Shown here: positions 1 through 64,000 of the stretch, in pieces
How the letters are laid out: every line of letters starts with the position of its first letter
Position numbering within the stretch: position 1 is the first letter of the stretch
Origin: a virus
Lineage: Duplodnaviria; Heunggongvirae; Uroviricota; Caudoviricetes
IMG/VR virus record: IMGVR_UViG_3300028534_000019
Coordinates: 31,091-95,090 of that record
Length of the DNA: 64,000 bases
Direction: 5' to 3' (one strand)
Translations under genes and position numbers: made by a program
The notes under the pieces: generated by a model
The model's database searches: none
What the model saw: the letters and a program-made list of their open reading frames with translations, nothing else
What the model was told of the DNA's origin: nothing

Positions 1-273
1 ACCTGAAAATTCTTTTTTTATTTTTCAAATATCACCAACTCAATCAGAATTATTAGAAGTTGGAACATATTTTTTAAGTGTACAAATAACACATAAAAAT
101 GGTGCTGATGAACTAATATTCAGAAAAGAAGTTTTACAAGCAAAACTTAAAATAAAACAACAAGGTGTTCTTCTGTAACACTTTGTTTCTACAAACAATA
201 AAAAATCTCAAAAATTAAGCAATACATAAGTATATTTTTACTATAATACACTATCAAAACAAAGGAGCAAAAT

Positions 274-618
274 GTGAATGGTTTATATGGAAGTATATTA
301 CAATCAGAAACATTGAAATATGCTGATAATATAGGTATAGAATATATACAAAAACTCAAAGAAATAGATATACAAACCCCGAAAGGTACAAAAGAAATTA
401 ATGAATACCTAACAAATGAATATTCCAAATTTAAAAAAATTGTTGATAATGATAAAATGATAGCTGAAATGTTGAAAAACACTGCTAAGTCAAGGTTTAT
501 ATTAGACCTTATAGCAAGATTTGCTGAATTTTATGATTTAAGTATTGAAGAATTTATGTATAGAGTTGGAGAACCAACACAAAAATTATTTGCTGAGGCG
601 GCAAACTTATTAGATTAA
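274..618 (+). CDS. hypothetical protein (GTG start)
   Basis: ORF of 114 aa. AAAGGAG lies 7 nt upstream of an in-frame GTG. No recognisable motifs. Confidence 0.45.
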   Translation: MNGLYGSILQSETLKYADNIGIEYIQKLKEIDIQTPKGTKEINEYLTNEYSKFKKIVDNDKMIAEMLKNTAKSRFILDLIARFAEFYDLSIEEFMYRVGEPTQKLFAEAANLLD

Positions 619-640
619 AAAATAAAATATTAGGATTAAA

Positions 641-1129
641 ATGTTTGGGAATTATGTACTAGCACAAGAGTTATTTGAAAAAACAGGTTTTGCTTCAAGC
701 AATATTTCAATGGTAATTAAAGATGATAGAATTGAAGAAGGAAATGATTATCTTAAATTTAAAAGTGTTGTTTTACTCTATAAACATTCATTAAACTTAC
801 CAAAATTTATTACTGAGCCAATGAAAAAATATGAAGATGAATTTACAGATTTAAGTGATTTGATACCTTATATATATTTCACTGAATTAACTGATGAAAA
901 TATAAAATCAATAGAAGATAAATTTGAGATTGTTGAATTAGGTGGTGGTGAAGATATGCGACCTAAGAAATTTGTAAGAATTACAGATGAAACTTTACAT
1001 AATGTTATTTATGATGACAGCAAGATTAAAGTAACAGTTGAAAATTCTGAGATTAAAGAATTAGTTCAAGGAAAATATATTGATGGTTATATACAACTTT
1101 CAAATAGAAAATCTTTAGTTTGGTATTAA
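641..1129 (+). CDS. hypothetical protein
   Basis: 162-aa ORF with an RBS-like aggatt upstream. No recognisable motifs. Confidence 0.5.
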   Translation: MFGNYVLAQELFEKTGFASSNISMVIKDDRIEEGNDYLKFKSVVLLYKHSLNLPKFITEPMKKYEDEFTDLSDLIPYIYFTELTDENIKSIEDKFEIVELGGGEDMRPKKFVRITDETLHNVIYDDSKIKVTVENSEIKELVQGKYIDGYIQLSNRKSLVWY

Positions 1130-1177
1130 AAATAAAAAATTAAGTAATTTTACTATATAATACATTTACAAAACAAA

Positions 1178-1214
1178 AAGAAGTAATAAAAAAATATAAA
1201 TATTATTACTTCTT
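1178..1214 (+). promoter_or_regulatory. 12-bp perfect hairpin (AAGAAGTAATAA / TTATTACTTCTT) whose 13-nt loop carries a T4-late-type TATAAATA box
   Basis: Inverted repeat read directly. TATAAATA at 1195-1202 lies in the loop. The element sits between ORF 641-1129 and the gp32 gene. Confidence 0.4.
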
Positions 1215-1292
1215 TAACATATAATAAAGAGTTATCATTTTATTGATGCTCTTTACAGTATGTTAAATAAGGTGCGATTAAATCGTTGGAAA

Positions 1293-1330
1293 TGTTAGAA
1301 ATTGTTAGATTTCGTTAAATAATTGTTAGA
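1293..1330 (+). promoter_or_regulatory. Three direct (T)TGTTAGA repeats in the gp32 5' leader (candidate autoregulatory operator)
   Basis: tgttaga at 1293, 1303 and 1324, immediately upstream of the gp32 RBS (aaaaggaaaa). By analogy with T4 gp32 translational autoregulation. Confidence 0.3.
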
Positions 1331-1344
1331 AAAAGGAAAAATAT

Positions 1345-2358
1345 ATGTTAGATTTTAACAGCAACTCATTAGATTGGGATTCACTAGAAAAAAATTTAGG
1401 TGCGGATGTCAAAGACAAACCAAAGAAAAACTACAAAGATGATAGATTGTGGAGATTAGCTCAAGATGAAAATGGAGCAGGTGGAGCAATTATCAGATTA
1501 CTACCAGACCCTGAGGGTAAACCATTCATCAGACTTTACAAACACGCTTTTAGTTCATATGACCCTATTAAGAAAAGACAAAGATGGTATATTGGTACTT
1601 CACCACAAACTATTGAACAACCTTGTCCAGCTAGTGATTTATGGCAGTCTTTAATGGGAATTGGTACAGAAGAAGCAAAACAAGAGGCTAGAAGTTTTAA
1701 TAGAAGTATTAAATATATGTGTAACATCAAAGTTATTAAAGACCCAGCAAACCCACAAAATGAGGGTAAAATTTTCTTATGGGAATTTGGTACAAAACTT
1801 AAAGATAAATTTATGGCGGCTCTCAACCCATCAGAAACAGAAAGACAAATGGGAGAAGAACCAAAACAACTTTTCAATCCATTTACAGGGTGTAATGTAA
1901 AACTCAAAATTAAAAAAGTAGCTGGATTCCCTAACTATGATGAAACTGAAATTATGGGTGTAAGTGCTATTTATGAAAATGGAGATGTTGCCAAAGAAGA
2001 TATTCTTGCTAATGGGCATAAACTTTCAGAGTTCTTAAAACCTGATGCTTTTGATTCATATGAAGAACTTAAAGGTAAACTTAAATATGTTCTTGAAACA
2101 TATAAACCTAAACATCTTGATGAAGTTGTTTTTAGAAATGCTGTTGCACCTCTTATTAGTGGAACTAGTGGAACTAATGAGGAAGCACCAAAAACAGAAA
2201 GTGTTAAAGAAAATGTTGTTGATAGTGTAGATGTATCTCAAACTGAAACACCTGCTAATGATGTTCAAGAAACACCAAAAGTAGAAACAAAACAAGATAC
2301 AACCCAATCAGCACCATCAGCACAAAGTGATGATTTATCATTCTTAGAAGACCTTTAG
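1345..2358 (+). CDS. 32: T4 gp32-like single-stranded DNA-binding protein
   Basis: Segments align with T4 gp32: AIIRLLPDPEGKPF, IKVIKDPANPQNEGKIFLWEFG and NVKLKIKKVAGFPNYDE. Acidic C-terminal tail DDLSFLEDL. Confidence 0.9.
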   Translation: MLDFNSNSLDWDSLEKNLGADVKDKPKKNYKDDRLWRLAQDENGAGGAIIRLLPDPEGKPFIRLYKHAFSSYDPIKKRQRWYIGTSPQTIEQPCPASDLWQSLMGIGTEEAKQEARSFNRSIKYMCNIKVIKDPANPQNEGKIFLWEFGTKLKDKFMAALNPSETERQMGEEPKQLFNPFTGCNVKLKIKKVAGFPNYDETEIMGVSAIYENGDVAKEDILANGHKLSEFLKPDAFDSYEELKGKLKYVLETYKPKHLDEVVFRNAVAPLISGTSGTNEEAPKTESVKENVVDSVDVSQTETPANDVQETPKVETKQDTTQSAPSAQSDDLSFLEDL

Positions 2359-2372
2359 TCTTCTAAGATTTG
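2342..2372 (+). terminator. Hairpin overlapping the gp32 stop (TCTTAGAAGAC-cttta-GTCTTCTAAGA) followed by TTTGG
   Basis: 11-bp perfect inverted repeat read in sequence. The downstream T-run is weak. Confidence 0.35.
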
Positions 2373-2381
2373 GATTGTAAA

Positions 2382-3512
2382 ATGAAACATAATTCTATAA
2401 TAGTAATAGATTTTTCTCATTTATCAAGTAGAATGTTATATGTTGCTGTATCACAAGCACATCCAAAAAAGAAAAATGGTAAATTTATTACTTCTGATTT
2501 TGTGAAATATTATAAACATTTGATATTTAATTCTTTACAATCAGTAAATACTAAGTTTAAAGGTGATATAATTATTGCTATGGATGGCAGAGATAATTGG
2601 AGAAAGAAATTTTATCCATTATATAAAGCACATAGGGCAAAAGATAGAGATAAATCTGAAATAAATTTTGCTGAATATTATGAAGAACTTGATAAGGTAG
2701 CAAATGCTTTAGAAAATTATTTCCCTTATAAAGTTATTAAAGTAGATGAAGCAGAAGCAGATGATATTGCTGGGGTTATAAGTAATACTTATGGTAATGA
2801 AATGAATATAACTTTAGTTACATCAGACCACGATTGGCAACAAGTACAAGCAGAAAATGATTTAATTACATTTTTTGACCCAATTAAAAGACTTGAAATA
2901 GAAATATCAGCAGATATGCAGGAAATTATTGATACACCTGAGGGTAAAATGTCAAGATTTACAGTAATTCATACCTTATTAGGTGATGATGGGGATAATG
3001 TACCGGGTGTTGTTAAATATACTGAATTTTCAGATAGTTTTATTTCTTTCTTAAAAGAAAATGGTATATATGATGTATCAGTTAAGAATTTTCATAAACT
3101 GAGTATGGCAGATGAACTACTTCAAAAATTTGATGTTTATAAAGTAGTTAAATCAGGGAAGAAAAAAGGGCAATTTTCAGATATTAAAGATATTTACAAA
3201 ACAAAAGCATTCGGAAAAGTTAAGGCTGAAAAAGTTTCACAAAATTCTGAAACACTTAATAAGTTTTTAGATTCTGATGAAATGTATAGAGATAATTTTA
3301 AAAGAAATGCTGTTTTAGTTGATTTCAATAAAATTCCAAAATTTGTAGAAGAAAAAATACTACAAGAATATAAAACAAAAAATAATCTTGCTAAAAATAA
3401 CAAGATATTAGAATATTTTATAAATGAAGGTTTGGGTGAGATGGTTCAAAAAGTTCATCTTTTTTATGGTGACTCAGATGAATCATCACTTGATGATTTT
3501 TTAGAATGGTAG
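2382..3512 (+). CDS. rnh: T4 RNase H-like 5'-3' exonuclease (FEN family)
   Basis: IVIDFSHL..., IIIAMDGRDNWRKKFYPLYKAHRAK, KVDEAEADDIAG and TSDHDWQQV match T4 rnh motifs. The ATG at 2382 is preferred over the track's TTG at 2370. Confidence 0.85.
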   Translation: MKHNSIIVIDFSHLSSRMLYVAVSQAHPKKKNGKFITSDFVKYYKHLIFNSLQSVNTKFKGDIIIAMDGRDNWRKKFYPLYKAHRAKDRDKSEINFAEYYEELDKVANALENYFPYKVIKVDEAEADDIAGVISNTYGNEMNITLVTSDHDWQQVQAENDLITFFDPIKRLEIEISADMQEIIDTPEGKMSRFTVIHTLLGDDGDNVPGVVKYTEFSDSFISFLKENGIYDVSVKNFHKLSMADELLQKFDVYKVVKSGKKKGQFSDIKDIYKTKAFGKVKAEKVSQNSETLNKFLDSDEMYRDNFKRNAVLVDFNKIPKFVEEKILQEYKTKNNLAKNNKILEYFINEGLGEMVQKVHLFYGDSDESSLDDFLEW

Positions 3513-3516
3513 TTTA

Positions 3517-3786
3517 TTATTCTGAAAAAACAAATTTTACAAAGGAATATTGTTTCCATATTTCACTTTTTTGAAGTGTTGTATTAATAAATGCTTCAAG
3601 TCTATCAGGATATTTATAAGAATTTATTCTTTTTATATTATGTTCTGATAGTTCTTTACTTGGTATTATTTTTTTATCCCCTAAAATTGCTAGACTATTT
3701 GATAAAATATAGTTTGCTTCTTCATTAGAATTTCTTTCAAGTAAAGTTTTATATATGTTATTGATGTTTTCATTAGAAAAAATCAT
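3517..3786 (-). CDS. hypothetical protein (minus strand)
   Basis: 89-aa ORF filling the rnh-primase gap. No motifs. Confidence 0.4.
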   Translation of the reverse strand: MIFSNENINNIYKTLLERNSNEEANYILSNSLAILGDKKIIPSKELSEHNIKRINSYKYPDRLEAFINTTLQKSEIWKQYSFVKFVFSE

Positions 3787-3826
3787 ATTACATTCCTTAT
3801 TTTAAAAATATTTATAAAGGTTATTT

Positions 3827-4873
3827 ATGGCTATTATAGAACCATTAGAACAAAAATACTTCTTACTAGAAACCTCATCTAAAGACATAGGATACATTAA
3901 AAGTGATGATATATCTAAATCTTGTGATATATGTAATGAGGGTTCATCTTATGGTAGAAAACACCGACTTCATTTATACACTAAACCTACATATGATACA
4001 CCATCAATAGCGTGTTTTAATTGTGGTTATAAAGGTAATATGTATAGTTATCTTAGAGATTACCATCCTACTTTATTTGACCAATATAAAAAAGAAAAAA
4101 TGGGTAGTACCTTTAAAGAGTTAAAATTATCAAAAAATAAAAATAAAAACTCTAATAATGAAACAACAGAAGATATAAATTTAGATAATATTTTTAGTTC
4201 ACACAAAACAAAACACACACCAATATTAGGCGATTTACCAAAAAGTTTTAAGCCTTTATTAGAATTTGAAGAACCTATAAAATACTTAAAGAATAGAAAA
4301 ATAGAAAACTATGATAGATGGTATTTTTCACCAAAAGATAATAATATTGTATTTAATGGTGCTGAGGTAAGATTAAGTGAATATATTATTATACCATTCT
4401 ATAAAGAAGATAAAATATATGGTTTTCAAGCATTATCATACAAACAAAAAAGATTTTTTGTATTTTTATTAAAAGGTAATGATAGTTGGAAAGTTGAAAA
4501 TTGGTTTAATATAGATAGAGAGAAAAATATATATGTTTTTGAATCTGTTTATGATAGACTTTCATCAGGTTTAGATAATACTATTTCCCAAATGGGTGCT
4601 AGTTTATCAGTTGAAAGAATAGAAGAATTAAATAAAAATAAGCTAGTTTTTTGTTTGGATAATCAAAATATTGATGAAGCATCACAAAGAGAGTCTTTAA
4701 AATATGCTGAGAAAGGTTATAATGTTTTTATTTGGCCGACTAAGATACCAAAAAAATTTAAAGATACAAATGATTTACTAAAGGGTGGTGTACCAAAAGA
4801 AAAGATTAAAGAGATTATTGAAAATAATACCTTTAGTGGTACAGAAGCAATTTTGAGATTAAAAATGATATAA
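3827..4873 (+). CDS. 61: T4 gp61-like DNA primase
   Basis: Zn-ribbon CDICNEG...CFNCGYKGN followed by ...YLRDYHPTLFDQYKKEK, plus C-terminal VFIWPTKIPKKFKDTNDLL. These parallel T4 gp61. Confidence 0.8.
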   Translation: MAIIEPLEQKYFLLETSSKDIGYIKSDDISKSCDICNEGSSYGRKHRLHLYTKPTYDTPSIACFNCGYKGNMYSYLRDYHPTLFDQYKKEKMGSTFKELKLSKNKNKNSNNETTEDINLDNIFSSHKTKHTPILGDLPKSFKPLLEFEEPIKYLKNRKIENYDRWYFSPKDNNIVFNGAEVRLSEYIIIPFYKEDKIYGFQALSYKQKRFFVFLLKGNDSWKVENWFNIDREKNIYVFESVYDRLSSGLDNTISQMGASLSVERIEELNKNKLVFCLDNQNIDEASQRESLKYAEKGYNVFIWPTKIPKKFKDTNDLLKGGVPKEKIKEIIENNTFSGTEAILRLKMI

Positions 4874-4883
4874 AGGAATAATA

Positions 4884-5633
4884 ATGTATATACCAAGAAG
4901 AGAATTTGATGATGAACCAAAAATAATTATTTTTAGTGGTGCTGGATTGGATGCCCCATCAGGATTAAAAACTTTTAGGGGTTCTGATGGTTTATGGGAT
5001 AGCCACAAAATACAAGATATTTGTACTGAAAGTACTTGGAAACAAAATTTTGAAGAAGTTCATAATTTTTATAATGGTTTAAGAAATAAATTAGAAAAAG
5101 CACAACCAAATAAAGCACATTTAAAAATAAAAGAATTATATGAAAAGTACCCTGATAGTGTTCTAAATATTACAATGAATATATCAGACTTTTTTGAAAG
5201 GTTAGAAGTTCCAGTTCTTCATATTCACGGAGAACTTAAAAAAATGGAATGTTATGCTTGTGGTACTAAATGGGATATTGGGTATAAGCAGTGGGATATT
5301 GAAAAAGATAGGTGTCCTAAATGCAATAGTAGAAAAGGTGTGAAACCATCTATTGTATTTTTTGGTGGTCAAGCACCTATGTATAGCTACTTGTGGCGTG
5401 CTTTTGAGCATACTATGAATAAAGATACTATTGTGATTGTTATTGGTACTCAGGGTAATGTAGTGAATGTAGAAGAGAATTTAATAGGTACTCCTTGTAA
5501 GAAAATTCTTTGTAATATGGAAGCATCAGCAGATATTAATGTAAAAAAATGTGGTTTTGATAAGGTGTACTATGAAAGTATAGAAACAGCAATAGACAAA
5601 ATTATGGATGATATTGAAGAATGGAAAAAATAA
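4884..5633 (+). CDS. Sir2-family NAD-dependent deacylase / ADP-ribosyltransferase
   Basis: Sirtuin motifs FSGAGLDAPSGLKTFRGSDGLW and ITMNISDF...VLHIHGEL. Zn tetrad CYACG...CPKCN, then IVFFGG. Confidence 0.8.
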   Translation: MYIPRREFDDEPKIIIFSGAGLDAPSGLKTFRGSDGLWDSHKIQDICTESTWKQNFEEVHNFYNGLRNKLEKAQPNKAHLKIKELYEKYPDSVLNITMNISDFFERLEVPVLHIHGELKKMECYACGTKWDIGYKQWDIEKDRCPKCNSRKGVKPSIVFFGGQAPMYSYLWRAFEHTMNKDTIVIVIGTQGNVVNVEENLIGTPCKKILCNMEASADINVKKCGFDKVYYESIETAIDKIMDDIEEWKK

Positions 5634-6088
5634 AAATATTCACAAGTTACTATTCTAATATTAACAAAATCAGAGAGAATTATCCTGATTTTGTTTTAAT
5701 TTCAATTAGTGGTGGTTTGGAAAATAATATTATAACTTTAATAGATGATTGGGATAAAAGGTTAGCACCTAAAAAAGATTTCTTCTTAGAGTATAAAAAT
5801 TCAAAAGAAGGTTTACCACGAGAGATTAAATATGTAAAAGAATTTAATGATAAAGTTCTATATAAAGATAAAATAAAAATAATTATAAACTCTTGGTTAG
5901 AAAAATATCCAAACAAAACTATTGTAATGCTTTGTTATGAACATCCTAAAGATTTTTGTCATAGACAAATAGTAGCTAAAGAAATTGAAACTGTTTTTAA
6001 TGTTGATGTAAAAGAATTATTTTTTGAAAATTATGAAAGAATAGATTATAAAATGTTTCCTAAAGGCTTAGATGAAGATGAATGGTAA
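5621..6088 (+). CDS. DUF488-like protein (LCYEHPKDFCHRQIV signature), overlapping the Sir2 stop
   Basis: N-terminal IKIFTSYYS and C-terminal ...IVMLCYEHPKDFCHRQIVA resemble the DUF488 ALLCaE..CHR signature. Its start overlaps the Sir2 stop by 13 nt. Confidence 0.4.
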   Translation: MEKIKIFTSYYSNINKIRENYPDFVLISISGGLENNIITLIDDWDKRLAPKKDFFLEYKNSKEGLPREIKYVKEFNDKVLYKDKIKIIINSWLEKYPNKTIVMLCYEHPKDFCHRQIVAKEIETVFNVDVKELFFENYERIDYKMFPKGLDEDEW

Positions 6089-6165
6089 TTATTAATTTTT
6101 TATTTAATATTGTTTTAATCTAAATCATATTATAATTTCATCATATTTAAGGAAAAGGCTATAAT

Positions 6166-6639
6166 ATGAAAAAAGAATTAAAAATAGATATATTAGATAA
6201 TCTACAAAGAAATAGTGTTTGTGTTATTTTTAAACCAAGTGATAGTGTTTCACATATACTTATTTTGGAAGAATTAGTAAATAGAGTAGTATCAAGTGAA
6301 GTGATATTAAAAAGAGATACACTTGAGTATCTTAGAGATTCAGAAATAGAAATATATCCATTAGTTTATATGTCAAAAAATGATTTTGATGAATTACCTC
6401 AAAATGTCAAAGCAAGAGTTAGTTGTGTTGATGGTGAGATGTTATTTGAAAGTGTAGAAGATGATAGACAATTATCTAAAACAACCTTTTCTATACAAAT
6501 AGAAGATAAAGAATATACAAAAGATGAACTTTTAAAAGAAGTTGTTATGAGAATGAGTAATTTAGAAGATGGTACTTATGCTAGTACACCTGATGATTAT
6601 GATGACTTTTATAGTTCTTACAGTTTTAAAAAGATTTAA
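6166..6639 (+). CDS. hypothetical acidic protein
   Basis: 157-aa ORF with a TATAAT plus AAGGAAAAGG upstream. Confidence 0.5.
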   Translation: MKKELKIDILDNLQRNSVCVIFKPSDSVSHILILEELVNRVVSSEVILKRDTLEYLRDSEIEIYPLVYMSKNDFDELPQNVKARVSCVDGEMLFESVEDDRQLSKTTFSIQIEDKEYTKDELLKEVVMRMSNLEDGTYASTPDDYDDFYSSYSFKKI

Positions 6640-6705
6640 TTTTTAAGTTTCATTTAAGTTTAATATGTTATAATTTTACATATCAAAAGACAAAAAGGAT
6701 TTAAA
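6640..6705 (+). repeat. 66-nt promoter/RBS module, copy 1 (near-identical to 36836-36901)
   Basis: ttttaagtttcatttaagt[t/c]taatatgttataattttacatatcaaaagacaaaaaggatttaaaATG occurs twice with a single mismatch. Confidence 0.85.
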
Positions 6706-6954
6706 ATGTCACAAATTAATTTCAAAAAAGTTTCTTACTATGTAGTTTCAATTATGGTATTATTTTCTTTAATAGCAATATTATCAAAACCATCACAAAT
6801 TGAGATAGATGTAAAATCAGGTACTAAAACTCTAACTTGTGAATTTGCTGATGGATGGAGAGAAATAGAACCTGAAAAAGTTGTTGGGTTTAATGATGAA
6901 AATGGATATTGGACTTTTACAAATGGTTATGCTAAAAATTGTGAGGTTAGATAG
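6706..6954 (+). CDS. small membrane-anchored protein
   Basis: Hydrophobic segment YYVVSIMVLFSLIAIL after a short N-terminus. Lies behind the repeated promoter module. Confidence 0.5.
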   Translation: MSQINFKKVSYYVVSIMVLFSLIAILSKPSQIEIDVKSGTKTLTCEFADGWREIEPEKVVGFNDENGYWTFTNGYAKNCEVR

Positions 6955-7157
6955 TGTTTGTTGATAAAATTTTAGAAAATGGTGTAGAGTGTGTTTTTAT
7001 TACACACTCCAACAAAATAAGAAAGGCATATAGATATAAAAATATTATTTGGAAAATATATGCTAGTGGTGGTTATTCTGAAGTTTTTGAAAGTGAAATT
7101 CAATTCTCAGGAACAAGAGAAGAAGCAAAACAGAAATATCCTGAATTATTTTTTTAA
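6954..7157 (+). CDS. small protein with C-terminal KYPELFF tag
   Basis: 67 aa. Ends ...KQKYPELFF-stop. One of seven YPE-tag proteins in the window. Confidence 0.5.
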   Translation: MFVDKILENGVECVFITHSNKIRKAYRYKNIIWKIYASGGYSEVFESEIQFSGTREEAKQKYPELFF

Positions 7158-7166
7158 AGGTTAGAT

Positions 7167-7463
7167 ATGGATTTAGATAAAATAAGATTAATAGAAACAA
7201 ATAGTGCTTTAGGTTATATGGAAGTAGCATACCTAATACAAATAAATGAAAAAGAAATGCTTTGTGTGTATTCAAATGAAGAAGGATATGTAGGTGACCA
7301 TTCTTGGGTGGTTGGTGAAGTGTATGATATGTTTGAATATGAGAGTGATTATGATGAAGTAATTAATGATAAGAAAGAAATGGTATTAAAAGATTCTCCT
7401 CTATATGGTGATTTTTTATTTGACTTTTTCTTAAAACATCTAATTAAGAATAAACTATGTTAG
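7167..7463 (+). CDS. hypothetical protein
   Basis: 98-aa ORF. Confidence 0.45.
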   Translation: MDLDKIRLIETNSALGYMEVAYLIQINEKEMLCVYSNEEGYVGDHSWVVGEVYDMFEYESDYDEVINDKKEMVLKDSPLYGDFLFDFFLKHLIKNKLC

Positions 7464-8191
7464 ACTATATATCTATATTAGCTGGTGGTTCTTGTAAATT
7501 TAATTGTGAATTTTGTGTTGGTAATTCTATAAGAGAAAATATCACACCTCATTATAGTTCAAAAATCAAAGGTTTTTTAGAATGTTATGCTGATAGAACA
7601 CAATTACTTTCAGTTTCAGGTGATACTTCAGACCCATCATTAATAAGTGAAACAATATTTATTCCTGTTGAAGCAAAAGAGTATAATAAAGATATAAAAG
7701 TTAGCATACATACAAGGGATATATATTTTACTGAAAAAGCAATGGATTATGGTTATGATAAAATTGTTTTAAGTATTGATGAAACACTTTCAGAAAATGA
7801 TTATCAAACCTTAGTAAATTATTATTACCACTATGGTTATAATATTAGATTAAGTTTTGTTTTAACATCATCTAATTTTTGGATTATTGATGAATGGAAA
7901 AAAGATTTTCCAGCATTATTTGATATGGAATTAACAATAAGACCTGATGTATTTGAAAAAGATGAGGTTTTTAGAAAACATATTTTTTTAGAAACATTTC
8001 TTGGTATAGATGGAGATTGGCAAAATATAGAGCAATATAAAAATGAATATGGTGCTATTGTTTTAGAAAAGTACCCTAATGTTTGGTATTGGGATTATAA
8101 TGTTACTAATAAAAATCTTGATGTTTTATATCTTTTTAGTAATGGTGACATAAAAAATAATTGTAAGTGGGAAAATTTATATGAAAATTAG
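7457..8191 (+). CDS. radical SAM domain protein (activase/QueE-like)
   Basis: N-terminal GGSCKFNCEFCVG, i.e. a CxxxCxxC cluster. Confidence 0.65.
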   Translation: MLDYISILAGGSCKFNCEFCVGNSIRENITPHYSSKIKGFLECYADRTQLLSVSGDTSDPSLISETIFIPVEAKEYNKDIKVSIHTRDIYFTEKAMDYGYDKIVLSIDETLSENDYQTLVNYYYHYGYNIRLSFVLTSSNFWIIDEWKKDFPALFDMELTIRPDVFEKDEVFRKHIFLETFLGIDGDWQNIEQYKNEYGAIVLEKYPNVWYWDYNVTNKNLDVLYLFSNGDIKNNCKWENLYEN

Positions 8192-8423
8192 ATTAATAGA
8201 TTATAAAGAAGAAAGTTTTGATTTTCCTTACCCACCAAATTATGGTATGGATTTAGCAAAAATAAAAATAATGGGTAGTACTTTAGATATAGATAAGAAA
8301 CTATCTAAACATCTTGCTGAGTATAATTATTTTATGTATAAGGGTATGAAGATATTTTTTGAAGATTTAAACAATGACTCAAAAAAGAAAATGTATTCAG
8401 AATACCCTGAATATTACTTTTAG
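8181..8423 (+). CDS. small protein with C-terminal EYPEYYF tag
   Basis: 80 aa. Ends ...YSEYPEYYF-stop. Confidence 0.5.
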   Translation: MKIRLIDYKEESFDFPYPPNYGMDLAKIKIMGSTLDIDKKLSKHLAEYNYFMYKGMKIFFEDLNNDSKKKMYSEYPEYYF

Positions 8424-8438
8424 TGATTAGGGGATTAT

Positions 8439-8795
8439 ATGAGTTTAGAAAGTACAGTGGCTTCACAGTCAATACACCCAGGAACATATGAAGTACATTG
8501 GGAAAATACATTCGATACAAAAGAAATAGTTAGTACAATAGAAATAAAACAAACTATATATTCTAGTAATCAATTAAAAAAAGTTCTTAAAAAATTATTA
8601 AAAAATTTTGATAAATTAAATAGTGAAATAAAATTAATAGAACCATCATATAATAATACTGAAGAAAAAATTAATAGAACATTTGCTATAATTGATATGA
8701 ATAATGAATATGAGATTAATAAACTAATTTCAGAAGGGTATTCTTTAAAAGAGATACACCAAGGTAAATTTATATTATACAAAAGGATTATATAA
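8439..8795 (+). CDS. hypothetical protein
   Basis: 118-aa ORF. Confidence 0.45.
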   Translation: MSLESTVASQSIHPGTYEVHWENTFDTKEIVSTIEIKQTIYSSNQLKKVLKKLLKNFDKLNSEIKLIEPSYNNTEEKINRTFAIIDMNNEYEINKLISEGYSLKEIHQGKFILYKRII

Positions 8796-9316
8796 TGGTT
8801 TTAAATTTTTATGGCGGGCCGGGTATTGGTAAAAGTACAAAAGCATCAGAGTTATTTTTTAGATGTAAACAACAAAACTTACAGGTTGAATTAATACACG
8901 AGTTTGCTAAAGATATGGTTTATTCTCAATCTATGGAAATATTGAAAGACCAATATTATGTAGGTGCTAATCAACATCATAGGGTGTGGAGAGTTCATAA
9001 CTATTACTTACAACAAGGTTTTAAAGAGGATGAATTTCTTATAATAACTGATAGTCCTATTTTGTTGGGTGCGGCTTATACTGATGATGATAAATTAAGA
9101 GATTTTATTTTTGAAACTTCAGAAAGATATAATAATATTAATATTATGCTAACAAGAAAATTTAATTACCAAGAAGAGGGAAGAAACCAAGATTTAAAAG
9201 GTGCTATTGAGATTGATAAAAAAGTTTTAGATTTATTAAATAAAACTTCTTATATAGAAACAAATGATACAGATAAAATTTTATCTCTAATTAAGGAAAA
9301 AATGAGTACAATATAA
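8795..9316 (+). CDS. P-loop NTPase / nucleotide kinase-like
   Basis: Walker A FYGGPGIGKST. Kinase-sized at 173 aa. Confidence 0.6.
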   Translation: MVLNFYGGPGIGKSTKASELFFRCKQQNLQVELIHEFAKDMVYSQSMEILKDQYYVGANQHHRVWRVHNYYLQQGFKEDEFLIITDSPILLGAAYTDDDKLRDFIFETSERYNNINIMLTRKFNYQEEGRNQDLKGAIEIDKKVLDLLNKTSYIETNDTDKILSLIKEKMSTI

Positions 9317-9335
9317 ATATTAAAAAGGAGATAAA

Positions 9336-9914
9336 ATGACACTTGAAACATTTGCTGTTGAGTATAATAACTTAAAAATAGAAAAAGTATATATAAATTC
9401 ACACACATTAGAATCAGTAAAAAAAAGATTTAATATAGATTTAAAAATATCAGACCTAAAATCTGATATTTCTTTATCTATTGCTTTTCAAAAATATAAA
9501 AAGAATTTTACAGTAAATGATTTTAAGTTTGTTATCTTTATAAATGATATTGTACTTGTATTAAATATATATGAAAAAAATAATAAGTTTTATGGTAAAG
9601 TACTAACAGCATTATCACAAAAACAATTTGAATTAAGCAAAAATTTTTATCTTGGTAGTATTTTTGGTAATTTTGAGTGTACTATAAAAGAATATGCTTA
9701 TGAAGAAGTTTATTTTAATAATAGTTTTGAAAATATAAAAAAATCACTAAATGATTACAAACAATTACCAATATCACTAGATATTGCAACAAGTGATAGT
9801 GATATTAAAAGATTGAGAAAAGCAAACAGAACTGTTGATGTACCTTATATAAAAGGTTATTTTATAAAAGTTGTTGATGGTATTGATTATCTTATTATAG
9901 GTAGTAAAAAATAA
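9336..9914 (+). CDS. hypothetical protein
   Basis: 192-aa ORF. TATAAATA box at 9312-9319 and aaaggag RBS upstream. Confidence 0.5.
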   Translation: MTLETFAVEYNNLKIEKVYINSHTLESVKKRFNIDLKISDLKSDISLSIAFQKYKKNFTVNDFKFVIFINDIVLVLNIYEKNNKFYGKVLTALSQKQFELSKNFYLGSIFGNFECTIKEYAYEEVYFNNSFENIKKSLNDYKQLPISLDIATSDSDIKRLRKANRTVDVPYIKGYFIKVVDGIDYLIIGSKK

Positions 9915-9931
9915 GTATATGGAGGGTTAAT

Positions 9932-10387
9932 ATGAATAAACAAAAGTTTTATTTTAATAGTGAACATTTTGAATATGCTATTAATGACATTAAAAATAGA
10001 GTCCTATTGAATGTTAAAAAAGATGGTTTACAGATTGTTTCAGTGTTTAAGGATGGTTTACCTTTGGGTGTAAGGTTATCAAATGAATTTAATACAGGGT
10101 TGAGTATTATAAATTATGAAAAGTTTAGCTCAAATTCTGATAGTGTAACATTGCTTAAAGATGATGGTTTAAGAGGTGCTACAAATATATTAATTGTAAG
10201 TGACTTAGTACAAGATAAAAAGGGTTTTGAAAAAATTGTAAAATATATTAAAGAAAAATATGATAAAGAACCTATTATATACACTTTATTTGGTGACCCT
10301 TTGGAAAATAATACTAGATGGAATTTTACATTTAAAGAAAATGGACAGAAAATTCAATTCATTCCTTGGGTTGGAATGGATGTATAA
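9932..10387 (+). CDS. hypothetical protein (weak PRTase-like ILIVSDLVQD segment)
   Basis: 151-aa ORF with gagg RBS. The motif is only suggestive. Confidence 0.45.
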   Translation: MNKQKFYFNSEHFEYAINDIKNRVLLNVKKDGLQIVSVFKDGLPLGVRLSNEFNTGLSIINYEKFSSNSDSVTLLKDDGLRGATNILIVSDLVQDKKGFEKIVKYIKEKYDKEPIIYTLFGDPLENNTRWNFTFKENGQKIQFIPWVGMDV

Positions 10388-10411
10388 ATAATTCTAAAAT
10401 AGGAGAAAGAA

Positions 10412-10999
10412 ATGAAAAAATTTAGTGAATATATGAGTGAAAAAGCACTTGTAGAAGAAATGGAAGATAAGATAGGTTTAATGTTATATATGGCAGAAAA
10501 AAGTGATATTATAGCTGAATCTTATGATTTTGAAAATTTAACAGAAAGCCAAAGAATTGTACTTGAAGAAGGTGTAAATGATTGGTTAAACAAAGTTGGT
10601 CTTAAATTACATAAAACAAAAGGTATTATTGATTATTTAGCTGATTTTACTAAAGGTACAGGTAAAGTTCTTATGTCAGCAATTAAAGGTGATAAAGAGG
10701 CTGTTAAAGAACAACTTAAAAATGTTAAAAAAGAAGAAGTTTTAGATTTCTTACTTAAATTAGATATGGCTACATTACATATTGTTACCGGCCCGATACA
10801 CTTAATTGATGCTGTTACAGGTTGGGATTTAATGGCTAATGTTAAAGCAGTAGCTAAAACAGCAACTGATAAACTTAAAGAATTTTATCAAGCAATGAAA
10901 AAAGTAAAAGAAACAATTACAACTGTTTTACAAGGTACTAAACAAAAGAAAATGTTACAATTAGCAACAAACTTAGAAACAACAATTCCTGCACCTTAG
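10412..10999 (+). CDS. hypothetical protein
   Basis: 195-aa ORF with aggagaaag RBS. Confidence 0.5.
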   Translation: MKKFSEYMSEKALVEEMEDKIGLMLYMAEKSDIIAESYDFENLTESQRIVLEEGVNDWLNKVGLKLHKTKGIIDYLADFTKGTGKVLMSAIKGDKEAVKEQLKNVKKEEVLDFLLKLDMATLHIVTGPIHLIDAVTGWDLMANVKAVAKTATDKLKEFYQAMKKVKETITTVLQGTKQKKMLQLATNLETTIPAP

Positions 11000-11019
11000 A
11001 ACAAAAAAAAGGATTTTAA

Positions 11020-11538
11020 ATGCCAAAATTTGGTAAAAGAAGTAAAAGAAACTTAGAAACTTGTCATAGAGATTTAAGAATTATATGTAATGAAGCAATT
11101 AAATATTTTGATTTTTCTGTTATATATGGTATAAGAAGTGAAGAAGAACAATTTAAACTTTTTAATGAAGGCAAATCTCAACTTGATGGTATCCATAAAA
11201 AATCAAAACACCAAGGCAGAAAGTGTGAAAAACTTGATGCTGGTGTAGATGAAGAACACAAAATTTTAACAGATGAAGATGGTGATGCTATTGCTTCTTT
11301 TGCTGTTGATTTAATGCCTTACTATAAAGGTTTCAATCCTTTTACAAATGAGTCAGGAACTAAACTTTTTTATTACCAAGCAGGATTAATAATGGGGATA
11401 GCCGCTAGACTTTATGAAGAGGGAAAAATAAAACATACTTTAAGATGGGGTGGAAATTGGGATAATGATATGGACTTTTTCGGAGATTCTCATTTCTTTG
11501 ATTTACCACACTTTGAATTAGTAATACCTAAAAAATAG
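11020..11538 (+). CDS. T5-type L-alanyl-D-glutamate peptidase (peptidase M15) endolysin
   Basis: FGKRSKRNL..., GIRSEEEQ and SKH match the T5 endolysin N-terminus. C-terminal LRWGGNWDNDMDFFGDSHFFDLPHFEL matches the M15 W-GG-W...HFE motif. Confidence 0.75.
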   Translation: MPKFGKRSKRNLETCHRDLRIICNEAIKYFDFSVIYGIRSEEEQFKLFNEGKSQLDGIHKKSKHQGRKCEKLDAGVDEEHKILTDEDGDAIASFAVDLMPYYKGFNPFTNESGTKLFYYQAGLIMGIAARLYEEGKIKHTLRWGGNWDNDMDFFGDSHFFDLPHFELVIPKK

Positions 11539-11547
11539 GGTATTACT

Positions 11548-11664
11548 ATGAAGATATTTAAAAAAATTATTTTATCTATGATTATAAGTTTAAGCCTTTT
11601 TGTTTTTGACCCTTATAAACTTAACAGGTTAAGAGATTATCATAAAATTGAAAACACAAAATAA
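11548..11664 (+). CDS. possible small membrane protein downstream of the endolysin (holin/spanin-like?)
   Basis: 38-codon ORF MKIFKKIILSMIISLSLFVFDPYKL... with a hydrophobic N-terminus. It falls below the track's length cutoff and has a weak RBS. Confidence 0.25.
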   Translation: MKIFKKIILSMIISLSLFVFDPYKLNRLRDYHKIENTK

Positions 11665-11741
11665 CCTTAAAGACTTATAAAACTTACAATAACCTTACAA
11701 CACTACATAAAGTATTATAAATAATTATAAAAGGATTTATA

Positions 11742-12089
11742 ATGCTTTATACTTACAGAATTAAAAAAATACACAAAATATATGATGGTGATACAATTAC
11801 AGCAGAACTTGATTTAGGATTTAAGATTTCATTTATTGAAAAGATTAGATTGTCTTTTATTGATGCTCCTGAAATAAGAGGGGAAGAAAGAGAAGAAGGA
11901 TTAAAATCAAGATTATGGTTAGTAGAACATTTAAACTCAGCTATATCTAAAGGTGATGATGTTTTTGTTAGAACAAATAAAGATAGCCAAGGTAAATATG
12001 GAAGATATTTAGGGGATATTATAATTAATGGGGAGTCACTTAATCTAAAGATGGTTGAAGAGGGTTATGCTGAACTTTATAAAAAGTAA
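11742..12089 (+). CDS. staphylococcal-nuclease (SNase/thermonuclease)-like nuclease
   Basis: IYDGDT, RLSFIDAPEIRG and KYGRYLGDI...N..MVEEGYA match SNase Ca-binding and catalytic positions. Confidence 0.65.
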   Translation: MLYTYRIKKIHKIYDGDTITAELDLGFKISFIEKIRLSFIDAPEIRGEEREEGLKSRLWLVEHLNSAISKGDDVFVRTNKDSQGKYGRYLGDIIINGESLNLKMVEEGYAELYKK

Positions 12090-12099
12090 AGGTTTTATT

Positions 12100-13872
12100 A
12101 TGGAAGGAATATTTAATAAATTAAAAGAACATAATAAAGATGTTGTACTTAGTGATGAAGAGAAAAATAAAGTTTTAAGTGTTATAGATATAGAGAAAAA
12201 TAAAGAGGGTTTATATGTAGATGCCTTTGGTATGCCTATATCGCATAATGGGTTAAGAGATTTAAAAAAAGAGAAAACACAAATAAATCTTTCAGAAACA
12301 TTAATAAATGAAATTAAAACATCATATTTAGATTATTATTATTTTAGAGAAAATTATTGTAAAATTGTTACTAAAAAAGGTATTAAAAGACCTGAGCCAA
12401 GACCATACCAAAAAAGGTTAGAAGATGATTTAGTAACAGGTGAAGATGTTTTAGCATTTTGGCCGAGACAATCAGGAAAATCTGTAACTATTTCAACTTA
12501 TCTATTATGGAAAGCAATTACAACACCTAATATTAATATTGGTATAGCGGCAAATGTTCAAAAATTAGCTATGGAAGTATTAGACAAAATAAAAAATATA
12601 TTTTTGGAGTTACCTATTTGGATGAAGCCGGGTATAAAGGTTTGGAATAAAGGTTCTATTGAATTTGAAAATGGTACAAGAATTTTAACCTCAGCAACTA
12701 ATGGTGATGCTTTTAGGGGGTTTACTATTAATATATTATATGTTGATGAGGTTGCTTTTATTAGACATAGTGTGTGGGAAGAATTTGCTGATTCTGTTTT
12801 CCCTGCTCAAGAAGCACTTATGGAAAAACAAACTATTATGTCAAGTACGGCTGGTGGGCTTAATCATTGGTATCATTTAGTAGAGGGTGCTAGAAAGGGT
12901 AAAAATGGTTATAGAATAGCTGAAGCAAGTTGGAAAGAAGTTCCTAGATGGAAAAAAGATGGTACTCTTAAAACACCTGATGAATTTAAGGCTGAAATAA
13001 TAGCTAAAAATGGAGAGATGTTTTTCCAACAAAATTTTGGTAACTCTTTTTTAGGTAGTTCTAAAACTTTAATAGATTCACAAGCATTAAAAAATATTGA
13101 ACCTATGGATGATGATGAAATTTTGTTTGATAATGTTTTTAATGGACTAAGAATTTTTAAAGAGCCAAAACCTAATCATAATTATATAGTTACTTGTGAC
13201 CCCAAAAAAGAGGGTTTGGATAGTGCTGGATTACAAGTTGTTGATGTTACAAATTTACCTTTTGAACAAGTAGCATCAGCACAATTACACGAGAGTTATT
13301 TAACAATTCCTGGTAAATTAAATGATTTAGGGTTGTATTATAATAAGGCTATGATAGTATGTGAAAATAATGTAGCTGAGTCTATACCTAGTACTGTATA
13401 TTATAATTATGAATATGAGGGTGAAGTCTTTATAGAAAAAGATAGTAAGGGTCGCCCTAAAAAGGAAATGGGCATTAGGACAACTACCAAAACAAAAAGA
13501 TTAGGTTTAACTCTATTAAAGAAATTTGTAGAGAATGGAAACCTAATAATAAATGATACAAAAACATTAGATGAATTATTTAACTTCATTGAATATAAAG
13601 ATGGTATATATAAAGCAGAAGAGGGTTATCACGATGACCTTGTTATGTCATTAATGCTTGTTTTTGCTCCATTTTTAGATTTTAAAAACTTTGATGATTT
13701 TAGAGGTTTTGTTGATTATCTTGATAAAAAAGAAAAACAACAAGAAGAGAATGATAAAGAGATGGAAGAATTTATGGATTTAGGTTTTAGTTCTGATGAT
13801 GATTTGGAAGATGACGGGCCGTTTACTAAGGATATTTGGGGAAATAGAGATATGGTTGGTGGCTTCATATAA
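12100..13872 (+). CDS. 17: terminase large subunit (T4 gp17-like)
   Basis: Walker A AFWPRQSGKSVTIST and Walker-B-like ILYVDEVAF, with a C-terminal nuclease region. Start moved to the ATG at 12100, which has an aaagg RBS. Confidence 0.85.
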   Translation: MEGIFNKLKEHNKDVVLSDEEKNKVLSVIDIEKNKEGLYVDAFGMPISHNGLRDLKKEKTQINLSETLINEIKTSYLDYYYFRENYCKIVTKKGIKRPEPRPYQKRLEDDLVTGEDVLAFWPRQSGKSVTISTYLLWKAITTPNINIGIAANVQKLAMEVLDKIKNIFLELPIWMKPGIKVWNKGSIEFENGTRILTSATNGDAFRGFTINILYVDEVAFIRHSVWEEFADSVFPAQEALMEKQTIMSSTAGGLNHWYHLVEGARKGKNGYRIAEASWKEVPRWKKDGTLKTPDEFKAEIIAKNGEMFFQQNFGNSFLGSSKTLIDSQALKNIEPMDDDEILFDNVFNGLRIFKEPKPNHNYIVTCDPKKEGLDSAGLQVVDVTNLPFEQVASAQLHESYLTIPGKLNDLGLYYNKAMIVCENNVAESIPSTVYYNYEYEGEVFIEKDSKGRPKKEMGIRTTTKTKRLGLTLLKKFVENGNLIINDTKTLDELFNFIEYKDGIYKAEEGYHDDLVMSLMLVFAPFLDFKNFDDFRGFVDYLDKKEKQQEENDKEMEEFMDLGFSSDDDLEDDGPFTKDIWGNRDMVGGFI

Positions 13873-13925
13873 AAATTAAGTATTTTTACTGTATAATAAA
13901 ATCTATTAAAAATAAAAGGTTATAT

Positions 13926-14552
13926 ATGAGAAAGAAATTTAATGAAGATAAGAACAAAACTTATGAGAGTAAAGAACACTCTTTACATAAAAAGAAGATT
14001 GTAAAAAATCAAGACTATACAAAATTTAGGTTTTTTATAGGAACTTTTGATAATCAAACACCTAAGTTTCATTTAATATTAAATGATTTATATGATTCTA
14101 ATGAAAAAGATGAATTAGAATTAAGAATTATGTCACCAGTTGGATTGGTTATTGAATGTCAGCAAGTTGTGAATATAATGAATAACAAATTTAATGGTAG
14201 AACAACAGCATATATTGAAAGCCACGCTAGTTCAGCAGGTGCTATTGTTTTTGCTAATGCTGATAAAAGAGTTATATATGAAAATTCAAGAATAATGTTT
14301 CACAACTATTCAGGTGGTTATGGTGGTAAATTTCAAGATATTAAAGATAGATTAGATTTTGATGAAAAACATATTATTTCTTTTTTGAGTGTTGCTAAAC
14401 AATTCTTAAATAAAAAAGAATGGAAACAAATGGTAAATGGAAAAAACTTTTGGTTTGATGCTTCTGATATGTTAAAAAGAAATATAGCAACTCATATCAT
14501 AGTAGATGGTAAAGAGATGACTAAGAAAGAATATAAAAAATATAAAAAATAA
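13926..14552 (+). CDS. ClpP-like (S14) serine protease
   Basis: RIMSPVGLV...TTAYIESHASSAGAIVFANADKRV...SRIMFHN...DIKDRLDFD aligns with the ClpP Ser/His/Asp region. Confidence 0.7.
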   Translation: MRKKFNEDKNKTYESKEHSLHKKKIVKNQDYTKFRFFIGTFDNQTPKFHLILNDLYDSNEKDELELRIMSPVGLVIECQQVVNIMNNKFNGRTTAYIESHASSAGAIVFANADKRVIYENSRIMFHNYSGGYGGKFQDIKDRLDFDEKHIISFLSVAKQFLNKKEWKQMVNGKNFWFDASDMLKRNIATHIIVDGKEMTKKEYKKYKK

Positions 14553-14606
14553 TAATCTCTATAATAGAAAATCATATAAATATTATTAAAATTAAAGAGG
14601 TATAAA

Positions 14607-15344
14607 ATGAACCTTAATTTATATGACTCATCACACGATAGAGAATATGAACTTTTTAGAGATACAACAGAAGAATTAATTAATATGTATGGTGTACCTG
14701 TAAAATATCTTATAACAGAAAAAATTAATCAAAATGAAATATTTGGTGAATGGAGTCATTTAAAGATAGACAATCAAAAGGTACACCAATTTTTTGGTTT
14801 ACCATCAGCTAGTGATAATTGGGAAGGTGATAACTCTTTATTTTCAAATTTTGGGCTTCAAAATGTAGAAAGTATTAATATATTCATTCCTAGAAAAGTT
14901 ATGGAAGTGATACACCCTGAAATTGTTAATAGAGATGGTAAAGCAACAATAGAAAATTTACCTATTGGGAATTTGGTAGTTTTTGAAAGTAATAAAATAA
15001 TGGAAGTTACTGGTTTTGAATTAAGTTCAGCAGATTTTGGTAATAATAATGTATTTACTTCTGATAGACTGAAAAATGTTTTTAAACTTAAATTAAAATC
15101 TTATATACCAAATAGAGATGATTATTCTTCAGCAGATGATATAACAGATAGTAACAATTTTGATTATGGTGATTTTGGTAACTTAGATTCAATATTCAGA
15201 GATGAAGAAGAAGAAGTAAAAAATGTTACACACAAAGCCGAAGATGTAGTATTAAAAAATGAAACTATTTATCCTGCTGAGGTTAGAGAAAAACCAATAA
15301 GAGAAAAAACAAAAGAAGATAATCCTTTTGGGTATCTTGGTTAA
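14607..15344 (+). CDS. hypothetical protein
   Basis: 245-aa ORF. TATAAATA at 14575-14582 and agagg RBS upstream. Confidence 0.5.
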   Translation: MNLNLYDSSHDREYELFRDTTEELINMYGVPVKYLITEKINQNEIFGEWSHLKIDNQKVHQFFGLPSASDNWEGDNSLFSNFGLQNVESINIFIPRKVMEVIHPEIVNRDGKATIENLPIGNLVVFESNKIMEVTGFELSSADFGNNNVFTSDRLKNVFKLKLKSYIPNRDDYSSADDITDSNNFDYGDFGNLDSIFRDEEEEVKNVTHKAEDVVLKNETIYPAEVREKPIREKTKEDNPFGYLG

Positions 15345-15358
15345 TATAAAGGAAAAAT

Positions 15359-15754
15359 ATGAAAAATAACCTAAATGGTGTTGATAATACTAAAACAGTA
15401 GGTTCTTTTAATGAATTAGATAAGTTATTAAAAGATAAGAAAATGAAACCTGTTTTTGAAAGAGATGGTTTAACATTTTTTAAAAAATCAAGGTTTTATA
15501 TGAACAAAGGTGTATTAAGAGAACATATTGCTACATATAAGGGATATGCTATTCTACTAGACCACAACAATCTTAAAGAAACTTTAGATGAAAATAAAAC
15601 AAAAATGATGCCTATACTAATTAGTGCTAATGATATTAAATTACTTAAAAAAATAAATGGTAATATAATAAGAAAATTAAACCCACAAACTCTTACAAAA
15701 CTTGAAAAAGCAGTAATGCTTGATGAAGTAATGAAAAACATAGATTCAATGTAA
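15359..15754 (+). CDS. hypothetical protein
   Basis: 131-aa ORF with aaagga RBS. Confidence 0.5.
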   Translation: MKNNLNGVDNTKTVGSFNELDKLLKDKKMKPVFERDGLTFFKKSRFYMNKGVLREHIATYKGYAILLDHNNLKETLDENKTKMMPILISANDIKLLKKINGNIIRKLNPQTLTKLEKAVMLDEVMKNIDSM

Positions 15755-15830
15755 TCTATGTTCCCACAATAAAATTTTTAAAAAATCAATAATAAACATA
15801 CTATTTTTATTTTACTTTAAGCATATAGTA

Positions 15831-15867
15831 GCTATAATACTACATATAAAACATAAAAGGATTAGAA
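15831..15867 (+). promoter_or_regulatory. conserved promoter module gcTATAATactACATATAAAAcataAAAGGAtta (identical copy at 32565-32602)
   Basis: A 35-nt exact repeat carrying a -10 TATAAT at 15833-15838, read in sequence. It is the archetype of a module found upstream of about 17 genes. Confidence 0.5.
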
Positions 15868-16212
15868 ATGGCAACAAGAAGTACAATTTGGATAGAAAAT
15901 GAAGATAAAAGTTTTGAAGGTATTTATGCTCATTGGGATGGATATTTATCACATAATGGTAGAATACTTTTAAATAACTATAATTCAGAAGAAAAAGCAA
16001 GAGAACTTATTGCTAAGGGTAATATTTCAGTTTTAGATGAAACTATTGACACTTGTAGATTTTATGATGAAGAGGGTTATAAATCAAGTTCTGATGATTT
16101 AACTGATTATCACGAAGAGTATCTATATCTTTTCAAAGATGGTAAATGGTTTGTATCAGAAGATGCTAAAAATTTTGTTGAATTAACAGAAAAACTTATA
16201 GGAGAAGAGTAA
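15868..16212 (+). CDS. hypothetical protein
   Basis: 114-aa ORF behind the conserved promoter module. Confidence 0.5.
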   Translation: MATRSTIWIENEDKSFEGIYAHWDGYLSHNGRILLNNYNSEEKARELIAKGNISVLDETIDTCRFYDEEGYKSSSDDLTDYHEEYLYLFKDGKWFVSEDAKNFVELTEKLIGEE

Positions 16213-16592
16213 TGTTTTCAGATAAGTATGTAAAAATTTTAAAAGAGGATTGGGAAGTAATCAAAAAAGATTATAACTCAATGCTGAAAGAAAATGAAAA
16301 GTTAAAAAAAGAAAATGCTGAGTTACAGAAATATAAAGCACAAGATGATTTACTTTATAGTTATGAAAACACATTAGTTGATAAAGATATTCAGATAAAC
16401 TCTTTAAAGGAAGAAATTCATAATTTAAAATATAATTTACTTATATTAGAAGATAAACTAGATAGAAGTGCTATTATGGAAAAATTATATCTTGAAACTT
16501 TACATAAGGAAAGATTGAAAAGAAGTTGTTTTAAAGAATGTGATGAATATGAAACTGTAAATACAGAGAGTATTTTAGATAAAACTGTTTAA
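16212..16592 (+). CDS. coiled-coil protein
   Basis: 126 aa, with heptad-rich sequence. Confidence 0.45.
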   Translation: MFSDKYVKILKEDWEVIKKDYNSMLKENEKLKKENAELQKYKAQDDLLYSYENTLVDKDIQINSLKEEIHNLKYNLLILEDKLDRSAIMEKLYLETLHKERLKRSCFKECDEYETVNTESILDKTV

Positions 16593-16601
16593 AGGATTAA
16601 A

Positions 16602-17051
16602 ATGATATATTCAAATAATAAAAAAGTAAAACACGACTATGAAATAATTGAAACATTTGAGGCAGGTGTTGTTTTGAGCGGTCCGCAAGTAAAATCAATT
16701 AGAAAAGGTTCTTTAAGCCTTAAAGGTTCTTATGTTAGTCTTGATGATGGTGTTTTATCATTAAAACAATACTCACTTGCTAGACCTGATTATTTGGATG
16801 CTTTTAGTTCTTTTGATGATAAACCAATAAAATTTTTACTCAAAAAAAGAGAGATTAAAAAATTACAAAAAAAGATTCAAGAAAAAGGTTTAACATTATC
16901 TATAACAAAAGTTTATCAACCTGAAAATACTAGATTTATTAAGGCTGAGTTAGTTCTTGTGAGAGGTAAAAAACTATATGATAAAAGAGAAGATTTAAAA
17001 AAGAAAACACAAGAAATGGATATGAAAAAGGCTATAAAATATGATAGATAA
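16602..17051 (+). CDS. smpB: SmpB (SsrA-binding protein)
   Basis: KHDYEIIETFEAGVVLSGPQVKSIRKGSLSLKGSYVSLDDG...KKREIKKL...GLTLSITKVY aligns along the length of E. coli SmpB. Confidence 0.85.
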   Translation: MIYSNNKKVKHDYEIIETFEAGVVLSGPQVKSIRKGSLSLKGSYVSLDDGVLSLKQYSLARPDYLDAFSSFDDKPIKFLLKKREIKKLQKKIQEKGLTLSITKVYQPENTRFIKAELVLVRGKKLYDKREDLKKKTQEMDMKKAIKYDR

Positions 17052-17250
17052 TCTAAAAAGTGCTGATGAAATATATTTAGTAGTACAGTTTGGAGCAAAA
17101 GATTTTAACAATAGAACACAAGAATTGATTGATGAAAATTATATTCCATTTAGTGATGTTGCTGTTCAAAGTTTTCACGATGAATTTTGCTTTTCACAAC
17201 AGTTTATAAAAAATCCAAAATACATAGAAGAAACAAAAAGGAAAATATAA
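17041..17250 (+). CDS. hypothetical small protein
   Basis: 69 aa. Its stop overlaps the next gene's ATG (TAATG). Confidence 0.4.
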   Translation: MIDNLKSADEIYLVVQFGAKDFNNRTQELIDENYIPFSDVAVQSFHDEFCFSQQFIKNPKYIEETKRKI

Positions 17251-18041
17251 TGTTAATAGTACCTGTTGGTTTGCCTGGTTCAGGAAAAACTGTTTTATCA
17301 AGAAAATTTAATACAGTTATAAATGCTGATGAATTGTTTAAGGATAATTATACATTAGATGATTTAATAAATTATATAAAAGAATATAATTATACAGTAA
17401 CAGATGTTTATTTGGATGGTTTATTTATTACAAGGAATTTAGTTAAGAAATTGATTGAAACTTTTGATTATTATATTAGATTAGTATATTTTAAACCTAA
17501 TATAGAAAATTGTATCTACAATGATTTATCAAGAAATAGAGAAAAAGATAGTGTTAATATAATTTATGGTTCTGATTTAAGTTTTATGAAAGAAAGTTAT
17601 TTTAGAAATAAAATAAGAGAAACAATGGAAGTATATAAGGCTGATTATGTAGAATATATAAAAGAAGAAAATAACTTTCAAAATTATATAGAAACACAAG
17701 AGTATGTCTTAGAAGGAAGTACATATGGTACTTGTTGGGATGAAGACGGCCCGTCTGAAACAACACCTGATGACCCATACCATTTTACTGATTTTACAGA
17801 ACTTGAAAAGATATTTAAAAAAATGAATATTCCTTATACAGAAGAAAATTATAATAAAATTGAAAGTGTTATAGAAGAAGAAGATAGAAGTGAGGGTGAT
17901 TATTATGGTGGTTATGCTTATAAAGAGGTTTATAGAGTTGAAGTTACATTATTAATAAAAGCAATACTAAAAGAGTTTTTTGGTATTGATAAAACAGATA
18001 TGGCATATATTAAAAAAGAATACCCTGAACTAATATTTTAA
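17250..18041 (+). CDS. P-loop kinase (polynucleotide-kinase-like N-terminus) with C-terminal EYPELIF tag
   Basis: Walker A VGLPGSGKT, then VINADE. Ends ...YIKKEYPELIF-stop. Start set at the ATG at 17250, which has an aaagga RBS. Confidence 0.6.
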   Translation: MLIVPVGLPGSGKTVLSRKFNTVINADELFKDNYTLDDLINYIKEYNYTVTDVYLDGLFITRNLVKKLIETFDYYIRLVYFKPNIENCIYNDLSRNREKDSVNIIYGSDLSFMKESYFRNKIRETMEVYKADYVEYIKEENNFQNYIETQEYVLEGSTYGTCWDEDGPSETTPDDPYHFTDFTELEKIFKKMNIPYTEENYNKIESVIEEEDRSEGDYYGGYAYKEVYRVEVTLLIKAILKEFFGIDKTDMAYIKKEYPELIF

Positions 18042-18056
18042 AAAAAAGGCTAAAAA

Positions 18057-18569
18057 ATGGTAGAAGAAAATAATTTTAGAGAAACAAAAACACATATTTA
18101 TTTTTGGGGTAGTATCTATTCTCAATGGTACACTTCAAAAAACCAATTCAAAGAAGATGGATTTATTTTTCAAAATGCTGAACAGTATATGATGATGAAA
18201 AAAGCAGAACTTTTTAAAGATTATGATGTATTAGAAAAAATGAAACAAACAAGTAATCCAAAGGTATTAAAAAAATTGGGTAGAGAAATTAAAGGTTTTG
18301 ATGAAGATATTTGGAATTTTAATAAAATGGATATTGTTGAAAGAGGGAATTTTTTAAAGTTCTCTCAAAATCCTAAGTTATTAGAAAAACTTATAGCACA
18401 CAAAAATAAACATATAGTAGAAGCATCACCTTATGATAAGATTTGGGGTATTGGGCTTCATTGGTCAGATGATAAGGTATTAAATGAAAGTACTTGGAAT
18501 GGTGAAAATCTTTTAGGTAAATGTATTATGTCAGCAAGAGATAAAATTTTAAATCCAAAATCTATATAA
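18057..18569 (+). CDS. NADAR (YbiA/DUF1768) domain protein
   Basis: FQNAEQYMMMKKAELF, KKLGREIKGFDEDIW, KFSQNPKL and VEASPYDKIWGIG match the NADAR signature. Confidence 0.75.
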   Translation: MVEENNFRETKTHIYFWGSIYSQWYTSKNQFKEDGFIFQNAEQYMMMKKAELFKDYDVLEKMKQTSNPKVLKKLGREIKGFDEDIWNFNKMDIVERGNFLKFSQNPKLLEKLIAHKNKHIVEASPYDKIWGIGLHWSDDKVLNESTWNGENLLGKCIMSARDKILNPKSI

Positions 18570-18639
18570 TAAGAAAAAATTAAATAAAAATATTATATAA
18601 TTAAGAATTAAAACATTTAAAACACAAAGGAGATAATTT

Positions 18640-20490
18640 ATGGCAGTTATTGGTATAGATTTAGGAACGACAAATAGTGCTGTTTCAGTTTATGAAGTAG
18701 GGGAATTTAAAATTATTCCTAATGCTGAGGGTAAAAATACAACACCTAGTATTGTAGCATTTACAGATAAAGGGGATGTATTAGTAGGGGAATCAGCAAA
18801 AAGACAAGCAGTCACAAACCCTGAAAAAACTATTGAAGCAATTAAAAGAATTATGGGTATGCAATTTAATGAACCTAGATGTAAAGAGGCTCAAGAAAAA
18901 GTACAATATAAAATTGTAGATAAAAATGGTTTGGCCGCTGTTGATGTTGATGGTAAGATTTATACACCACAAGAAATTTCAGCTAAAATCCTTACAAAAC
19001 TAAAAGATGATGCAGAAGCATTTATTGGTAAAGAAGTTACAGATGCTGTAATTACAGTTCCAGCATACTTTAATGATGCTCAGAGAAAGGCGACACAAGA
19101 GGCAGGCGTTATTGCAGGGCTTAATGTACTAAGAATTATTAATGAACCTACTTCGGCCGCTCTTGCTTATGGTTTGGACAAAAAAGGTGAGGAAAATATT
19201 CTTGTTTATGATTTTGGTGGTGGTACTTTTGATGTATCTGTATTAGAAATTGGAGATGGTACTTTTGAAGTTCTTTCAACTGATGGTAATGCTTTCTTAG
19301 GTGGTAAAGACTTTGACCAAATTTTAGTTAATTATATTGCTGAATATTTTAAAGAGAAACAGGGTGTTGATTTAAGAAATGATAAAATGGCACTTCAAAG
19401 ATTATATGATGCTTCAGAAAATGCTAAAAAAGAGTTATCAAGTGTTGTAGAAACTGAAATTAACTTACCATTTATTACTATGACAGAAGCCGGCCCGCAG
19501 CATCTTGTTTTAAAAATTTCAAGAGGTAAATTTGAGGGGTTAGTACAAAATCTTGTAGATGAAACTATTGAACATATTACAACAGCATTACAAGACGCTG
19601 GTTTAAGTGTAGATGATATTAGTGAATTGATTATGGTTGGTGGCTCAACAAGAATACCTTTAGTACAAGAGGCAGTTTCAAAGTATTTTAAAGGTAAAAC
19701 TCTTAATAAATCTGTTAATCCTGATGAAGTTGTAGCCGCTGGTGCTTCAATTCAAGGTGGTGTATTAACAGGAGATGTAAAAGATGTTCTTCTTCTTGAT
19801 GTTACACCATTATCACTTGGTATTGAAACTATGGGTGGTATTGCTACTAAAATCATCCCAAAAGGTACAACTATTCCTGTTAAAAAATCAGAAATCTTTA
19901 GTACAGCAGTTGATAATCAACCAGCAGTTAGTATTGTAGTAGTACAAGGTGAAGCAAAATTAGCAGAAGATAATAAATCTTTAGGACAATTTAATCTTGA
20001 GGGTATAACACCAGCTAAAAAAGGTGTACCACAAATTGAAGTTAATTTTGATGTTGATTCTAATGGTGTTTTGAGTGTATCAGCTATTGATAAAGGAACA
20101 GGTAAAGAACAGAAAATAACAATTACAGGTTCGACAGGTTTAAGTGAAGAAGAAATTAGAAAGATGATTGATGATGCTGAAAAACAAAATCAAGAAAAGG
20201 CTGAAAAAATTAAAGCAATTGAAGCAAAAAATGAATTGGATGCTACTCTTTCAAGAATTAAAAACTTTAATGATGAAGAAAAAAATGAAGTGCTATCAGC
20301 TAAAATTTCTGATGTTGAAGAATATGTAAAAGAAGATAGAACAGCAGAAGAAATTAGAAAAATTAGAGATGAACTTGAAGAAGTTTATTTAAAAGCATTT
20401 GAAGAGAAATCAAAAAGAAATGAAGGTGCTGAGGTAAAAGAAAGCACTGAAAATAATGATGATGTTATTGATGCTGAAATTGAAGAATAA
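18640..20490 (+). CDS. dnaK: Hsp70 chaperone DnaK (canonical-looking)
   Basis: [32 protein letters not shown] and the substrate-binding domain [14 protein letters not shown]. Ends DVIDAEIEE. Confidence 0.95.
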
Positions 20491-20501
20491 AAGAGGAAAA
20501 A

Positions 20502-21305
20502 TTGAAAAAATTATATAAAATTCTTGAAATTGAAGAAACTTCTACAACAGTAGAAATAAAAAAAGCATATAGAAAATTAGCTAAAAAATACCACCCTGAT
20601 GTTTGTAAAGAAGAGGGTGGTGAAGATAAGTTTAAAGAAATTAATAGAGCATATGAAGTTCTAAGCAATCCACAAGAAAAACAAAAGTATGATAGATTTG
20701 GTGATGAAATGTATGAAAAAATGGGGTCAGGTGGTGGAAGACCTAATCCAAATGCTGATGAGTTTGCAGAAGCAATGGCATCATTTTTCAACCAAAAGGG
20801 AAATCCCCGACAAGGTAATCCTTTTGGTATGGGTGGTAATCCTTTTATTCATACAACAATTCAAGCATATATTTCGATAGAAGATTTATTTAAAGGTACT
20901 TCTATACAATTACAAGATGGTACTAAAGTAAAAATACCACCTAGAACAATACCGGGTAGTAGGGTAAGAGTTAAAGGCAAAGGTATGTCAGATGGTAAAA
21001 ATACAGGAGATTTATTTATTATCATAACACCAAAAAATAATGATAAAGAATTTGTTGAGAATGATACTATTATAAAGATTATCAAAATTGATTTAGTTAG
21101 TATGATTTTTGGAAATGAAATAAAATATAATCATTATGGTAAAGATTTAATTGTTACTGTTCCAAAAAATACAAAGCCCGGTGACTTTGTACAAATTCCC
21201 AATCAGGGCTTAGGTACTCAGGGTTCATTAATTTTACATTTAGATTTAGAATTACCAAAAGCAGAAGATTTAGATGAAGAAAAAGTAAAAGAATTATTTA
21301 ATTAA
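20502..21305 (+). CDS. J-domain co-chaperone (class B-like, no Zn-finger), TTG start
   Basis: J domain with YRKLAKKYHPD...KFKEINRAYEVLSNPQEKQKYDRFG, followed by a G-rich linker and a C-terminal client-binding domain. aagagga RBS 5 nt before TTG. Confidence 0.85.
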   Translation: MKKLYKILEIEETSTTVEIKKAYRKLAKKYHPDVCKEEGGEDKFKEINRAYEVLSNPQEKQKYDRFGDEMYEKMGSGGGRPNPNADEFAEAMASFFNQKGNPRQGNPFGMGGNPFIHTTIQAYISIEDLFKGTSIQLQDGTKVKIPPRTIPGSRVRVKGKGMSDGKNTGDLFIIITPKNNDKEFVENDTIIKIIKIDLVSMIFGNEIKYNHYGKDLIVTVPKNTKPGDFVQIPNQGLGTQGSLILHLDLELPKAEDLDEEKVKELFN

Positions 21306-21364
21306 TATACAATTAAGGTTTCTTTTGCTATAATTTCATCATATATAAACTAAAAGGATTCAAA

Positions 21365-21769
21365 ATGGCAAAAGAAAAAAGTTATGGGGTTGCTCCTTAT
21401 TTAATTATAAATGGGCAATATTATATATTGTTAAATAAAACATCAGAACATAGTAGATACAATTTCTTCAAAGGTAAAATTGAAGAGGGTGAAACTATTG
21501 CTCAATGTGCCAAAAGAGAATTTTGGGAAGAAACAGGTGTAGAAGTTGATGAGAGAGATTTTGAAGAATATTTTTTCCAAAAGTCTTCTAAAAAAGATGT
21601 TGGTATTTTTTTAATTAATTGGTCTAAATATATTAATAAAAAATTTCAATTTCAAAAAAGAGAAATTTGGGCTTCTTATTGGGTAGAGGTTGATGATGTT
21701 CAAACATCCAAAAACCAAAAAGAAATTGTTGATTCTATTGAATCTTTTTTTAAAAATAAATCTGAGTAA
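21365..21769 (+). CDS. Nudix hydrolase
   Basis: Nudix box GKIEEGETIAQCAKREFWEETGV. Confidence 0.8.
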   Translation: MAKEKSYGVAPYLIINGQYYILLNKTSEHSRYNFFKGKIEEGETIAQCAKREFWEETGVEVDERDFEEYFFQKSSKKDVGIFLINWSKYINKKFQFQKREIWASYWVEVDDVQTSKNQKEIVDSIESFFKNKSE

Positions 21770-21785
21770 AAAGTAAAGGTAAAAA

Positions 21786-22823
21786 ATGTCTAAAGAAATT
21801 GATGGATATGTAGTAAAACAAGAAACAGTTCAAGGTGTAATGAGTATTGAAGATATTGAAAAGAATTTCAATTCTTTTGTTAAAGAGATAGATTCAAATA
21901 TGGATAAAATGTCCACTGTAATACAAAATGATGAGTTAAATCAAATTAGTGATGAAATTCTTAAAGCAAAAGAATATATTGAAACATTTTCAAGAGGTGA
22001 AACAAAAAGTTTTAAAGAAAAAACACTAAGCCATTTAGGTAATGTACCGATGATTGGGGATTGGGCTAAGGGTAAGTATGAAGAAGTCAGAAGAACAAAT
22101 TTTGAAAATAGTTCTGTTAAAGAAATTATTGAGGGTATTTTTAATACTTTTGAAGAAAAGAAGAAAAGACTTATTGTTTTGAGTGAAAATATTGATTTAC
22201 TTAGAAGTAATTTACAAGTACAAGAGGCAAAACTTGAAGAGTATATTGTTCAACTTGATTATATTATTGATAATACAACTAGCTCAGGTGAAAAACTTAA
22301 AGCAATTGATATGAGTATTGTTGCTCAATCTCAAAGACAAGTGGTTAAAGAAATGTTATATAATCAAATTGATTTTATTCTTAACCTTATGGAAACTTTA
22401 ATGGTTAAAATTGTAAAAACTTTACCTGTTCTTAAAAATACATTAAATAGTTCTGTAAACATAGCGGCAACTATTAATAGTATGAAAGATACTGTTGAAA
22501 TGATGAACTCTTTAGAAGAATTGACAAATAAAGTTACACAAGAATCAACAAATAATATTCAAAGTCTTATTATTGATGTTATGGATAACTTCTCAGAAAA
22601 AATTGATGAAGAATTTTATGAAAAAGCCGCTGATAGAAATATACAGTTTACTAAAGATTTGATTGATTCAAGAAAAAAATATATTGAAAAATCTGTTAAA
22701 GGTTATAAAAATCTTAAAAGTATTGAGGTAAAAATGCAACAAGCACTTCTTGAAAGAGCAAATGCTGAAGAAGAAACATTACAAATTATGCAGTCAAGTA
22801 CAATTTCATCAGAGGCTGTGTAA
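21786..22823 (+). CDS. coiled-coil protein
   Basis: 345 aa. No motif recognised with confidence. Confidence 0.5.
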   Translation: MSKEIDGYVVKQETVQGVMSIEDIEKNFNSFVKEIDSNMDKMSTVIQNDELNQISDEILKAKEYIETFSRGETKSFKEKTLSHLGNVPMIGDWAKGKYEEVRRTNFENSSVKEIIEGIFNTFEEKKKRLIVLSENIDLLRSNLQVQEAKLEEYIVQLDYIIDNTTSSGEKLKAIDMSIVAQSQRQVVKEMLYNQIDFILNLMETLMVKIVKTLPVLKNTLNSSVNIAATINSMKDTVEMMNSLEELTNKVTQESTNNIQSLIIDVMDNFSEKIDEEFYEKAADRNIQFTKDLIDSRKKYIEKSVKGYKNLKSIEVKMQQALLERANAEEETLQIMQSSTISSEAV

Positions 22824-23236
22824 TGGAAAATTCTGAATTTTATATTGAGATAAATAACACTATTTTATTTTGTCCTGATATTTTGACGGCTGAAAGAAAA
22901 TATGATGAGGTTTTATTGACTTGTAACAATGGTACTGAAATAATTTTATCAGATGCTAAATATCTTGATGAGATACTAGATAAAAAAGCAAACTTTCATA
23001 AATTACAAAATATTGTGAATGTAGATAAAACAATTTTAGATATTGAGGAAAAAGTTAAACAAAAAAGTTTAGCAAATATTCAGGAAATTGAAGATAAATT
23101 TAAAAGTTCTTTAGCTCAAACAGAATCAAAAATTGATAGTATTAGACAAACTATAAGCACTATTGACCCATCAAGAGCAGTGAGTTTGGTTGATGATATG
23201 GAAACACTTTTATCAAAATTTAAGGCTTTAATCTAA
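22823..23236 (+). CDS. hypothetical protein
   Basis: 137-aa ORF. Confidence 0.45.
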   Translation: MENSEFYIEINNTILFCPDILTAERKYDEVLLTCNNGTEIILSDAKYLDEILDKKANFHKLQNIVNVDKTILDIEEKVKQKSLANIQEIEDKFKSSLAQTESKIDSIRQTISTIDPSRAVSLVDDMETLLSKFKALI

Positions 23237-23245
23237 AGGAATAAT

Positions 23246-24100
23246 ATGTTCAAAAAAGATAAAAATACCTCAACTATTTTAAAAGTTATTAAAGAGTATG
23301 ATAATATTCAGAAATTGTTTAATATAGAGTTGGATAAAGCAACATCAGAACAATTTGTGGATGAACTTAAAAAACAACTTAAATTAAATTTAGAAACTCT
23401 ATCTATCTTAACTGAAAAAACAGAGGTGTTTTCAGATACAAAAACATTTACAGGTTTTGGTTTTAGGTTGCCATATGAAGAACAAAAAATAGAGTATCTA
23501 AAATATGATAATATTTCAAGTGATGAAGAAAGTGCTTATAATATAATTGAGCATAATAAATTTATAACTTTATATAAACATAAAAAAGAATATAAAAAAA
23601 TCTTTACAAAAGAAAGTATATATTTTGAAAGTGTTTTATTAGAAATTAATAAAATATATGGTAGTATAAAAAGTGATTATTCACATAATACAGAATTAAG
23701 AGATGCTTTATTTATTATTAAAGAGTTTTCAAGAACAACACAAAAAGGTGTAGTTTATTATATTTCTTTAAGATATATAGAAAAATTTTTGATAGAAGTA
23801 TTTCCAACATTTTCAAATGTAATAAAAAAAGAATTTAAAGACTATAAAGAAAATACAAAAAATGATTTTGGGTATTGGAAAATAGAAAATTTATATAATA
23901 TTTTATTAGGATTTGAGTCTTTAATTTCATATTCAAAACAAAAAGATGAGTTTACCTTTAGACCAAGAATTAGTGTATCTATAATTTTAAAAAATGAAGA
24001 TGGTTATGTAACTAAGAAAATATTAAAAGAACTAATGAAAGAAACAAGGTATTTAGATTTTAAAATTTATCAGAAAAATAAAAAGGATAGTAATGAATAG
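23246..24100 (+). CDS. hypothetical protein
   Basis: 284-aa ORF. Confidence 0.5.
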   Translation: MFKKDKNTSTILKVIKEYDNIQKLFNIELDKATSEQFVDELKKQLKLNLETLSILTEKTEVFSDTKTFTGFGFRLPYEEQKIEYLKYDNISSDEESAYNIIEHNKFITLYKHKKEYKKIFTKESIYFESVLLEINKIYGSIKSDYSHNTELRDALFIIKEFSRTTQKGVVYYISLRYIEKFLIEVFPTFSNVIKKEFKDYKENTKNDFGYWKIENLYNILLGFESLISYSKQKDEFTFRPRISVSIILKNEDGYVTKKILKELMKETRYLDFKIYQKNKKDSNE

Positions 24101-24380
24101 ATATTCAAAAGATGAAACAATAAAAACATTCTTAACACAAAATAAAGCAACTATAATTTATGATGGTATGTATAAACTTGTTTTTGATGATGGTGGTGTT
24201 ATGATAACAACTAAAACTTCTGATGAGATGTTTTCATTCTTAATTGGTTATAAGTATGCTAGTATGAATTATGAAAAGATTTTAGAGAGAATTAATACTG
24301 AACACAATAATATGGTAAAACAGTATGATGAACAAATGAACATTATGTCATCTATGGTTGAAGATAAAGAAGAAAATTAA
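24093..24380 (+). CDS. hypothetical protein
   Basis: 95-aa ORF. Confidence 0.4.
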   Translation: MNRYSKDETIKTFLTQNKATIIYDGMYKLVFDDGGVMITTKTSDEMFSFLIGYKYASMNYEKILERINTEHNNMVKQYDEQMNIMSSMVEDKEEN

Positions 24381-24447
24381 TTTTAATTTTTAATTTTCTT
24401 TTAATATTAAAATGCTATAATTACATAATTAAAAAAGAAGGATATTT

Positions 24448-25548
24448 ATGTTAGTTCAAAATAAAAAAGTTCCAAAAGAAACATTAGAGTTATTGGACTC
24501 TAAAATAGAAGAATTTGAAAAAAATACAAATTCAACTGTTTTATATATTACAATTACAGGTTCTGTTCTTTATGGTACTGATAATGAAAATAGTGATTTA
24601 GATTTTAAAGGTATTTTTATGCCTAATCTAAAAGAAGTGCTTATTGGTAATACACCTAGTGCTTTTGTTTTTAATTCAAATACAAAAGATAAAAACTCTT
24701 CTGATGATATTGATTTAACATTACACCCTGTAAATGACTTCTTTAATCATCTTAGAAAATCTGAAACAGGTGCTGTTGATTTACTTTTTAGTATGTTTAG
24801 AGAAGATACTATTGTTTTTGATGATGGTATTTTCACGAACTTTATGAAGAAAAATTATCAAAAGTTTAGAAATTCTAATATGAAAAGTTTTATCGGTTAT
24901 GCTGTTGGTCAAACTAAAAAATTTGGGATTAAAGGTGCTAGATATGAAGAGTTAGATGTTTTTTATAAAGATTGTGTTAATTATTTTAATCTTGCTCCAA
25001 AAGAAAATAAATTAGGTGAATATTGGGATTTTCTTGAACTAAAAGCCCAAGGTAAAAAATATATTAAGTTTACAAAAGCAGAAGGTGCTAGAAGAAATGA
25101 TGGTAGTAGTAATATCATTGATTATATTTCTGTTCTTGGTAAACTATATCATAAAGATGTAACAGTAGGTTATTTTTTAGAAAGAGTTTCTAAATTTTAT
25201 AATCAATTTGGTAATAGAACTAAAACAGTAGCTAAAACTGAATCAAAAACAGATTGGAAAGCAATGAGCCACGCCCTTAGAGTAGCTATGGAAGTTAAAG
25301 AGTTACTTCAATTTGGTTTTATTAAATTTCCATTGACTTATGCTGATGAGATTAAAGAAGTTAAATTTGGTAACAGAGAAGAACAAGAAACATTAGATAA
25401 AATTAGAGATGTATTGGGTGAAGTTGATACAATATTAGAAAATATTGATAAAGATAACTTTCCTTGTGAAATGAGTGAAGAATTACTTAAAAAATTAAAA
25501 TGGGAAGTAATTCTTCTATATAAAGAGTTTTTAGATTTAGGTTTTTAA
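24448..25548 (+). CDS. nucleotidyltransferase-fold protein (Pol-beta superfamily)
   Basis: TGSVLYGTDNENSDLDFKGIF (GS...DhD) and a downstream acidic SSDDIDLTL. Confidence 0.6.
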   Translation: MLVQNKKVPKETLELLDSKIEEFEKNTNSTVLYITITGSVLYGTDNENSDLDFKGIFMPNLKEVLIGNTPSAFVFNSNTKDKNSSDDIDLTLHPVNDFFNHLRKSETGAVDLLFSMFREDTIVFDDGIFTNFMKKNYQKFRNSNMKSFIGYAVGQTKKFGIKGARYEELDVFYKDCVNYFNLAPKENKLGEYWDFLELKAQGKKYIKFTKAEGARRNDGSSNIIDYISVLGKLYHKDVTVGYFLERVSKFYNQFGNRTKTVAKTESKTDWKAMSHALRVAMEVKELLQFGFIKFPLTYADEIKEVKFGNREEQETLDKIRDVLGEVDTILENIDKDNFPCEMSEELLKKLKWEVILLYKEFLDLGF

Positions 25549-25549
25549 A

Positions 25550-26602
25550 ATGGATTTTGATTTTGATGAAATTGTTGCTACAAGAACTTATGTTGATTGT
25601 TATTGTAATGATAATATAAGTTCAGATGATATTAAAGGTATATTAAATCCTAATTTTATTAATAAAACATTAAATGAAATAGATAATTTTTTATATGGTG
25701 GTTTTAATTATTTTAGTAAAAGAGTTCCATTCACTTTAGCTGGTGGTTCTCTTCTTAGTTATTGTTCTTATTATATAGCTACAAAAAATGATTATGGTAA
25801 TCCAAAAAGTTATTTAGATTGGTTGGAATATTCAGGTAATTCTGATATTGATTTATTTTTTGAATGTGAGGAAGATTATATAAAAATGCTTGAAGCAGTA
25901 CAAAAAAATGGTTTTAGTAATTTATCACCTAAACCAAATGCTAAAAGTTTTTATAAAAAAAGAGGAAAAAATAAAAATACAATTTCAATAGATTTAGTAC
26001 ATAAAGATTATTCAGCACCACAAAAACTTATAGATAGATTTGATTTGAATAAGAGTAAAATTGCTATAAGTTCTTATGGCAATCTTTATATAGGTAATGA
26101 TTTTGATAATTATCTTTGTTTAAATCCATTAAATATAAATTATAATACTATATCAAGATTTAAAAAATATTCTATAACAAAACATATACAACCTTCATAT
26201 AAAACTTTACAAGAACTTGTACATATTTTCATTGATAAACAAGATGAAGTATATGAAAGTTTTTATAATGATGAAAAAAGAGATATACCTATGTATGGTG
26301 GGCTTGAAAATCTGATTACAATTATTGTAGATTGTAAAAAGTTATATAACATAGATTTAAAACTTAGTCGTGATGAGGTATTTAACTTATATTTAATATT
26401 GGAGAAACATTTTTCTGAAAAAGATAGATTAATTTCTTTTTTTACAAAAATAATTAATGAAGATAGTATTGATTATATACCTAAAATATATGAATTATTA
26501 TTACAACGACAAGATAGATTTTATGGAAAACAATTTGAAGATAATATGGATGAATCTATTAGAGATAAAGTTTTAGAAACATACCCTGAAATAATGTTTT
26601 AA
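25550..26602 (+). CDS. second nucleotidyltransferase-fold protein with C-terminal TYPEIMF tag
   Basis: LAGGSLLSY...GNSDIDLFFE (GGS...DhD). Ends ...VLETYPEIMF-stop. Confidence 0.5.
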   Translation: MDFDFDEIVATRTYVDCYCNDNISSDDIKGILNPNFINKTLNEIDNFLYGGFNYFSKRVPFTLAGGSLLSYCSYYIATKNDYGNPKSYLDWLEYSGNSDIDLFFECEEDYIKMLEAVQKNGFSNLSPKPNAKSFYKKRGKNKNTISIDLVHKDYSAPQKLIDRFDLNKSKIAISSYGNLYIGNDFDNYLCLNPLNINYNTISRFKKYSITKHIQPSYKTLQELVHIFIDKQDEVYESFYNDEKRDIPMYGGLENLITIIVDCKKLYNIDLKLSRDEVFNLYLILEKHFSEKDRLISFFTKIINEDSIDYIPKIYELLLQRQDRFYGKQFEDNMDESIRDKVLETYPEIMF

Positions 26603-26664
26603 CACATAAAAATTAAGTAATATTACTATATAATATGACTTATTAAATATAATAAAGGAAAAAA

Positions 26665-27576
26665 ATGGAAGAACAAATAGCGATTGATTTAGGCTATTCA
26701 ACATCAAAAGTTGCTTATGCTGATAAAATAGCAAAATTCCCAACTGCTGTTTCTTTTGCTACTGATGTAGGTACATCATATGGTGAAGGGAATATTTATG
26801 ACTTTGAGGGAGATAAGTATTATGTGGGTAGTGAAGCCGCTGATGCTGAGGCTTTTACAACTATGGATTTTAAATTTTTATATAAATTTGCTCCTCTTCT
26901 TATCTATCATATTTTAAGTAAATTTGATAAAGCAGAACTTGAAAAACCTATTGTTGTAAAAACAGGATTGGCAATTGTTGATTGGCATAAAAAAGATGAT
27001 TTTATTGAAAGAATTTCAAAAATTGAAGTGAATGGGCAAACTGTTGAAACAACACCCATTCTTATTCCTCAAGGTGCTGGATGTGCTGTTGATTGGGTTT
27101 CATCAGATAATGATGGAGAATGGCCGGACAATCTTACAGTAGTTGATATTGGTTATAATACTATTAACCTTATATCATTTTTAGAGGGTAAACCAATTAG
27201 AAAAAATATGAAAAGTTACCCAGGACACGGTGTTTCTAGTATAATTAAACCTTTTACTAGTTATCTTGAAAATACTTTTGGTACAACATTTTCAGAACAA
27301 GAAGCAATTAAATTTTTTGTTAAAGGTACTTTTAAATATAATGGTGAAGACCAACCTAAAGTATCAGAAAAAATTACAGAATTAAAATCACAATTTGTTA
27401 AAAAAATGTTTCAATCTGTTTTAGTTTCTGATAAAAAACTTCTTGCTATGTCAGATGTAGTGCTTATTGCTGGTGGTGGTGCTTATTTACTTCAAGATAT
27501 TCCATTCCCGCCAAATGTTGAGTTTGTTGATTCTCCTTATGAGTTCAGTAATACTCGTGGTTATTTAATTTCATAA
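26665..27576 (+). CDS. actin-like ATPase (ParM/Alp family)
   Basis: Phosphate-1 IAIDLGYSTSKVA, phosphate-2 VVDIGYNTINL and adenosine motif LIAGGGAYLL. Confidence 0.65.
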   Translation: MEEQIAIDLGYSTSKVAYADKIAKFPTAVSFATDVGTSYGEGNIYDFEGDKYYVGSEAADAEAFTTMDFKFLYKFAPLLIYHILSKFDKAELEKPIVVKTGLAIVDWHKKDDFIERISKIEVNGQTVETTPILIPQGAGCAVDWVSSDNDGEWPDNLTVVDIGYNTINLISFLEGKPIRKNMKSYPGHGVSSIIKPFTSYLENTFGTTFSEQEAIKFFVKGTFKYNGEDQPKVSEKITELKSQFVKKMFQSVLVSDKKLLAMSDVVLIAGGGAYLLQDIPFPPNVEFVDSPYEFSNTRGYLIS

Positions 27577-27589
27577 AAAAGGATAAAAA

Positions 27590-27931
27590 TTGTTAAAATT
27601 ATGGTATAGAATTAAGTGTTTTTTTGGACACTGTTTAGAACTTGATATTATTAAAAGTAAGGAAGAAATTAGAAAAAGAGATTATGATGTTTCTAAAGCA
27701 CCTTATAAAGTTGAAGGTGTGGCTGAGGAATTTCCACAAGAATTTAAAGATATTCTTGAAAAGAAAGAAGATAAAGAAAATGAGTCTGAAAAAACAGAAA
27801 AACTTAAAAGGGCTTGGTTCAATAATGGAGTTGAACAAAGATTAGTTCAAATTCAACCTATTGATGAAAGTTTAAGTTTACCTGATGGATGGGTAAAAGG
27901 TAAATTAAAAAAAGGTATGAATAATGAGTAA
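27590..27931 (+). CDS. hypothetical lysine-rich protein
   Basis: 113-aa ORF. Confidence 0.4.
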   Translation: MLKLWYRIKCFFGHCLELDIIKSKEEIRKRDYDVSKAPYKVEGVAEEFPQEFKDILEKKEDKENESEKTEKLKRAWFNNGVEQRLVQIQPIDESLSLPDGWVKGKLKKGMNNE

Positions 27932-28136
27932 AAATAGATATGGTGTCAGAGACGCTTATAAAAATTTAGCAAACATCACAAAAACAATTAATACTCTTAG
28001 TGGTGAAGCCCTTGAAGAGGCAGAAAGAAAAATTTATCTTTATAGAGATTTTATTGATTATTCAAGAGATTTATACAATAATGGTTTGATAAATCAGAAA
28101 GAATTAAAAGGTTTAGGTAAGGTAGATAATGGATAA
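27924..28136 (+). CDS. hypothetical protein
   Basis: 70-aa ORF. Confidence 0.35.
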   Translation: MSKNRYGVRDAYKNLANITKTINTLSGEALEEAERKIYLYRDFIDYSRDLYNNGLINQKELKGLGKVDNG

Positions 28137-28428
28137 TGTAAAACCAACAAGTGTATCTATTAATTTAGATGAACACTCAGTAAAAACAATTAAAAAAGTA
28201 AATAGCATACATAGAGATTCTTTAATCAATATTGGTATTGCTATGGTGGCAAAAACACCTTATTATAAAACATTATTAGGTGTAGAACAAGAAGATTTAG
28301 ATGAAGTAGCATCATTAGATATGTTAGATGAAGAAAATGAAACTACAACATCAAAAAAATCTAAAAAGAAAGAAGAAACTAAAACAGAAGTAAAAGCAAA
28401 ACCTACATCTTCTTGGGATAGTTTCTAA
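28129..28428 (+). CDS. hypothetical protein
   Basis: 99-aa ORF. Confidence 0.4.
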   Translation: MDNVKPTSVSINLDEHSVKTIKKVNSIHRDSLINIGIAMVAKTPYYKTLLGVEQEDLDEVASLDMLDEENETTTSKKSKKKEETKTEVKAKPTSSWDSF

Positions 28429-28442
28429 TAAAAGGAACAATT

Positions 28443-28889
28443 ATGATTTTAGATAAAATCACAAAAGAACAATTATTAGCAAGAAAGAATAGAGATACCT
28501 TTAAAACAGGTATCTTAACTACATTAATGTCAGAAGTATCTATTATAGGTAAGAATAAAGGTAATAGAAAAACAACTGATGAAGAAGCAATTGCTGTTAT
28601 AAAGAAATTTATTTCAAATGCTGAAAATAACATTGAATCTCTTCAAGGTTCTCATAATTGGGAAAATTGTACTGAAAGTATTCAAGAATTTCAAGATGAA
28701 ATAGAATTACTTCAAGGTTTTTTACCAAAACAAATGACCGAAGATGAGTTAAAAGTATCTATTGAAGTTATGGTTTCAAAAGGTGCTAACAATATTGGTG
28801 CTATTATGGGTACTCTTAAAAAAGAATATGGTGGATTATATGATGGCAAGATGGCTAGTAAACTAGCTAAAGAAGTTTTATCAAAATAA
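28443..28889 (+). CDS. GatB/YqeY-domain protein
   Basis: LLARKNRDTFKTGILTTLMSEV..., TDEEAIAVIKKFI, ELLQGFLPKQMTEDEL and GAIMGTLKKEYGGLYDGKMASKLAKEVL follow the YqeY pattern. Confidence 0.75.
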   Translation: MILDKITKEQLLARKNRDTFKTGILTTLMSEVSIIGKNKGNRKTTDEEAIAVIKKFISNAENNIESLQGSHNWENCTESIQEFQDEIELLQGFLPKQMTEDELKVSIEVMVSKGANNIGAIMGTLKKEYGGLYDGKMASKLAKEVLSK

Positions 28890-28940
28890 TTAACATATTT
28901 TATGTTATAATTCTAACATAAAAATAAAAAAAGGATATTA

Positions 28941-29846
28941 ATGACATTAGAAAAAGATGGTATATCTTACGAAAAACCGATAGTAACACTATTACAAGAT
29001 ACAGGTATAGGTGTAGCTGAATATGCCGCTAGAACTTGCTATGATAGTTTTAACAATAGTGAAAACACACTAATTAAAGAAGTTAATTACCAACTTGATT
29101 CTTATATAGGTCAAGACCATTATGATGAGTCATACAAAGATGATTTAAACAATATTGAAGATTCTGAATTGCTTAGTGATTTAGCTTGGGCATATCATCA
29201 CCATTCAATTTTAGAACATTCTAATCTATCTTTCTTAATTAAAGGTACTTCAAGAGGTGTACTTCAAGAACACGCTCGACATAGAATACAAGCAATTTCA
29301 GTAAGAAGTACAAGATATACAATGAGTGGTATTATTAATGCTTTTGTTGCTAGTAAATTTCATATTGGTTCAGAATTACAGTTTTTTACTGAAAAGTTAA
29401 TGAATATGGATATGTTTGTAACTACTGATGAAATGTATCAAAAAATTGAAATAGCAGGTATTTTTGATAAACTAAATTTTCAATATAATAACTGTAATGA
29501 ATTTTATGAGATGGCAGTTGCTAAATCTAGTATGAAATTTCTTGAAGCAAATGATAATCCTTATAATGCTTATGATATTTTTGAAAAACTTCAAAAAGGT
29601 AAGAAGAAAAGAAATGTTGGAGATGCTTTTAAACATATAGTTTCAGATAACTGGAAAGTAGATATGGTAGTGACTTTTAATATTAGAAGCCTTAAAAACT
29701 ACTTTACATTAAGAGATAGTGGTGCGGCATATTTTCAAATTAAGTGGTTAGCAGAAGAAATGAAAAAAGCAACACCTATTAAATACTTAAAACTTATTGA
29801 TAAAAAATATAGAGATGTTGATGTTAAAGGAATAGATAATGATTAG
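28941..29846 (+). CDS. thyX: flavin-dependent thymidylate synthase ThyX
   Basis: ThyX motif ...ILEHSNLSFLIKGTSRGVLQEHARHRIQAISVRSTRY (RHR-x7-S). Confidence 0.85.
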   Translation: MTLEKDGISYEKPIVTLLQDTGIGVAEYAARTCYDSFNNSENTLIKEVNYQLDSYIGQDHYDESYKDDLNNIEDSELLSDLAWAYHHHSILEHSNLSFLIKGTSRGVLQEHARHRIQAISVRSTRYTMSGIINAFVASKFHIGSELQFFTEKLMNMDMFVTTDEMYQKIEIAGIFDKLNFQYNNCNEFYEMAVAKSSMKFLEANDNPYNAYDIFEKLQKGKKKRNVGDAFKHIVSDNWKVDMVVTFNIRSLKNYFTLRDSGAAYFQIKWLAEEMKKATPIKYLKLIDKKYRDVDVKGIDND

Positions 29847-30483
29847 TATTAAAAATTTCAAAGGAACACTTGTTTTAAATGGTGTTTCTTCTTTTGATGA
29901 ACCATATTTAGATGATGAATTATTAGAAAAGATAAATGAAAGAAAAGAAGAAATGGATGATATATTTGAAGCAAGAAAAACAAATGAAAATATATCATAT
30001 GATTGTTTATATTTAGAAAATAGAGTAAAATTATTAGAAAAACAATTAGAAATTGATAATAAAGAAATTGCTAAAATACTAGAAGATAATCTTGAAGTTG
30101 ATTTAGAATCTAATGATTTTGAAAAAGATTTAGAAAATACTTATAATAAAGTTCTATTACTTGTTAGAAATAAAGTTAGAATTACTGAAATAATGAACCA
30201 TTATTCAGTTTTATTATTAAGTCTTAAAGATGATTCTGATTTTATAGGTAAAAGTAAATTTGAATTTGAAATGTTTCTAAACTCTAAAAAGAACTTAGGT
30301 AGCATTAAAGAATATTCAGTAAAAGTTAATGATGATAAAACATTTATAAGTTTAAAAGTGTTTTTTAAGAATGAAGATGAACCTGTATATTTCTTGGTTA
30401 CTGAAGAATATATTAAATTTTCAAACTTATCCACTTTTGAAGTACTAAATCTACACTCATTAGAGGATTTAGATGATGAGTAA
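29839..30483 (+). CDS. hypothetical coiled-coil protein
   Basis: 214-aa ORF. Confidence 0.5.
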   Translation: MISIKNFKGTLVLNGVSSFDEPYLDDELLEKINERKEEMDDIFEARKTNENISYDCLYLENRVKLLEKQLEIDNKEIAKILEDNLEVDLESNDFEKDLENTYNKVLLLVRNKVRITEIMNHYSVLLLSLKDDSDFIGKSKFEFEMFLNSKKNLGSIKEYSVKVNDDKTFISLKVFFKNEDEPVYFLVTEEYIKFSNLSTFEVLNLHSLEDLDDE

Positions 30484-30667
30484 TGAACTTTTTAAACATA
30501 AAGAAAAAGGTACTATTTATAAAGTAATTAAAACAGATAATATCAATGGTATTAACACTGTTACTTATAAAGAGGACTCTTTCCCTGATAGTGCTAAACC
30601 AAGAATATATGTAAGAGATTTATATATGTTTCTTAAAAATATGGAATTAATTGAAGATAAAGGTTAG
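30473..30667 (+). CDS. hypothetical small protein
   Basis: 64-aa ORF. Confidence 0.35.
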   Translation: MMSNELFKHKEKGTIYKVIKTDNINGINTVTYKEDSFPDSAKPRIYVRDLYMFLKNMELIEDKG

Positions 30668-30669
30668 AG

Positions 30670-30909
30670 ATGGAAATACAATCTTTATTATATAAATGTG
30701 ATAAATGTGATGCTATTATAGATAATCCAATTTCTAAAGAATATAATATTCATTTTTGTAACAAATGTGTTTTAGAGTTTATTCATAATAAGATGGTAAT
30801 TGAATTTAATGAACCTCAAAAAATTCATAACATAAATGAAAATCATAAAGATGAACATATAACGACAAAAAATATAGATTTTTGTGAAGTTAGTATTAAG
30901 GATTTATAA
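30670..30909 (+). CDS. zinc-ribbon protein
   Basis: CDKCDA...HFCNKC, i.e. two CxxC pairs. Confidence 0.45.
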   Translation: MEIQSLLYKCDKCDAIIDNPISKEYNIHFCNKCVLEFIHNKMVIEFNEPQKIHNINENHKDEHITTKNIDFCEVSIKDL

Positions 30910-31217
30910 TGTCAAAGCAATGGCTTAGTGAATTAATAGAACAGCCATATGAATGGTGTATTGAAACTGTTACAAAAGAGCCTGAATTACTAAAAAATAT
31001 AAAAGTACAAACACAAGAACTTTGTGAAATAGCATTTTATGAAGATTATAAAACAGCAAAATATATACATCAAGAATTTAGATTTAATGAGAGAATTTTA
31101 GCTATTGCTCGACAGCATAGTTTATTAAATAAAAGCATACCACAAGATATGCTTGAAAAAATAAATGAATATCCATATAATTACTTTGAAAAGAAATATC
31201 CTGAAATCTTTTTCTAA
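30909..31217 (+). CDS. small protein with C-terminal KYPEIFF tag
   Basis: 102 aa. Ends ...YFEKKYPEIFF-stop. Confidence 0.5.
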   Translation: MSKQWLSELIEQPYEWCIETVTKEPELLKNIKVQTQELCEIAFYEDYKTAKYIHQEFRFNERILAIARQHSLLNKSIPQDMLEKINEYPYNYFEKKYPEIFF

Positions 31218-31345
31218 TTTAATAAAAGGTTAAGGTTGTATTAGCTATAATTCTACATACACAAAATAAAAGTAAAGGATTTGATATGACATAAATGTTT
31301 GTTATAGAAATTTAGATACATAATATAAAACAAAAGGAAAAAGAA

Positions 31346-31549
31346 ATGGATAGCAAAACAGCAGAAGGTTTAGGTATAGCAATTGGTGCTATTATTGTAT
31401 TAATTATAGGATTAGCAATTCAATTAGGTATTTTTTATCTAATCGCTTTAGGGTTGATTTGGGCTTTTGATATAGCAATAGTACCAATTAAATTAGCAAT
31501 TGGAATGTGGTTAGTTAAAATAGTGCTTAGTTTAGCAGTAAGAAAATAA
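31346..31549 (+). CDS. small two-helix membrane protein
   Basis: 67 aa and very hydrophobic (IAIGAIIVLIIGLAIQLGIFYLIALGLIWAF...). Lies immediately upstream of the SPFH gene. Confidence 0.5.
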   Translation: MDSKTAEGLGIAIGAIIVLIIGLAIQLGIFYLIALGLIWAFDIAIVPIKLAIGMWLVKIVLSLAVRK

Positions 31550-31567
31550 AAAATAAAAAGGAAAGAA

Positions 31568-32455
31568 ATGGATAAAGGTTTATTTGGAATTATTGGAGCA
31601 GGTGTATTAGTAGTTATGCTATTAATTTTAGGTGCTACATCAGTTTATACAGTTGATGAGGGTAAAGTTGGTATTGTAAAGACTTGGGGTAAAGCAGTAA
31701 AGCAAGTTAATCCCGGACTTCACTTCAAAATGCCTATTGCTGATGAGGTTGTAGAGATTGAGGTAAGAACAAGAAAAAATGTTGAAACTATGAGTATTGC
31801 TACAAGTGAGCAAATGGCGGCAAAAGCAACTGTTTCTATGAACTGGACTGTTAATAAAGCAAGTGTTTTAGAACTCTATAAGAAATATGGCTCACTTGAC
31901 CAATTTGAAAGTAGAATTTTAGACCCAAAACTTAGAGATGCCACAAAAGAGGGTATTGCTAAATTTACAGCAGAACAAAATATTAAGAACAGAGGTGTAA
32001 GCACACTCAAAGTTAAGGAATTATTTATTAACCAAATTAAAGGTTATCCTATTACTGTTAATGGTTTTCAAATTGAAGATATTCAATTAAGTAAAAAATA
32101 TCTTGCTTCAATTGATGCTAAACAAACAGCTAAAAATGAAAGAGATGCTGAAAAATTTAAACTTGAAAAACAAGCCCTTGAAGCACAAAGAGCAGTAAAT
32201 ACAGCAAATGCTGAAAGAGATGCCGCTAAAGCAAGAGCAGATGGTGTGGCTTATAAAATTGAAGCAGAAGCAAAAGCAAATGCTAAGAAAATTGCCCTTA
32301 TTGCTGGAGCAGAAGCAAAAGCAATTAAACAAAAAGCACAAGCACTTAAAAATAACCCTGCTATTATAGACTATATGAGAGCAGAAAAATGGAGTGGGAA
32401 TTATCCTACTACTATGATGGGTAGCAACCCAAACATTCTTATGAAATTAAAATAA
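31568..32455 (+). CDS. SPFH/band-7 (HflK/C-prohibitin-like) membrane protein
   Basis: N-terminal transmembrane segment, then VYTVDEGKVGIVKTWGKAVKQVNPGLHFKMP..., with an Ala/Lys-rich coiled-coil C-terminus. Confidence 0.8.
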   Translation: MDKGLFGIIGAGVLVVMLLILGATSVYTVDEGKVGIVKTWGKAVKQVNPGLHFKMPIADEVVEIEVRTRKNVETMSIATSEQMAAKATVSMNWTVNKASVLELYKKYGSLDQFESRILDPKLRDATKEGIAKFTAEQNIKNRGVSTLKVKELFINQIKGYPITVNGFQIEDIQLSKKYLASIDAKQTAKNERDAEKFKLEKQALEAQRAVNTANAERDAAKARADGVAYKIEAEAKANAKKIALIAGAEAKAIKQKAQALKNNPAIIDYMRAEKWSGNYPTTMMGSNPNILMKLK

Positions 32456-32564
32456 GAGTATCTTCTAATAGAGGTTTTTACCTCTATTACCCCTAACACA
32501 TCTACATACATATAATCACAACAACAAAACAACAAAAAATTTTAATATTACATTAAGAATATTC

Positions 32565-32602
32565 AGCTATAATACTACATATAAAACATAAAAGGATTAA
32601 AA
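32565..32602 (+). promoter_or_regulatory. conserved promoter module, exact 35-nt repeat of 15831-15867
   Basis: agctataatactacatataaaacataaaaggatta, with TATAAT at 32567-32572. Confidence 0.5.
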
Positions 32603-32914
32603 ATGGAAGAGTTTTTAAATAAGTTTGAAAAAATAGTTGATAGTTTCCCTTTAAACCCATCATACTTTTTAGTATTGGATATAGCAAATGATGTTTCAAA
32701 TGCTATGTTAGAAGATGATAAAGAAGTTTGTAGAAATATGTTATTAAAATATATTAAAATTGAATGTAGCATAGAAACATATAATGAAAACAGAAAAGAA
32801 ATTGATAAATTAATTTCAAAAATTAAAGAAACATTGATTACACTTTGTTTAACATTTTCAAGAGATGATAGTTTTATAATGGTTGATGATAATTTAATAG
32901 ATTTAGAATTATGA
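32603..32914 (+). CDS. hypothetical protein
   Basis: 103-aa ORF behind the repeated promoter module. Confidence 0.5.
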   Translation: MEEFLNKFEKIVDSFPLNPSYFLVLDIANDVSNAMLEDDKEVCRNMLLKYIKIECSIETYNENRKEIDKLISKIKETLITLCLTFSRDDSFIMVDDNLIDLEL

Positions 32915-33183
32915 TTGAAAATTATTTTGATTGGTTTTTAAATAATTCTGAAGAATTAAGTGATTTTAGGAATGATTTTTTATATACGATAATAACTATT
33001 GAAACAGCACCAAAAATGGAACTTAGTTTATTCTATGTTTTTAAAGATTTAGGTATTAATCTTGATATATCTGATATTAGTGTTAAGGTTAATAGTACAA
33101 GTTCTAGTTTAAGTGTTTCAGATAATTTAAAAGAAAAACTAAAACTCTATATAAAAGAAAAATATCCTGAAATTATATTCTAA
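32911..33183 (+). CDS. small protein with C-terminal KYPEIIF tag
   Basis: 90 aa. Ends ...LYIKEKYPEIIF-stop. Confidence 0.5.
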   Translation: MIENYFDWFLNNSEELSDFRNDFLYTIITIETAPKMELSLFYVFKDLGINLDISDISVKVNSTSSSLSVSDNLKEKLKLYIKEKYPEIIF

Positions 33184-33245
33184 TTAATTTTAATTTAAGC
33201 ATTTAATAGATATAATATCACATATAAAAGGAAAAAGGAACAAAA

Positions 33246-33461
33246 ATGAGTTTAACATATAAACAGATTACAGAACATATTTCTAAGATTAAAGAAAATA
33301 TTTCTATTCTTGAAGATAGACTTGATACTGAATGTAAAAGTGCTGAGTCTAATAGTTGTATTGCTAAAACATTACTAGAAGAACTTGATAAGCAAGAGAT
33401 GGCTTTAATGGTAGCTGAAGATTATTTTGATAGAGTAATAGATAGAGGAAGAGGAGATTAA
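33246..33461 (+). CDS. hypothetical small protein
   Basis: 71-aa ORF. Confidence 0.4.
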   Translation: MSLTYKQITEHISKIKENISILEDRLDTECKSAESNSCIAKTLLEELDKQEMALMVAEDYFDRVIDRGRGD

Positions 33462-33464
33462 AGA

Positions 33465-34577
33465 ATGAAAATTACAGAGATTAAACCTATTTTACAGTTT
33501 TCTAAAGATGCTGATGATGCTGTAATCATTGAGGGTAAACACGGTATTGGTAAATCAGAAATAGTTAAACAATATTGTTCGGAAAATGGTTATTTTTATA
33601 CTGTTTTATTTTTAAGTCATCAAGAAGTTGGTGATTTGATTGGTATGCCTTTTGAAAAAAATGGTATTCAATATTGGTCTAAACCATCTTGGTTAGTAAG
33701 AATGGAAGAAGCATCAGCAAGAGGGGAACATAATGTTTTACTCTTAGATGAGTTAAACCGAGCCCAAACTGATGTATTACAAAGTGCTTTACAACTTGTT
33801 TTAGAAAGACAAATTCACGAGCATTTCTTACCTACTACTGATGGTGTAAGAAGTCAAGTAATTGCTTGTATTAACCCTGATGATGATTTATATCAAGTAA
33901 TTACACTTGACCCAGCACTAAAAGATAGATTTTTACATTTAAAAACAAGTGAAGATTTACAAGGATGGGTTAAATGGGGTGGTGAAAAAGGAGTACCTGA
34001 TGTTGTTATTCATTACTTGCTTGAAAATGAAAATGATTTTCATAGTACAAATGAAGATGGTGAGGGTGCTACACCAAGAAGTTGGTATAAATTAAGTCAA
34101 TTCTTGAAAATATTTGAAGATAAAGAAGTTGAAGAATTTCAACTTTGGGAGATTATTAAAGGTAAAGTAGGTTCAAGTATCGGTAGCAAATTCCTTAACT
34201 TTTATAATACTCATAGTACATTTATTGATGTTACAAAAATTAAAAAGTTTTTAAATAAATATAAAAGAGATATTTCTGATTTACCTGAAATTGGTGCTGA
34301 ATTAGCTAGTTATATTAAAGGTCTTGAACAAGTAACTAAAGTAGAACAAGTTAATAAACTATATCACGACAGTATTGAAAAAATTAAAGATACTAAAGTT
34401 ACTATGGATGATGAAGATATTTTCACTATTTTTGCTATGCTTCACGCTTTTGAAATAGAAGTAACAACATCAGTTATGAAGCAATGGAAAAATGAAAGTG
34501 TGAGTGATTTTATGGATTTTGTTAAAAAAGATAATAAAGAACTCATTACATTAATAACAAGAAGATTAAAAACATAA
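33465..34577 (+). CDS. MoxR-family AAA+ ATPase
   Basis: Walker A EGKHGIGKSE. MoxR signature LLLDELNRAQTDVLQSALQLVLERQI (cf. DEINRAxxKTQSALLEAMQE). Confidence 0.8.
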   Translation: MKITEIKPILQFSKDADDAVIIEGKHGIGKSEIVKQYCSENGYFYTVLFLSHQEVGDLIGMPFEKNGIQYWSKPSWLVRMEEASARGEHNVLLLDELNRAQTDVLQSALQLVLERQIHEHFLPTTDGVRSQVIACINPDDDLYQVITLDPALKDRFLHLKTSEDLQGWVKWGGEKGVPDVVIHYLLENENDFHSTNEDGEGATPRSWYKLSQFLKIFEDKEVEEFQLWEIIKGKVGSSIGSKFLNFYNTHSTFIDVTKIKKFLNKYKRDISDLPEIGAELASYIKGLEQVTKVEQVNKLYHDSIEKIKDTKVTMDDEDIFTIFAMLHAFEIEVTTSVMKQWKNESVSDFMDFVKKDNKELITLITRRLKT

Positions 34578-34592
34578 AAGAGGTATTAAAAA

Positions 34593-34802
34593 ATGTATGC
34601 TTTAATAGGTTATAATGATGAGTATTATTACATTCAAATTTTTTCAGAAACTGATGTTGTGTATGGTTATATAATATATAACTTTAGTGGGGATAAAAGT
34701 TTAGTAGTTGATAATTTCCCAATTAGTTCAGTATTAAAAAGGTTTGAAACATTATATACTATTGAAGAAATACAAAATTTATACCCTGAATTAAAGTTCT
34801 AA
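34593..34802 (+). CDS. small protein with C-terminal LYPELKF tag
   Basis: 69 aa. Ends ...EEIQNLYPELKF-stop. Confidence 0.45.
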   Translation: MYALIGYNDEYYYIQIFSETDVVYGYIIYNFSGDKSLVVDNFPISSVLKRFETLYTIEEIQNLYPELKF

Positions 34803-34814
34803 GAAAGGTTTTAT

Positions 34815-35183
34815 ATGGTAAAATTTCATAAAGATTATGATTTTAAAGGTGCTGATTTAGAAATCTTAAAAAAATTTCATAAAGATAATAATATTTCAAG
34901 AGTTGTATTAGATATAGAACTTAAAAAAGATAAAATTATGTTTTATTGGATTGAATATTCTAATTTTAGATATTTGTATGTTGATGATTTAAAAAGAAGT
35001 AGAGATATTAATATTAGCATATTCAAAATTAATGATATTATTTCTATAACAAATAGAGATTTTAACACACAAATATATTTTAAAGATGATATGTTTTATA
35101 TACCAAATAATAAAAATACTGATGTATTAATTGATGAATTTATCGAAGGTGATACATCAGTGAAAATTTTAAGAAAGATTTAA
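34815..35183 (+). CDS. hypothetical protein
   Basis: 122-aa ORF. Confidence 0.45.
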   Translation: MVKFHKDYDFKGADLEILKKFHKDNNISRVVLDIELKKDKIMFYWIEYSNFRYLYVDDLKRSRDINISIFKINDIISITNRDFNTQIYFKDDMFYIPNNKNTDVLIDEFIEGDTSVKILRKI

Positions 35184-35219
35184 TATTTTTTAGTGTATAA
35201 TGTCATATAAAGGATTAAA

Positions 35220-36473
35220 ATGGCTAAGAGTAATTTAAGAAGTGAAATTATTGAGGAAACTGTTATAAATGCCTTTTCAAATAAGAGAGATGGTTTTGTA
35301 AATGAGTATGCTTTTTATTTTCATATGTTTGCTATGTGTAATATAATTGAAACAGAAGATGTAGAGTTAGCAGGTGTTAATTTTATTAAAAAATGGAATT
35401 TATATATAAATCCTAAAGAGTTTCAAAAATATTCACTTAATCAAAGACTTGGTATAATTAAGCACGAAATGCTTCACATAATTTTTAACCATTTAGTAAG
35501 AATGGAAAACAAAGAAAAAGAAGAATGGAATTTAGCTACTGATTGTGCTATTAATCAAATGATTAGAAGTGCTGATTTACCTAAAGAAAGAGTAGATACA
35601 AAAAGTCTAAGTGAATATTTGGGTGTTGATGTACCTACTAATCAAAGTGCTGATTATTATTATGATTTAATTATGAAAAATAAAAAACAACAAAATAAAT
35701 GTGGTGGCAGTTCATCAGGTGGTTGTCCACAACAAGGTGATGGTAGTGGTTCTGATGAAAGTGATGGTTTAGGTACATTAGATGACCATAATAAATGGGA
35801 AGAGTCGGAAAGTATGGATGGTATAGAAGAACTTATTGAATCTTCTGTTAAAGATATGGTTTCAAAAGCCCAAGACAAAAACAGAGGTCTAACACCACAA
35901 GAACTTAATGAAATTATTGAGATTATTTTTGGTAAATCTGTTGTTAATTGGAAAAGTGTTTTAAGAAATATTGTTTCTAATAGAAGAGTTAATAAAAGAT
36001 ATACAATTCAAAAAAGGAATAGAAGATTCCCAAAAAGAATAGAAATTAGAGGTACAACAAAAGAGAAAAAATTTGATATTGTTGTTATACTTGATATTTC
36101 AGGTAGTATGAATGATAGTGAAATTCAAGATGGTTTAAATGAAATTAAAGCAATTGCTAAATTAACAAAATCTAGTATTAAGATAATTCAAGTCGATACA
36201 ACTGTTAAAGAAGTTCAAGAGTTTACAGCAAAGACAAAAACATTTAATAGACTTGGTTGTGGTGGTACAATGATGTATCCAGCACTTCAATATATAAAAG
36301 ATAACAAAATAGATATGGATTGTGGCATTTTGATTTCAGATATGATGATTGAAAGTTTAGATACTTGGGAACAAAAAGGTTTAGCACCAAAATGTAAATT
36401 TATCTTTTTGAATACTAGTAACCACTCACTAAAAACAACAACAAGAAAAAACTATATGTTTTTTGATTTATAA
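35220..36473 (+). CDS. VWA-domain protein with N-terminal HExxH putative metallopeptidase domain (DUF2201-like, MoxR partner)
   Basis: IKHEMLHIIFNH (HExxH), a Gly/Ser linker, then a VWA MIDAS motif VVILDISGSMND. Confidence 0.75.
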   Translation: MAKSNLRSEIIEETVINAFSNKRDGFVNEYAFYFHMFAMCNIIETEDVELAGVNFIKKWNLYINPKEFQKYSLNQRLGIIKHEMLHIIFNHLVRMENKEKEEWNLATDCAINQMIRSADLPKERVDTKSLSEYLGVDVPTNQSADYYYDLIMKNKKQQNKCGGSSSGGCPQQGDGSGSDESDGLGTLDDHNKWEESESMDGIEELIESSVKDMVSKAQDKNRGLTPQELNEIIEIIFGKSVVNWKSVLRNIVSNRRVNKRYTIQKRNRRFPKRIEIRGTTKEKKFDIVVILDISGSMNDSEIQDGLNEIKAIAKLTKSSIKIIQVDTTVKEVQEFTAKTKTFNRLGCGGTMMYPALQYIKDNKIDMDCGILISDMMIESLDTWEQKGLAPKCKFIFLNTSNHSLKTTTRKNYMFFDL

Positions 36474-36485
36474 AAAGGAAATAAA

Positions 36486-36833
36486 ATGGAATATTTATAT
36501 ATAATTTTAATTGGTTATGCTTTTAATTTTGCTGTTGAAATTATTTGGACAATACTTACAATTATTGTAACCACTGGTTCTATAATACAAGACCCAAAGA
36601 GTATGTTAGAACTTAAAAAATTAGAATCTTTAACAGCTAGATATAAATTGTTAAATAAAGATATACCCTTTAGTAAAAAAAGCACTGAGAAAATAGCTTC
36701 GGCTTTTCCTTTTGCTTCAATAGTTGGTATGATTCTATTAACATATAAAATTAAACAAAATAATGGTTTAGTTGGTTATATTGAGAGTGAAAATAAAAGA
36801 TTTGAAGAAATAATAAAAGAGCAAAAAGGTTAA
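36486..36833 (+). CDS. membrane protein
   Basis: 115 aa with N-terminal hydrophobic helices YIILIGYAFNFAVEIIWTILTIIV. Confidence 0.45.
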   Translation: MEYLYIILIGYAFNFAVEIIWTILTIIVTTGSIIQDPKSMLELKKLESLTARYKLLNKDIPFSKKSTEKIASAFPFASIVGMILLTYKIKQNNGLVGYIESENKRFEEIIKEQKG

Positions 36834-36835
36834 AT

Positions 36836-36901
36836 TTTTTAAGTTTCATTTAAGTCTAATATGTTATAATTTTACATATCAAAAGACAAAAAGGATTTAA
36901 A
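36836..36901 (+). repeat. 66-nt promoter/RBS module, copy 2 (see 6640-6705)
   Basis: Near-identical to copy 1, with one mismatch. Confidence 0.85.
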
Positions 36902-37321
36902 ATGATTTTAATCATAGATACATTATTTACAGAAAGTGTTGCTTTAACAGTTATTCAAGAAAAAGAGAATGAAAAAAGAGTTAAAGAAGTTAATTATAAA
37001 GATGTTAAAAAAGAAATTGAAAATAACACTTTTAATATTTGTAATTTAAAAGATGATGTTATAAGATTTATTAAAATAAATGATGTTCCTGCTGATGTTT
37101 TTGAAAGTTTTAAAGAGTATTTAAGAGGTTGTTTATTTGAATTAACAGTTAAAAACCTTAAAAAAGGTTTTGAAGATACTTTGAAAATACAAGAAGTTAC
37201 TAAATCAATTAATGATTTAGATATTAAAATTTCTATTGCTGATAATGTTTTTGAATTAGGACAATTATCAATAGCATTAGATTATTATAAAAATGAATTA
37301 GATAAAATAAAAGGGTTATAA
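36902..37321 (+). CDS. hypothetical protein
   Basis: 139-aa ORF behind the repeated module. Confidence 0.5.
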   Translation: MILIIDTLFTESVALTVIQEKENEKRVKEVNYKDVKKEIENNTFNICNLKDDVIRFIKINDVPADVFESFKEYLRGCLFELTVKNLKKGFEDTLKIQEVTKSINDLDIKISIADNVFELGQLSIALDYYKNELDKIKGL

Positions 37322-38004
37322 TGGATAATATATTATTAAGAGATTTAGTTAATGAGATTGATGAAAATACTAAGGTTATTTCAGATACTCATTTTTCTCA
37401 TAAAAATATCCTAAATTTTGAGCCTTGTAGATTAACACAAATGAGAATTGATGGTTATGATGCAGATGAACACGACAAATGGCTCATAGATAAATGGAAT
37501 GAGAATGTAGGTAAAGATGAACTTGTTATACATTTAGGTGATTTTGCTTTTAAAAGAGTAGCTGAATGTTTAGAAGAATTAAATGGTAGAATTATTTTAA
37601 TTCTTGGAAACCACGATGGAAATTCAAAAAATACAAAATATAATAAGGCTACTGTTGTAGATGGTTCTTATATGTTTCTAAAGTCTTATACAGATGATAC
37701 AATATTATGTAAAATTGTTGATGAAGATGAGAAAAATAGTTCTTTGATAATTGAAATTGGTGGTAAGACTGTTATGTTTTGTCATTATGCTTTATTTAAT
37801 AAAAATGGTGAATGGGATTATAAAAATCCAAAGATAGCACCAAGAATTAAATATCTTGAGAGTATTTATTCTATGTTAGATTGTGATGTAAATGTACACG
37901 GTCATCTACATAGTTCTATTAGTACTTTTGATAAAAGTATAAACTGTTCTCTTGAACATATTGAGTTTAAACCAACAAAAATAAAAGATTTAAAAGGGTG
38001 GTAA
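37321..38004 (+). CDS. calcineurin-like metallophosphoesterase
   Basis: ISDTHFSH (DxH), IHLGDFAF (GD), ILGNHD (GNHD/E) and VHGHLHS (GHxH). Confidence 0.75.
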   Translation: MDNILLRDLVNEIDENTKVISDTHFSHKNILNFEPCRLTQMRIDGYDADEHDKWLIDKWNENVGKDELVIHLGDFAFKRVAECLEELNGRIILILGNHDGNSKNTKYNKATVVDGSYMFLKSYTDDTILCKIVDEDEKNSSLIIEIGGKTVMFCHYALFNKNGEWDYKNPKIAPRIKYLESIYSMLDCDVNVHGHLHSSISTFDKSINCSLEHIEFKPTKIKDLKGW

Positions 38005-38172
38005 ATGGTAGTAAATGATTTAAGAGTTATGCTAAGTACAGCATTAGAAATTATTGGTGATAGAAATGCTTTACCATCAGATAAAGATAAAATTATTCTA
38101 TTGATGAAGAGTGAAGCAACAACACATAATCTTGAAGAAATAGAAAAGATTTGTGAAAAATATAAAGGATAG
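38005..38172 (+). CDS. possible small ORF (55 aa) filling the phosphoesterase-CCA gap
   Basis: Its ATG overlaps the upstream stop (TAAATG). Below the track's length cutoff. Confidence 0.2.
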   Translation: MVVNDLRVMLSTALEIIGDRNALPSDKDKIILLMKSEATTHNLEEIEKICEKYKG

Positions 38173-38174
38173 TA

Positions 38175-39122
38175 ATGTTTGTTGTTAGAAAATTGCTTGA
38201 AGAAGCAAATGATAATTATTTTAAAAGACTTAATGATAATGAAATATCTAAAAATGATATAGAAATTTATGAAACTATTTTCCCTATTAGAAAATTAGAT
38301 GCTAGAAAATTAGATGATTTTGTTTCTAAAACTAACATTGATAATCTATTAATTAAAATTTCAAAACTAGATAATTCTTATATTAAAACTTTACTTAATG
38401 ATGTAATACTGATATTATCTAATGAAAAACCAAACTCAAGTCTAGCAGAAAATCTAAATCTTGTAAAAATGAGAATTGAAATAGATTTAGATGATGATGT
38501 TAAAAATTTTATATATGCTGAGGATATTATAGAAGTTTTAAAAACATTACCTAAAAGAACATTTATTGTAGGTGGTTTTGTTAGAGATTCAATAGCTAAT
38601 AGAAGTGCTAATGATATGGATTTTTGTACTGAAAATAGCTATGAAGATGTAAAAAAAGTTTTTGAAAAAAATAAAAACTTCTCTATTAAAGAAACAGGTA
38701 AACATTTTTCTGTTTTGATTGTTACAGATAAAAATAATCTTGAATCTTTTGAAATTGCTCAATTAAGAAAAGACAAAGATAATGGTGGTGCTGAAATAGG
38801 AACTATTATAGATGATGCTGAAAGAAGAGATTTTATGAATAGTGCTATTTACTTTGATATTAATTCTAAAGTATTAATTGACCCTCACGGTCAATCAATA
38901 GATGATAGTGTCAGAAATGTAATTAGATTTATTGGCAAACCTGAGGATAGAATAAAAGAAGACCCTCTAAGGGTTCTAAGATTTTATAGATTTATGGGTA
39001 GAGGTTGGGTAGCTGATTCAAAATCATTAAAAGCAGTGAGAACTAATTTTAGTTTAATGATGAATGAAACATCTCATAATAGAGTTATGAGTGAAATTGA
39101 AAAAATGGTAATGGGAGCATAA
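38175..39122 (+). CDS. class-II tRNA nucleotidyltransferase (CCA-adding / poly(A) polymerase) head+neck, truncated
   Basis: Head motif GGFVRDSIANRSANDMDFCT, motif B ERRDFMNSAIYFD, then LIDPHGQSIDDSVRNVIRFIG and EDPLRVLRFYRF. At 315 aa it lacks the body and tail. Confidence 0.8.
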   Translation: MFVVRKLLEEANDNYFKRLNDNEISKNDIEIYETIFPIRKLDARKLDDFVSKTNIDNLLIKISKLDNSYIKTLLNDVILILSNEKPNSSLAENLNLVKMRIEIDLDDDVKNFIYAEDIIEVLKTLPKRTFIVGGFVRDSIANRSANDMDFCTENSYEDVKKVFEKNKNFSIKETGKHFSVLIVTDKNNLESFEIAQLRKDKDNGGAEIGTIIDDAERRDFMNSAIYFDINSKVLIDPHGQSIDDSVRNVIRFIGKPEDRIKEDPLRVLRFYRFMGRGWVADSKSLKAVRTNFSLMMNETSHNRVMSEIEKMVMGA

Positions 39123-39353
39123 ATGAATTGTACAGTTTTATATAAAGACAAAGATTATGATATAACAGTGAAAGGTTTTAAAAACATTACAGAAGCAGAG
39201 GATTTTATTCAAGATAAAACTGAAGATGATGAATGTTATGAACCGAGAATAATGGTTGATTATCCAATCATTCAACAACAAGAAGAAACAATAAAACTAT
39301 TAAGAAGTTTACTTGAATCTTTTGCTAATGATTTTAAAGTAAAAAGATTATAA
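39123..39353 (+). CDS. hypothetical small protein
   Basis: 76-aa ORF. Confidence 0.4.
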   Translation: MNCTVLYKDKDYDITVKGFKNITEAEDFIQDKTEDDECYEPRIMVDYPIIQQQEETIKLLRSLLESFANDFKVKRL

Positions 39354-39393
39354 ATATCTTTGATATTTTATAAAAAATTAAGTAAAGTTAGAG

Positions 39394-39399
39394 TATAAT
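39394..39399 (+). promoter_or_regulatory. -10 TATAAT of the conserved promoter module upstream of tmRNA (gagTATAATtACACATACAAAAAGGA)
   Basis: Same module as in front of protein genes. About 50 nt of leader lie before the mature 5' GGGG. Confidence 0.45.
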
Positions 39400-39451
39400 T
39401 ACACATACAAAAAGGATATGTTGTTTTAATTATAAAAACTTTACTTACTAT

Positions 39452-39772
39452 GGGGATGATATGGTTTCGACTGGAAGTCATAGCACTAATGATACCTTTT
39501 AAAATTAAACGCAAACAACACAGATTACACTGGTAACACAGTGCTTTCAGCATAGTCTAAGGACTTGACTGAGGGGTTTTTAAGTTTTACCTTGCAACAG
39601 AAAAACTTATCCTTTTCGTTTTATATGGTTGTATGTCCTTAACATACATTAAAGTTTGTAATCTTTTCAAAATTACACATAAAAGTTAATAGTTCTTGGT
39701 TCTTTTAAAAACTAGAACATATCATTAGTGTGGATTTTTAGGACTCGGGTTCAATTCCCGACATCTCCACCA
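39452..39772 (+). ncRNA. ssrA: tmRNA (SsrA), 321 nt including encoded CCA
   Basis: 5' GGGGAUGAUAUGGUUUCGAC pairs with 3' CAUCUCC-A-CCA, including a G3:U70 wobble. T-arm UCGGG-UUCAAUU-CCCGA. The tag-leader UUUUAAAAUUAAAC-GCA-AAC-AAC matches the recalled C. jejuni ssrA leader. Confidence 0.9.
39511..39555 (+). other. tmRNA tag-peptide reading frame: ANNTDYTGNTVLSA-stop(TAG)
   Basis: The resume codon GCA follows AAAUUAAAC as in the host-type ssrA recalled from memory. The tag is 14 aa and shares ANNTDY with the Helicobacter tag as recalled, but its C-terminus VLSA differs from the host AKAA. Confidence 0.7.
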
Positions 39773-39843
39773 ATCAAAAAATATTTTTAAAGTTTATAAT
39801 AAATAGATTTTTAAAATATTTTTAAAAATATAAAAGGATTATA

Positions 39844-41706
39844 ATGAGTCAAGATATTGTTTTAGGTATTGATTTAGGTACAACAATGAGTGTAATATCA
39901 TATTACGACCCCCACGAAAAAGCAGTCAAACTTATTAAAGATAAAGAACAAAAAGTTTTATTTCCATCAGTTGTTGCTTTGGTTGATGGTAAATGGGAAG
40001 TTGGTGAAAGGGCTTTAGAACAATATGAAGTAACTCCTGAATTAACAATAAGAAATATTAAAAGACTTATGGGAACACCATTTTATTCTGATGGATGTAA
40101 ACAAGCAAAAAATATAATCAGTTCAAAAGTTGTTAATATGGATGGTATGGCAGGTGTTGAGTTGATGGGTAAACAATATTCACCTGAAGAAATTTCCTCA
40201 ATCATTCTTAGTTTTTTAAAAGATACAGCAGAAAAACATTTTGAAAGATTGAAATTAGATTATAATATTAGTGGTGTTGTTATAACAGTTCCAGCATACT
40301 TCAATCATAACCAAAGAACAGCCACAAGGCGTGCTGGAGAGGTAGCTGGACTAAATGTATTAAGGATAGTTAATGAGCCGACAGCGGCTTCTCTTGCTTA
40401 TGGTTTACAAAATAAAGAAGATGGTAAAATAGTAGCAGTTGATTTAGGTGGTGGTACATTTGATGTATCAGTAATTGATATTTCTGATAGTACATATAAA
40501 GTTCTAAGTACAAATGGTAACTCTTATTTTGGTGGAGAAGACCTAAATAATAAAATTTTTAAAAATTTAGTAGATTTTATAAAGGCTAATATTGGAATAG
40601 ATATTACACTAAGTGATAGGTCACAAGCAATATTAAATGAAGAAATAGAGAGAGTAAAACAAGAACTTTCTTTTAATAAATCTTCTTACCTAAATGCTAA
40701 TGATATTTTTGAAAAAGACCCTTATAATTTTTCAGCTAAGATTACAAGAGAAGAATTAGAAGAAATTCTTGATTTTGGAGAAGTTAAAAAACACATAATT
40801 AAGGCTATTGAAGATGCTGATGTAAAATATGAAGAAATACAAGATGTTGTTTTAGTTGGTGGTTCAACAAGAATACCTATGTTGAAAAAAATAGTTTCTA
40901 AATTATTTGATGGTAGAGAACTTTATGATAAATTAAACCCTGATGAGGTAGTTTCAATAGGTGCTTCTATTCAGGGTGCTATTATTTCAGGTTATATTGA
41001 TGATATTTTGTTAATTGATGTTGCTTCTTTATCTTTGGGTATAAAATTAGATGACGAAACATTTTTACCAATTATTAAAAAAGGAACAGTATTACCAGCA
41101 GAATTTAATGATAATGTTACAACTTCTGAGAATGACCAAAAATTCTTAGTTTTTAATATAGCCCAAGGTGAAGCAGAAAAATTTAGTGATAATATTTTCT
41201 TAGGTAACTTTATTTTTGAGGGTTTTGATACCGGACCGGCAGGTTATCCAAACATAACTGTAACAATAAAACAAAATTTAGATGGTATTATAGAAGTATT
41301 AGTTAAAGATGAAAATTCTAAAGCAAAAGAAACTTATCTCATTGAGGGTGAATATAATATTTCACAAAGTAGAATACAAGAATTAACAGCTAAAAATGAA
41401 GAAAGTAATGAAGAAAACAAAGAAGAAAATGAAAGAAAAAGATGTTTATCGAGAATAAAATATAAATTGTTTGAAATTGAAAGATATGCTGAAAAATTTG
41501 ATTCTGAGAGAATGAGAGAATTATATAAAAATGGTTTGGATGCCATAAAAGAAGATAAACTAAAAGCAAGTGATTTATCAGTTATAGAAAATTATCTATC
41601 AAGTAGATATTTTAGTGTTATGGCTTCACACCAAAAAGAAATAGAAAACAAATTAGAAGAAAATGCTAGAAATTATGCTAAAAAACTTAGAAAAAAGGAA
41701 AAATAA
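39844..41706 (+). CDS. second, divergent Hsp70/DnaK paralogue
   Basis: [36 protein letters not shown] and substrate-binding DVASLSLGIKLDD. 620 aa. Confidence 0.9.
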   Translation: MSQDIVLGIDLGTTMSVISYYDPHEKAVKLIKDKEQKVLFPSVVALVDGKWEVGERALEQYEVTPELTIRNIKRLMGTPFYSDGCKQAKNIISSKVVNMDGMAGVELMGKQYSPEEISSIILSFLKDTAEKHFERLKLDYNISGVVITVPAYFNHNQRTATRRAGEVAGLNVLRIVNEPTAASLAYGLQNKEDGKIVAVDLGGGTFDVSVIDISDSTYKVLSTNGNSYFGGEDLNNKIFKNLVDFIKANIGIDITLSDRSQAILNEEIERVKQELSFNKSSYLNANDIFEKDPYNFSAKITREELEEILDFGEVKKHIIKAIEDADVKYEEIQDVVLVGGSTRIPMLKKIVSKLFDGRELYDKLNPDEVVSIGASIQGAIISGYIDDILLIDVASLSLGIKLDDETFLPIIKKGTVLPAEFNDNVTTSENDQKFLVFNIAQGEAEKFSDNIFLGNFIFEGFDTGPAGYPNITVTIKQNLDGIIEVLVKDENSKAKETYLIEGEYNISQSRIQELTAKNEESNEENKEENERKRCLSRIKYKLFEIERYAEKFDSERMRELYKNGLDAIKEDKLKASDLSVIENYLSSRYFSVMASHQKEIENKLEENARNYAKKLRKKEK

Positions 41707-42164
41707 TGTTTTATGATAGAGATACAATGGATATGTTATTAGAAAGTTCTTATAGAACTTTCAGATATTTATTTAGACAAGGTAAAAAATTTAGTATAGT
41801 TATTTGGAATAATAATGATTGGAATCATCCATTACCACAAGAAACTATGAAAGCCCACCCTGAGCATATTTTGCTTGATATTAATAGCCAAGAAATAGAA
41901 AGAAGTGAAATCTTAGAAGATGGTTCTGTATTACTTAGATTAATTTTTGGTGAAACACATTATGAAAAAGTTATATTACCAAAAGATATTATAGCAATTT
42001 TAGATGGAAGTGGTAGAGCAATACATTCAAATAACTTTAAGGATGTAGCAAAAGAAGAATTACTTGATAGTGTATTTAGTTTAAATGATTTATATGAAAC
42101 TTTATTAGCATCAGGTGTAGAAGATGAAAATATTATAAAATCAATGGAAGCATTCGGATTATGA
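41706..42164 (+). CDS. hypothetical protein
   Basis: 152-aa ORF. Its ATG overlaps the DnaK2 stop. Confidence 0.5.
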   Translation: MFYDRDTMDMLLESSYRTFRYLFRQGKKFSIVIWNNNDWNHPLPQETMKAHPEHILLDINSQEIERSEILEDGSVLLRLIFGETHYEKVILPKDIIAILDGSGRAIHSNNFKDVAKEELLDSVFSLNDLYETLLASGVEDENIIKSMEAFGL

Positions 42165-42364
42165 CAGATTATAGAAAGATTACAACAAAAACAACAAAAA
42201 GAAAATTAATTGAAACATATATGTCAAATAACAATATATTTGTAAATTCAGTTTTAACACAAATTTTTGAGAAAATTGATATTGGTTTATCAACAGGTTC
42301 TTGGAAAGTTAGAATTATTGATGAAGAATTAGAAATAATCCATATTATAGAAATAATTAAATAA
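42161..42364 (+). CDS. hypothetical small protein
   Basis: 67-aa ORF. Confidence 0.35.
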   Translation: MTDYRKITTKTTKRKLIETYMSNNNIFVNSVLTQIFEKIDIGLSTGSWKVRIIDEELEIIHIIEIIK

Positions 42365-42405
42365 AAATATACTATAATATTACATATAAAATAAAAAGGA
42401 AATAG

Positions 42406-42903
42406 ATGAAAACTGAAAATCAAAGAATTAAAGAATGGAATGAAGAAAGAGGTTTAATAAAAACACCAAAAGATATTAATTTAGTTAATGAATTTTCTTT
42501 CATTGTTGAAGAAATATTAGAAGGTTTAACAAATCTTAAAAGTGAAGAAGCAAGAGAATATGCCAAAACACTAACAAAAACAATAGCAAGTGGGAATATC
42601 AAATACTTATGTGATTTAATAGAAGAACATAATTTAGATATTGAACAAGATGGTGGAGATGAAATTATACCTTTAAGCAATGATGAAGTAGTAGATGCTT
42701 TATGTGATATTAAGGTATTTGCTAGTGGTTCAATAAGAAAATTAGGCTATGATGCTGATATTGCTATGGATGAAACACTTAAAGAAATTGAATCAAGAGT
42801 TGGAAAACAAATTGATGGTAAATTTGTTAAAGATAAATCTGATGAAGCAAAAGCAAAATGGTACAAAGCAGATTATTCACTAGCAATTGTTGAAACATTG
42901 TAA
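42406..42903 (+). CDS. MazG-like nucleotide pyrophosphohydrolase (tentative)
   Basis: IKEWNEERGL...EFSFIVEEILEG and EVVDALCDIKVFASGSIRKLGYD resemble the MazG/HisE EExxE helices. Confidence 0.4.
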   Translation: MKTENQRIKEWNEERGLIKTPKDINLVNEFSFIVEEILEGLTNLKSEEAREYAKTLTKTIASGNIKYLCDLIEEHNLDIEQDGGDEIIPLSNDEVVDALCDIKVFASGSIRKLGYDADIAMDETLKEIESRVGKQIDGKFVKDKSDEAKAKWYKADYSLAIVETL

Positions 42904-42972
42904 AATATTAAGAAATATATAAGTATAAATAGTGTAAAATTTTATTATAAATATTCATAAAGAGGAATAAAA

Positions 42973-43482
42973 ATGAAAAGTTTTACAGATATACTTATAG
43001 AAAGTACAGAACAAGATGAAGTGGTAATAGGAATTAATAATTTTATAAAACAAGTAGAAAAAGATTTTCATAGCCATTTTCCAAATGGATATATCAATAT
43101 TAATTATGGTACAGGTGGTTTAACTGAGCATATTTCAGGTACTTTTGGTATGATTGGAAATTTAAAAGATAATACCCACGGTATAGCTGGAAATGATAAA
43201 ATGAAACACGGCTTCATTATGTTCCCTGTAAACAAAGAAAGAACTTTATGGAGTTTTAAAGTTTCAGGTAGTAGTTGTATATATATTAAACCAGCACCTG
43301 ATTCTTATAATGCTATGGATAGAATTAAAACGAAATTAGGTAATAATTCTAAAATCACTTTAGATAAGGCAGAAGTAAAATTCAGAAAATTCTTCAAAAA
43401 ACTTTCAGATTTAATGAAAGAAAACAAACAAAATATTTTTGGTGTTGAAGATATTGATAAAAAATATTTGGTTTTTAAATAG
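42973..43482 (+). CDS. hypothetical protein
   Basis: 169-aa ORF. Confidence 0.5.
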   Translation: MKSFTDILIESTEQDEVVIGINNFIKQVEKDFHSHFPNGYININYGTGGLTEHISGTFGMIGNLKDNTHGIAGNDKMKHGFIMFPVNKERTLWSFKVSGSSCIYIKPAPDSYNAMDRIKTKLGNNSKITLDKAEVKFRKFFKKLSDLMKENKQNIFGVEDIDKKYLVFK

Positions 43483-43497
43483 AAATAAAGGTATTTA

Positions 43498-43989
43498 GTG
43501 AAAAAATATGATAATGTGTTAATGATTAATGCTAAATCTTGGGCAAAACAGAGTTACTGTAATAGAAAAAAAGTAGGTGCTGTTTTAGCCAAAGATGGTA
43601 GGATTTTAGCAACAGGTTATAATGGTACTATCTCAGGTACTGAAAATTGTTGTGAAGAAAAATGTGATGTTTGTAATGGTACAGGTAGGTCATATTTAGA
43701 TGATGAAGAATATTGTCCTAGATGTAATGGTGGTGGTAAAATTACAAATGATTTTACATTACACGCTGAACAAAATATAATTACATTTTGTGCTAAAGAA
43801 GGAATACCAACAAAAGATACTACGATTTACATTACTCTAAGCCCTTGTAAAACTTGTGCTAAATTAATTGCTCAAAGTGGTATTAAAAGAGTTGTGTATA
43901 ATGAACAATATAGAGATACATCAGGTGTTGATTTTCTTAAAAATCTTGGAATACAATGTGAACAACATAATACAAAAGGAAAAGAATGA
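43498..43989 (+). CDS. cd: dCMP deaminase (GTG start)
   Basis: HAEQNII and SPCKTCAKLIAQSGI zinc ligands, with an inserted CDVCNG...CPRCNG Zn-ribbon. Confidence 0.8.
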   Translation: MKKYDNVLMINAKSWAKQSYCNRKKVGAVLAKDGRILATGYNGTISGTENCCEEKCDVCNGTGRSYLDDEEYCPRCNGGGKITNDFTLHAEQNIITFCAKEGIPTKDTTIYITLSPCKTCAKLIAQSGIKRVVYNEQYRDTSGVDFLKNLGIQCEQHNTKGKE

Positions 43990-44579
43990 AAAAAACATTA
44001 ACAGGTACTAGTTTAGCTGGTGGAAGTGTAAATTATGATAGAGTAGAAAATGATTTTTATGCTACTGATAAGAATAGTACTAGAGGTTTATTGGATATAC
44101 ATAATATAGAATCTGATAGTTTTTATGAACCTTGTGTTGGTCAAGGGCATATAGTTGAAGTTCTTAAAGAATATTTTCCAAATGCTGAATATACTTATAG
44201 TGATTTAGTTGATAGAGGTTATGAAAATACACAAATTTTTGATTATCTAAATACTGAAACAGATATTAAAGCAGATTGGATAATCACTAATCCACCTTAT
44301 AAATTAGCAAAAGAATTTATTTCAAAAAGTTTAACACAAGCTAATAAAGGTGTGGCAATGTTTCTTAAAATCCAATTTTTAGAAGGACAAGCTAGAAAAG
44401 AATGGTTTAAAAACACACCATTAAAATATGTATATGTTTTTAGTAAAAGACAAGACCCTTTAAGAGATGGAATGGAATTAAATCCAAAAACAGGTAAAAA
44501 ATGGGGTAGCACTATGTGTTTTGCTTGGTTTGTATGGGAGATTGGATATGAGGGTGAACCAATTATTAGGTGGATATAA
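43986..44579 (+). CDS. amino-methyltransferase (N6-adenine/N4-cytosine DNA MTase, NPPY motif)
   Basis: Motif I FYEPCVGQGHI and motif IV DWIITNPPY. Confidence 0.7.
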   Translation: MKKTLTGTSLAGGSVNYDRVENDFYATDKNSTRGLLDIHNIESDSFYEPCVGQGHIVEVLKEYFPNAEYTYSDLVDRGYENTQIFDYLNTETDIKADWIITNPPYKLAKEFISKSLTQANKGVAMFLKIQFLEGQARKEWFKNTPLKYVYVFSKRQDPLRDGMELNPKTGKKWGSTMCFAWFVWEIGYEGEPIIRWI

Positions 44580-44794
44580 TGACAAATATTCAAAAAATTA
44601 AATTTGATGCTAAATTTAGTGTTTCATATATGAATGGAAAATATGTTATTTCAGGTTTTAATCATACTTATTCTTTACATATAAAAGATAGATGTGATGA
44701 ATTAAATTATTTCATTGAAGATTATGAATTATGGAATTTAAGAGAAAAAGAATGGGAAGACCTTGTAAATACAATTAAGAAAGAGGGATTTTAA
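44570..44794 (+). CDS. hypothetical small protein
   Basis: 74-aa ORF. Last + strand gene before the convergent minus-strand tail operon. Confidence 0.4.
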   Translation: MDIMTNIQKIKFDAKFSVSYMNGKYVISGFNHTYSLHIKDRCDELNYFIEDYELWNLREKEWEDLVNTIKKEGF

Positions 44795-45411
44795 ATCTCT
44801 CCTGATTGTATTTTACTTAATAAACTAGCTGTATCGCCAATAAAATTATTCTGAATATTAACAGTTTTTTCATCATTTTGTTTTTCTAATTCATAAGCAT
44901 TTAAAAATTTCTTAACTTTAAGTTGTGTTTCAGCAACAGTAGAATAACTATCCATCAATAACTTCATACTTGTAACATTACCTTTTTTAAGTTCAGCATA
45001 TGCCATTAAAACACTACCTGAAACCTCTTCAGAGTGTGATACAGCTAAATCCTTACCTAACTTAGATAAAATCTCTTTCGTCGTCTGTATATCTTCTCTT
45101 AGTGCTTGTTTAACTATATCAAAATCAGTTAATAATTCATCACTCTTTACAATACTTGCTAATGTATCACTATCATTTAAAACAGGAACTTGTTTTATTT
45201 TCTCATCTATTTCTTGTTTTCTTTTTTTAAGATTATCTTCAAGACCATCAGCCTCTAATTCAAAAGCGTCTAACAAACCTAAAAATTTATTTGCTTCTTC
45301 TAATTCTTTAGAAACCTTTTCATTTACATCTTCTATAATTTCTATTTCATCAGTATTATCAGTTGATTTATTTTCTGTAAAATCTATATTATTTTCTTCT
45401 ATATTAGACAT
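44791..45411 (-). CDS. hypothetical acidic coiled-coil protein (last gene of minus-strand tail operon; neck-like?)
   Basis: 206 aa. No motif recognised. Confidence 0.45.
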   Translation of the reverse strand: MSNIEENNIDFTENKSTDNTDEIEIIEDVNEKVSKELEEANKFLGLLDAFELEADGLEDNLKKRKQEIDEKIKQVPVLNDSDTLASIVKSDELLTDFDIVKQALREDIQTTKEILSKLGKDLAVSHSEEVSGSVLMAYAELKKGNVTSMKLLMDSYSTVAETQLKVKKFLNAYELEKQNDEKTVNIQNNFIGDTASLLSKIQSGEI

Positions 45412-45434
45412 TTAAAACCTTTTTTATTATTTTT

Positions 45435-46223
45435 TTATTCATTTGGATGTGTTATAGTTGTTTTAGCATTATCTATGTTATAATCATCTTCATCTACTTG
45501 TTTTGAATTAATAAAACCTGATAATTCCTCTATCTCATATACTTCACTTTTGTAATTTATTTCAGTTGTAACAGCAGTAGTATAAATTTCAACCTCTTTA
45601 ATAATGTGTGCTTCTTTTATAGGTAAGTATAAATTACCCTTAACAGTTATCGGTACTGAAATTTCAACAAGATATATTTCATCATCATTTGGTTCAGGTA
45701 ATTCAATATCAAAATCACCTAATTGTACTTGTATAGATGTAGGTTCTTCTTGTATATCTAATTCATTAATTTTTAATGTGTAATCAGGTCTAAATAATGG
45801 TGCTATCTGTTCAATGATTATAGTAGCATCAGAAAATGTTTTTGTAGCAATATGTAAAGTAAATTCAAAATCATAAGCAACAGAATTTTTATGAAATAAT
45901 CTTGTAATATCTTCTTTACTTAAATTATCTTTTGATGTTCTGTTTACAATAGAATTTTTATTTGTATTTCTATTTAATGCTTTATTTAAGCCATTAAATT
46001 CTAAAGCCATTCTTGGTAATACATTAACATTACCATTATTAATATTTTCTATATCATAATCACTCAACATAAAAGCAATATTTCTATTCCCAAATTTTAT
46101 AGGTACTTTTGTATCTGAAATTCTTTTACCTGTATTATCAAATCTTGGTACACTAATATCATTAAATAAATCTATCAAAGCAATAGTATAATTTTTAGTT
46201 GAGTTGTGGTAAAAGTAGTTCAT
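45435..46223 (-). CDS. 15: T4 gp15-like tail sheath completion / terminator protein
   Basis: MNYFYHNSTKNYTIALIDLFNDISVPR, KVPIKFGNRNIAFML, VLPRMALEFNGL and FEFTLHIATKTF..IIEQIAPLFRPDY parallel T4 gp15. Confidence 0.7.
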   Translation of the reverse strand: MNYFYHNSTKNYTIALIDLFNDISVPRFDNTGKRISDTKVPIKFGNRNIAFMLSDYDIENINNGNVNVLPRMALEFNGLNKALNRNTNKNSIVNRTSKDNLSKEDITRLFHKNSVAYDFEFTLHIATKTFSDATIIIEQIAPLFRPDYTLKINELDIQEEPTSIQVQLGDFDIELPEPNDDEIYLVEISVPITVKGNLYLPIKEAHIIKEVEIYTTAVTTEINYKSEVYEIEELSGFINSKQVDEDDYNIDNAKTTITHPNE

Positions 46224-46261
46224 AATTTTCCTTGTTAAAATATGTTATTTTATATTAATAT

Positions 46262-46283
46262 TCTTAGGAAAAATCCTAAGAAT
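46262..46283. other. perfect 9-bp hairpin TTCTTAGGA-aaaa-TCCTAAGAA between tube gene and gp15-like gene
   Basis: Read in sequence. Followed on the + strand by TAATTTTTT. Possible attenuator or transcript-stability element inside the minus-strand operon. Confidence 0.35.
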
Positions 46284-46289
46284 AATTTT

Positions 46290-46814
46290 TTACATTTTAA
46301 TCCAGTGAGTAAATGCAAAATCAACAGTAAACTCAGTTACCATATCATTACTTTCATCAGCCATATCAATAGAACTGATATTAGTCGGCCAAAGGTTTCT
46401 AAATTGATAAGTAAGTTTTACACTATTATCTCTTGTATCTAATTGTTGAATTTGTGCTGTTTCAGTCATATAAGAAGCATTAGTAGTAACTTTTCTTTTA
46501 TGATTTTCCATATCATCAATAAATACCAACCAATCATCAAATAATTTTCTTAATTCGTGGTCTTGTGTGTTGTAAAATGTTAAAGACCAAGTATTTTCAT
46601 AAGCCGCATCACCTGCAATTATAAGTTTTCTACCTTGTGTCCAAACCTCAATTTGCCCAATAGATTTAGCTGGTATCGGCCCGCCCTTACAAAGAGTATC
46701 TATCTTTTTATCATCTTTTGGTCCGACAGGAGCCGCCAACATAACTCTATATTTATTTGCTCTTGCACCTAAACCAAGAGTACTTTTTAATTCTTGTACT
46801 TTACTAGAAGCCAT
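46290..46814 (-). CDS. 19: T4 gp19-like tail tube protein (paralogue B)
   Basis: KYRVMLAAP...GDAAYENTWSLTFYNTQDHELRKLFDDW... and C-terminal RNLWPTNISSIDMADESNDMVTEFTVDFAFTHW closely follow T4 gp19 (GLWPTN...FEVTLALDYWE). AAGGAGG RBS. Confidence 0.85.
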   Translation of the reverse strand: MASSKVQELKSTLGLGARANKYRVMLAAPVGPKDDKKIDTLCKGGPIPAKSIGQIEVWTQGRKLIIAGDAAYENTWSLTFYNTQDHELRKLFDDWLVFIDDMENHKRKVTTNASYMTETAQIQQLDTRDNSVKLTYQFRNLWPTNISSIDMADESNDMVTEFTVDFAFTHWIKM

Positions 46815-46886
46815 AACTTCCTCCTTTTTTTAATCTTAATACAAAATTTGTACTAATTCTTATTTATTTATATATGGTATTTTTTA

Positions 46887-47399
46887 TCAATCCCAATGTG
46901 AATAATTAAATGTAACAGTAAACTCTAACAACCCTTCTGTATCATCACTATAAGTAGATTCAGATAATGCTTTAGGATATAAATCATATATTGTATATGT
47001 AGCCATTGGTGAGTTATCTTTTGTGCTTAATTGTTGTAAAACAGCATCAGTCATATAACTTGGTGCTGATGAAGCACTTCTATTATTTGTATTAAAATCA
47101 TCTATAAAATTCATCCAAGCTAAAAATGCTTTTCTTAATGTATGCTGTTCTGTATCAACAAATGTTAAATCCCAAGTTCCTGTAAAAAGTGTTTCACCAG
47201 CGATAGTTAATTTTTTACCTTGTACATATACTTCTACATCAGCAAATTCTTTACCAGGAATATTAGCACCTTTAACTAATGTATTAACTATATTATTACC
47301 CGGCCCGCCACCTTTTGAATTAAGAATTAGTTTATATCTATTTGACCTAGCACCTATACCAAGTGTATTTTTTAGATTTTGAATTGTACTATTTGCCAT
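46887..47399 (-). CDS. 19: T4 gp19-like tail tube protein (paralogue A)
   Basis: Paralogous to 46290-46814: RYKLILNSKGG...GETLFTGTWDLTFVDTEQHTLRKAFLAW...YDLYPKALSE...LEFTVTFNYSHW. Confidence 0.85.
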   Translation of the reverse strand: MANSTIQNLKNTLGIGARSNRYKLILNSKGGGPGNNIVNTLVKGANIPGKEFADVEVYVQGKKLTIAGETLFTGTWDLTFVDTEQHTLRKAFLAWMNFIDDFNTNNRSASSAPSYMTDAVLQQLSTKDNSPMATYTIYDLYPKALSESTYSDDTEGLLEFTVTFNYSHWD

Positions 47400-47410
47400 T
47401 ATATATCCTT

Positions 47411-47935
47411 TTAAAATGTTTCAATATATGATGCTTTGGCTGTTATACTAAATTCAGCTATTGAAGCACCAGCACTATTATCTAAAGTCGGCCCGCCTAC
47501 TGTAACTAAAATACAATCTTTGAATTTAATAATATCTTGAAAGGTATTAATATCAAAGTCAGTGGCAGTTTGAACTAATATATCAAACCTTTGGTTTTTA
47601 GGGTATTCTCTTGAAAATTTTTGTGAAGCACTTGACCACATTCTATATAGTGTAAAATTTTCTAAATCTTTCATAGTAACAGTAACTTGAAAATTTTCTA
47701 ATCTACCCACTGCAAATCTCCATTCCTCAGCTACCCATTCCTCAATAGGTGATGAATTAACCTCAGCTAACTGTATATTAGTTATAGCGGCCGTCAGTGT
47801 ATCAGGGTCAACTGTAATAGCACCAGCGGCTGTTCCACCTGTTGGTAATATCATAACCTTAAATTTAGAGGGGTCTTGCCATCTAATAGACTTAGCAAGT
47901 TGTATAGGTGCTGATAAAGCCATAAGCATCTCCAT
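47411..47935 (-). CDS. third tail-tube-family protein (gp19/gp48/gp54-like fold)
   Basis: KFKVMILPTGG...RFAVGRLENFQVTVTMKDLENFTLYRMW follows the gp19 F.V.I...G....VTV..D.....F..W pattern. Confidence 0.55.
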   Translation of the reverse strand: MEMLMALSAPIQLAKSIRWQDPSKFKVMILPTGGTAAGAITVDPDTLTAAITNIQLAEVNSSPIEEWVAEEWRFAVGRLENFQVTVTMKDLENFTLYRMWSSASQKFSREYPKNQRFDILVQTATDFDINTFQDIIKFKDCILVTVGGPTLDNSAGASIAEFSITAKASYIETF

Positions 47936-47937
47936 AT

Positions 47938-47955
47938 TTTATAAATATTTATAAA
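47938..47955. promoter_or_regulatory. 18-bp perfect palindrome TTTATAAATATTTATAAA giving a TATAAATA box on both strands between divergent operons
   Basis: + strand TATAAATA at 47940-47947. Minus strand TATAAATA is the reverse complement of 47946-47953. The T4 late-promoter consensus is TATAAATA. Confidence 0.45.
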
Positions 47956-47964
47956 AGGAAAACA

Positions 47965-48654
47965 ATGGCTTTAGTATATAAAGAAGAATATAAAAATATA
48001 GCTAAAATAGGTGGTAAAGAAATTCATTTTAAACCGTGGAATACAAAAAATGAAAAAGAATTTTTAATTGCTGTTGAATCTGATGAAGATATTACAGATT
48101 CAATGCTATATGAATTATTAGTTAAACCTTGTATAAAAGAACAAGATATTGTACTTGATGAATACGAACAAAAATTACTTATGATTGAAATGAGGAAAAA
48201 ATCTATTGGTAGTACTTTCCCATTGAGTTACAAATGTTCTAATTGTAAAAATCTTAATGAGATTGAAGTAGAATTAGATGATATTATTAAATATAATGAA
48301 CCAAAATATGATGAGGTTACCGTAGAAGATATAACTATATCTTTTGGAGTTCCAAGAACTGAAAAATTAATCAAAAGACTTGATGAAGTTGATACAAAAG
48401 TAGAAAAAACTTTTTATAATTTTTTAATACATATAAACTATATTATTATTGATGGTGTTAAAGAAGATACATTTAGTTTTGAGGAGTTAAAAGATTATAT
48501 TGAAAGTTTACCAACATCTATTTTTGATGAATTTTATGAAAAATATAGTGCTATGAGTCCTAATTTAAGGTTTGAGTTAGACCAATATTGTATGTTTTGT
48601 AATGAGAAAAATCAGATTAATCTTGAAGGAATCCCAAATTTTTTATGGGCATAA
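47965..48654 (+). CDS. Zn-ribbon protein, paralogue 1 of a pair preceding the tape measure (tail assembly chaperone-like?)
   Basis: MALVYKEEYKNIAKIGGKEIHFKPW... with CSNCKN...CMFCNE. Confidence 0.45.
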   Translation: MALVYKEEYKNIAKIGGKEIHFKPWNTKNEKEFLIAVESDEDITDSMLYELLVKPCIKEQDIVLDEYEQKLLMIEMRKKSIGSTFPLSYKCSNCKNLNEIEVELDDIIKYNEPKYDEVTVEDITISFGVPRTEKLIKRLDEVDTKVEKTFYNFLIHINYIIIDGVKEDTFSFEELKDYIESLPTSIFDEFYEKYSAMSPNLRFELDQYCMFCNEKNQINLEGIPNFLWA

Positions 48655-48889
48655 TGGTAGAGTCATCTTTACTAAGTATATACCAATTTTACTCTAATAT
48701 GAAATTTTTTGGAAATTATTCTATTCCTGAGGTTGATGAAATGTTGCCTTTTGAAAGAGATATTTTTTACTCTTTATTAGTTAAACTTAAAGAAGAACAA
48801 AATAAAGTTGGTATGTAAAAATTAAGTATTTTTTAGATATAATATATTTAATTTAAAGAATAAAGAACCATTATGTCATTAAAGACTCA

Positions 48890-49618
48890 ATGATAAATAT
48901 AAACAAAAGGAAAATTATGGCTTTACAATATAAGCAATCGTATAATAATATCTCTAAAATAGGAGATAAAGAAATTCATTTTAGACCTTGGAGTGCTAAA
49001 GATGAAAGACTTTATTTGAAGTTAATTGAAAAAACTGAAAATATAACAGAAGAAGATTTTTATAACACTTTAATAAAACCTTGTATAGAAGAAAAAGATT
49101 TAGTTTTAAGTCAAGCAGAACAAAAGAAACTATTACTAGATATTAGAATTAAATCAATTTCTGAATTTATTGAAGATGATATTGTATGTGAAGAATGTGA
49201 AGAAATCACTAAAATCAAAGTTAAAATAGAAGACTGTTTAACTTATATACCAAATACATTTAAACCAATTAAAATAGATGATATAGAGATTGAATTTGAT
49301 AAACCAAAAACAATGAAAGATTATTTTAATGTAACTGAGGGTGAAAGTGTCGTAGATTATATCTATGATATGTTTTTGCTACATATAAGTAAAATAAAAA
49401 TGGTTAGTGAAGATGGTGAAAAAGTTTATGATGATATTTCTATTCAAGATAAAGAAGATTTTATAAATTCATTACCTAGTAAGATGTTTGATGAATTTTT
49501 TGAAAAATTTCAAGAAATGCTAGATGAAACAAAAATAACCTATAAGTTTACTTGTCCTAAATGTAAACACAAACAAGAAACAGACTACAATTTTATACCT
49601 AACCTTCTTTGGGTATAA
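48890..49618 (+). CDS. Zn-ribbon protein, paralogue 2 of the pair
   Basis: MALQYKQSYNNISKIGDKEIHFRPW... with CEECEE...CPKCKH. Clearly paralogous to 47965-48654. Confidence 0.45.
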   Translation: MININKRKIMALQYKQSYNNISKIGDKEIHFRPWSAKDERLYLKLIEKTENITEEDFYNTLIKPCIEEKDLVLSQAEQKKLLLDIRIKSISEFIEDDIVCEECEEITKIKVKIEDCLTYIPNTFKPIKIDDIEIEFDKPKTMKDYFNVTEGESVVDYIYDMFLLHISKIKMVSEDGEKVYDDISIQDKEDFINSLPSKMFDEFFEKFQEMLDETKITYKFTCPKCKHKQETDYNFIPNLLWV

Positions 49619-49692
49619 AATAAACTATAAAATCTCTTACTATATTAAGTTATCTATAAATACTTTTAAGATAAAAATAGTCAGGAGATTTT

Positions 49693-52600
49693 ATGAGTGC
49701 TAACAAAAGAACTAATAAAAGAAAAACTTTTAAAAAACCTACATTAATAACTTTACCAAAAATAAAAGGTAGTGATTATAGAAATAAAGATAATTATGAA
49801 GAACCTAATGGTTTTAAAGAAAAAAAATCTAAACCATCATCTTTATTTGCTAAAATGGCTCAAGATTTAGCTAAGGTTAAAAAAGAGAATGAAGAATTAA
49901 ATAATAAACTTGAAAAAATTTATGAAGTTCAAAAAAACTCTAATGCTCAGATAATCAAAAACCAACAACAAAGTATAGATATACAGCACGACCAAATGGA
50001 ACAACAAAGAGAGGCTGAATATAAAAAAGAACATTCTTATGCTAAAAAAGTAAAAGAAAAAATAGTTTATATTAAAGAAAAAACTAAAGATTCTTTATCA
50101 AATGCTGGTGGAAAAATCAAGAATGGTTTTAATAAAGTAAAACAGAAAACATCAGGTTTTTTTGATTTTATAAAGAAAGCAGCGGGAATAGCATTATTTT
50201 TAAAACTTTTTTGGCCGGTGATTAAAAAGAAAGTGATACCTTATGTTAAAGATACACTAATACCTCAAATTAAAGATTTTTTAAATAATAAAGTAATACC
50301 ATTTTTTAAAGATACTGTAATACCCGGCTTAGAGAAATTTTTCAAAGATACACTTTGGCCGATGATAAAAAACAATTTTGGTGATATTTTAAAAGGGTTA
50401 GGTATAACAGCATTTTTGTTAAATCCTGTTAAATTTATAACAACAGCAATAAAATTGGCTTTTAAAACTACTTTTTTTGGAATTAAACAAATAGTAAAAT
50501 TATTACCTAAACTAGCAGGTTTTTTAAAATCACCAGCAAAATATTTAGCAACAAAAGGGTTAGATTTAGCTAAACAAGGTGCTACTAAGGTTTCTGATTT
50601 AGCTAAACAAGGTGCTACTAAGGTTTCTGATTTAGCTAAACAAGGTGCTACTAAGGTTTCTGATTTAGCTAGAGATGGAGTTGATGCTGTTTCTGATTTT
50701 ACAAAAAATGATAGTATAAGTGATATGGCTGAAAATGGTTATGATAAATTAAAAGACTCTAAAGGAAGTGGTGGTTTATTAGAAAAAATTAATAAAAAAA
50801 TTGATTCTATGAAAGAAAAAATAACAAAAATTTCAGGGTCTTTGATAGATAAAGGAATTGGTTTAGCTAAAAAATTACCATCAAGTTTTGGTGCCGCACT
50901 GAAAATGTTAAAACCACTAGCAAAACTTATTCCATTTTTAGGAACAGCATTAATGGTGTGGGATGTTATAGATTTATTTTTCCCTAATTTAACAAGTAAA
51001 CTCACAGAATTTTTTAGTTGGAAGAATATTAAAGAAATGGCTTCAAGTATATGGGAAAAAGTTAAAGAAGTATTTGGTAGTGTTTCTAAATGGATAAGTG
51101 ATAAATTTAGTGGTATAATTTCAAGTGTAAGAAAAATGGTAGGTAAATTATTTTTAATGAGTCCTATGACTGCATTGTTACCTGATTCTATTAAGAAAAA
51201 AGTATATAATTTTATTGTAGGAGATGATAAAGAAGCTAAAAAAGAAGAAAAATCTTCAGCTATGTTTAAAAAAGGTTATGCTAATGATGATTGGGGTGAT
51301 AATAGTATAAATGAACAAAAGATTAAAAAAGATTTAAAAACAGGTAAAATTAATATTAAAGATTTAGAAGCATTGTTACAATATGGGAATTTAGATGAAG
51401 ATGAACAAGATAAATTAAAGAAAATAATTTCTTCTAATACTAAAACTAAAAAAACTAAAAAAACTTTAGGTAATGTTTCATCTATTAGTAATACTACTGA
51501 TGTTAAAAAACCTCTAACAAAAGAACAAAAACAAGATAATTATATTAAATCTATGGATGCCCAAATTGGAGCATTTACAAAAACAAGAGATAAAATTAAA
51601 ACAGCACTTGATAATAAAGATTTAAGTCCTAAGAAAAGAAAAGGTTTAGAGAAAGCATTATCTTATTATGATACACTTATCAAGAAGAAACAAGAAAAGA
51701 AACAAAGTTTAGTAAAACATAAAAAACATAAAAAACCTACAAGAACATCAGAATCATCATATATGATGGCTGATGGGAAAGGTGGGAAAGTTCCAATAAC
51801 TAAAGAGCAACACGACAGAATGGATGCCATTCAAAATAAAATTTCTGTTGCTTTTGATGGTGGAAACAGTGAAGAAATAGATAAATTACTTAAAGAACAA
51901 GAAGATTTAAGAGCAACAATAATTAAAGAAGGATTTAAACCTTCACAAAGTATAAGTATTTCTAATACTTCTAGTAGTTCTAGTACAACAAATAATTCTT
52001 TTGGTAATGTTAGTAATGTTAGTAATGTAGGTAATACTTTTTTATCAGCAAAACCTAATACTGCTCAAAGTGTAGCAAATCCAAGTGAGTCTGAAACACC
52101 AAAAACAGATGGTTTTTTTACTTCTCAAATGAAACCTAGTTTTGATACAAAACCAAAAGATGTAAGTACAAGTGGTTTTAATCAATCACAAAGTAATGAT
52201 TTAGATGATAAAGAAAGAAAACAATTAAAAATGGAAAAAATACCTGCTAAAAAAATATTCAAATTAACAGGTAGTGCTTCAAGTGGTGGTTTTGAAAAAA
52301 TGAATAAATCATTACAACATAATGTTAAATTATTTGGTATGGAATATGCTGAAAAAACAGGAGAAAAACTAACTATTAATTCAGCATATAGAAGTGTTAA
52401 ATTACAAAAAAAATTATTTGAAAATAAGAAAAAAGAAGTAAGAAAAAAACACCCTGAATGGTCAGATAGTCAAGTTCTTAGGGAAACAAGAAGATGGGTA
52501 GCACCTCCAGGGAGAAGCGCACACAATTCAGGTTTAGCAATTGATATAGGTTATCAAAATAGAAAATCTCCATCAATGGATAAAGCAGATAGATTAGGTT

Positions 52601-53952
52601 TATTATCAAAATATGGTTTAACAAGGATGTTACCAAACGAGCCTTGGCATATTACACCATCAAGTTTAACAAAAACTGATTTAAAATCAGTTGCTAATGA
52701 AATAGAACAAGATGTAAAAGATGGTAATTTTACAGAAGATAATATTACAAAAGGAGTATATTTAGCTAAAGCAACAGGTTCTACAATATCAGATATGGAT
52801 GAGCCTGAATTACCAAGTACTTTAGCAAATTCTTTAACACAACCTAAAGAACAAAGTATAACTATACCTAATACAAGTAATGTAGCTAATACAAGTAATG
52901 TAGCTAATACAAGTAATGTAGCTAATACAAGTAATGTAGCTAATACAAGTAATGTAGCTAATACAAGTAATGTTAAAAATAAAAAAAATAAGTTTAAAGA
53001 ACTTGTTAAAAAAATTGATGGGTCAATAGTTTATGCTCAAAGAGGATTAAAAGATTTTGGTATAACTTCTCTTAATCCATCAGATATGGGAGAAGCAAAA
53101 AATAGTGGTGGTTTTGTTGGTAATGAGTCATTATATGATAAACAGGATTCTTTATATACTGATATGTTAAAAAGTCAAAAGGCTCAAAATAATATTGTAA
53201 AAGATTCTTATAATGCTTATAGTACAGTGGATGGTGCTATTAAAACTGAAAATGTACCTGATGGGTATGAAATATATACAACAGATGGTGGTGTATCTAC
53301 ATTAATTAAGAAACCTTTAGAAGATAGCAAGAATAATAAACCTATGGCTAAAGAAGTTGTAAAACAAGAACAACAAATACAACATAAACCTATGGCTAAA
53401 GAAGTTGTAAAACAAGAACAAAATCAAAGTGTATATAAAAAAGGGTTGAGTAAATTTGGTAAAATACTATCTAATCCATTTGAAAGTTTAGGTAATGGAA
53501 TAGAAAAAGTTGTTAGTAAAACACAAGATTTTGGTAACAAAGTTAAAGATGTATTAACTGATAATCCTATTGTTAATAAAGAGAAAGAAATAATAGATAA
53601 TGTTAGTGGTAGTATAAGTGGAATTTTTGGTGGAGTTGAGAATCATTTTGATGATATGAGTTCAAAAATTAAAGGTAAAGATAATATTAATTTATTAAAT
53701 GATAATAAATCATATTCTAAAGCACCTTTACAAAAAGCAAAAGTTAAAAAAACTTCAGCACCAAAAATAGATATTGATAATGTAGCCAAAAAACTATTAG
53801 CATCAAATAAAACAGAAACTAAACAAGTAAAAGATGAAAATAAAGCACCTATAATAATTAATCAGTCATCAGGTGGTGTTAGAAATGATGATGTTTCATT
53901 ACACGAAATAAAACCAAAACAAGATATGTTTGGTATTATGGAGATGTTATAA
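49693..53952 (+). CDS. tape-measure-like tail protein with internal VanY/M15 peptidoglycan peptidase domain
   Basis: 1419 aa. N-terminal coiled coil, hydrophobic periodic segment (LFWPVIKKKVIPYVKDTLIPQIKDFL...), and an M15 domain LTINSAYRSVKLQKKLF...VAPPGRSAHNSGLAIDI...EPWHI at about 52270-52665. TATAAATA at 49655-49662. Confidence 0.75.
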   Translation: MSANKRTNKRKTFKKPTLITLPKIKGSDYRNKDNYEEPNGFKEKKSKPSSLFAKMAQDLAKVKKENEELNNKLEKIYEVQKNSNAQIIKNQQQSIDIQHDQMEQQREAEYKKEHSYAKKVKEKIVYIKEKTKDSLSNAGGKIKNGFNKVKQKTSGFFDFIKKAAGIALFLKLFWPVIKKKVIPYVKDTLIPQIKDFLNNKVIPFFKDTVIPGLEKFFKDTLWPMIKNNFGDILKGLGITAFLLNPVKFITTAIKLAFKTTFFGIKQIVKLLPKLAGFLKSPAKYLATKGLDLAKQGATKVSDLAKQGATKVSDLAKQGATKVSDLARDGVDAVSDFTKNDSISDMAENGYDKLKDSKGSGGLLEKINKKIDSMKEKITKISGSLIDKGIGLAKKLPSSFGAALKMLKPLAKLIPFLGTALMVWDVIDLFFPNLTSKLTEFFSWKNIKEMASSIWEKVKEVFGSVSKWISDKFSGIISSVRKMVGKLFLMSPMTALLPDSIKKKVYNFIVGDDKEAKKEEKSSAMFKKGYANDDWGDNSINEQKIKKDLKTGKINIKDLEALLQYGNLDEDEQDKLKKIISSNTKTKKTKKTLGNVSSISNTTDVKKPLTKEQKQDNYIKSMDAQIGAFTKTRDKIKTALDNKDLSPKKRKGLEKALSYYDTLIKKKQEKKQSLVKHKKHKKPTRTSESSYMMADGKGGKVPITKEQHDRMDAIQNKISVAFDGGNSEEIDKLLKEQEDLRATIIKEGFKPSQSISISNTSSSSSTTNNSFGNVSNVSNVGNTFLSAKPNTAQSVANPSESETPKTDGFFTSQMKPSFDTKPKDVSTSGFNQSQSNDLDDKERKQLKMEKIPAKKIFKLTGSASSGGFEKMNKSLQHNVKLFGMEYAEKTGEKLTINSAYRSVKLQKKLFENKKKEVRKKHPEWSDSQVLRETRRWVAPPGRSAHNSGLAIDIGYQNRKSPSMDKADRLGLLSKYGLTRMLPNEPWHITPSSLTKTDLKSVANEIEQDVKDGNFTEDNITKGVYLAKATGSTISDMDEPELPSTLANSLTQPKEQSITIPNTSNVANTSNVANTSNVANTSNVANTSNVANTSNVKNKKNKFKELVKKIDGSIVYAQRGLKDFGITSLNPSDMGEAKNSGGFVGNESLYDKQDSLYTDMLKSQKAQNNIVKDSYNAYSTVDGAIKTENVPDGYEIYTTDGGVSTLIKKPLEDSKNNKPMAKEVVKQEQQIQHKPMAKEVVKQEQNQSVYKKGLSKFGKILSNPFESLGNGIEKVVSKTQDFGNKVKDVLTDNPIVNKEKEIIDNVSGSISGIFGGVENHFDDMSSKIKGKDNINLLNDNKSYSKAPLQKAKVKKTSAPKIDIDNVAKKLLASNKTETKQVKDENKAPIIINQSSGGVRNDDVSLHEIKPKQDMFGIMEML
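50563..50661 (+). repeat. 3 perfect tandem copies of a 33-nt unit (LAKQGATKVSD x3) inside the tape measure gene
   Basis: gatttagctaaacaaggtgctactaaggtttct x3, read in sequence. Confidence 0.9.
52870..52977 (+). repeat. about 6 tandem copies of an 18-nt unit (NTSNVA) inside the tape measure gene
   Basis: aatacaagtaatgtagct x5, plus a degenerate copy. A related 9-nt NVS repeat lies at 52006-52035. Confidence 0.9.
53338..53421 (+). repeat. two copies of a 36-nt unit (KPMAKEVVKQEQ) spaced 48 nt apart inside the tape measure gene
   Basis: aaacctatggctaaagaagttgtaaaacaagaacaa x2. Confidence 0.85.
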
Positions 53953-53975
53953 ATAATTTAAAAAGGTATTAATTT

Positions 53976-54686
53976 ATGATTTATCCATTAAATTTATTTA
54001 CACCAGACCCTATAACAAATAGCCTTAGACCATTTATGATGTTCTCAGCAAAAGAAGTCAATTTTAATGCTATGAGGGCTAAATCGTGGTCTGATGCTAA
54101 GGAAACATTATCAACAAAAATGATATTTGCTTTACCTATACCAAATACAGGTATTATGGATTCATTCCAAAATGAATATGGCAGTGAACCATCAGTTGGT
54201 GGTTTACTTGCTCAGAAAGCCCAAGATACTTTTAATGCACTTCCGGGTGCCGCTGGAATTTCATCAGCATCAGCAAGATTAGGCTTTGTTGCCGACCCTA
54301 AATATACTCAACTATACAAAGGTTCTTCACCTAGAAGTTGGAGTGGTACTTGGCAAATTGTTCCTGAATCATTAGGAGAATCACTTGTTGCTCATATGAT
54401 GTTAAGAGCAATTAAATATTGTGCCGCACCTGATAAAAAATCTGATGCTAGTAATAAAATAGGTGTATTAATACAGCCTTATGTTTTTTCAATAACAATT
54501 TCTAATCCTTTAATAGATAGAGCAGTAAAATTTGATAAAATGGTGATGAAATCTTATGATATTACTTATTATGCTCAAGGTTATGCTAGTTCTTATAAAG
54601 ATATGTTTCCAAAACAAATATCTTTATCATTAAAATTTGAAGAATTTGGAATTAAAACTAGAAAAGATTGGGGAAAACCTTTCTAA
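53976..54686 (+). CDS. putative distal tail / baseplate protein
   Basis: 236-aa ORF immediately after the tape measure. Assigned by position only. Confidence 0.4.
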   Translation: MIYPLNLFTPDPITNSLRPFMMFSAKEVNFNAMRAKSWSDAKETLSTKMIFALPIPNTGIMDSFQNEYGSEPSVGGLLAQKAQDTFNALPGAAGISSASARLGFVADPKYTQLYKGSSPRSWSGTWQIVPESLGESLVAHMMLRAIKYCAAPDKKSDASNKIGVLIQPYVFSITISNPLIDRAVKFDKMVMKSYDITYYAQGYASSYKDMFPKQISLSLKFEEFGIKTRKDWGKPF

Positions 54687-54706
54687 TAAGAGAGTAAGGA
54701 AAAATA

Positions 54707-55216
54707 ATGAAAAATAAATATTTAGAATTTGATAATATGGATTTTATTGATAACAAACAAGTTAAGAATTTCACAAGGTTATCTTATTTACCTGATTTAC
54801 CTAAAGATTTTTGGGATAATTTTACATTTGATACATATTTAGTTGATGATGATGAATATATAGAAGGTATATCTTGGAGATTATATGAAACTACTGATTA
54901 TTGGGATGTATTAATGTTTCTAAATGGTATAACAAATTTTTATGATTTACCTAAAAATTTCAATGTTGTTGTAGAAAGAACTATGTCAAAAGTTGATAAA
55001 TGGAATCAGTTCTCAAATAAAAAGTTATCAGAAGAAGAAAAAGAGAAAAAATATAAAGAGTTATTAGATAAAGAAAATGAAAAAAATGAAAGATTTAGAC
55101 ATATTAAATATCTTACACCAAGTGGGTTATCTGATTTAGAACATTATTTAGATACATTTAAAGGTAAACCAAAAATATTACCTAACTTAATAATAAATCC
55201 ACCACAAGAAAACTAA
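54707..55216 (+). CDS. hypothetical protein
   Basis: 169-aa ORF. Confidence 0.45.
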   Translation: MKNKYLEFDNMDFIDNKQVKNFTRLSYLPDLPKDFWDNFTFDTYLVDDDEYIEGISWRLYETTDYWDVLMFLNGITNFYDLPKNFNVVVERTMSKVDKWNQFSNKKLSEEEKEKKYKELLDKENEKNERFRHIKYLTPSGLSDLEHYLDTFKGKPKILPNLIINPPQEN

Positions 55217-55243
55217 ATATCTAAATATACTAAAGGAGTATAA

Positions 55244-56353
55244 ATGGGTTATAATATAGGGGTACAATCAAACCATTTTAAAGAATTTTCTTTAACAATA
55301 GATGGTATTAAGATAGTAGAAGAACAAATAATATCACTTATGATAAATTGGGATATTAATCACTTTAAAATAACAGGTTCTCTTAGTTGGAAAGATGGAA
55401 GTTGTATGGTAGAAGAAACACCGATTAGAGGTGGTAATACAGTAGTAATTAATATGACTGATTTTGATGGGGCTTCATATTCAGGGAACTTTAAAGTCTT
55501 AAATACAAATTATGAAAGAAGCACAGATTTTTATATAAGTACAATATCTTTTATTGATACAGAAAGTTTTAACATTTTAAAACTTTATCCAACAAAGTCT
55601 TGGCTTCAAGCAACTATGGTACAAATAATTGATGATGCCAAGACAGCAAAACCTTTCTTAACTTCAAAAGGTAAAGAATTTAATGACCCTGGTTTAATGC
55701 ACGAGAATTTTGTTGTGCCTCAAAATAAAAACTTTTATTGGACAATAGAGTGGTTAAAACAAAGAAATAATAGGTTAATGTTTCAAAATAGAGAGAAATA
55801 TATTATTGATGATTTTAATACATTAATAAACAAAGGTGTTAAAGGTAAGCCATATTATTTTAAAGCAAATAATGCTTCATATAAAAGAAATGTTTATGAA
55901 TATAGTGTAAAAAATTCAGATTTTATTAAGAATATAGCAACTATGCCAAATGTAGAATTTCCTTATTTTAATGTTGATTACAAACATAAACAACAAACAA
56001 AAGGCTCATATGCAGATGCTTCAGGTGCTATTGGTGGGCAAGGTACATTAAATGATTTTAGTTCAAATGGGGATAAATTTAGTTTTATATCAAATACAAA
56101 TTTTGAAGAAACTAAAGATTTTTATTTTCAGAAAAATGCTTTATCTAACTTAGTTGTAGAAATATTAGTTCCTGGGCAATGTAAAACAAATTTAGGTGAT
56201 GTAGTATGTTTAGAATTTGATAATTTATTTGAGGGAAAAGGTCCGGAAAAGAATATTAAAGGTAAATTTCTAATTGTAGGATTAACAGATATTTTTCAAA
56301 ATCCTGAATATTTACAAAAATTAACATTAGCAAGACCAAAATGGTTTAAATAA
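55244..56353 (+). CDS. putative baseplate hub protein
   Basis: 369-aa ORF immediately upstream of the spike gene. Assigned by position only. Confidence 0.4.
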   Translation: MGYNIGVQSNHFKEFSLTIDGIKIVEEQIISLMINWDINHFKITGSLSWKDGSCMVEETPIRGGNTVVINMTDFDGASYSGNFKVLNTNYERSTDFYISTISFIDTESFNILKLYPTKSWLQATMVQIIDDAKTAKPFLTSKGKEFNDPGLMHENFVVPQNKNFYWTIEWLKQRNNRLMFQNREKYIIDDFNTLINKGVKGKPYYFKANNASYKRNVYEYSVKNSDFIKNIATMPNVEFPYFNVDYKHKQQTKGSYADASGAIGGQGTLNDFSSNGDKFSFISNTNFEETKDFYFQKNALSNLVVEILVPGQCKTNLGDVVCLEFDNLFEGKGPEKNIKGKFLIVGLTDIFQNPEYLQKLTLARPKWFK

Positions 56354-56364
56354 AGGGATATTAA

Positions 56365-57435
56365 ATGAATGATATAATGTATAATAAGAGTAATTTAAAC
56401 TCAACTAAAATTTTTTATAGAGCAGTAATAGAAAATAGAGTTGACCCTAAAAAACTTGGTAGATGTCAAGTTAGAATATTAGGAATACACTCCGAAGAAG
56501 CCACAGGAGATAAAGTTCCAAAGGAGAACCTACCTTGGGCTGAGTTGATAGGAAGCAACGGTTATAACGGAGGTATGAGTGGTATAGGTATTAGTGCTGT
56601 ACCTGAGCAAGGTTCTTGGGTATGGGTATTCTTAGAAGATGGTGATTGGAATAAACCTATTATAGTAGGTACAATATATGGTATATCATCAATGTTAAGC
56701 CCCGGCACTAACCCCGGTTTTCACGACCCTGATGTACAATTTCCTTATGCTGATAGACTTAATGAGCCTGATTTTAATAGATTAGCAAGAAATGAAAAAG
56801 TAAATGAAACAATAATTATTACAATCAAGGATGCTAATAGAGATAAATCAATACCAACATCAACTGGTAAATTATGGGATGAATTGAAAGAAACTACTAC
56901 TTTAGCAGAATACCCAAATAATAGAGTGATAGAAACAAGACACCATTCTTATATAGAACTTGATGATACTGATGGTAATGAAAGATACCATTATATTCAT
57001 AAAACAGGAACTTATAGAGAAATAGTAGAAACAGGTGATGAAACAAACAAAGTAATAAGAGATAAGTACCTAATAGTTGATAGAAATCTTAAAGAATTAA
57101 TAAAGGGTAATATGTGGACTACTGTTTATGGTGATAATGAAGATTATGTACAAGGTTATAGAGAGATACTTGTTTCAGATTATCAACACGAAATAGTTGA
57201 AAAACATCTTAAAGAAGAATATATGGACTATAAAGAAGAAGATGTGCATAAATATCTAAAAGAGCATTATCATAGCACCAAAGATGAAACAGTTGATGGT
57301 ATGCTAACAGAGAAATATAATAGTACAAAAACAGAAACAGTGTCAGGTTTAGTAAGTGAGAGTTATAATTCAGGACAAACAACAGATGGCGGGCCGTTTA
57401 TACAAATAACAGCAGGTGTTATAACTCTTAACTAA
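56365..57435 (+). CDS. baseplate central spike (gpV / gp5 N-terminal OB-fold family)
   Basis: AVIENRVDPKKLGRCQVRILGIH...LPWAELIG...GSWVWVFLEDGDWNKPIIVGTIYG matches the Phage_base_V/VgrG-like signature. Confidence 0.7.
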   Translation: MNDIMYNKSNLNSTKIFYRAVIENRVDPKKLGRCQVRILGIHSEEATGDKVPKENLPWAELIGSNGYNGGMSGIGISAVPEQGSWVWVFLEDGDWNKPIIVGTIYGISSMLSPGTNPGFHDPDVQFPYADRLNEPDFNRLARNEKVNETIIITIKDANRDKSIPTSTGKLWDELKETTTLAEYPNNRVIETRHHSYIELDDTDGNERYHYIHKTGTYREIVETGDETNKVIRDKYLIVDRNLKELIKGNMWTTVYGDNEDYVQGYREILVSDYQHEIVEKHLKEEYMDYKEEDVHKYLKEHYHSTKDETVDGMLTEKYNSTKTETVSGLVSESYNSGQTTDGGPFIQITAGVITLN

Positions 57436-57446
57436 AAGGATAAAAA

Positions 57447-58292
57447 ATGGAATTAAAAGTAAAAGATTTTATTATAGATAAAAATATACCATTAGCACTA
57501 ATAGAAAATCCTGTTAAGGCAACGGCTTGTGCTGTAAAAGGTATGAAATTATATGAAGAAAGTAAAATTTTAAAAAGTTTGTTTAATATAGGAAGAATAA
57601 AATTAAGAGTTTTAAAACCAATATTAGAAGGACTTTTATTAATTGAAACTGTTAAAAATTTATCAGTAGTATTACCAAGTCCAACTAAGATTACAGAAGT
57701 AAATGCTAATGCTAGTATAAATTTACCTGAATGTTTGGTTGGTAAAAAAGTAACAGCAGTTGCTAATAAAATAAATAATTCTACATCAAAAGCAAGTGTT
57801 AGTGTAGAAATTAAGAATAATATTGATATAATGTCAGTAACAGCAGAAGATTATATAAACAAAACTGTTTCAGGGATTGTTAATAGTGTATATTTACCAT
57901 TCTTTTATTTACTTGATGAGTATAGATGGTTTATTCAAAAAACTGAGTTTGCTAAACTTTATAAAGAATGGAAAGAAGATTATAGTTGTTTTGTTAATAA
58001 TTGCGAACCACTAAAAGATATTGTAACAGATGATTCTTATATGTGGGAAGATAATAGAAGTCAATTTATTTTACCAATTGATATTAATTCAGGAAAATTA
58101 AGACTTTGGAAGATATTAGGAAATCCTAGTGAAACAACAAAAGATAAATGTTATGAAATAGAAAAAGAATATTATGATTTTACACAAAAAAGAAAAGAAT
58201 TAGCTCAACAAGGTAAGAAAATATTATATGAAAAAGGAATACCTGATGAAATAAACCCTTTTATAGAACTAATAAATAAATATAAAATATAA
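57447..58292 (+). CDS. hypothetical baseplate-region protein
   Basis: 281-aa ORF between the spike and the gp25-like gene. Confidence 0.4.
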   Translation: MELKVKDFIIDKNIPLALIENPVKATACAVKGMKLYEESKILKSLFNIGRIKLRVLKPILEGLLLIETVKNLSVVLPSPTKITEVNANASINLPECLVGKKVTAVANKINNSTSKASVSVEIKNNIDIMSVTAEDYINKTVSGIVNSVYLPFFYLLDEYRWFIQKTEFAKLYKEWKEDYSCFVNNCEPLKDIVTDDSYMWEDNRSQFILPIDINSGKLRLWKILGNPSETTKDKCYEIEKEYYDFTQKRKELAQQGKKILYEKGIPDEINPFIELINKYKI

Positions 58293-58303
58293 TAGGGTAT
58301 AAT

Positions 58304-58654
58304 ATGAGATATGTTGATATTAATAATAATTTAAAGTTAGATAAAGATTATAAAGCAGTAGAAAATTCTGTACATAATATATTATCAACAAGAAAAGGTT
58401 CAGTGCCAGGAGTTCCAAATTTTGGAAGTAATTTATATTCTATTGTTTTCAATCAACTAGACCCAATTATAGAAACAACAATAAAAAATGAAATAGTAGA
58501 AGCATTAGAATATTGGGAACCGAGAATTGATATTAAACATATAAATATCATTGAAGATGAAGATTATAACAGACTAAAAGTGTTCATAGGTTATGAGATA
58601 TTATATGATGTAATACAAAAAGAATATGAATATCTGTTTGTAATTAACAAATAA
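58304..58654 (+). CDS. 25: baseplate wedge protein gp25 / GPW family
   Basis: NSVHNILSTRKGSVPGVPNFGSNLYSIVFNQLD...IVEALEYWEPRIDIK parallels T4 gp25 (IITTRKGSRPFDPEFGCDL...VRNYEPRID). Confidence 0.8.
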   Translation: MRYVDINNNLKLDKDYKAVENSVHNILSTRKGSVPGVPNFGSNLYSIVFNQLDPIIETTIKNEIVEALEYWEPRIDIKHINIIEDEDYNRLKVFIGYEILYDVIQKEYEYLFVINK

Positions 58655-58670
58655 GGATATGGAGAAATAA

Positions 58671-61600
58671 ATGAGTACAACTAGTGAAGAACTTTTAGAG
58701 ATAGTACCTTATGATTTAGAAGAAATTAAAAAAGAACTTAAAGATAGAGCAATATCTGATTTAGGAATGACTGATGCTCAATATGAGGGTTCAAATATTT
58801 CACAAATAATAGATATTATTGCTTATAATACATTAATTAATAATTATAATTTTACTTATGGTTTTAATGAAATGTTTATTACAAAAGCAAGAGATAAATC
58901 TAATGTAATTTCACACGCAAGGGCTTTGGGTTATATTAATAAAAGAAAAACATCTTATCAATATAAAATTAGATTAAAATCTAAAGTAGCTGGACAAGTA
59001 ACATTAGATAAATACACACCTTTTGAATCAGGTGGTAATCAATATGTTTATATGGGTGACCCTTTTACTGATTCTTTTGGTACTGAGATAATTATCTATT
59101 CTCTATATAATGAATATGAAAATGGTTTAACTCAAGATTTTTATAAAAATATTGTAAAAGATGATTATATTATTACTGAAGAGGGTGTTGTATTTAGACT
59201 TCTTGATAATACAGAAGAAGCAGAATATCCAAAAATGCTACTTGAACAAATTACAAAAGGTGAAGTAAAAGAGTTATCAGGTTTACCACAACAAATTTTT
59301 TATAAAGATAAAAGAACATCAAAATTAGTTCAATTCGGAACAGTTGATAGTTATCTAATTTCAGGTGATAAATTTCTAGTACAATATAATTCAGATTCTT
59401 ATAATAGATTAAATCCTTGGACTGTAAGTCCTTTAATAACAAATAGTTTTAAATTAATAGATGGTAAATTAACAGTTGATAATGACTTAAATTTTAATAA
59501 TCAGTCAGATTTTAAAATACAAAGTATAGTTGAAGTATTAGTTGATATTGAAGCAGATGGTAATTATGTTGTATATGATGTTAATTCTGTTACAATATCA
59601 GATGATAAAACAACAGTTTATTTCCCTACTGATAAGATGGCTGTAAGAGAAAATGTAAACTCAGCAAATATTCATTCATTGGGTGGTGATGCTTATTCTA
59701 TTGATACTCAATATATCATATATGATGAAGATTCAGTAACAGAATTAGAAATTATTATTGCTGGTTTAGAACCTCTAAGATTATATAAAAAAGGTTATGT
59801 AGTTGTTAATGATGATGATGATAAACTTAAAAGAGTTGCTTTAGACCCTATTAAAAATAGATTAACTGATGATTATATAGCACCTGAAATAAATACAACT
59901 TTGTATGTATTTGATAAACCAATTGTTGAAAGAGTTATAAGTGTAGATTTAGTAAAAATAACCAAAGCATCAGATGGTAGTGTAATATTTGTTCCTGATG
60001 ATAAAATAACATTATCTGATAATCAAATGATTATAGATGATTCAGTAGGTTTAGAAAAAGATGATGAAGTAGAAGTTAGTTATACTTTTTATACTAATGT
60101 TACTGAAGCAGATGTTTATGTTCATTACTTATATTCTTATAGTGATTTAGATGGTAAACATCTTAAAATAAGTATAGGTTATGATGAAAATAATGATGGA
60201 AGACCTGATGCTTTAATTTCTTTTTCAGATTTAAAACCTGAGCCCGGGATTAATTGGGAAGGTTTTCCTTTGTTTGATTGGCAAGAAGAAACAGAAATTC
60301 TTATATTTGATATTAGAACTTTGAATATAGATGACACATTAGTTAAACAATCTTTATATAAAGAAACTGGTTTACAAATACACGAATGTTTTACTACACC
60401 TTTTAGATTAACAAGATTTTCAAAGACACAACCTGAAGTAGATGCTTTAGGTAAAGTTACTTATCAAGATTTTGATAGTAGCACTTGTTTTGCTAGTACA
60501 AAAACTATACAAGAAAAATATGAATTTGAAGTTGTTGTTACTGAGGGTTCTATGGAAAGATATAGTGAATTAGATGATGAAGGTAACATTAAATATCCTG
60601 AATTAAGTGTTGTTATTACACCTGATATGGAACAATCAGGTTATTTTGTTATTTATGGTAAAGATATAGAACAAAATGGTATAGAAATGTTTATTGATGG
60701 TGTTAAGAAAAATGGTACACTTCATAACTCTAAACCTTGGTATCAAAGAAGTTCATTATTAGCTGAAAAGATAATTGAAGATAATACTTTTATTTCATTA
60801 CCTGATGCTGAATATCCTGATTATATCAAAATTTATACTAGATATGCTTCTTCAGGTATAGAAATTATGAGTGGAAACTTATGTAAATTGAATATACTTA
60901 AAACATCAGGTTCTAAGGGTTATACTAACCTTTTAATTTCTCCTAAAGATACTAGTATTTTTGATGCTGTTTATATTAATGAAGAAGCAAAAGTTCCTAA
61001 TATATTATTTGTAGAAGGAAGTGATGAAGAGAGTATTGATGAAATTAGAGAAAATGCTCCATTATTTAGTAATACAGCTAATAGAGCAGTAACTAAAAAA
61101 GATTATAAAACTATTTGTGAGGCTCAACCTTATGTTTATAATGCTCAGATTTGGGGTGGTGAAGAGATAAGACCTTGTCCTCATTTAGGAGAAGTTTATA
61201 TATCTATTATACCTTATTCAAGAACATTAGACTTGGTTAAAGATAATGATACTTATAAAATTGATACATCATTACCTGAAATGTTTTTTCCAACATATTA
61301 CCAAATAACAGGTAAGATTGAGGAAACATCAACTGAGAAAAATATAACTGATAAGAGTATTTTATTTAATATTTTAGATAATTATAAAGTAATTACAATA
61401 AAATTAAATTATGCTAAACCTGTATATATAGAAAGTAAAGTAACAATAGATTTACTTAAAAATAAACCGGGTAAATCAGTTAATGAAATTAGACAAGATT
61501 TGGTTAATGCTATTAGAAATTATTTTACTGAAAATGTAGAATTTTTTGAATCAACAATTTATAAATCAACTTTAGTTAAAAAACTTGATGAAGTTATAGG

Positions 61601-62429
61601 TGATTATTATGGTTTAAATGCTAATATTTCTTATTGGGTTAATATTTGGGCTGATGTAGTTAATACAACAAATGGTTCTTTTAGTTTCAGTCACACAAGA
61701 ACAGTGGATTATGATGAAACACACCAAGTAGCAACAGGTATTATACAAAGAATTAATAAATTTAATTTATATCTTGCTTATCCTATTGAACCTATGTTTA
61801 AACCAAATAAAGTTATAGATGGTAATTTGGTATATGGTGATTTGGATGTTGATGCTTTAACTAAGATAGGTGCTAGAGATGTTTTTTTAACTAATGATGA
61901 AATATATTTAGATTTAAACTATGCTCATATTAGAGCATTTGATAAAAATGATGTAGAAACAAGAGCATACCCAACTGAGGAAGACCAATTGATACAAATT
62001 CCTATTATGTGGAAAGTTCCTAATTATAATATAGGAAAAATGCTAACTATTTTACCTACTGAGGTAAAAGATAAATTAGGTTTAGAAAACCAAACAGGTT
62101 CAACATTAACAATAGATTTAGAATATAGAATAGGATGGTATAATATTTATAGAGATATTAAAATTATTGATGTTGTTATAGAACAATTAGATGAAAATAC
62201 AACAAGTTTTTTAGAAACTTCTTTTATAAATTATATTGTTATGAATCAAGTTGATGAATATATTTTAAAAACTTTCCCAGGAGAAAGTAGATGGGATTAT
62301 AAATCAACTATATTACCTAGAATGGCTTTTTTAGAAAGAATAAAATTAGATATTTTACCTCAATATGAAGATTTACAATTTGTTAGAAACACCTTTCCAA
62401 TAATTGAACAAGTAGAATTTATAGCATAA
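58671..62429 (+). CDS. large baseplate wedge protein (gp6/gpJ-like by position) with extensions
   Basis: 1252 aa. Lies directly after the W-like gene, as in the conserved V-W-J-I order. No motif verified. Confidence 0.45.
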   Translation: MSTTSEELLEIVPYDLEEIKKELKDRAISDLGMTDAQYEGSNISQIIDIIAYNTLINNYNFTYGFNEMFITKARDKSNVISHARALGYINKRKTSYQYKIRLKSKVAGQVTLDKYTPFESGGNQYVYMGDPFTDSFGTEIIIYSLYNEYENGLTQDFYKNIVKDDYIITEEGVVFRLLDNTEEAEYPKMLLEQITKGEVKELSGLPQQIFYKDKRTSKLVQFGTVDSYLISGDKFLVQYNSDSYNRLNPWTVSPLITNSFKLIDGKLTVDNDLNFNNQSDFKIQSIVEVLVDIEADGNYVVYDVNSVTISDDKTTVYFPTDKMAVRENVNSANIHSLGGDAYSIDTQYIIYDEDSVTELEIIIAGLEPLRLYKKGYVVVNDDDDKLKRVALDPIKNRLTDDYIAPEINTTLYVFDKPIVERVISVDLVKITKASDGSVIFVPDDKITLSDNQMIIDDSVGLEKDDEVEVSYTFYTNVTEADVYVHYLYSYSDLDGKHLKISIGYDENNDGRPDALISFSDLKPEPGINWEGFPLFDWQEETEILIFDIRTLNIDDTLVKQSLYKETGLQIHECFTTPFRLTRFSKTQPEVDALGKVTYQDFDSSTCFASTKTIQEKYEFEVVVTEGSMERYSELDDEGNIKYPELSVVITPDMEQSGYFVIYGKDIEQNGIEMFIDGVKKNGTLHNSKPWYQRSSLLAEKIIEDNTFISLPDAEYPDYIKIYTRYASSGIEIMSGNLCKLNILKTSGSKGYTNLLISPKDTSIFDAVYINEEAKVPNILFVEGSDEESIDEIRENAPLFSNTANRAVTKKDYKTICEAQPYVYNAQIWGGEEIRPCPHLGEVYISIIPYSRTLDLVKDNDTYKIDTSLPEMFFPTYYQITGKIEETSTEKNITDKSILFNILDNYKVITIKLNYAKPVYIESKVTIDLLKNKPGKSVNEIRQDLVNAIRNYFTENVEFFESTIYKSTLVKKLDEVIGDYYGLNANISYWVNIWADVVNTTNGSFSFSHTRTVDYDETHQVATGIIQRINKFNLYLAYPIEPMFKPNKVIDGNLVYGDLDVDALTKIGARDVFLTNDEIYLDLNYAHIRAFDKNDVETRAYPTEEDQLIQIPIMWKVPNYNIGKMLTILPTEVKDKLGLENQTGSTLTIDLEYRIGWYNIYRDIKIIDVVIEQLDENTTSFLETSFINYIVMNQVDEYILKTFPGESRWDYKSTILPRMAFLERIKLDILPQYEDLQFVRNTFPIIEQVEFIA

Positions 62430-62436
62430 TTTATGC

Positions 62437-62444
62437 TATAAATA
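62437..62444 (+). promoter_or_regulatory. TATAAATA late-promoter-like box within hairpin ATAGCATAA-tt-TATGCTAT
   Basis: Read in sequence. 20 nt upstream of the next structural ORF. Confidence 0.35.
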
Positions 62445-62463
62445 CTTTTAAAAAGAGGTTAAT

Positions 62464-64000
62464 ATGACTAATGATATATATCCACTTTTGGATGAAAGTC
62501 TAATAAATGAAAATATAGTAAATTATAATTTATTTAAAGATATATTAATGTCTTTTTTTAGAAATAATGCTAATATTGAAAATGTTATTAATAATCCTGT
62601 TTTACTTTATGACTTTGATTATCTAATTGAACAATATTATGATACTTTAGCTGGTGAAGATACAAATAAAATTAGAAAAGAACTATTTAAAATTAATATG
62701 GAAGAAATAAATGATGTTCTTGATAGTACATCACTTAATGATGATGTATTAGAACATTTTTATGATTTTTATAGAAGTATGGGTAAAGGTATTGATGATG
62801 TTAAATTAATTAATAACTTATCAAATGATATTAATTCTCAATATTTTAATACAGCTAGAATTTATAAAATGAAAAAAGGTACATATTTAGGATATGATTT
62901 TATATTTAGTCTTTTAGGAAAAACAGGTCTTGAACCATTATTTAAAGGTGCTGAATTAGAAATTAAAGAACTTGATGAACCTTTTAAATACCAAATTAAA
63001 TCACAAGTACCAAGAGAAATATTAAAAGATACATTGTTAAAAATAACACATCCTTGTGGTTTTGAATACAGTTTTGTTTCATATGATTATATTGGTTTTG
63101 ATGAATTTTATTCTTTTTATTATGAAACTTTTTATAACTCAATAATTTTTAAACAAAATGATGGTACAATAATATTCTCATTAGAGAAAGAGTCTGATTA
63201 TTCGACAAATTTAATTTCTAGTTATTATGATGGAATTAGAAATTTTAATGTTACTGATGATGAAGTTTATGGTACTTTGGTTGAAGTTTTATTCATAAAT
63301 AATTTTTATTTTAAAGAATTAATGGATAGAACAACTGAATTATTTTTAAAATTACAATATAATGAAATTTATACAGTACAAGAAGATTCTCCTATTGAAG
63401 TTAAAGATATATATGATGTTGGAACTAATTTAGAAATATTAATAACAAATATTGAGTTAATTAATATTGAAATTGGTGAATTATATTATGAAGTAGGAAA
63501 TAAAGAAAATTCTATTAATAATGGAAAATATCTTTTTAACTTTAAACTAAAAGAAGCAAAAACATTATATATAGTTGGACAAAATTCATTTAAAGTTAGA
63601 TATACAATAGCTGGTGATAGCCCTAATCAAGGGTGGTATTATGCTGATATACCTATTATAGACCCTGTTGTATCACAAGATAATAAAAAAGTTTATGAAG
63701 ATATTAATTTTACGAAAGAAGATATTCTAAAAGATTTTAATTATAATGGTGTTTATCTTAAAAAATTTGATACTACTAATTATTTTTTAATCAATAAAAC
63801 AGAAAACAATAAACTTGATTTGATTAGAGATGAATTATATTGGGATATGTTTATACATATTGGACTTTATACATCACAAACATTTTTATTAGAAGATATA
63901 TTTGAGCCAAAACCTAATGAAATTTGTAGAAAAGTACAAATAGGTATGGAAACTACTTATTATAAAGAAAAACTTAAAATAGGTGGTTTTAAAATTGGTT
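62464..64000 (+). CDS. baseplate/tail-fiber region protein, 5' partial (runs off window)
   Basis: ATG at 62464 after a gaggtt RBS. The frame is open to the window end and follows the J-like gene (I-like position). Confidence 0.5.
   Translation, partial: MTNDIYPLLDESLINENIVNYNLFKDILMSFFRNNANIENVINNPVLLYDFDYLIEQYYDTLAGEDTNKIRKELFKINMEEINDVLDSTSLNDDVLEHFYDFYRSMGKGIDDVKLINNLSNDINSQYFNTARIYKMKKGTYLGYDFIFSLLGKTGLEPLFKGAELEIKELDEPFKYQIKSQVPREILKDTLLKITHPCGFEYSFVSYDYIGFDEFYSFYYETFYNSIIFKQNDGTIIFSLEKESDYSTNLISSYYDGIRNFNVTDDEVYGTLVEVLFINNFYFKELMDRTTELFLKLQYNEIYTVQEDSPIEVKDIYDVGTNLEILITNIELINIEIGELYYEVGNKENSINNGKYLFNFKLKEAKTLYIVGQNSFKVRYTIAGDSPNQGWYYADIPIIDPVVSQDNKKVYEDINFTKEDILKDFNYNGVYLKKFDTTNYFLINKTENNKLDLIRDELYWDMFIHIGLYTSQTFLLEDIFEPKPNEICRKVQIGMETTYYKEKLKIGGFKIG

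Follow-up and report, generated by a model that had tools for sequence, protein, structure and literature searches.

A T4-like hydrothermal-vent phage encodes a canonical DnaK–DnaJ pair and a second, divergent Hsp70 beside its tmRNA

The 64,000-nucleotide stretch of DNA analysed here (the window) is part of the genome of a T4-like myovirus from a hydrothermal-vent metagenome and carries genes for two full-length Hsp70 proteins. The genes at 18640-21305 form a two-gene dnaK–dnaJ operon, which encodes a canonical DnaK (DnaK1) and a class-B J protein. The gene for the second, orphan Hsp70 (Hsp70-2) adjoins the phage tmRNA on one side and, on the other, is closely linked to a gene whose product is predicted to have an SspB-like fold. 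Chance is excluded for both Hsp70 open reading frames, which span 616 and 620 codons in DNA with a GC content of 26%. The explanation that we favour, with moderate confidence and from the sequences of the proteins, is that DnaK1 is a canonical chaperone working with the J protein and that Hsp70-2 may be a specialised Hsp70 independent of exchange factors. The residues that differ between the two proteins support the sub-functionalisation proposed in a first-pass annotation of the window.

DnaK1 and its J protein

DnaK1 (616 aa; 18640..20490, + strand) was identified by NCBIfam DnaK equivalogs, diagnostic residues, and the Pfam HSP70 family. It scores 767 bits against Pfam HSP70 (PF00012; gathering score 20.6) and passes both DnaK equivalogs, with scores of 870.9 against a cut-off of 648 for NF001413 and 846.8 against 822.55 for TIGR02350. 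The start codon is preceded by the Shine-Dalgarno sequence AAGGAG. Every catalytic, GrpE-contact, J-contact, and arch residue that was checked is canonical, and the initial description of the protein as a canonical 616-residue DnaK is borne out by the scores and residues together. DnaK1 retains the ATPase residues D8, K70, E171, D194, T199, and D201, the linker VLLLD, and the acidic C-terminal motif of DnaK. Residues K55, R56, E267, G32, H295, M404, and A429 are also kept, and E264 is conservatively replaced by aspartate. Because the GrpE-linked residues that were checked are present, DnaK1 would be expected to have a normal cycle, stimulated by the J protein and dependent on GrpE. It probably works with the GrpE of the host; a phage GrpE encoded outside the DNA searched would be the other candidate exchange factor. 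General folding help for phage proteins is its likely role.

The J protein (267 aa; 20502..21305, + strand) was recognised by the Pfam families DnaJ (E-value 2e-24) and DnaJ_C (1e-16). Its TTG start codon, located 11 nucleotides past the dnaK stop with the Shine-Dalgarno sequence AGAGGA in front, agrees with homologues that start with MKNLYEILGV or MKDLYKTLEI at the equivalent position. Residues 31-33 form the HPD motif of the J domain, a G/F-rich stretch (delimited by eye) extends from approximately residue 67 to 115, and the C-terminal part contains client-binding domains. The protein has one cysteine and no CxxCxGxG zinc finger, and the Pfam search gave no match to a zinc-finger family. These features place it in class B of the J-domain proteins, and the class-B-like protein with a TTG start that had been annotated from the sequence is confirmed. 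The best full-length NCBIfam models are the zinc-finger-less DnaJ (PRK14299) and CbpA, both of which score below their cut-offs. The basic face of the J domain is conserved, with K20, R24, K25, and K45 corresponding to R22, K26, R27, and K48 of E. coli. The part of the genome that could be searched amounts to approximately 75 kb (the window, about 9.4 kb upstream of it, and 1.5 kb downstream), and no second J domain was found there by HMM and HPD scans.

Loss of GrpE from a conserved phage chaperone module

The order of the chaperone genes is conserved in four sister contigs (L002, L094, L095, and L016). In L016 and L095, a NADAR gene precedes Hsp20–DnaK–GrpE–DnaJ, and in L002 and L095 there are ClpP homologues near the module. 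The phage studied here has a NADAR-domain gene (18057..18569, + strand; Pfam NADAR, E-value 4e-45) followed by DnaK and DnaJ only, so that its module has neither Hsp20 nor GrpE. The DnaK–DnaJ pair is the local version of the conserved NADAR–Hsp20–DnaK–GrpE–DnaJ module of the sister phages, and the absence of GrpE is a derived loss from it, not a primitive state. The J protein is 35-38% identical to the DnaJ located after GrpE in sister phages. DnaK1 is 72-74% identical to its closest relatives, and 67-69% identical to Campylobacterota DnaK. These closest relatives belong to a clade (81% neighbour-joining bootstrap) whose DnaKs are encoded on AT-rich contigs that are phage or phage-like; the clade is nested within Campylobacterota (77%). 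The DnaK1–J pair is inherited within its phage lineage.

Searches for GrpE were negative. Using two phage GrpEs as tblastn queries gave no match with an E-value <0.6, and an HMM of 55 sequences reached a best E-value of 0.08 on the six-frame open reading frames of the window and both flanks, with positive controls at 5e-62 and 7e-52. Among the best 80 of 310 metagenome GrpE relatives, none was a phage-type GrpE on a contig of 100,859 bp. Neither Hsp20 nor GrpE was found in the approximately 75 kb searched; both, or a second J protein, could be encoded elsewhere in the genome. The earlier statement that the window contains no GrpE therefore holds, and it extends to the flanks. The accompanying suggestion of reliance on host GrpE or of independence from nucleotide exchange factors divides between the two proteins: DnaK1 is of the GrpE type, and Hsp70-2 is devoid of DnaK-type exchange features.

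The DnaK1–J pair resembles the bacterial DnaK–DnaJ–GrpE system of E. coli and Campylobacterota in that DnaK1 passes the DnaK models and keeps the functional residues checked, the J protein has the basic surface by which canonical J domains dock to E206, E217, and D477, and the sister phages have GrpE between dnaK and dnaJ. It differs in being encoded by a T4-like phage, in its short, class B J protein, and in a module without GrpE and Hsp20.

Hsp70-2 lacks exchange-factor features of DnaK

Hsp70-2 (620 aa; 39844..41706, + strand) scores 472 bits against Pfam HSP70 (gathering score 20.6). Its gene has a Shine-Dalgarno sequence and starts 71 nucleotides downstream of the tmRNA end, as expected from the annotation of a second full-length, diverged Hsp70 at this place. 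The protein belongs to the Hsp70 superfamily by its score above the gathering threshold, its ATPase residues, and its hydrophobic linker ILLID. It remains below both DnaK equivalog cut-offs (467.6 against 648, and 449 against 822.55) and below that of HscA (386 against 708.55 bits). In a search of 5.8 billion proteins, the best match other than itself shared 38-43% identity. The structure predicted by AlphaFold2 (AF2), with a mean pLDDT of 81, is composed of a nucleotide-binding domain (NBD), a β-sandwich (SBDβ), and a helical lid.

The residues D8, T11, T12, K70, E171, D194, G196-198, T199, D201, P143, R151, and R167 are retained in Hsp70-2 together with the linker, as are those in contact with the HPD motif. 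The core nucleotide-binding and catalytic residues are kept in both Hsp70s, so inactivation, which the first-pass annotation had named as grounds for abandoning its proposal, fails as an objection. Outside this core, Hsp70-2 departs at 48 of the 164 columns in which 36 canonical DnaKs show no variation. It is most diverged in subdomain IIB (25-31% identity), in SBDβ (31-36%), and in the lid (13-16%).

The functional meaning of the changed residues is taken from Mayer 2021 (PMC8215388). According to that work, HscA is without the K55–E267 and R56–E264 salt bridges and its ADP release is 700-fold faster; the arch over the substrate is formed by M404 and A429; and the J domain is contacted by R167, Q378, L391, P419, E206, E217, and D477. 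In Hsp70-2, both cleft salt bridges are lost (K55L and R56E). The GrpE contacts are altered by G32Q, with loss of the G32 loop, T36F, G292D, H295N, and a two-residue deletion at 288-289. The substrate arch is lost (M404D and A429S), and so is the lid latch (R467A and D540K). Two acidic J-docking residues have become lysines (E217K and D477K), and a basic tail, KKLRKKEK, occupies the place of the acidic C-terminal motif. With these changes, Hsp70-2 would still hydrolyse ATP but would exchange nucleotide rapidly by itself, similar to HscA or HscC, and would need no GrpE. Its client range would be altered and probably narrow, and it would bind canonical J domains more weakly.

The similarity to HscA and HscC extends to several properties. 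Hsp70-2 is about 40% identical to DnaK, a distance close to that of HscA; it has neither the two cleft salt bridges nor the conserved residues for contact with GrpE (compare PMC8215388); and its arch is changed and its DnaK-type C-terminal motif missing. Unlike HscA, it has no N-terminal extension of approximately 17 residues, and the GrpE signature 290-295 is altered, not deleted. HscC proteins have 550-580 residues, a deletion of residues 76-101, an insertion in loop L1,2, and a shortened helix B (PMC8215388), whereas Hsp70-2 has 620 residues and, in the alignment, neither that deletion nor that insertion. Furthermore, no partner of the HscB, IscU, or DjlC type was identified, the approximately 75 kb searched contain a single J protein, and by its best matches Hsp70-2 descends from DnaK and not from the HscA or HscC family.

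In the neighbour-joining tree, the position of Hsp70-2 is supported at 25-44%, and columns that could distinguish a duplicate of the phage DnaK from a separate capture split 2, 3, and 5. We infer that Hsp70-2 is a lineage-specific, fast-evolved derivative of a Campylobacterota-type DnaK, which arose by duplication of the phage gene or by a second capture.

The tmRNA, the SspB-like gene, and candidate clients of Hsp70-2

The phage tmRNA (39452..39772, + strand), the tag of which is ANNTDYTGNTVLSA, was detected by ARAGORN and by Rfam RF00023 (90.8 bits, E-value 6e-36, gathering score 47). On the other side of Hsp70-2 there is a gene for a 152-residue protein (41706..42164, + strand), the ATG of which overlaps the Hsp70-2 stop codon by one nucleotide (TAATG). 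Its AF2 model (pLDDT 93.4) was compared with the PDB using Foldseek, and the top 19 hits were all SspB or its orthologues, with a probability of 1.00 and TM-scores, by target, of 0.53-0.63. The gene gave no match above threshold in Pfam and no usable match in PHROGs, and a profile search of PDB sequences found nothing for the protein. The family of the protein has 63 representatives; one of 57 members matched Pfam SspB (PF04386), with an E-value of 0.007. The identity of the protein as SspB-like thus comes from the comparison of folds only. SspB, an adaptor of ClpXP for ssrA-tagged proteins, has one phage precedent, in the T4-like Pseudomonas phage pf16 (PMC5587285). The protein studied here shares the predicted fold and is encoded beside a phage tmRNA, but its C-terminal region is helical and carries a conserved KSxNAFxKNN motif where E. 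coli SspB has the ClpX-binding tail.

Seven otherwise unrelated proteins of the window end with [KE]YPE[ILY]xF, and the YPE tails noted in the first-pass annotation are therefore real. These tails and the neighbours of Hsp70-2 provide concrete hypotheses about its clients. Hsp70-2 may act in a phage module for trans-translation and degradation, together with the SspB-like adaptor, tmRNA, SmpB, and ClpP, where its task would be to retain tagged or specifically tailed proteins or to pass them on; we regard this reading as tentative and, on balance, unlikely. Candidate clients are chains tagged by the tmRNA or the seven proteins with a YPExxF end, and the recognition of a fixed motif would be comparable to that of LPPVK of IscU by HscA. 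The gene order of tmRNA, 71-nucleotide gap, Hsp70-2, SspB-like gene, and ORF67, with overlapping coding junctions (TAATG and ATGA), is in favour of such a module, as are the predicted SspB fold and the remodelled substrate arch and pocket of Hsp70-2. The window also encodes a ClpP-family protease (13926..14552, + strand; precomputed Pfam CLP_protease) and SmpB, the protein partner of tmRNA (16602..17051, + strand; precomputed Pfam SmpB of the corresponding gene in the near-identical ENA contig). Moreover, YPE tails are nearly absent from the fetched parts of relatives without Hsp70-2, with one case among all other fetched loci. However, the co-occurrence of the tails with Hsp70-2 comes from one genome and partial loci, and the window yielded no ClpX. 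The search for loci of SspB-like relatives used an alignment of 12 sequences, a version with 57 being too divergent, and identified a syntenic relative (L013) that keeps the SspB-like gene with neither Hsp70 nor tmRNA beside it. The adjacency of the genes is therefore no proof of a functional pair.

A more specific possibility, to which we give a slightly lower probability again, is that Hsp70-2 is a dedicated viral Hsp70, independent of exchange factors, that reads the C-terminal [KE]YPE[ILY]xF-COOH tail of at least seven unrelated phage proteins, either alone or with the SspB-like adaptor and the tmRNA/ClpP set. If this is the case, the phage would have a "tag and reader" system for the sorting, holding, or timed degradation of its own proteins.

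It is more doubtful still that Hsp70-2 is a decaying or ATPase-dead duplicate, any role of which would be that of a passive holdase or of a decoy that engages host J proteins or defence sensors. Signs of decay could be seen in its very long branch (1.14 substitutions per site compared with a mean of 0.41) and in the changed invariant columns, which include N13M and D148H; these two positions are near the nucleotide site, and the substitutions could reduce activity. The variation between two near-identical strains points in the same direction, since 31 of 38 differences over 13.6 kb fall inside the last 85 codons of Hsp70-2, where, by our own count, 17 codons have amino-acid replacements and eight have synonymous changes only. 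The copy in the ENA contig has 32 nucleotide differences, the 1674 nucleotides present in the Logan contig show none, and a 100.8-kb JGI contig carries a 100%-identical Hsp70-2. However, the remainder of the gene contains a single strain difference, which is synonymous. The 620-codon reading frame is intact in DNA with 26% GC and has its Shine-Dalgarno sequence, the catalytic residues and the linker are all retained, and the fold model is confident. In addition, no defence-system model matched any of the tested proteins.

Genome context of the Hsp70 genes

The Hsp70 loci are flanked on both sides by T4-type genes, among them TerL, T4 neck protein, gp23, gp32, RNase H, gp25, gp6, gp15, gp19, and baseplate genes. 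TerL is 39-41% identical to that of T4-like phages of Vibrio and Campylobacter. The whole genome is probably larger than 150 kb, and the host is probably a vent Campylobacterota. Both Hsp70 genes are surrounded by genes of nucleotide-metabolism and RNA-repair types. A late-type motif, TATAAATA, precedes nine genes, among them those for neck and baseplate, at a distance of 24-38 nucleotides; upstream of the two Hsp70 genes, only TATAAT-like elements were found. The scan for σ70 promoters and terminators gave 51 sites compared with 52 expected, in AT-rich DNA.

The assembly of T4-type capsids and tails needs chaperones, and structural genes are present in the same window. One of the two Hsp70s could thus be a virion-assembly or virion-associated chaperone, as suggested previously by analogy with closterovirus Hsp70h, but the proposal is unsupported and very improbable: the TATAAATA motif is absent in front of both Hsp70 genes, their neighbours are of the metabolic and repair types mentioned above, and sister phages combine DnaK with Hsp20 and GrpE in a stress-type module.

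The reading of the Hsp70 genes as host DNA mis-assembled onto the phage, or as a very recent capture, could appeal to the 67-69% identity of DnaK1 to DnaKs of Sulfurimonas and other Campylobacterota, but it is refuted for practical purposes by the independently assembled ENA and Logan contigs, which have identical gene orders across both Hsp70 loci and at the Hsp70-2 locus, respectively, by the GC content of the Hsp70 genes, which matches that of the genome (26% overall and uniform, 24-30% along the DNA), by the closest bacterial DnaK being at most 69% identical, and by the position of DnaK1 in a phage/element clade with conserved phage neighbours, while the phages themselves share only 47% identity in TerL. 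The first-pass annotation was correct in treating the region as phage DNA and not as a contaminating host fragment, in agreement also with the flanking T4-type genes and the presence of the module in sister phage contigs. The DnaK1 of the ENA strain differs by one residue.

Chaperones of other phages

Phage DnaK and DnaJ are already known, and the premise that phages normally borrow host chaperones overstated the novelty of the operon. DnaK, DnaJ, and Hsp20 have been reported in moraphages (PMC12619734), DnaK homologues were found in records of Lak and other megaphages, and PHROGs has an Hsp70 family, phrog_22485, which is matched by both Hsp70s of the window. The Hsp70s of moraphages, Lak phages, and megaphages are likewise phage-borne and acquired from the host phylum, often with J proteins and Hsp20 alongside. 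They differ from those described here in occupying one Hsp70 place per record and in belonging to other lineages with other hosts. There is no T4-like phage among the 49 phage records that match DnaK1 in a GenBank collection of 50,697 records, and no relative of Hsp70-2 with more than 37% identity was found in other large phages. We found no precedent for an orphan second Hsp70.

J proteins occur sporadically in jumbo phages (PMC7824862), and Rki of the T4-related phage RB43 is reported to be a J-domain protein with an action on DnaK (PMC3486835). Unlike these proteins, which recruit host DnaK, the J protein described here comes with a DnaK of the phage itself and has a complete C-terminal domain for client binding.

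The T4-like lineage includes members with a full Hsp70 system that is inherited within the lineage. The phage studied here is a natural experiment, in which GrpE and Hsp20 have been lost and an orphan Hsp70 without the exchange-factor features of DnaK has been gained. If Hsp70-2 is active, a generalist DnaK would have become a specialised, exchange-independent Hsp70 along a third independent path, in addition to those of HscA and HscC, and Hsp70-2 would be the first such Hsp70 from a virus of bacteria.

The window additionally encodes a MoxR-type AAA+ ATPase (33465-34577, + strand) and a metallopeptidase–VWA protein (35220-36473, + strand), which form a chaperone-like pair (33465..36473; Pfam AAA_5, DUF2201_N, and DUF2201) of a kind described in jumbo phages (PMC7824862).

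Two Hsp70 genes and a J-protein gene in a T4-like phage

The window encodes two Hsp70 proteins and a J protein, the identities of which are firmly established. DnaK1 (18640–20490, + strand, 616 aa) matches the Pfam HSP70 family with 767 bits and is above both DnaK equivalog cut-offs. Its stop codon is separated by 11 nt from the TTG start codon, at position 20502, of the 267-residue J protein (+ strand; Pfam DnaJ and DnaJ_C). AGAGGA lies ahead of the TTG, and the start agrees with where homologous phage J proteins begin in an alignment (for example, MKNLYEILGV). The J protein contains one cysteine, an HPD motif at residues 31–33, and a Gly/Phe-rich stretch, has no Pfam match to a zinc-finger family, and is best described over its full length by the models of zinc-finger-less DnaJ and CbpA. 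The first-pass annotation, which had recognised a 616-aa DnaK followed by a class-B-like J protein, was therefore right. The second protein, Hsp70-2 (39844–41706, + strand, 620 aa; Pfam HSP70, 472 bits), begins 71 nt after the tmRNA and is 40% identical to DnaK1, in agreement with its earlier description as full-length and diverged.

The GC content is 22–30% throughout the window, and the Hsp70 genes are not outliers. Both Hsp70 loci are surrounded by T4-type genes: those of the major capsid protein gp23, gp32, and RNase H upstream; the large terminase, ClpP-family protease, T4 neck protein, SmpB, gp15, gp19, and baseplate proteins within the window; and gp25 and gp6 towards its end. The terminase is 39–41% identical to those of Vibrio and Campylobacter T4-like phages, among 2594 matching phage records, and there is no near DNA match to the window in 50,697 phage records. 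Near-identical DNA is present in independent assemblies, including a 56.8-kb ENA contig that covers both Hsp70 loci and a Logan contig in which the CCA-adding enzyme, ORF76, and Hsp70-2 are ordered as in the window. The independent assemblies, uniform GC content, and T4-type neighbours exclude, for practical purposes, mis-assembly and contamination by a host fragment, and the DNA is that of a phage, as had been argued from its surroundings.

Chaperone module of sister phages and the absence of GrpE

The closest relatives of DnaK1 are 72–74% identical to it, a wider set of unnamed metagenomic proteins reaches down to about 69%, and the named DnaKs of Sulfurimonas and other Campylobacterota are 67–69% identical. 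In a neighbour-joining tree, DnaK1 belongs to a clade of 13 proteins (81% support on splits), which is nested within Campylobacterota (77% support). The contigs carrying DnaKs of this clade are AT-rich (21–31% GC) and phage-like. One of them, L002, encodes a terminase 47% identical to that of the window, together with T4 gp30.3, Thg1, and lysozyme; L012 has a 10-tRNA array, T4 RNA ligase, and NADAR; and L094 and L095 are IMG/VR viral contigs. The gene order is NADAR–Hsp20–DnaK–GrpE–DnaJ in L095 and L016, Hsp20–DnaK–GrpE–DnaJ in L002 and L094, and Hsp20–DnaK–GrpE in L003, L010, and L017, whereas it is NADAR–DnaK–DnaJ in the window. The module is therefore old in the phage lineage, and Hsp20 and GrpE were lost from it here. 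We regard both the inheritance of DnaK1 within the phage lineage and the derived nature of this loss as firm. The GrpEs of the sister phages form their own clade of short proteins, mostly of 152–178 residues.

The first-pass annotation had recognised no GrpE in the window, and homology searches bear this out. Two GrpEs from phages and two Hsp20s, used as tblastn queries, had no match in the window, and a 55-sequence GrpE HMM, the positive controls of which scored 5e-62 and 7e-52, found no GrpE in the six-frame ORFs of the window and the flanks from the ENA strain. A phage-type GrpE alignment retrieved 310 relatives from metagenomes, the best 80 of which include none on a contig as long as the JGI contig with Hsp70-2 (100,859 bp). 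The evidence for the absence of GrpE from the phage, which covers approximately 75 kb of its genome, is good, although not complete. DnaK1 retains K55, R56, E267, G32, H295, and the other GrpE-related positions checked, with E264 conservatively replaced by Asp, so that the simplest reading is that it would use the GrpE of the host. The phage J protein has kept the basic residues matching DnaK1.

The dnaK–dnaJ operon is of a kind already known from phages and is new for T4-like phages. DnaK, DnaJ, and Hsp20 have been reported in moraphages, where the evidence points to their capture from the phylum of the host (PMC12619734); J proteins occur sporadically in jumbo phages (PMC7824862); the J protein of the T4-related phage RB43 acts on host DnaK, according to work cited in PMC12619734; and megaphage records contain one DnaK each.

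The dnaK genes of L016 (1135–4233) and L095 (4563–7702) are split after approximately residues 192 and 221, respectively, by insertions of 1.2–1.3 kb, each of which may be an intron, an intein, or a homing element. DnaK is in two pieces also in some Lak phage records. L010 (ENA ERZ27262685 k141_387955, 124 kb) and L003/L004 (65 and 153 kb) are large elements of 21–23% GC with Hsp20–DnaK–GrpE, which may be huge phages, plasmids, or reduced cells. L010 additionally encodes a 1785-residue Toprim protein, MutS, two SET-domain proteins, GGDEF, and MatE, and L003 has capsule-export and ABC transporter genes.

Hsp70-2 is an orphan with an altered residue pattern

In a search of 5.8 billion proteins, Hsp70-2 matched best, apart from itself, ordinary DnaKs of Campylobacterota (38–43% identity). 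These are 64–69% identical to DnaK1 and thus are not hidden orthologues of Hsp70-2. No phage record contains anything more than 37% identical to Hsp70-2, and we found no described counterpart. It may stem from a duplication of the phage gene or from a second capture: in the neighbour-joining tree, its branch length approaches three times the mean pairwise distance and its placement shifts among bootstraps, and the diagnostic columns are split between the two origins. The AlphaFold2 model has the full Hsp70 architecture with a mean pLDDT of 81 (mostly 80–96 in the NBD, approximately 72 in SBDβ, and 67–83 in the lid). Identity to canonical DnaKs is approximately 50% in lobe I, 25–31% in subdomain IIB, 31–36% in SBDβ, and 13–16% in the lid, and Hsp70-2 deviates at 48 of the 164 columns invariant among 36 canonical DnaKs.

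Residues were numbered by alignment to E. coli DnaK, using a reference sequence in which K70, E171, D194, T199, D201, R167, D393, M404, A429, and V436 passed position checks. Hsp70-2 retains D8, T11, T12, K70, R71, P143, R151, E171, D194, G196–198, T199, and D201, as well as R167, N170, T173, Q378, L391, P419, and the ILLID linker. The changes are K55L, R56E, V59E, L257R, G32Q, T36F, G292D, H295N, E217K, D477K, M404D, A429S, V436L, R467A, and D540K, and the acidic C-terminal motif is missing. According to the review by Mayer 2021 (PMC8215388), the K55–E267 and R56–E264 bridges are missing in HscA, which releases ADP 700-fold faster; GrpE contacts are not conserved in HscA and HscC; M404 and A429 form the substrate arch; and the J-domain docks electrostatically on E206, D211, E217, and D477, and by its HPD motif on R167, Q378, L391, and P419. 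Read in this way, Hsp70-2 appears to be an ATPase that is active and retains its allostery, and to combine an open, GrpE-independent nucleotide cleft with an altered client site and a surface on which canonical J domains would dock more weakly. A search of approximately 75 kb gave a single J domain. Hsp70-2 resembles HscA and HscC in mode but belongs to neither family, and it is below both the DnaK and HscA equivalog cut-offs. Its orphan status and residue pattern are firm. The first-pass annotation had proposed sub-functionalisation of the two Hsp70s: its observations hold and its interpretation is supported in part; the mechanism and clients of Hsp70-2 are what we infer from the residues.

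Over 13.6 kb, 38 positions distinguish the window from the near-identical ENA strain, and 31 of them are in the final ~85 codons of the Hsp70-2 gene (41450–41706), with 17 codons replaced and 8 changed only synonymously by our own count. The ENA contig stops approximately 80 nt past this variable end, which may mark the edge of a recombined segment or else a lid and tail that are hypervariable.

Protein-quality-control genes in the window

The tmRNA (39452–39772) was identified by ARAGORN and scores 90.8 bits in Rfam, relative to a gathering score of 47. Its tag, ANNTDYTGNTVLSA, terminates in LSA, not LAA. The NNTDY core of the tag, which we take to be similar to Helicobacter-type tags, would fit a Campylobacterota host.

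The stop codon of Hsp70-2 overlaps the ATG of a 152-residue ORF (41706–42164, + strand) in the sequence TAATG, and this ORF in turn overlaps the following one (ATGA). No match to the 152-residue protein was found in Pfam, NCBIfam, or PHROGs; it has 63 representative homologues. Its AlphaFold2 model, calculated with the homologue alignment, has a pLDDT of 93.4 and a predicted SspB-like fold, and SspB and its orthologues account for all of the top 19 PDB matches. The phage gene family shares a conserved C-terminal KSxNAFxKNN motif. The syntenic IMG/VR relative L013, which has RlaP, actin-like protein, Thy1, CCA/poly(A) polymerase, and dCMP deaminase in similar order, carries a family member (6001–6441) without Hsp70 or tmRNA. 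The SspB-like gene therefore was there first, and this lineage acquired tmRNA and Hsp70-2 later.

The same window encodes SmpB (16602–17051), ClpP (13926–14552), an SPFH/Band 7 protein (31568–32455), a MoxR-type AAA+ ATPase (33465–34577), and its metallopeptidase–VWA partner (35220–36473), and no ClpX was seen in it. A MoxR–VWA-metallopeptidase pair is known from some jumbo phages (PMC7824862). With these genes, the SspB-like gene, and tmRNA, the phage is unusually rich in protein quality control.

Promoter motifs, YPE tails, and RNA-repair genes

The T4 late-promoter-like octamer TATAAATA is located 24–38 nt 5' of the start codons of nine genes, most of them structural and including those of neck and baseplate proteins (sites at 9312, 10383, 11716, 14575, 42946, 47940, 49655, 53948, and others). 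It is absent before either Hsp70 gene, where there are only TATAAT-like elements, which speaks weakly against a late role of the Hsp70s in virion assembly. A generic promoter scan of the window was uninformative. Several non-structural genes have extended −10 elements of the TGnTATAAT type, for example in 21306–21364, 24101–24447, and 13873–13925.

Seven + strand proteins of roughly 65–350 residues share the C-terminal tail [KE]YPE[ILY]xF-stop. Their ORFs end at 7157, 8423, 18041, 26602, 31217, 33183, and 34802, and the tails are KYPEIIF, TYPEIMF, KYPELFF, EYPEYYF, EYPELIF, KYPEIFF, and LYPELKF. Six of the proteins (the ORF ending at 7157 was left out) have nothing else in common by BLAST. The + strand ORFs contain eight YPE tripeptides, all but one of them C-terminal, and a single YPE-type tail (DKYPEVFI in L094) was seen among the other loci compared, beyond the phage's own flanks.

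Genes for the RNA-repair nucleotidyltransferase RlaP (24448–25548), a YPE-tailed protein weakly similar to Gad2 (25550–26602, + strand), and a CCA-adding/poly(A) polymerase-type enzyme (38175–39122) are situated between the two Hsp70 loci. Together with SIR2 (4884–5633), they form a gene set with an RNA-repair or counter-defence flavour.

Follow-up and report, generated by a model that had tools for sequence, protein, structure and literature searches.

Two genes in the window (the 64,000-nt stretch of viral DNA analyzed here) encode a MoxR-class AAA+ ATPase and a partner in which a zincin metallopeptidase domain is fused to a VWA domain. The pair belongs to the N4 gp24/gp25 family (phrog_1297/phrog_1314) and is not in itself new. 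On our best reading it is a host-directed, probably counterdefense, remodeler-protease rather than a metal inserter, and we put at somewhat better than even the chance that ATPase and zincin-VWA protein act together on a host target, probably a component of an antiphage defense. The four ORFs listed in the first-pass annotation of this DNA (370, 69, 122, and 417 aa) are all present on the plus strand, and the two small ones lie between the pair genes as described (Table 1).

Table 1. Features of the locus, numbered from the first nucleotide of the window
Feature	Position	Strand	Basis or remark
Promoter-like element TATAATATCACATA	33211..33224	+	In 62-nt gap ahead of the 33246 ORF; putative promoter
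71-aa acidic ORF, predicted helical	33246..33461	+	First gene of putative unit
MoxR-class AAA+ ATPase, N4 gp24 family, 370 aa	33465..34577	+	AAA_5, phrog_1297, motifs
Walker A, GKHGIGKS, residues 24-31	33534..33557	+	G24, G27, I28, G29, and K30 invariant in alignment A3
Walker B acidic pair D95-E96 in LLLDELNR	33747..33752	+	Invariant in alignment A3
69-aa acidic protein, YPE-tailed (ends LYPELKF; YPELKF-COOH at 34782-34799)	34593..34802	+	
122-aa ORF, lineage specific	34815..35183	+	
Zincin metallopeptidase + VWA/MIDAS fusion, N4 gp25 family, 417 aa	35220..36473	+	DUF2201_N, DUF2201, phrog_1314
Predicted zinc site H82-E83-x-x-H86, H91, D108 (HEMLHIIFNH ... ATDCAINQ)	35463..35543	+	
Gly/Ser-rich disordered insert, residues 170-182	35727..35765	+	Inside DUF2201_N region
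MIDAS D292-x-S294-x-S296, T350, D374	36093..36341	+	
115-aa protein, N-terminal segment hydrophobic	36486..36833	+	Last gene of putative unit
Promoter-like element TATAATTTTACATA	36865..36878	+	Pattern match; opens next unit

Domains and motifs of the two proteins

The ATPase matched Pfam AAA_5 (E = 1.6e-10; 41.5 bits against a cutoff of 22) and fell under the cutoffs for AAA_3 (21.9 versus 27) and bpMoxR (18.6 versus 27), which makes it a MoxR-class protein of a distinct subfamily. Its PHROG match was phrog_1297 (3.9e-52), and it also weakly matched phrog_249 (2.4e-9), labeled “porphyrin biosynthesis,” which we take to be CobS-like; N4 gp24 was matched by BLASTP at 9e-16 over 300 aa. The MoxR signature recognized earlier, DELNRAQTDVLQSALQLVLERQI, corresponds to residues 95 to 117. 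In an alignment of six divergent family members (A3), Walker A (G24 to K30), Walker B (D95-E96), sensor-1 N137, the arginine finger R155, and sensor-2 R205 were invariant; judged from these motifs, the ATPase is catalytically intact.

The partner matched DUF2201_N (E = 7e-19; 68.9 bits against a cutoff of 23.2; residues 60 to 270) and the VWA-like DUF2201 (E = 2.6e-10; 40.9 bits against 26.4; residues 287 to 378), in that N-to-C order and both above threshold, the arrangement of a COG3864-type zincin-VWA protein. A match to VWA_CoxE (1.9e-4; 21.4 versus 26.4) was below threshold. Among PHROGs the partner matched phrog_1314 (2.4e-68), and its family profile aligned with N4 gp25 at 99% hhalign probability (E = 2e-18; 326 columns). 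The top PHROGs of N4 gp24 and gp25 were identical to those of the window proteins. The MoxR and VWA assignments of the first-pass annotation are therefore borne out by profile matches above cutoff (AAA_5, DUF2201_N, and DUF2201).

The HExxH motif of the partner (in IKHEMLHIIFNH, residues 80 to 91) is not simply part of a helical linker. H82, E83, H86, H91, and D108 showed no variation among 50 homologues or in relatives of the N4-like and PBS1-like types, and the candidate third zinc ligand is either H91 or D108. The string DISGSMND (residues 292 to 299) belongs to a complete MIDAS, all five residues of which (D292, S294, S296, T350, and D374) were likewise invariant among homologues and distant relatives. 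An AF2 model of the whole partner had a pLDDT of 85.7, and fold searches with it returned VWA matches only, so residues 1 to 270 were modeled separately. The resulting N-domain model matched zincin folds, including the aspzincins peptidyl-Lys metalloendopeptidase and deuterolysin, and the predicted structures thus contain both a zincin fold and a VWA (Rossmann-like) fold; a family-profile sequence search of the PDB gave nothing significant. The Gly/Ser insert had a pLDDT of <50 in both models and differed in length and sequence among homologues. As modeled, then, the partner consists of a minimal zincin domain and a VWA domain, connected by helices and a flexible Gly/Ser segment, and it is presumably active as a peptidase.

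This architecture is difficult to reconcile with the current label of the family. In RefSeq and in PHROG-based annotation, N4 gp25 and many of its homologues are called HNH endonucleases; phrog_1314 carries that name, and many GenBank records repeat it. We give the label virtually no credence, given that a Pfam scan up to an E value of 0.1 found no HNH family, that DUF2201_N and DUF2201 cover the whole protein, and that the predicted folds are those of a zincin and a VWA domain. It looks like a propagated annotation error.

Gene order, distribution, and relatives

Six genes, from 33246 to 36833, are bounded by two promoter-like elements. The pattern TATAATWYYWCWTA occurs nine times in the whole window (0.4 expected), with eight of the nine copies on the plus strand; a sigma-70 promoter scan (69 sites versus 63 expected) was uninformative in this AT-rich DNA. 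The ATPase and zincin-VWA genes thus appear to be cotranscribed with four small lineage-specific genes, one of them YPE-tailed. The 71-aa ORF had no Pfam or PHROG match and no relative among 5,801 ORFs of related loci; the 69-aa protein had no match in Pfam or PHROG and the 122-aa ORF none in Pfam, PHROG, PADLOC, or NCBIfam, and neither had a homologue in the related loci. Relatives of the 115-aa protein, whose 19-aa hydropathy peaks at 1.98 near the N terminus, were also looked for in the related loci, and none were found. For the four proteins listed in the first-pass annotation, NCBIfam offered nothing useful and the defense-system models of PADLOC gave no match, a result that is silent on counterdefense. 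A near-DNA search with positions 33000 to 37000 found no match among phage genomes. The suggestion that the four might form one functional cassette survives in part: the pair is linked, and a YPE-tailed small gene adjoining the pair genes or lying between them recurs in the closer clade. However, the 69- and 122-aa proteins lack homologues in related loci, and a conserved cassette of three or four genes with these two as members can be rejected.

The linkage of the pair itself extends much further. In about 60 of about 82 loci, no more than 6 kb separates the two genes, which share a strand and come in either order; in Thermotogota and Saprospiraceae genomes they are immediately adjacent or overlapping. 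The pair is ancient and tightly linked, and it occurs in many lineages of phages and in some bacteria. Besides N4-like phages, its carriers include rV5-like, RaK2-like, PBS1-like, Staphylococcus jumbo, and marine T4-type phages. Relatives in IMG/VR were recovered with a family-profile scan, a scan with a single protein having found no close relative. The head and tail modules are distant from the pair in the window and in its relatives; its neighbors are genes of nucleotide metabolism, replication, and host interaction (ThyX, SPFH, phosphoesterase, CCA-adding enzyme, Hsp70, clamp loader, ClpP, and Apyc1-like genes). Neither the phage loci nor the bacterial neighborhoods checked showed a client gene conserved beside the pair as a third member.

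The genes for gp24 (AAA+ ATPase) and gp25 (vWFA protein) of Escherichia phage N4 are core genes of N4-like phages (PMC4193335, PMC7650795) and, in N4, middle genes (PMC4193335). Both families, their gene order, and their strand are as in the window, and in the N4-like phage LIT1 the two are likewise separated by a small ORF. The resemblance has limits, however. Identity is only about 22 to 24%; N4 is a podovirus with a virion RNA polymerase, whereas the window phage is a large T4-type myovirus; and the window has two unrelated small ORFs between the genes, while N4-like phages lack YPE-tailed small proteins. We looked in the literature for functional data on N4 gp24 and gp25 and found none. 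Papers on PA5oct and on Alteromonas were set aside as sources, since the names gp24 and gp25 denote unrelated genes there.

A probable host-directed role

The first-pass annotation likened the pair to RavA-ViaA and CoxD-CoxE. As to class, this comparison holds: the proteins form a MoxR-VWA pair that probably works like those of the RavA-ViaA/CoxD-CoxE class. The pair nevertheless stands outside those subfamilies, with AAA_3 and VWA_CoxE under their curated cutoffs and no linked client enzyme. Metal-cofactor insertion or enzyme activation in the manner of CobS/CobT, NorQ/NorD, CoxD/CoxE, or CbbQ/CbbO, with a phage or host metalloenzyme as the beneficiary, is the best-established role among MoxR-VWA pairs (PMC13036017, PMC9976466), and the weak phrog_249 match of the ATPase and the weak subthreshold VWA_CoxE match of the partner point in that direction. 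Even so, we consider it very improbable here. The zincin motif, catalytic Glu included, is strictly conserved, although pure insertion would not call for it; a conserved protease site speaks against a plain metal-inserting role. Moreover, the partners in NorQ/NorD, CbbQ/CbbO, RavA/ViaA, and CobS/CobT lack a protease domain and act on a specific metalloenzyme whose gene is close by, in contrast to the conserved N-terminal zincin of the window partner and its lack of a conserved client gene. Wss1/Spartan with Cdc48/p97 offers a functional analogy only, with no homology at the level of families; that ATPase belongs to another AAA+ clade, the window partner has a VWA domain instead of Cdc48-binding motifs and its SprT matches are far under the cutoffs, and there is no evidence of DNA dependence for the window pair.

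How might such a machine operate? By analogy with the solved NorQ/NorD, CbbQ/CbbO, and Rea1 systems, we infer that the ATPase forms a hexamer and contacts its partner. The hexamer would grip the VWA domain, the MIDAS would capture an acidic residue on the target protein, and ATP hydrolysis would twist or stretch the partner plus the bound target. The fused zincin would then cut the target; alternatively, pulling may switch the zincin on. In the cryo-EM structure of NorQD, a VWA finger lies inside the AAA+ pore and the linker is stretched, and that work proposes that the MIDAS or the linker touches acidic residues of the target (PMC13036017). For the window pair, the early/middle, nonstructural gene context and data from phage Bas54 suggest as the most likely target a host protein or complex, probably an antiphage defense component, in preference to a protein of the virion or a metalloenzyme that has yet to receive its cofactor.

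The Vequintavirus Bas54 carries the sole family member with functional data. According to a recent preprint (bioRxiv 10.1101/2025.11.20.689424), its MoxR ATPase, bas54_0063, is nonessential on E. coli K-12 and is needed against the cloned defense system DS-28; its log2 fold change in the conditional-essentiality table is −7.23. In the same comparison, the DUF2201 partner, bas54_0055 (a putative metallopeptidase), has a log2 fold change of −2.20 (adjusted P = 0.009), and it is thus codepleted in what appears to be the host strain carrying DS-28 (the supplementary sheet is labeled CFE303, and its command line names a strain 311 sample). The cloned DS-28 test covered the ATPase and a small unrelated gene, excluding the zincin-VWA partner, whose depletion was moderate (bioRxiv 10.1101/2025.11.20.689424). 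Both families of the window are represented: bas54_0063 aligned with the ATPase family profile (window protein included) at 99.6% hhalign probability (E = 7e-24), and the Bas50 orthologue of bas54_0055 matched DUF2201_N, DUF2201, and the window family profile (hhalign, 99.1%). However, the Bas54 pair genes lie 3.6 kb apart on opposite strands, the other gene validated against DS-28 encodes an unrelated 99-aa protein without a YPE tail, and the proteins are only about 22 to 24% identical to those of the window, so that the window pair may have another target and even another kind of role. A literature search for a characterization of DS-28 found none. It should also be said that the strict conservation of the core pair in all N4-like phages, and its occurrence in free-living bacteria, fits a housekeeping role better than strain-specific counterdefense.

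The same data bear on a role in virion assembly, in which the pair would serve as a folding or assembly factor for structural proteins, to be trimmed by the zincin. This was put forward for group 2.2 jumbo phages, in which a MoxR AAA+ ATPase is encoded together with a vWA protein whose N-terminal part is a metallopeptidase (Iyer et al. 2021, Viruses 13:63; PMC7824862), by analogy with the archaeal virus ATV, whose tail development reportedly depends on a MoxR-VWA system. The domain architecture is identical by the published description, and RaK2-like jumbo phages are among our ATPase matches; the window phage is represented by a contig of about 101 kb. A MoxR-like ATPase has been found in virion preparations of a Staphylococcus jumbo phage, although the authors warn of carryover (PMC10638138), and the gp24/gp25 homologues of roseophage RPP1 have some virion-protein genes in their vicinity (PMC4193335). 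Conservation of the core pair in N4-like phages would also fit an essential morphogenetic role. However, in Bas54 both pair genes tolerate transposon insertions on K-12 (60 of 64 and 81 of 86 TA sites hit) and are classed as nonessential (bioRxiv 10.1101/2025.11.20.689424), so neither is needed for infectious virions there. In addition, N4 gp24 and gp25 are middle rather than late genes, and the distance from the head and tail modules noted above tells against a structural role. We therefore regard virion assembly as unlikely and a host-directed role as the preferred reading.

The YPE tail and its association with the pair

The ending of the 69-aa protein is not unique to it. Seven ORFs in the window end in YPE-x-x-hydrophobic-COOH, and in related loci the tail stood at the exact C terminus of 45 ORFs, versus 0 at a control offset. 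It is found on about 9% of genes in related phages, including 34 ORFs in Vibrio phage Va1, and in the clade takes the form K-E-K-[Y/F]-P-E-x-F-[I/L]-COOH on otherwise unrelated small proteins. With the tail trimmed, 70 tagged proteins fell into 66 BLAST components, and a paralogous family can be rejected. Within the window the tail Pro is always encoded by CCT and TAC is overused. Synonymous positions vary freely in relatives, so what is conserved is the peptide, and a promoter, a recombination site, or another DNA element can be rejected. A replisome motif for binding the clamp or SSB was also rejected, since the tail is absent from six Va1 replication proteins (polymerase, clamp, clamp loader, gp32, RNase H, and primase). 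Literature searches with the motif strings returned nothing, and as far as could be found the tail is undescribed so far.

MIDAS sites typically bind an acidic residue of their ligand, as in integrin I-domains and in Rea1 with Rsa4. One speculative possibility, which we rate as distinctly doubtful, is therefore that the VWA MIDAS is a docking site for YPE-tailed proteins acting as interchangeable adaptors or clients, which would bind it via the invariant Glu or the C-terminal carboxylate and each deliver its own host target to the ATPase and protease. The position of the tail at the exact C terminus, its conservation as peptide, and its occurrence on unrelated proteins are consistent with this. 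So is the enrichment of tagged genes between or next to the pair (20 of 89, versus 25 of 393; Fisher P = 2e-5, within-locus permutation P = 5e-5), although the loci are not phylogenetically independent and the enrichment could reflect the place of the pair in early small-gene clusters. In Va1, where the pair genes are 45 kb apart, tagged ORFs directly flank each of them; most of the tagged Va1 genes, however, are far from the pair. Bas54 needs both its ATPase and the small 99-aa protein against DS-28, in keeping with an adaptor, but that protein (bas54_0140) has no tail, and neither N4-like, rV5-like, PBS1-like, nor bacterial pair members carry or are accompanied by one. In its fullest form, the idea makes the tail a docking tag read by the MIDAS of gp25-like VWA domains, with the pair as a common engine to which tagged proteins would recruit host targets (e.g., a defense component) for ATP-driven extraction and cleavage, or of which they would themselves be timed substrates; we hold this version, too, to be a long shot.

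The comparisons made here join, in one protein family, the window genes, the N4 prototypes, the jumbo-phage description of 2021, and the Bas54 transposon screen of 2025. The function of the gp24/gp25-type pair is therefore directly testable in the tractable phages Bas54, N4, and Va1 through point mutants in Walker B, HExxH, and MIDAS. The YPE tail, for its part, is found on dozens of dark-matter genes in each genome and shows a statistical association with the pair. Should it turn out to be a signal for docking or for degradation, a large set of phage genes without assigned function would be united by a common logic, and if the docking-tag reading in particular were true, it would supply a mechanism for the long-unexplained gp24/gp25 core genes of N4 and make the tail a new class of short linear motif in phages.

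The pair and its family

The first-pass annotation had read the two large proteins as a MoxR ATPase and an HExxH/VWA partner with a YPE-ended small protein between them, and this interpretation of the domains was right, as judged by HMM matches, invariant motifs and a structural model. The four ORFs concerned lie, all on the + strand, exactly where they had been placed (see the table). Against Pfam, the ATPase clears the threshold for AAA_5 (E 1.6e-10) but stays below it for the MoxR-proper model AAA_3 and for bpMoxR; across six divergent relatives its Walker A (G24-K30), Walker B (D95-E96), sensor 1 (N137), arginine finger (R155) and sensor 2 (R205) are invariant. The partner matches DUF2201_N, a putative metallopeptidase (E 7e-19), and the VWA-like DUF2201 (E 2.6e-10). 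In 50 homologues, and separately in relatives from N4-like, PBS1-like, Alteromonas and Vibrio phages, H82-E83-x-x-H86, H91 and D108 are invariant, as is the complete MIDAS (D292-x-S294-x-S296 ... T350 ... D374). Its AlphaFold2 model has high confidence (pLDDT 85.7); residues 170-182, a Gly/Ser stretch, are disordered in it. Because all three profiles are matched, and because H91 and D108 stand invariant beside the HExxH, neither a want of HMM support nor a missing third zinc ligand counts against this reading.

The pair is not novel in itself; it belongs to the known and widespread gp24/gp25 family of phage N4. The ATPase falls in phrog_1297 ("ATPase," 3.9e-52) and its partner in phrog_1314 (2.4e-68), and these are also the top PHROGs of N4 gp24 and gp25. 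N4 gp24 matches the window ATPase by BLASTP at 9e-16, and N4 gp25 matches the window family profile in hhalign at 99% (E 2e-18). By tblastn, the VWA protein matched 128 phage records and the ATPase 523, among them N4-like phages whose records annotate the genes as "N4 gp24-like" and "N4 gp25-like." N4 gp24 and gp25 are middle genes, and the core gene set listed for N4-like phages includes them (PMC4193335, PMC7650795). The label "HNH endonuclease," which has become widespread on N4 gp25 (L090 among the records compared) and its homologues via phrog_1314, is probably a propagated annotation error; no HNH model matches, and Pfam and fold evidence both indicate a zincin plus VWA.

Using a profile of the VWA protein, we gathered 58 viral and 22 bacterial loci, to which annotated-phage and metagenome loci were added. 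In ~60 of ~82 loci, the VWA gene has a family ATPase gene on its own strand no more than 6 kb away; the two occur in either order, separated by -34 to ~2,560 bp and by 0 to 11 other ORFs. Kosmotogaceae and Saprospiraceae genomes have the two genes abutting or overlapping, in unrelated chromosomal neighbourhoods and with no conserved third gene. In Vibrio phage Va1 the genes are ~45 kb apart; rV5-like phages carry them on opposite strands, 3.6 kb from each other.

Features of the window discussed in the text
Feature	Position	Strand	Details
YPE-tailed ORF ends	7157, 8423, 18041, 26602, 31217, 33183, 34802		
Promoter-like element copies	6669, 15833, 31246, 32568, 33211, 36865, 42373, 58845	+	pattern count
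Promoter-like element copy	58592	-	pattern count
Hsp70/DnaK paralogue	18640-20490	+	phrog_22485
phrog_388 nucleotidyltransferase	24448-25548	+	
YPE-tailed nucleotidyltransferase-like protein	25550-26602	+	phrog_4400, weak
ThyX	28941-29846	+	
Very hydrophobic protein	31346-31549	+	67 aa
SPFH/Band 7 protein	31568-32455	+	Pfam 4.7e-30
MoxR-class ATPase	33465-34577	+	370 aa
Small protein ending LYPELKF	34593-34802	+	69 aa
Small ORF	34815-35183	+	122 aa
Zincin-VWA protein	35220-36473	+	417 aa
PolyA_pol/CCA-adding head-domain protein	38175-39122	+	
tmRNA	39452-39772	+	ARAGORN; Rfam RF00023, 90.8 bits (gathering score 47)
Hsp70/DnaK paralogue	39844-41706	+	phrog_22485; Pfam HSP70 4e-141
Minus-strand gene block	44791-47935	-	five ORFs of 170-262 aa

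A shared C-terminal tail

Seven window ORFs terminate in YPE-(I/L/Y)-x-F-stop; all + strand frames together contain eight YPE tripeptides, and seven of these stand at a C terminus. Across the closer viral loci, [Y/F]PE-x-x-hydrophobic-stop stands at the exact C terminus of 45 ORFs (0 at the control offset); anywhere in 478,000 residues, the same motif occurs 61 times. Tagged proteins are also found in related loci L001, L006, L007, L010-L046 and L066, many of them in metagenomic relatives. In Va1 (L096-L099), 34 ORFs carry the tail, amounting to ~9% of all its genes and, among genes of <=120 aa, to 13%; all lie on one strand, and 11 form a single run at 118.4-122.1 kb. The consensus is hydrophobic-K-E-K-[Y/F]-P-E-x-F-[I/L], preceded by an amphipathic segment (one 12-mer reads EEIQNLYPELKF). 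Its synonymous codons differ between phages, so the peptide is what is under selection. Once their tails had been trimmed, 70 tagged proteins fell into 66 BLAST components and are, by sequence comparison, unrelated and mostly small proteins with a common ending; one orthologous group, which is nucleotidyltransferase-like, retains the tail in three phages.

The tail is not in Pfam, none of 10 Va1 tagged proteins tested belongs to a PHROG, and we found no description of it in the literature searched. It is absent from the replisome proteins of Va1 and from 50 kb of a Campylobacter CP220-type phage, as well as from those bacterial, N4, rV5-like, PBS1-like and AD45-P3-like loci that were examined.

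In 30 dereplicated closer-clade loci, 20 of the 89 small genes between or directly beside the pair are tagged, versus 25 of 393 farther out in the same 6-kb flanks (Fisher p 2e-5; within-locus permutation p 5e-5), the loci not being independent of one another. In Va1, tagged ORFs directly flank each of the two separated pair genes. This enrichment is an association, and it could reflect the position of the pair in early small-gene clusters. That the tails dock on the MIDAS, with the small proteins serving as adaptors or timed substrates, strikes us as improbable.

A putative unit and its surroundings

The four small proteins encoded around the pair (71 aa upstream, 69 and 122 aa between, 115 aa downstream) have no match in Pfam, PHROG, NCBIfam or PADLOC and no detected relative among 5,801 ORFs of related loci, and are lineage specific; a hydrophobic segment is present at the N terminus of the 115-aa protein. 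A promoter-like element, TATAAT-N3-(T/C)ACATA (TATAATWYYWCWTA), occurs nine times in the window versus 0.4 expected, eight times on the + strand. Most copies lie between genes, on the coding strand, and they probably represent a class of phage promoter whose start region is conserved. The copies at 33211 and 36865 enclose exactly the six genes of the putative unit, and there is no + strand terminator-like site between them, which makes cotranscription of the six genes plausible.

The phage itself is a large T4-type myovirus. The window is AT rich (~26% GC), and almost every gene in it lies on the + strand. Among its gene products are a primase, an exonuclease, a large terminase and a T4-like baseplate wedge protein; a short tape-measure-like segment is present in one protein. 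The minus-strand genes form a single block, at which GC skew and AT skew are both locally reversed. The terminase is ~41% identical to those of Vibrio phages phiKT1024 and pv27 and ~39% identical to those of Campylobacter CP220-type phages. An identical VWA protein is recorded on a ~101 kb metagenome contig, and the best match in a genome collection (32% identity) is on a 10.6-kb contig, SDAZ01000062.1 (L068), binned with a Sulfurovum sp. MAG. The Sulfurovum-binned match, the GC content and the CP220-like terminase together hint at Campylobacterota hosts for this lineage.

Several other genes deserve mention. A phage-encoded tmRNA (tag peptide ANNTDYTGNTVLSA) is flanked by the CCA-adding-type nucleotidyltransferase gene and one of two full-length Hsp70/DnaK paralogues. 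Phage Hsp70 is rare: just 39 of 50,697 phage records gave a tblastn match, and most of these are megaphages or likely to be host contamination. The CCA-adding-type gene, the two further nucleotidyltransferase-type genes and thyX make up a nucleotide and RNA-end metabolism set. Just upstream of the unit, the very hydrophobic 67-aa protein and the SPFH/Band 7 protein form a possible membrane-scaffold module.

Possible function of the pair

For the MoxR and metallopeptidase-vWA pair of jumbo phages, Iyer et al. suggested a role in virion assembly (PMC7824862). We found experimental data on the family in one source, a 2025 preprint (bioRxiv 10.1101/2025.11.20.689424), in which the MoxR ATPase bas54_0063 of the Vequintavirus phage Bas54 (MaxBurger) and the 99-aa bas54_0140 are "specifically required to overcome DS-28," which is predicted to be a defence system of two genes in E. 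coli CFE311. bas54_0063 is the gene matched in our ATPase search, and it aligns with the ATPase family profile (window protein included) in hhalign at 99.6% (E 7e-24). The "putative metallopeptidase" near it, bas54_0055, is the partner of the ATPase; its orthologue in Bas50, bas50_0056, contains DUF2201_N and DUF2201 and aligns with the profile of the window family at 99.1% (E 5e-19). According to the preprint's supplementary tables, the ATPase and metallopeptidase genes of Bas54 are both nonessential in K-12. In the conditional comparison the log2FC is -7.23 for the ATPase, -2.20 for the metallopeptidase (adjusted p 0.009) and -5.48 for bas54_0140, with a slightly uncertain host assignment, since sheet "Data S6" of Extended Data Table 8 is titled resampling_K-12_vs_CFE303 while its command line and file names say "311," so that label and content seem mismatched.

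An obligatory role in virion assembly is disfavoured by these data, at least for Bas54. Dispensability in K-12 and the requirement against DS-28 point to a role that is host specific and probably counter-defensive, the latter part by analogy with a distant homologue described in a single preprint. Against generalizing from Bas54 stand the low identity of the window proteins to their Bas54 counterparts (only ~22-24%), the strict core status of the genes in N4-like phages and their occurrence in free-living bacteria. The neighbours of the pair are thyX, SPFH, phosphoesterase, CCA-adding enzyme and Hsp70 genes in the window, and clamp loader, ClpP and Apyc1-like genes in relatives; in LIT1, helicase and DNA polymerase genes come after the pair. 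This early/middle, nonstructural context fits a host-specific role. Anti-Pycsar Apyc1-like genes (metallo-beta-lactamase fold) lie a few kilobases from the pair in two related loci (L006, 8845-9684; L007, 10735-11295), which fits a neighbourhood rich in counter-defence genes.

Solved MoxR-VWA systems serve as the model for a mechanism. In the NorQ/NorD system, a finger of the VWA domain inserts into the AAA+ hexamer's pore, and ATP hydrolysis leads to a twist of the VWA domain and a stretch of the linker to the N-terminal domain; its authors propose that acidic residues of the target are contacted by the MIDAS or the linker (PMC13036017). The window protein shares this layout of N-domain, linker and VWA domain, but its N-domain is a predicted, conserved protease. 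Most likely, the pair is an ATP-driven remodeller that would act on a host-side target through a MIDAS adaptor bearing its own predicted zincin protease. What is gained here is twofold: the scattered literature on the pair is brought together as that of one family, and to it is added an undescribed C-terminal tail together with its association with the pair.

What the first reader, a model, noticed from the sequence alone, without database searches (positions are those of the whole stretch)
39452..39772. Phage-encoded tmRNA whose tag peptide keeps the host-like start (ANNTDY...) but lacks the recalled host ...AKAA ending
A complete ssrA is embedded between protein genes. It has the acceptor stem with G3:U70, the T-arm UCGGG-UUCAAUU-CCCGA and an encoded CCA. 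The 14 nt preceding the resume codon (AAAAUUAAAC-GCA-AAC-AAC) match what I recall of C. jejuni tmRNA, and the tag begins ANNTDY like the Helicobacter tag as I remember it. However the frame ends ...GNTVLSA-TAG rather than the host-type ...PAYAKAA. The C-terminal Ala-Ala-COOH is what ClpXP/ClpAP read. A phage tmRNA would therefore still rescue stalled ribosomes, for example those produced by host mRNA or tRNA-cleaving defences or by phage nucleases. It would do so without flagging the products for host proteolysis, or it would redirect them to a different protease. It is driven by the same promoter module as phage protein genes.
Basis: partly seen in the sequence, partly recalled or inferred. 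Interest (0 to 1): 0.85.

Follow-up and report, generated by a model that had tools for sequence, protein, structure and literature searches.

The report
Phage tmRNA–SmpB pair, minimal tmRNA
A T4-like phage, probably infecting Campylobacterota, carries its own ribosome-rescue system: a stripped-down tmRNA plus its partner protein SmpB, and the peptide tag lacks the usual ending, so rescue may have been kept while the degradation signal weakened or changed.

Summary
Window 39452-39772 (+) is a full-length one-piece tmRNA (Rfam RF00023, 90.8 bits against a cut-off of 47). ARAGORN reads the tag as ANNTDYTGNTVLSA*. The G3:U pair, T arm and encoded ACCA are all present. The window is a T4-like myovirus. 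A phage promoter module (TTAAG-N11-TATAAT; 11 copies against 0.47 expected) lies just upstream of the tmRNA.

The 19 nt around the resume codon are identical to those of 66 bacterial tmRNAs, including C. jejuni. All 66 bacterial tags end in AA (50) or VA (16). None ends in SA.

- The phage also encodes a full-length SmpB (16602-17051).
- The tmRNA has no pseudoknot 1. Its resume codon is at nt 60, against nt 85-95 in the bacterial tmRNAs.

An unrelated phage contig (L131) carries a second PK1-less tmRNA whose tag ends in the normal AA.

Phage tmRNAs and phage SmpB are already known. "Rescue without proteolysis" is an inference only. VLSA is still a non-polar tail ending in Ala, and host-clade tags already tolerate -VA. 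The only other copies found are identical, so selection on the tag cannot be tested.

Verdict: a real and probably functional phage trans-translation pair, and a new variant of a known kind. Interest is moderate.

The parts
39378..39399 (+). Phage promoter module TTAAGT-N10-TATAAT upstream of the tmRNA
   Evidence: The pattern TTAAG-N11-TATAAT occurs 11 times in the window against 0.47 expected, and 0 of 100 shuffles reach 11. Ten copies are on the + strand, mostly in intergenic gaps ahead of + strand genes.
39394..39412 (+). TATAAT plus the conserved downstream block ACATA-N2-AAA, which is the probable start-site region
   Evidence: TATAAT-N3-ACATA-N2-AAA occurs 10 times against 0.88 expected. 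The same block precedes protein genes at 6669, 15833, 32568, 33211, 36865 and 42373. The transcription start is inferred, not shown.
39406..39451 (+). Inferred 5' leader of about 45 nt. It carries an SD-like AAGGA (39412-39416) and a 3-codon mini-ORF ATG TTG TTT TAA (39418-39429), and would need RNase P processing.
   Evidence: Read directly from the sequence. The leader looks like the 5' UTR plus RBS of the phage's protein genes. Processing is inferred.
39452..39772 (+). One-piece tmRNA (ssrA), 321 nt, lacking PK1
   Evidence: ARAGORN. Rfam RF00023 at 90.8 bits against 47. Fold with z = -3.96. Identical copies occur in two other assemblies.
39471..39494 (+). Helix 2, 5' strand (nt 20-28 and 32-43). 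It pairs with 39720-39741 (nt 269-290).
   Evidence: 9 + 12 base pairs in the minimum-energy and centroid folds.
39495..39510 (+). 16-nt single-stranded linker CCUUUUAAAAUUAAAC between helix 2 and the resume codon. It sits where PK1 would be and carries the U(-5)A(-4) frame determinant.
   Evidence: The cmscan alignment deletes the PK1 positions of the model; 26 hidden positions plus CAUGCCGAGG are replaced by 5 nt. A Campylobacterales tmRNA keeps them. The resume codon is at nt 60 against nt 85-95 in 66 bacterial tmRNAs.
39511..39555 (+). Tag reading frame: GCA resume codon (39511-39513), 14 codons ANNTDYTGNTVLSA, and stop UAG (39553-39555)
   Evidence: ARAGORN. The GCA aligns to the consensus resume codon. 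The flanking 19-mer is identical to bacterial tmRNAs.
39544..39575 (+). Helix-5-like stem-loop (nt 93-124) enclosing the last three codons and the stop codon. It is preceded by a 5-bp hairpin at 39528-39543 inside the tag frame.
   Evidence: Minimum-energy and centroid folds.
39745..39772 (+). T arm (39745-39761), acceptor 3' strand (39762-39768) and encoded ACCA (39769-39772)
16602..17051 (+). Phage-encoded SmpB, 149 aa, with the GKKLYDKRED motif and a full C-terminal tail
   Evidence: Found with an HMM I built (E 2e-37). Pfam PF01668 at 132 bits, profile positions 2-142 of 143. It aligns end to end with solved SmpB chains, including the tail (7ljp_A, E 2e-30).
38175..39122 (+). Phage tRNA nucleotidyltransferase (CCA-adding family, head domain only), two genes upstream. 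A possible accessory; the link to the tmRNA is not shown.
   Evidence: Pfam PolyA_pol 7.5e-18. phrog_2244 tRNA nucleotidyltransferase 1.7e-36. Homologues in other phages have no tmRNA nearby.

Best explanation
This is a working, phage-encoded trans-translation system. It consists of a minimal one-piece tmRNA (321 nt, no PK1) and the phage's own SmpB.

Proposed mechanism, with the basis for each step:
- The tmRNA is transcribed from the phage's own promoter type. The motif is shown; transcription is inferred.
- It is trimmed from a leader of about 45 nt (inferred).
- Host AlaRS charges it with alanine through the G3:U pair. The identity element is shown; charging is inferred.
- Phage SmpB, host SmpB or both deliver it to ribosomes stalled on broken mRNAs, which are abundant in a T4-like infection that degrades host RNA (inferred).
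- Translation resumes at GCA 39511. The frame is set by the conserved U(-5)A(-4) upstream block. It ends at UAG inside helix 5 and appends ANNTDYTGNTVLSA.

The half of the tag nearest the resume codon (ANNTDY) is conserved. The degron half has diverged from the clade consensus ...A(K/A)(A/V)A.

The most economical reading is that the phage selects for ribosome recycling and not for proteolysis. The C-terminal signal would then be relaxed or weakened, so tagged products are probably cleared more slowly, or by proteases other than those that clear host-tagged products.
For: - A complete tRNA-like domain, helix 2, resume context and helix 5.
- The 19-nt resume block is identical to that of 66 bacterial tmRNAs. 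It includes the -5/-4 UA, which sets the frame in E. coli (PMC2481249).
- A phage promoter module lies upstream.
- A full-length SmpB with its C-terminal tail lies in the same genome.
- The same tmRNA sequence appears in three independent assemblies.
- PK1 can be replaced in E. coli without loss of activity (PMC2481249). A second PK1-less phage tmRNA (L131, Rfam 57.8 bits) exists.
- Tag endings: 0 of 66 bacterial tags end in SA. Most genuine phage tmRNAs sampled from IMG/VR keep AA.
- For lambda-immP22 growth, tmRNA rescue is needed but the tag function is not critical (PMC2481249). This fits relaxed selection on the degron in a phage.
Against: - Nothing here shows expression, charging or tagging.
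- No diverged relatives of this tmRNA were found. The only other copies are identical, so conservation of the tag or of compensatory base pairs cannot be tested.
- PK1 is described as a conserved domain that contacts 23S H38 and the 30S head during translocation (PMC8363625), so its absence could impair function.
- VLSA is still non-polar and Ala-terminal. Host-clade tags already tolerate Val at the penultimate position, so the degron may be fully active.
- The host and its tag are not identified. The genome scan saw only tmRNAs that share the exact 19-mer.
Confidence: 0.5

Rival explanations
1. It is an ordinary degradative tmRNA. The system works as above, but ...VLSA-COOH is still a competent degron for ClpXP, Lon, FtsH or Tsp in the real host. 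The difference from AKAA, AKVA or AVA would be neutral drift within what those proteases accept, and tagged proteins are destroyed as usual.
For: - The tag ends in Ala with Leu at -3 and Val at -4, so the tail is non-polar.
- 16 of 66 related bacterial tags end in -VA, so the penultimate position is not fixed in this clade.
- In E. coli, variants of the last three residues (LVA, AAV, ASV) all still destabilise GFP, at different rates (PMC9097571).
- The window holds a Clp-protease-family gene at 13926-14552.
Against: - No sampled bacterial tag has Ser at the penultimate position (0 of 66).
- In E. coli the Ser-containing ASV variant is among the weaker ones.
- The whole second half of the tag, not just one residue, differs from the clade consensus.
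Confidence: 0.27
2. It is a decaying relic. On this reading the tmRNA is a captured bacterial ssrA that is losing function, and the PK1 deletion and scrambled tag end are degradation, not adaptation.
For: - PK1 is missing and the RNA is about 40 nt shorter than Campylobacterota tmRNAs.
- The Rfam score (90.8) is lower than that of a bacterial relative (133.4).
- There are no relatives to show purifying selection.
- Related phages with homologous NTase or DnaK modules have no tmRNA in the regions seen.
Against: - Every element known to be essential is intact: G3:U, T loop, ACCA, a 21-bp helix 2, the exact resume block, an open 14-codon frame and a stop codon inside helix 5.
- It has a phage promoter.
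- The genome maintains a full-length SmpB.
- Best identity to any sampled bacterial tmRNA is only about 70-73%. That means long residence, in which an unused gene in a tightly packed phage genome would normally be lost.
- An independent phage lineage has the same PK1-less layout.
Confidence: 0.1
3. It is a decoy or an anti-defence RNA. It would not act as a rescue factor. Instead it would titrate host SmpB, AlaRS, RNase R or a host nuclease or immune sensor, or replace a host tmRNA that a defence system or the phage itself destroys.
For: - Mycobacteriophage DS6A carries little more than a tRNA-like domain, and such molecules inhibit tmRNA, perhaps by titrating SmpB (PMC4131195).
- tmRNA fragments take part in an anti-CRISPR complex (PMC11662646).
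- The gene sits among RNA-repair-type genes: a tRNA nucleotidyltransferase and a metallophosphoesterase.
Against: - A decoy would not need an intact resume block, an open tag frame, helix 5 or a co-encoded full-length SmpB with a functional-looking tail.
- No evidence here shows any nuclease acting on host tmRNA.
Confidence: 0.08

Closest known systems
Campylobacterota one-piece tmRNAs (Campylobacter, Helicobacter, vent Campylobacterales MAGs; Rfam RF00023)
   Same: They share the tRNA-like domain, helix 2, an identical 19-nt resume block (AAAAUUAAAC GCA AAY AAY) and a tag starting ANNT(N/D)Y. Of the sampled tmRNAs they have the best overall identity to the phage RNA, about 70-73%.
   Different: The bacterial RNAs are 358-394 nt, have PK1, and place the resume codon at nt 85-95. 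Their tags end ...APAYAK(A/V)A or ...RPALAVA. The phage RNA is 321 nt, has no PK1, resumes at nt 60, and its tag ends ...TGNTVLSA.
Known phage-encoded tmRNAs (mycobacteriophage Bxz1 group, Bacillus phage G, pelagimyophage/Melnitz two-piece tmRNAs; about 2.3% of phage genomes)
   Same: These are tmRNA genes carried by lytic myoviruses, often placed behind phage promoters, and are thought to keep the hijacked translation machinery running (PMC4131195; PMC9004378).
   Different: There is no sequence relationship; blastn against 50,697 phage records finds nothing. In my IMG/VR sample, most genuine phage tmRNAs resume at nt 86-97 and end in AA. This one lacks PK1, ends in SA, and comes with SmpB.
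tmRNA plus SmpB in huge phages (Al-Shayeb et al. 2020; e.g. the 735-kb LR756501) and Prevotella megaphages
   Same: The phage encodes both partners of trans-translation (PMC7162821). tblastn finds SmpB in LR756501 and in 15 Prevotella phage records.
   Different: Those genomes exceed 200 kb and also carry large tRNA sets. This is a T4-like phage whose TerL is closest to phages of about 175-190 kb, and its 64-kb window holds no tRNA. SmpB identity to them is at most 42%. Only 67 of 50,697 phage records match SmpB at all, and many of those are host genes at prophage edges.
PK1-less phage tmRNA on metagenome contig JAEIGA010000262.1 (locus L131) and its relative Ga0247609_10000070 (L130)
   Same: L131 has the same layout: helix 2 is followed directly by a short linker and the same resume block. 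The resume codon is at nt 65, the RNA is 296 nt, and Rfam scores it 57.8 bits.
   Different: It is a different phage with no DNA similarity to the window. The tmRNA is embedded in a 17-tRNA array that includes a CUA suppressor tRNA. Its tag ANNYSYAMAA keeps the canonical AA end, and the CCA is not encoded.
Oenococcus oeni tmRNA (reported to lack helices 3 and 4, i.e. PK1)
   Same: It is a natural tmRNA without PK1 (PMC1168896).
   Different: It is bacterial and unrelated. I did not examine its sequence.

Membership tests
tmRNA (one-piece, Rfam RF00023) | Covariance-model score above the curated threshold over the full model | tested here: met
   90.8 bits against a gathering score of 47, model positions 1-374, E 5e-34
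tmRNA (one-piece, Rfam RF00023) | tRNA-like domain: 7-bp acceptor stem with the G3:U AlaRS identity pair, T arm with a GUUCRANUC-type loop, discriminator A plus CCA | tested here: met
   G3:U315, T arm at nt 294-310 (UCGGG UUCAAUU CCCGA), ACCA at nt 318-321
tmRNA (one-piece, Rfam RF00023) | Long helix 2 joining the tRNA-like domain to the rest of the RNA | tested here: met
   9 + 12 bp, nt 20-43 paired with nt 269-290
tmRNA (one-piece, Rfam RF00023) | Pseudoknot 1 between helix 2 and the resume codon | tested here: not met
   Only 16 single-stranded nt separate helix 2 from the resume codon. The cmscan alignment deletes the PK1 positions, which a Campylobacterales tmRNA keeps. The resume codon is at nt 60 against nt 85-95 in 66 bacterial tmRNAs. 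PK1 is replaceable in E. coli (PMC2481249), so its absence does not exclude function.
tmRNA (one-piece, Rfam RF00023) | Resume codon preceded by the conserved frame-setting sequence (U-5, A-4) | tested here: met
   UUAAAC|GCA. The 19-mer is identical to that of 66 bacterial tmRNAs. The role of U85 and A86 is described in PMC2481249.
tmRNA (one-piece, Rfam RF00023) | Short tag frame ending at a stop codon within helix 5 | tested here: met
   14 codons, with UAG at nt 102-104 inside the stem at nt 93-124
tmRNA (one-piece, Rfam RF00023) | Tag with the usual non-polar C-terminal degron ending in Ala-Ala (or -VA in Campylobacterota) | tested here: not met
   The tag ends in -LSA. Of 66 bacterial tags with the same resume block, 50 end in AA, 16 in VA and none in SA. 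Whether -VLSA is a degron cannot be tested here.
tmRNA (one-piece, Rfam RF00023) | Pseudoknots 2-4 downstream of helix 5 | tested here: inconclusive
   cmscan aligns this region with low posterior probability. The nested fold shows three hairpins. Pseudoknots cannot be predicted with the folding tool and there are no relatives for covariation.
tmRNA (one-piece, Rfam RF00023) | Alanylation, SmpB binding and tagging activity | not testable with these tools
   Needs experiments
SmpB (Pfam PF01668) | Full-length match to the family profile, including the C-terminal tail needed for decoding-centre mimicry | tested here: met
   132 bits against a cut-off of 27, profile positions 2-142 of 143. It aligns over residues 3-149 to solved chain 7ljp_A, including RGKKxYDKRE and the basic tail.
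Phage-encoded (not host or prophage-edge) tmRNA | The gene lies inside a phage genome, flanked by phage genes, and not at an integration site | tested here: met
   T4-like structural and replication genes lie on both sides across the 64 kb. A phage promoter module lies upstream. No integrase was seen in the proteins scanned.

The most novel reading that the evidence does not exclude
The phage runs a private, partly orthogonal trans-translation pathway. A PK1-less tmRNA, matched to a phage SmpB, would rescue ribosomes but mark the released polypeptides with a tag that host ClpXP does not read. Rescue would then be uncoupled from host proteolysis. Alternatively, the products would be routed to phage-encoded proteostasis factors: DnaK/DnaJ at 18640-21305, a second Hsp70 directly downstream of the tmRNA, and a Clp-family protease at 13926-14552. 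PK1 loss, now seen in two unrelated phage lineages, would be a recurrent phage adaptation rather than decay.
Probability: 0.15. Interest if true: 0.8.

Novelty: new variant of a known kind. Interest (0 to 1): 0.5.

Why it matters
Trans-translation is nearly universal in bacteria, and its two outputs, ribosome recycling and proteolytic tagging, are hard to separate in vivo. This phage keeps every element needed for recycling, including its own SmpB. It has dropped PK1 and replaced the degron half of the tag. That makes it a natural experiment on which parts of tmRNA matter when only rescue is selected.

It also gives a compact natural tmRNA (321 nt; 296 nt in L131) for structural work on how the mRNA-like domain is loaded without PK1.

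It extends phage-borne SmpB–tmRNA pairs from huge phages to a T4-like phage, probably of vent-type Campylobacterota.

If the tag turns out to be an ordinary degron, the finding reduces to one more phage tmRNA with an unusually small structure.

Tried and rejected
- **Search for diverged relatives of the tmRNA.**
  - blastn 'distant' against 50,697 phage records found no match.
  - IMG/VR scans with the 5' 20-mer found only an unrelated phage tmRNA, L001. Scans with the tag-start 22-mer and with a PK1-less architecture pattern found nothing.
  - The Hsp70 neighbour found nothing in IMG/VR.
  - The metagenome scan with the architecture pattern found only L130 and L131, which are a different phage.
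  - Exact-protein look-ups returned two more copies of the same phage at 99.5-100% identity. All 32 differences lie in the 3' end of the Hsp70 gene, so they carry no comparative signal for the tmRNA.
- **Is the NTase-tmRNA linkage conserved?** Contigs carrying NTase homologues (P0003, P0005, P0006, P0016) hold no tmRNA. The ORF after the NTase in L257 has no homologue in the window. I did not claim a functional linkage.
- **SmpB and DnaK relatives.** Contigs with SmpB relatives (P0123 is phage-like; P0124 and P0126 are bacterial) and with DnaK relatives (P0244, P0247) hold no tmRNA within 10 kb.
- **Host identification.** The closest named DnaK homologues are Sulfurimonas, Lebetimonas and a hydrothermal vent metagenome at 67-69%. 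The closest TerL matches include Campylobacter phages at 39%. This points to Campylobacterota but names no host.
- **Sigma-70 consensus scan around the gene.** It gave no more hits than shuffles (9 against 7.4) and was rejected in favour of the phage-specific module.
- **ARAGORN tags of other phage tmRNAs taken at face value.** The L001 tag was a miscall; the frame at the normal position ends ...VAKAA.
- **The antisense 61-aa ORF at 39368-39553.** It overlaps the tmRNA and I treated it as spurious.
Full report
**1. The observation**

ARAGORN finds exactly one tmRNA in the window, at 39452-39772 (+). Its tag is ANNTDYTGNTVLSA* and the coding part runs from nt 60 to 104. The Rfam tmRNA model RF00023 matches the same coordinates from model position 1 to 374. 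The score is 90.8 bits against a gathering score of 47, and the GCA aligns to the consensus resume codon.

The minimum-energy fold gives these elements (z = -3.96 against shuffles):
- a 7-bp acceptor stem with G3:U315;
- a 9 + 12 bp helix 2;
- a T arm UCGGG/UUCAAUU/CCCGA;
- an encoded ACCA.

**2. The setting**

The window has 26% G+C and is tightly packed with + strand genes. It encodes:
- TerL, a tape-measure-like protein, baseplate hub and wedge proteins;
- gp32, a T4 neck protein, gp15, a gp19-like tube protein and two T4 baseplate proteins.

It is a T4-like myovirus. TerL is 41% identical to Vibrio phage phiKT1024 and 39% identical to Campylobacter phages of the CP220 group.

The same phage occurs at 99.5-100% identity in an ENA assembly (ERZ27262685) and a Logan assembly (SRR8439170). 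No nucleotide relative exists among 50,697 phage records, and none was found in IMG/VR.

The phage DnaK (18640-20490) is closest among named proteins to DnaK of Sulfurimonas, Lebetimonas and a 'hydrothermal vent metagenome', at 67-69%. It is 71-74% identical to DnaK on phage-like contigs, one of which is labelled hydrothermal vent metagenome. The host is therefore probably a member of the Campylobacterota, but it is not identified.

**3. The reading frame and the tag**

The 19-mer AAAATTAAAC-GCA-AAY-AAY was scanned across one genome per bacterial species. It lies in the tmRNAs of C. jejuni and of many other Campylobacter, Helicobacter and Campylobacterales genomes. It also lies in many Clostridia tmRNAs. 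The block is not specific to that clade, however.

The block carries U at -5 and A at -4, the positions that set the frame in E. coli (PMC2481249). The frame is therefore as secure as sequence alone can make it.

Sampled bacterial tags:
- Campylobacter: ANNVKFAPAYAK(A/V)A
- Helicobacter: ANNTNYAPAYAKVA and similar
- Three Campylobacterales or Campylobacteraceae MAGs: ANNTNYRPALAVA

Of the 66 bacterial tags, 50 end in AA and 16 in VA. None ends in SA. The phage tag shares ANNT(D/N)Y and then diverges completely (alignment A1). The best overall identity of the RNA to any sampled bacterial tmRNA is only 70-73%, and the closest are Campylobacterota. It is not a recent capture.

**4.

*(a) No pseudoknot 1.* All 66 bacterial tmRNAs place the resume codon at nt 85-95. 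Here it is at nt 60. Helix 2 ends at nt 43, and only 16 unpaired nucleotides (CCUUUUAAAAUUAAAC) lead to the GCA.

The cmscan alignment deletes the PK1 part of the model in the phage RNA. A Campylobacterales tmRNA keeps it.

PK1 is regarded as a conserved domain that contacts the ribosome during translocation (PMC8363625). It can nevertheless be replaced by unrelated sequence in E. coli without loss of activity (PMC2481249). A natural tmRNA lacking helices 3 and 4 has been reported in Oenococcus oeni (PMC1168896).

A metagenome scan for the 'short distance' architecture found a second case, L131:
- It comes from an unrelated phage and sits inside a 17-tRNA array that includes a CUA suppressor tRNA.
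- The tmRNA is 296 nt, resumes at nt 65 and scores 57.8 bits in Rfam.
- Its tag ANNYSYAMAA has a normal ending.

In this small sample, PK1 loss is therefore seen in two phage lineages, and it is independent of the tag change.

*(b) The phage encodes SmpB.* An HMM built from SmpB genes next to the bacterial ssrA loci hit one window ORF at E 2e-37. Pfam confirms a full-length SmpB at 16602-17051 (132 bits, profile positions 2-142 of 143). It aligns to solved SmpB structures through the C-terminal tail.

Its closest relatives are only 49% identical. One of them is on a phage-like contig. SmpB matches only 67 of 50,697 phage records. Among those are the 735-kb huge phage and Prevotella megaphages, and many of the remainder are host genes at prophage edges.

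**5. Expression signals**

The motif TTAAG-N11-TATAAT occurs 11 times against 0.47 expected. Most copies lie in intergenic gaps ahead of + strand genes, and one is at 39378-39399.

The downstream block TATAAT-N3-ACATA-N2-AAA occurs 10 times against 0.88 expected, with one copy at 39394-39412.

The stretch between this promoter and G1 of the tmRNA looks like the 5' UTR of a protein gene. It has an SD-like AAGGA and a three-codon ATG-TTG-TTT-TAA (39418-39429). It would have to be removed by RNase P. The generic sigma-70 scan is uninformative here.

**6. Neighbours**

- Upstream of the tmRNA lie a metallophosphoesterase, a tRNA nucleotidyltransferase of the phage type (phrog_2244) and a 76-aa ORF with no family match.
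- Downstream is a divergent Hsp70.
- Elsewhere in the window are DnaK, DnaJ, a MoxR ATPase with a VWA/DUF2201 partner, a Clp-family protease and an SPFH protein.

The NTase-tmRNA adjacency is not conserved in the phages that carry NTase homologues. I do not claim a functional operon.

**7. Mechanism**

Shown:
- All sequence elements needed for charging, SmpB binding, frame setting and termination are intact.
- A partner SmpB is present.
- A phage promoter motif is present.

Inferred:
- The RNA is made, processed and alanylated by host AlaRS.
- It rescues ribosomes stalled on damaged mRNAs during infection and adds the 14-residue tag.

The codon-proximal half of the tag is conserved and the degron half is replaced. 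That pattern is what one expects if recycling is selected and proteolysis is not. For a lambda-P22 hybrid phage, tmRNA rescue is needed but the tag function is not critical (PMC2481249).

Whether ...VLSA escapes the host proteases cannot be decided from sequence:
- The tail is still non-polar and ends in Ala.
- Related bacteria use -VA.
- In E. coli the last three residues tune the degradation rate rather than switching it off (PMC9097571).

I give about 0.5 to 'functional rescue system with a relaxed or weakened degron'. The rivals get 0.27 (ordinary degron), 0.1 (decaying relic) and 0.08 (decoy or anti-defence role).

**8. Comparison and novelty**

Phage tmRNAs are well known:
- mycobacteriophages and Bacillus phage G (PMC4131195);
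- about 2.3% of phage genomes (PMC9004378);
- huge phages that carry both tmRNA and SmpB (PMC7162821).

My sample of IMG/VR hits contained about 14 genuine phage one-piece tmRNAs.
- Nearly all resume at nt 86-97 and end in AA.
- One, on the 210-kb contig L180, ends ...AYAG.
- The odd ARAGORN tag of L001 is a miscall for a tag ending ...VAKAA.

A non-AA phage tag is therefore uncommon but not unique.

What is new here is the combination, in a T4-like phage:
- a PK1-less minimal tmRNA;
- a tag whose degron half is replaced;
- a co-encoded SmpB.

I rate it a new variant of a known kind, with moderate interest (0.5).

**9. Limits**

- No diverged relatives were found, so there is no covariation or selection test.
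- The host is unknown.
- The genome scan saw only tmRNAs with the exact 19-mer.
- Pseudoknots 2-4 could not be assessed.
- Nothing about expression or activity is shown.

Noticed in passing
window 16602-17051 (+): A full-length phage-encoded SmpB (149 aa; Pfam 132 bits; tail GKKLYDKRED...KYDR). It lies 22 kb from the tmRNA and was not part of the finding as given.
   Followed up: yes
window 18640-21305 (+) and 39844-41706 (+): The phage carries a bacterial-type DnaK (Hsp70, 1.7e-230) followed by a DnaJ with a TTG start (J domain plus DnaJ_C). A second, divergent Hsp70 lies directly downstream of the tmRNA. Related contigs (L254-L256) carry HSP20-DnaK-GrpE-DnaJ modules, and one is labelled hydrothermal vent metagenome.
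   Followed up: partly
window, 11 sites (1140, 13876, 15817, 21313, 26613, 31230, 33195, 39378, 48822, 57811 on +; 63740-63761 on -): A phage-specific promoter-like module, TTAAG-N11-TATAAT, usually followed by ACATA-N2-AAA and an AAAGGA ribosome-binding site. The upstream box lies only 10-11 nt from the -10 element, so it is not a sigma-70 -35 box. The layout recalls activator-dependent middle promoters of T4-like phages. That comparison is from memory and was not tested.
   Followed up: partly
window 6640-6705 and 36834-36901: Two nearly identical 66-68-nt intergenic segments (promoter plus leader; about 95% identity over 82 nt by blastn), 30 kb apart.
   Followed up: no
window 41451-41701: Window and the ENA contig L002 differ at 32 positions in 6.6 kb. 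Of these, 31 cluster in the last 250 nt of the Hsp70-2 gene, which looks like a recombination or mosaic boundary between otherwise identical strains.
   Followed up: partly
window 39418-39429: A three-codon mini-ORF (ATG TTG TTT TAA) directly after an SD-like AAGGA, in the inferred tmRNA leader. It may be a remnant of a protein-gene 5' end, or a leader peptide.
   Followed up: no
window 33465-36473 (+): A MoxR-type AAA+ ATPase (AAA_5) lies two small ORFs upstream of a DUF2201 metallopeptidase-like/VWA protein. PHROGs labels the latter family 'HNH endonuclease' (phrog_1314), which looks like a misleading family name.
   Followed up: no
window 4884-6088 (+): A Sir2-family protein overlaps a DUF488-N3a protein. 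Both are NAD- or defence-associated domains, here inside a lytic phage.
   Followed up: no
window 13926-14552, 26665-27576, 31568-32455: A Clp-protease/NfeD-like protein sits next to the terminase gene. The window also holds an actin-like (ALP/MreB-like) protein and an SPFH/Band 7 protein.
   Followed up: no
L131 5871-6169 (-) (JAEIGA010000262.1) and L130 (Ga0247609_10000070): An unrelated phage contig with a 17-tRNA array that includes a CUA (amber suppressor) tRNA, and a 296-nt PK1-less tmRNA. The tag is ANNYSYAMAA and no CCA is encoded.
   Followed up: partly
L001 5388-5765 (-) (IMGVR_UViG_3300028840_003497) and L180 8616-9020 (-): The L001 tmRNA shares the first 20 nt with the window's tmRNA but is otherwise different. 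ARAGORN's tag for it is a miscall; the normal-position frame ends ...PVAKAA. L001 also has a UUA-anticodon tRNA. The L180 tmRNA, from a 210-kb contig, has a tag ending ...NFAYAG, another non-AA phage tag.
   Followed up: partly
window 1-64000: No tRNA gene lies anywhere in the 64-kb window despite the presence of tmRNA, SmpB and a tRNA nucleotidyltransferase. Most phages with tmRNAs in my sample carry tRNA arrays next to them.
   Followed up: no
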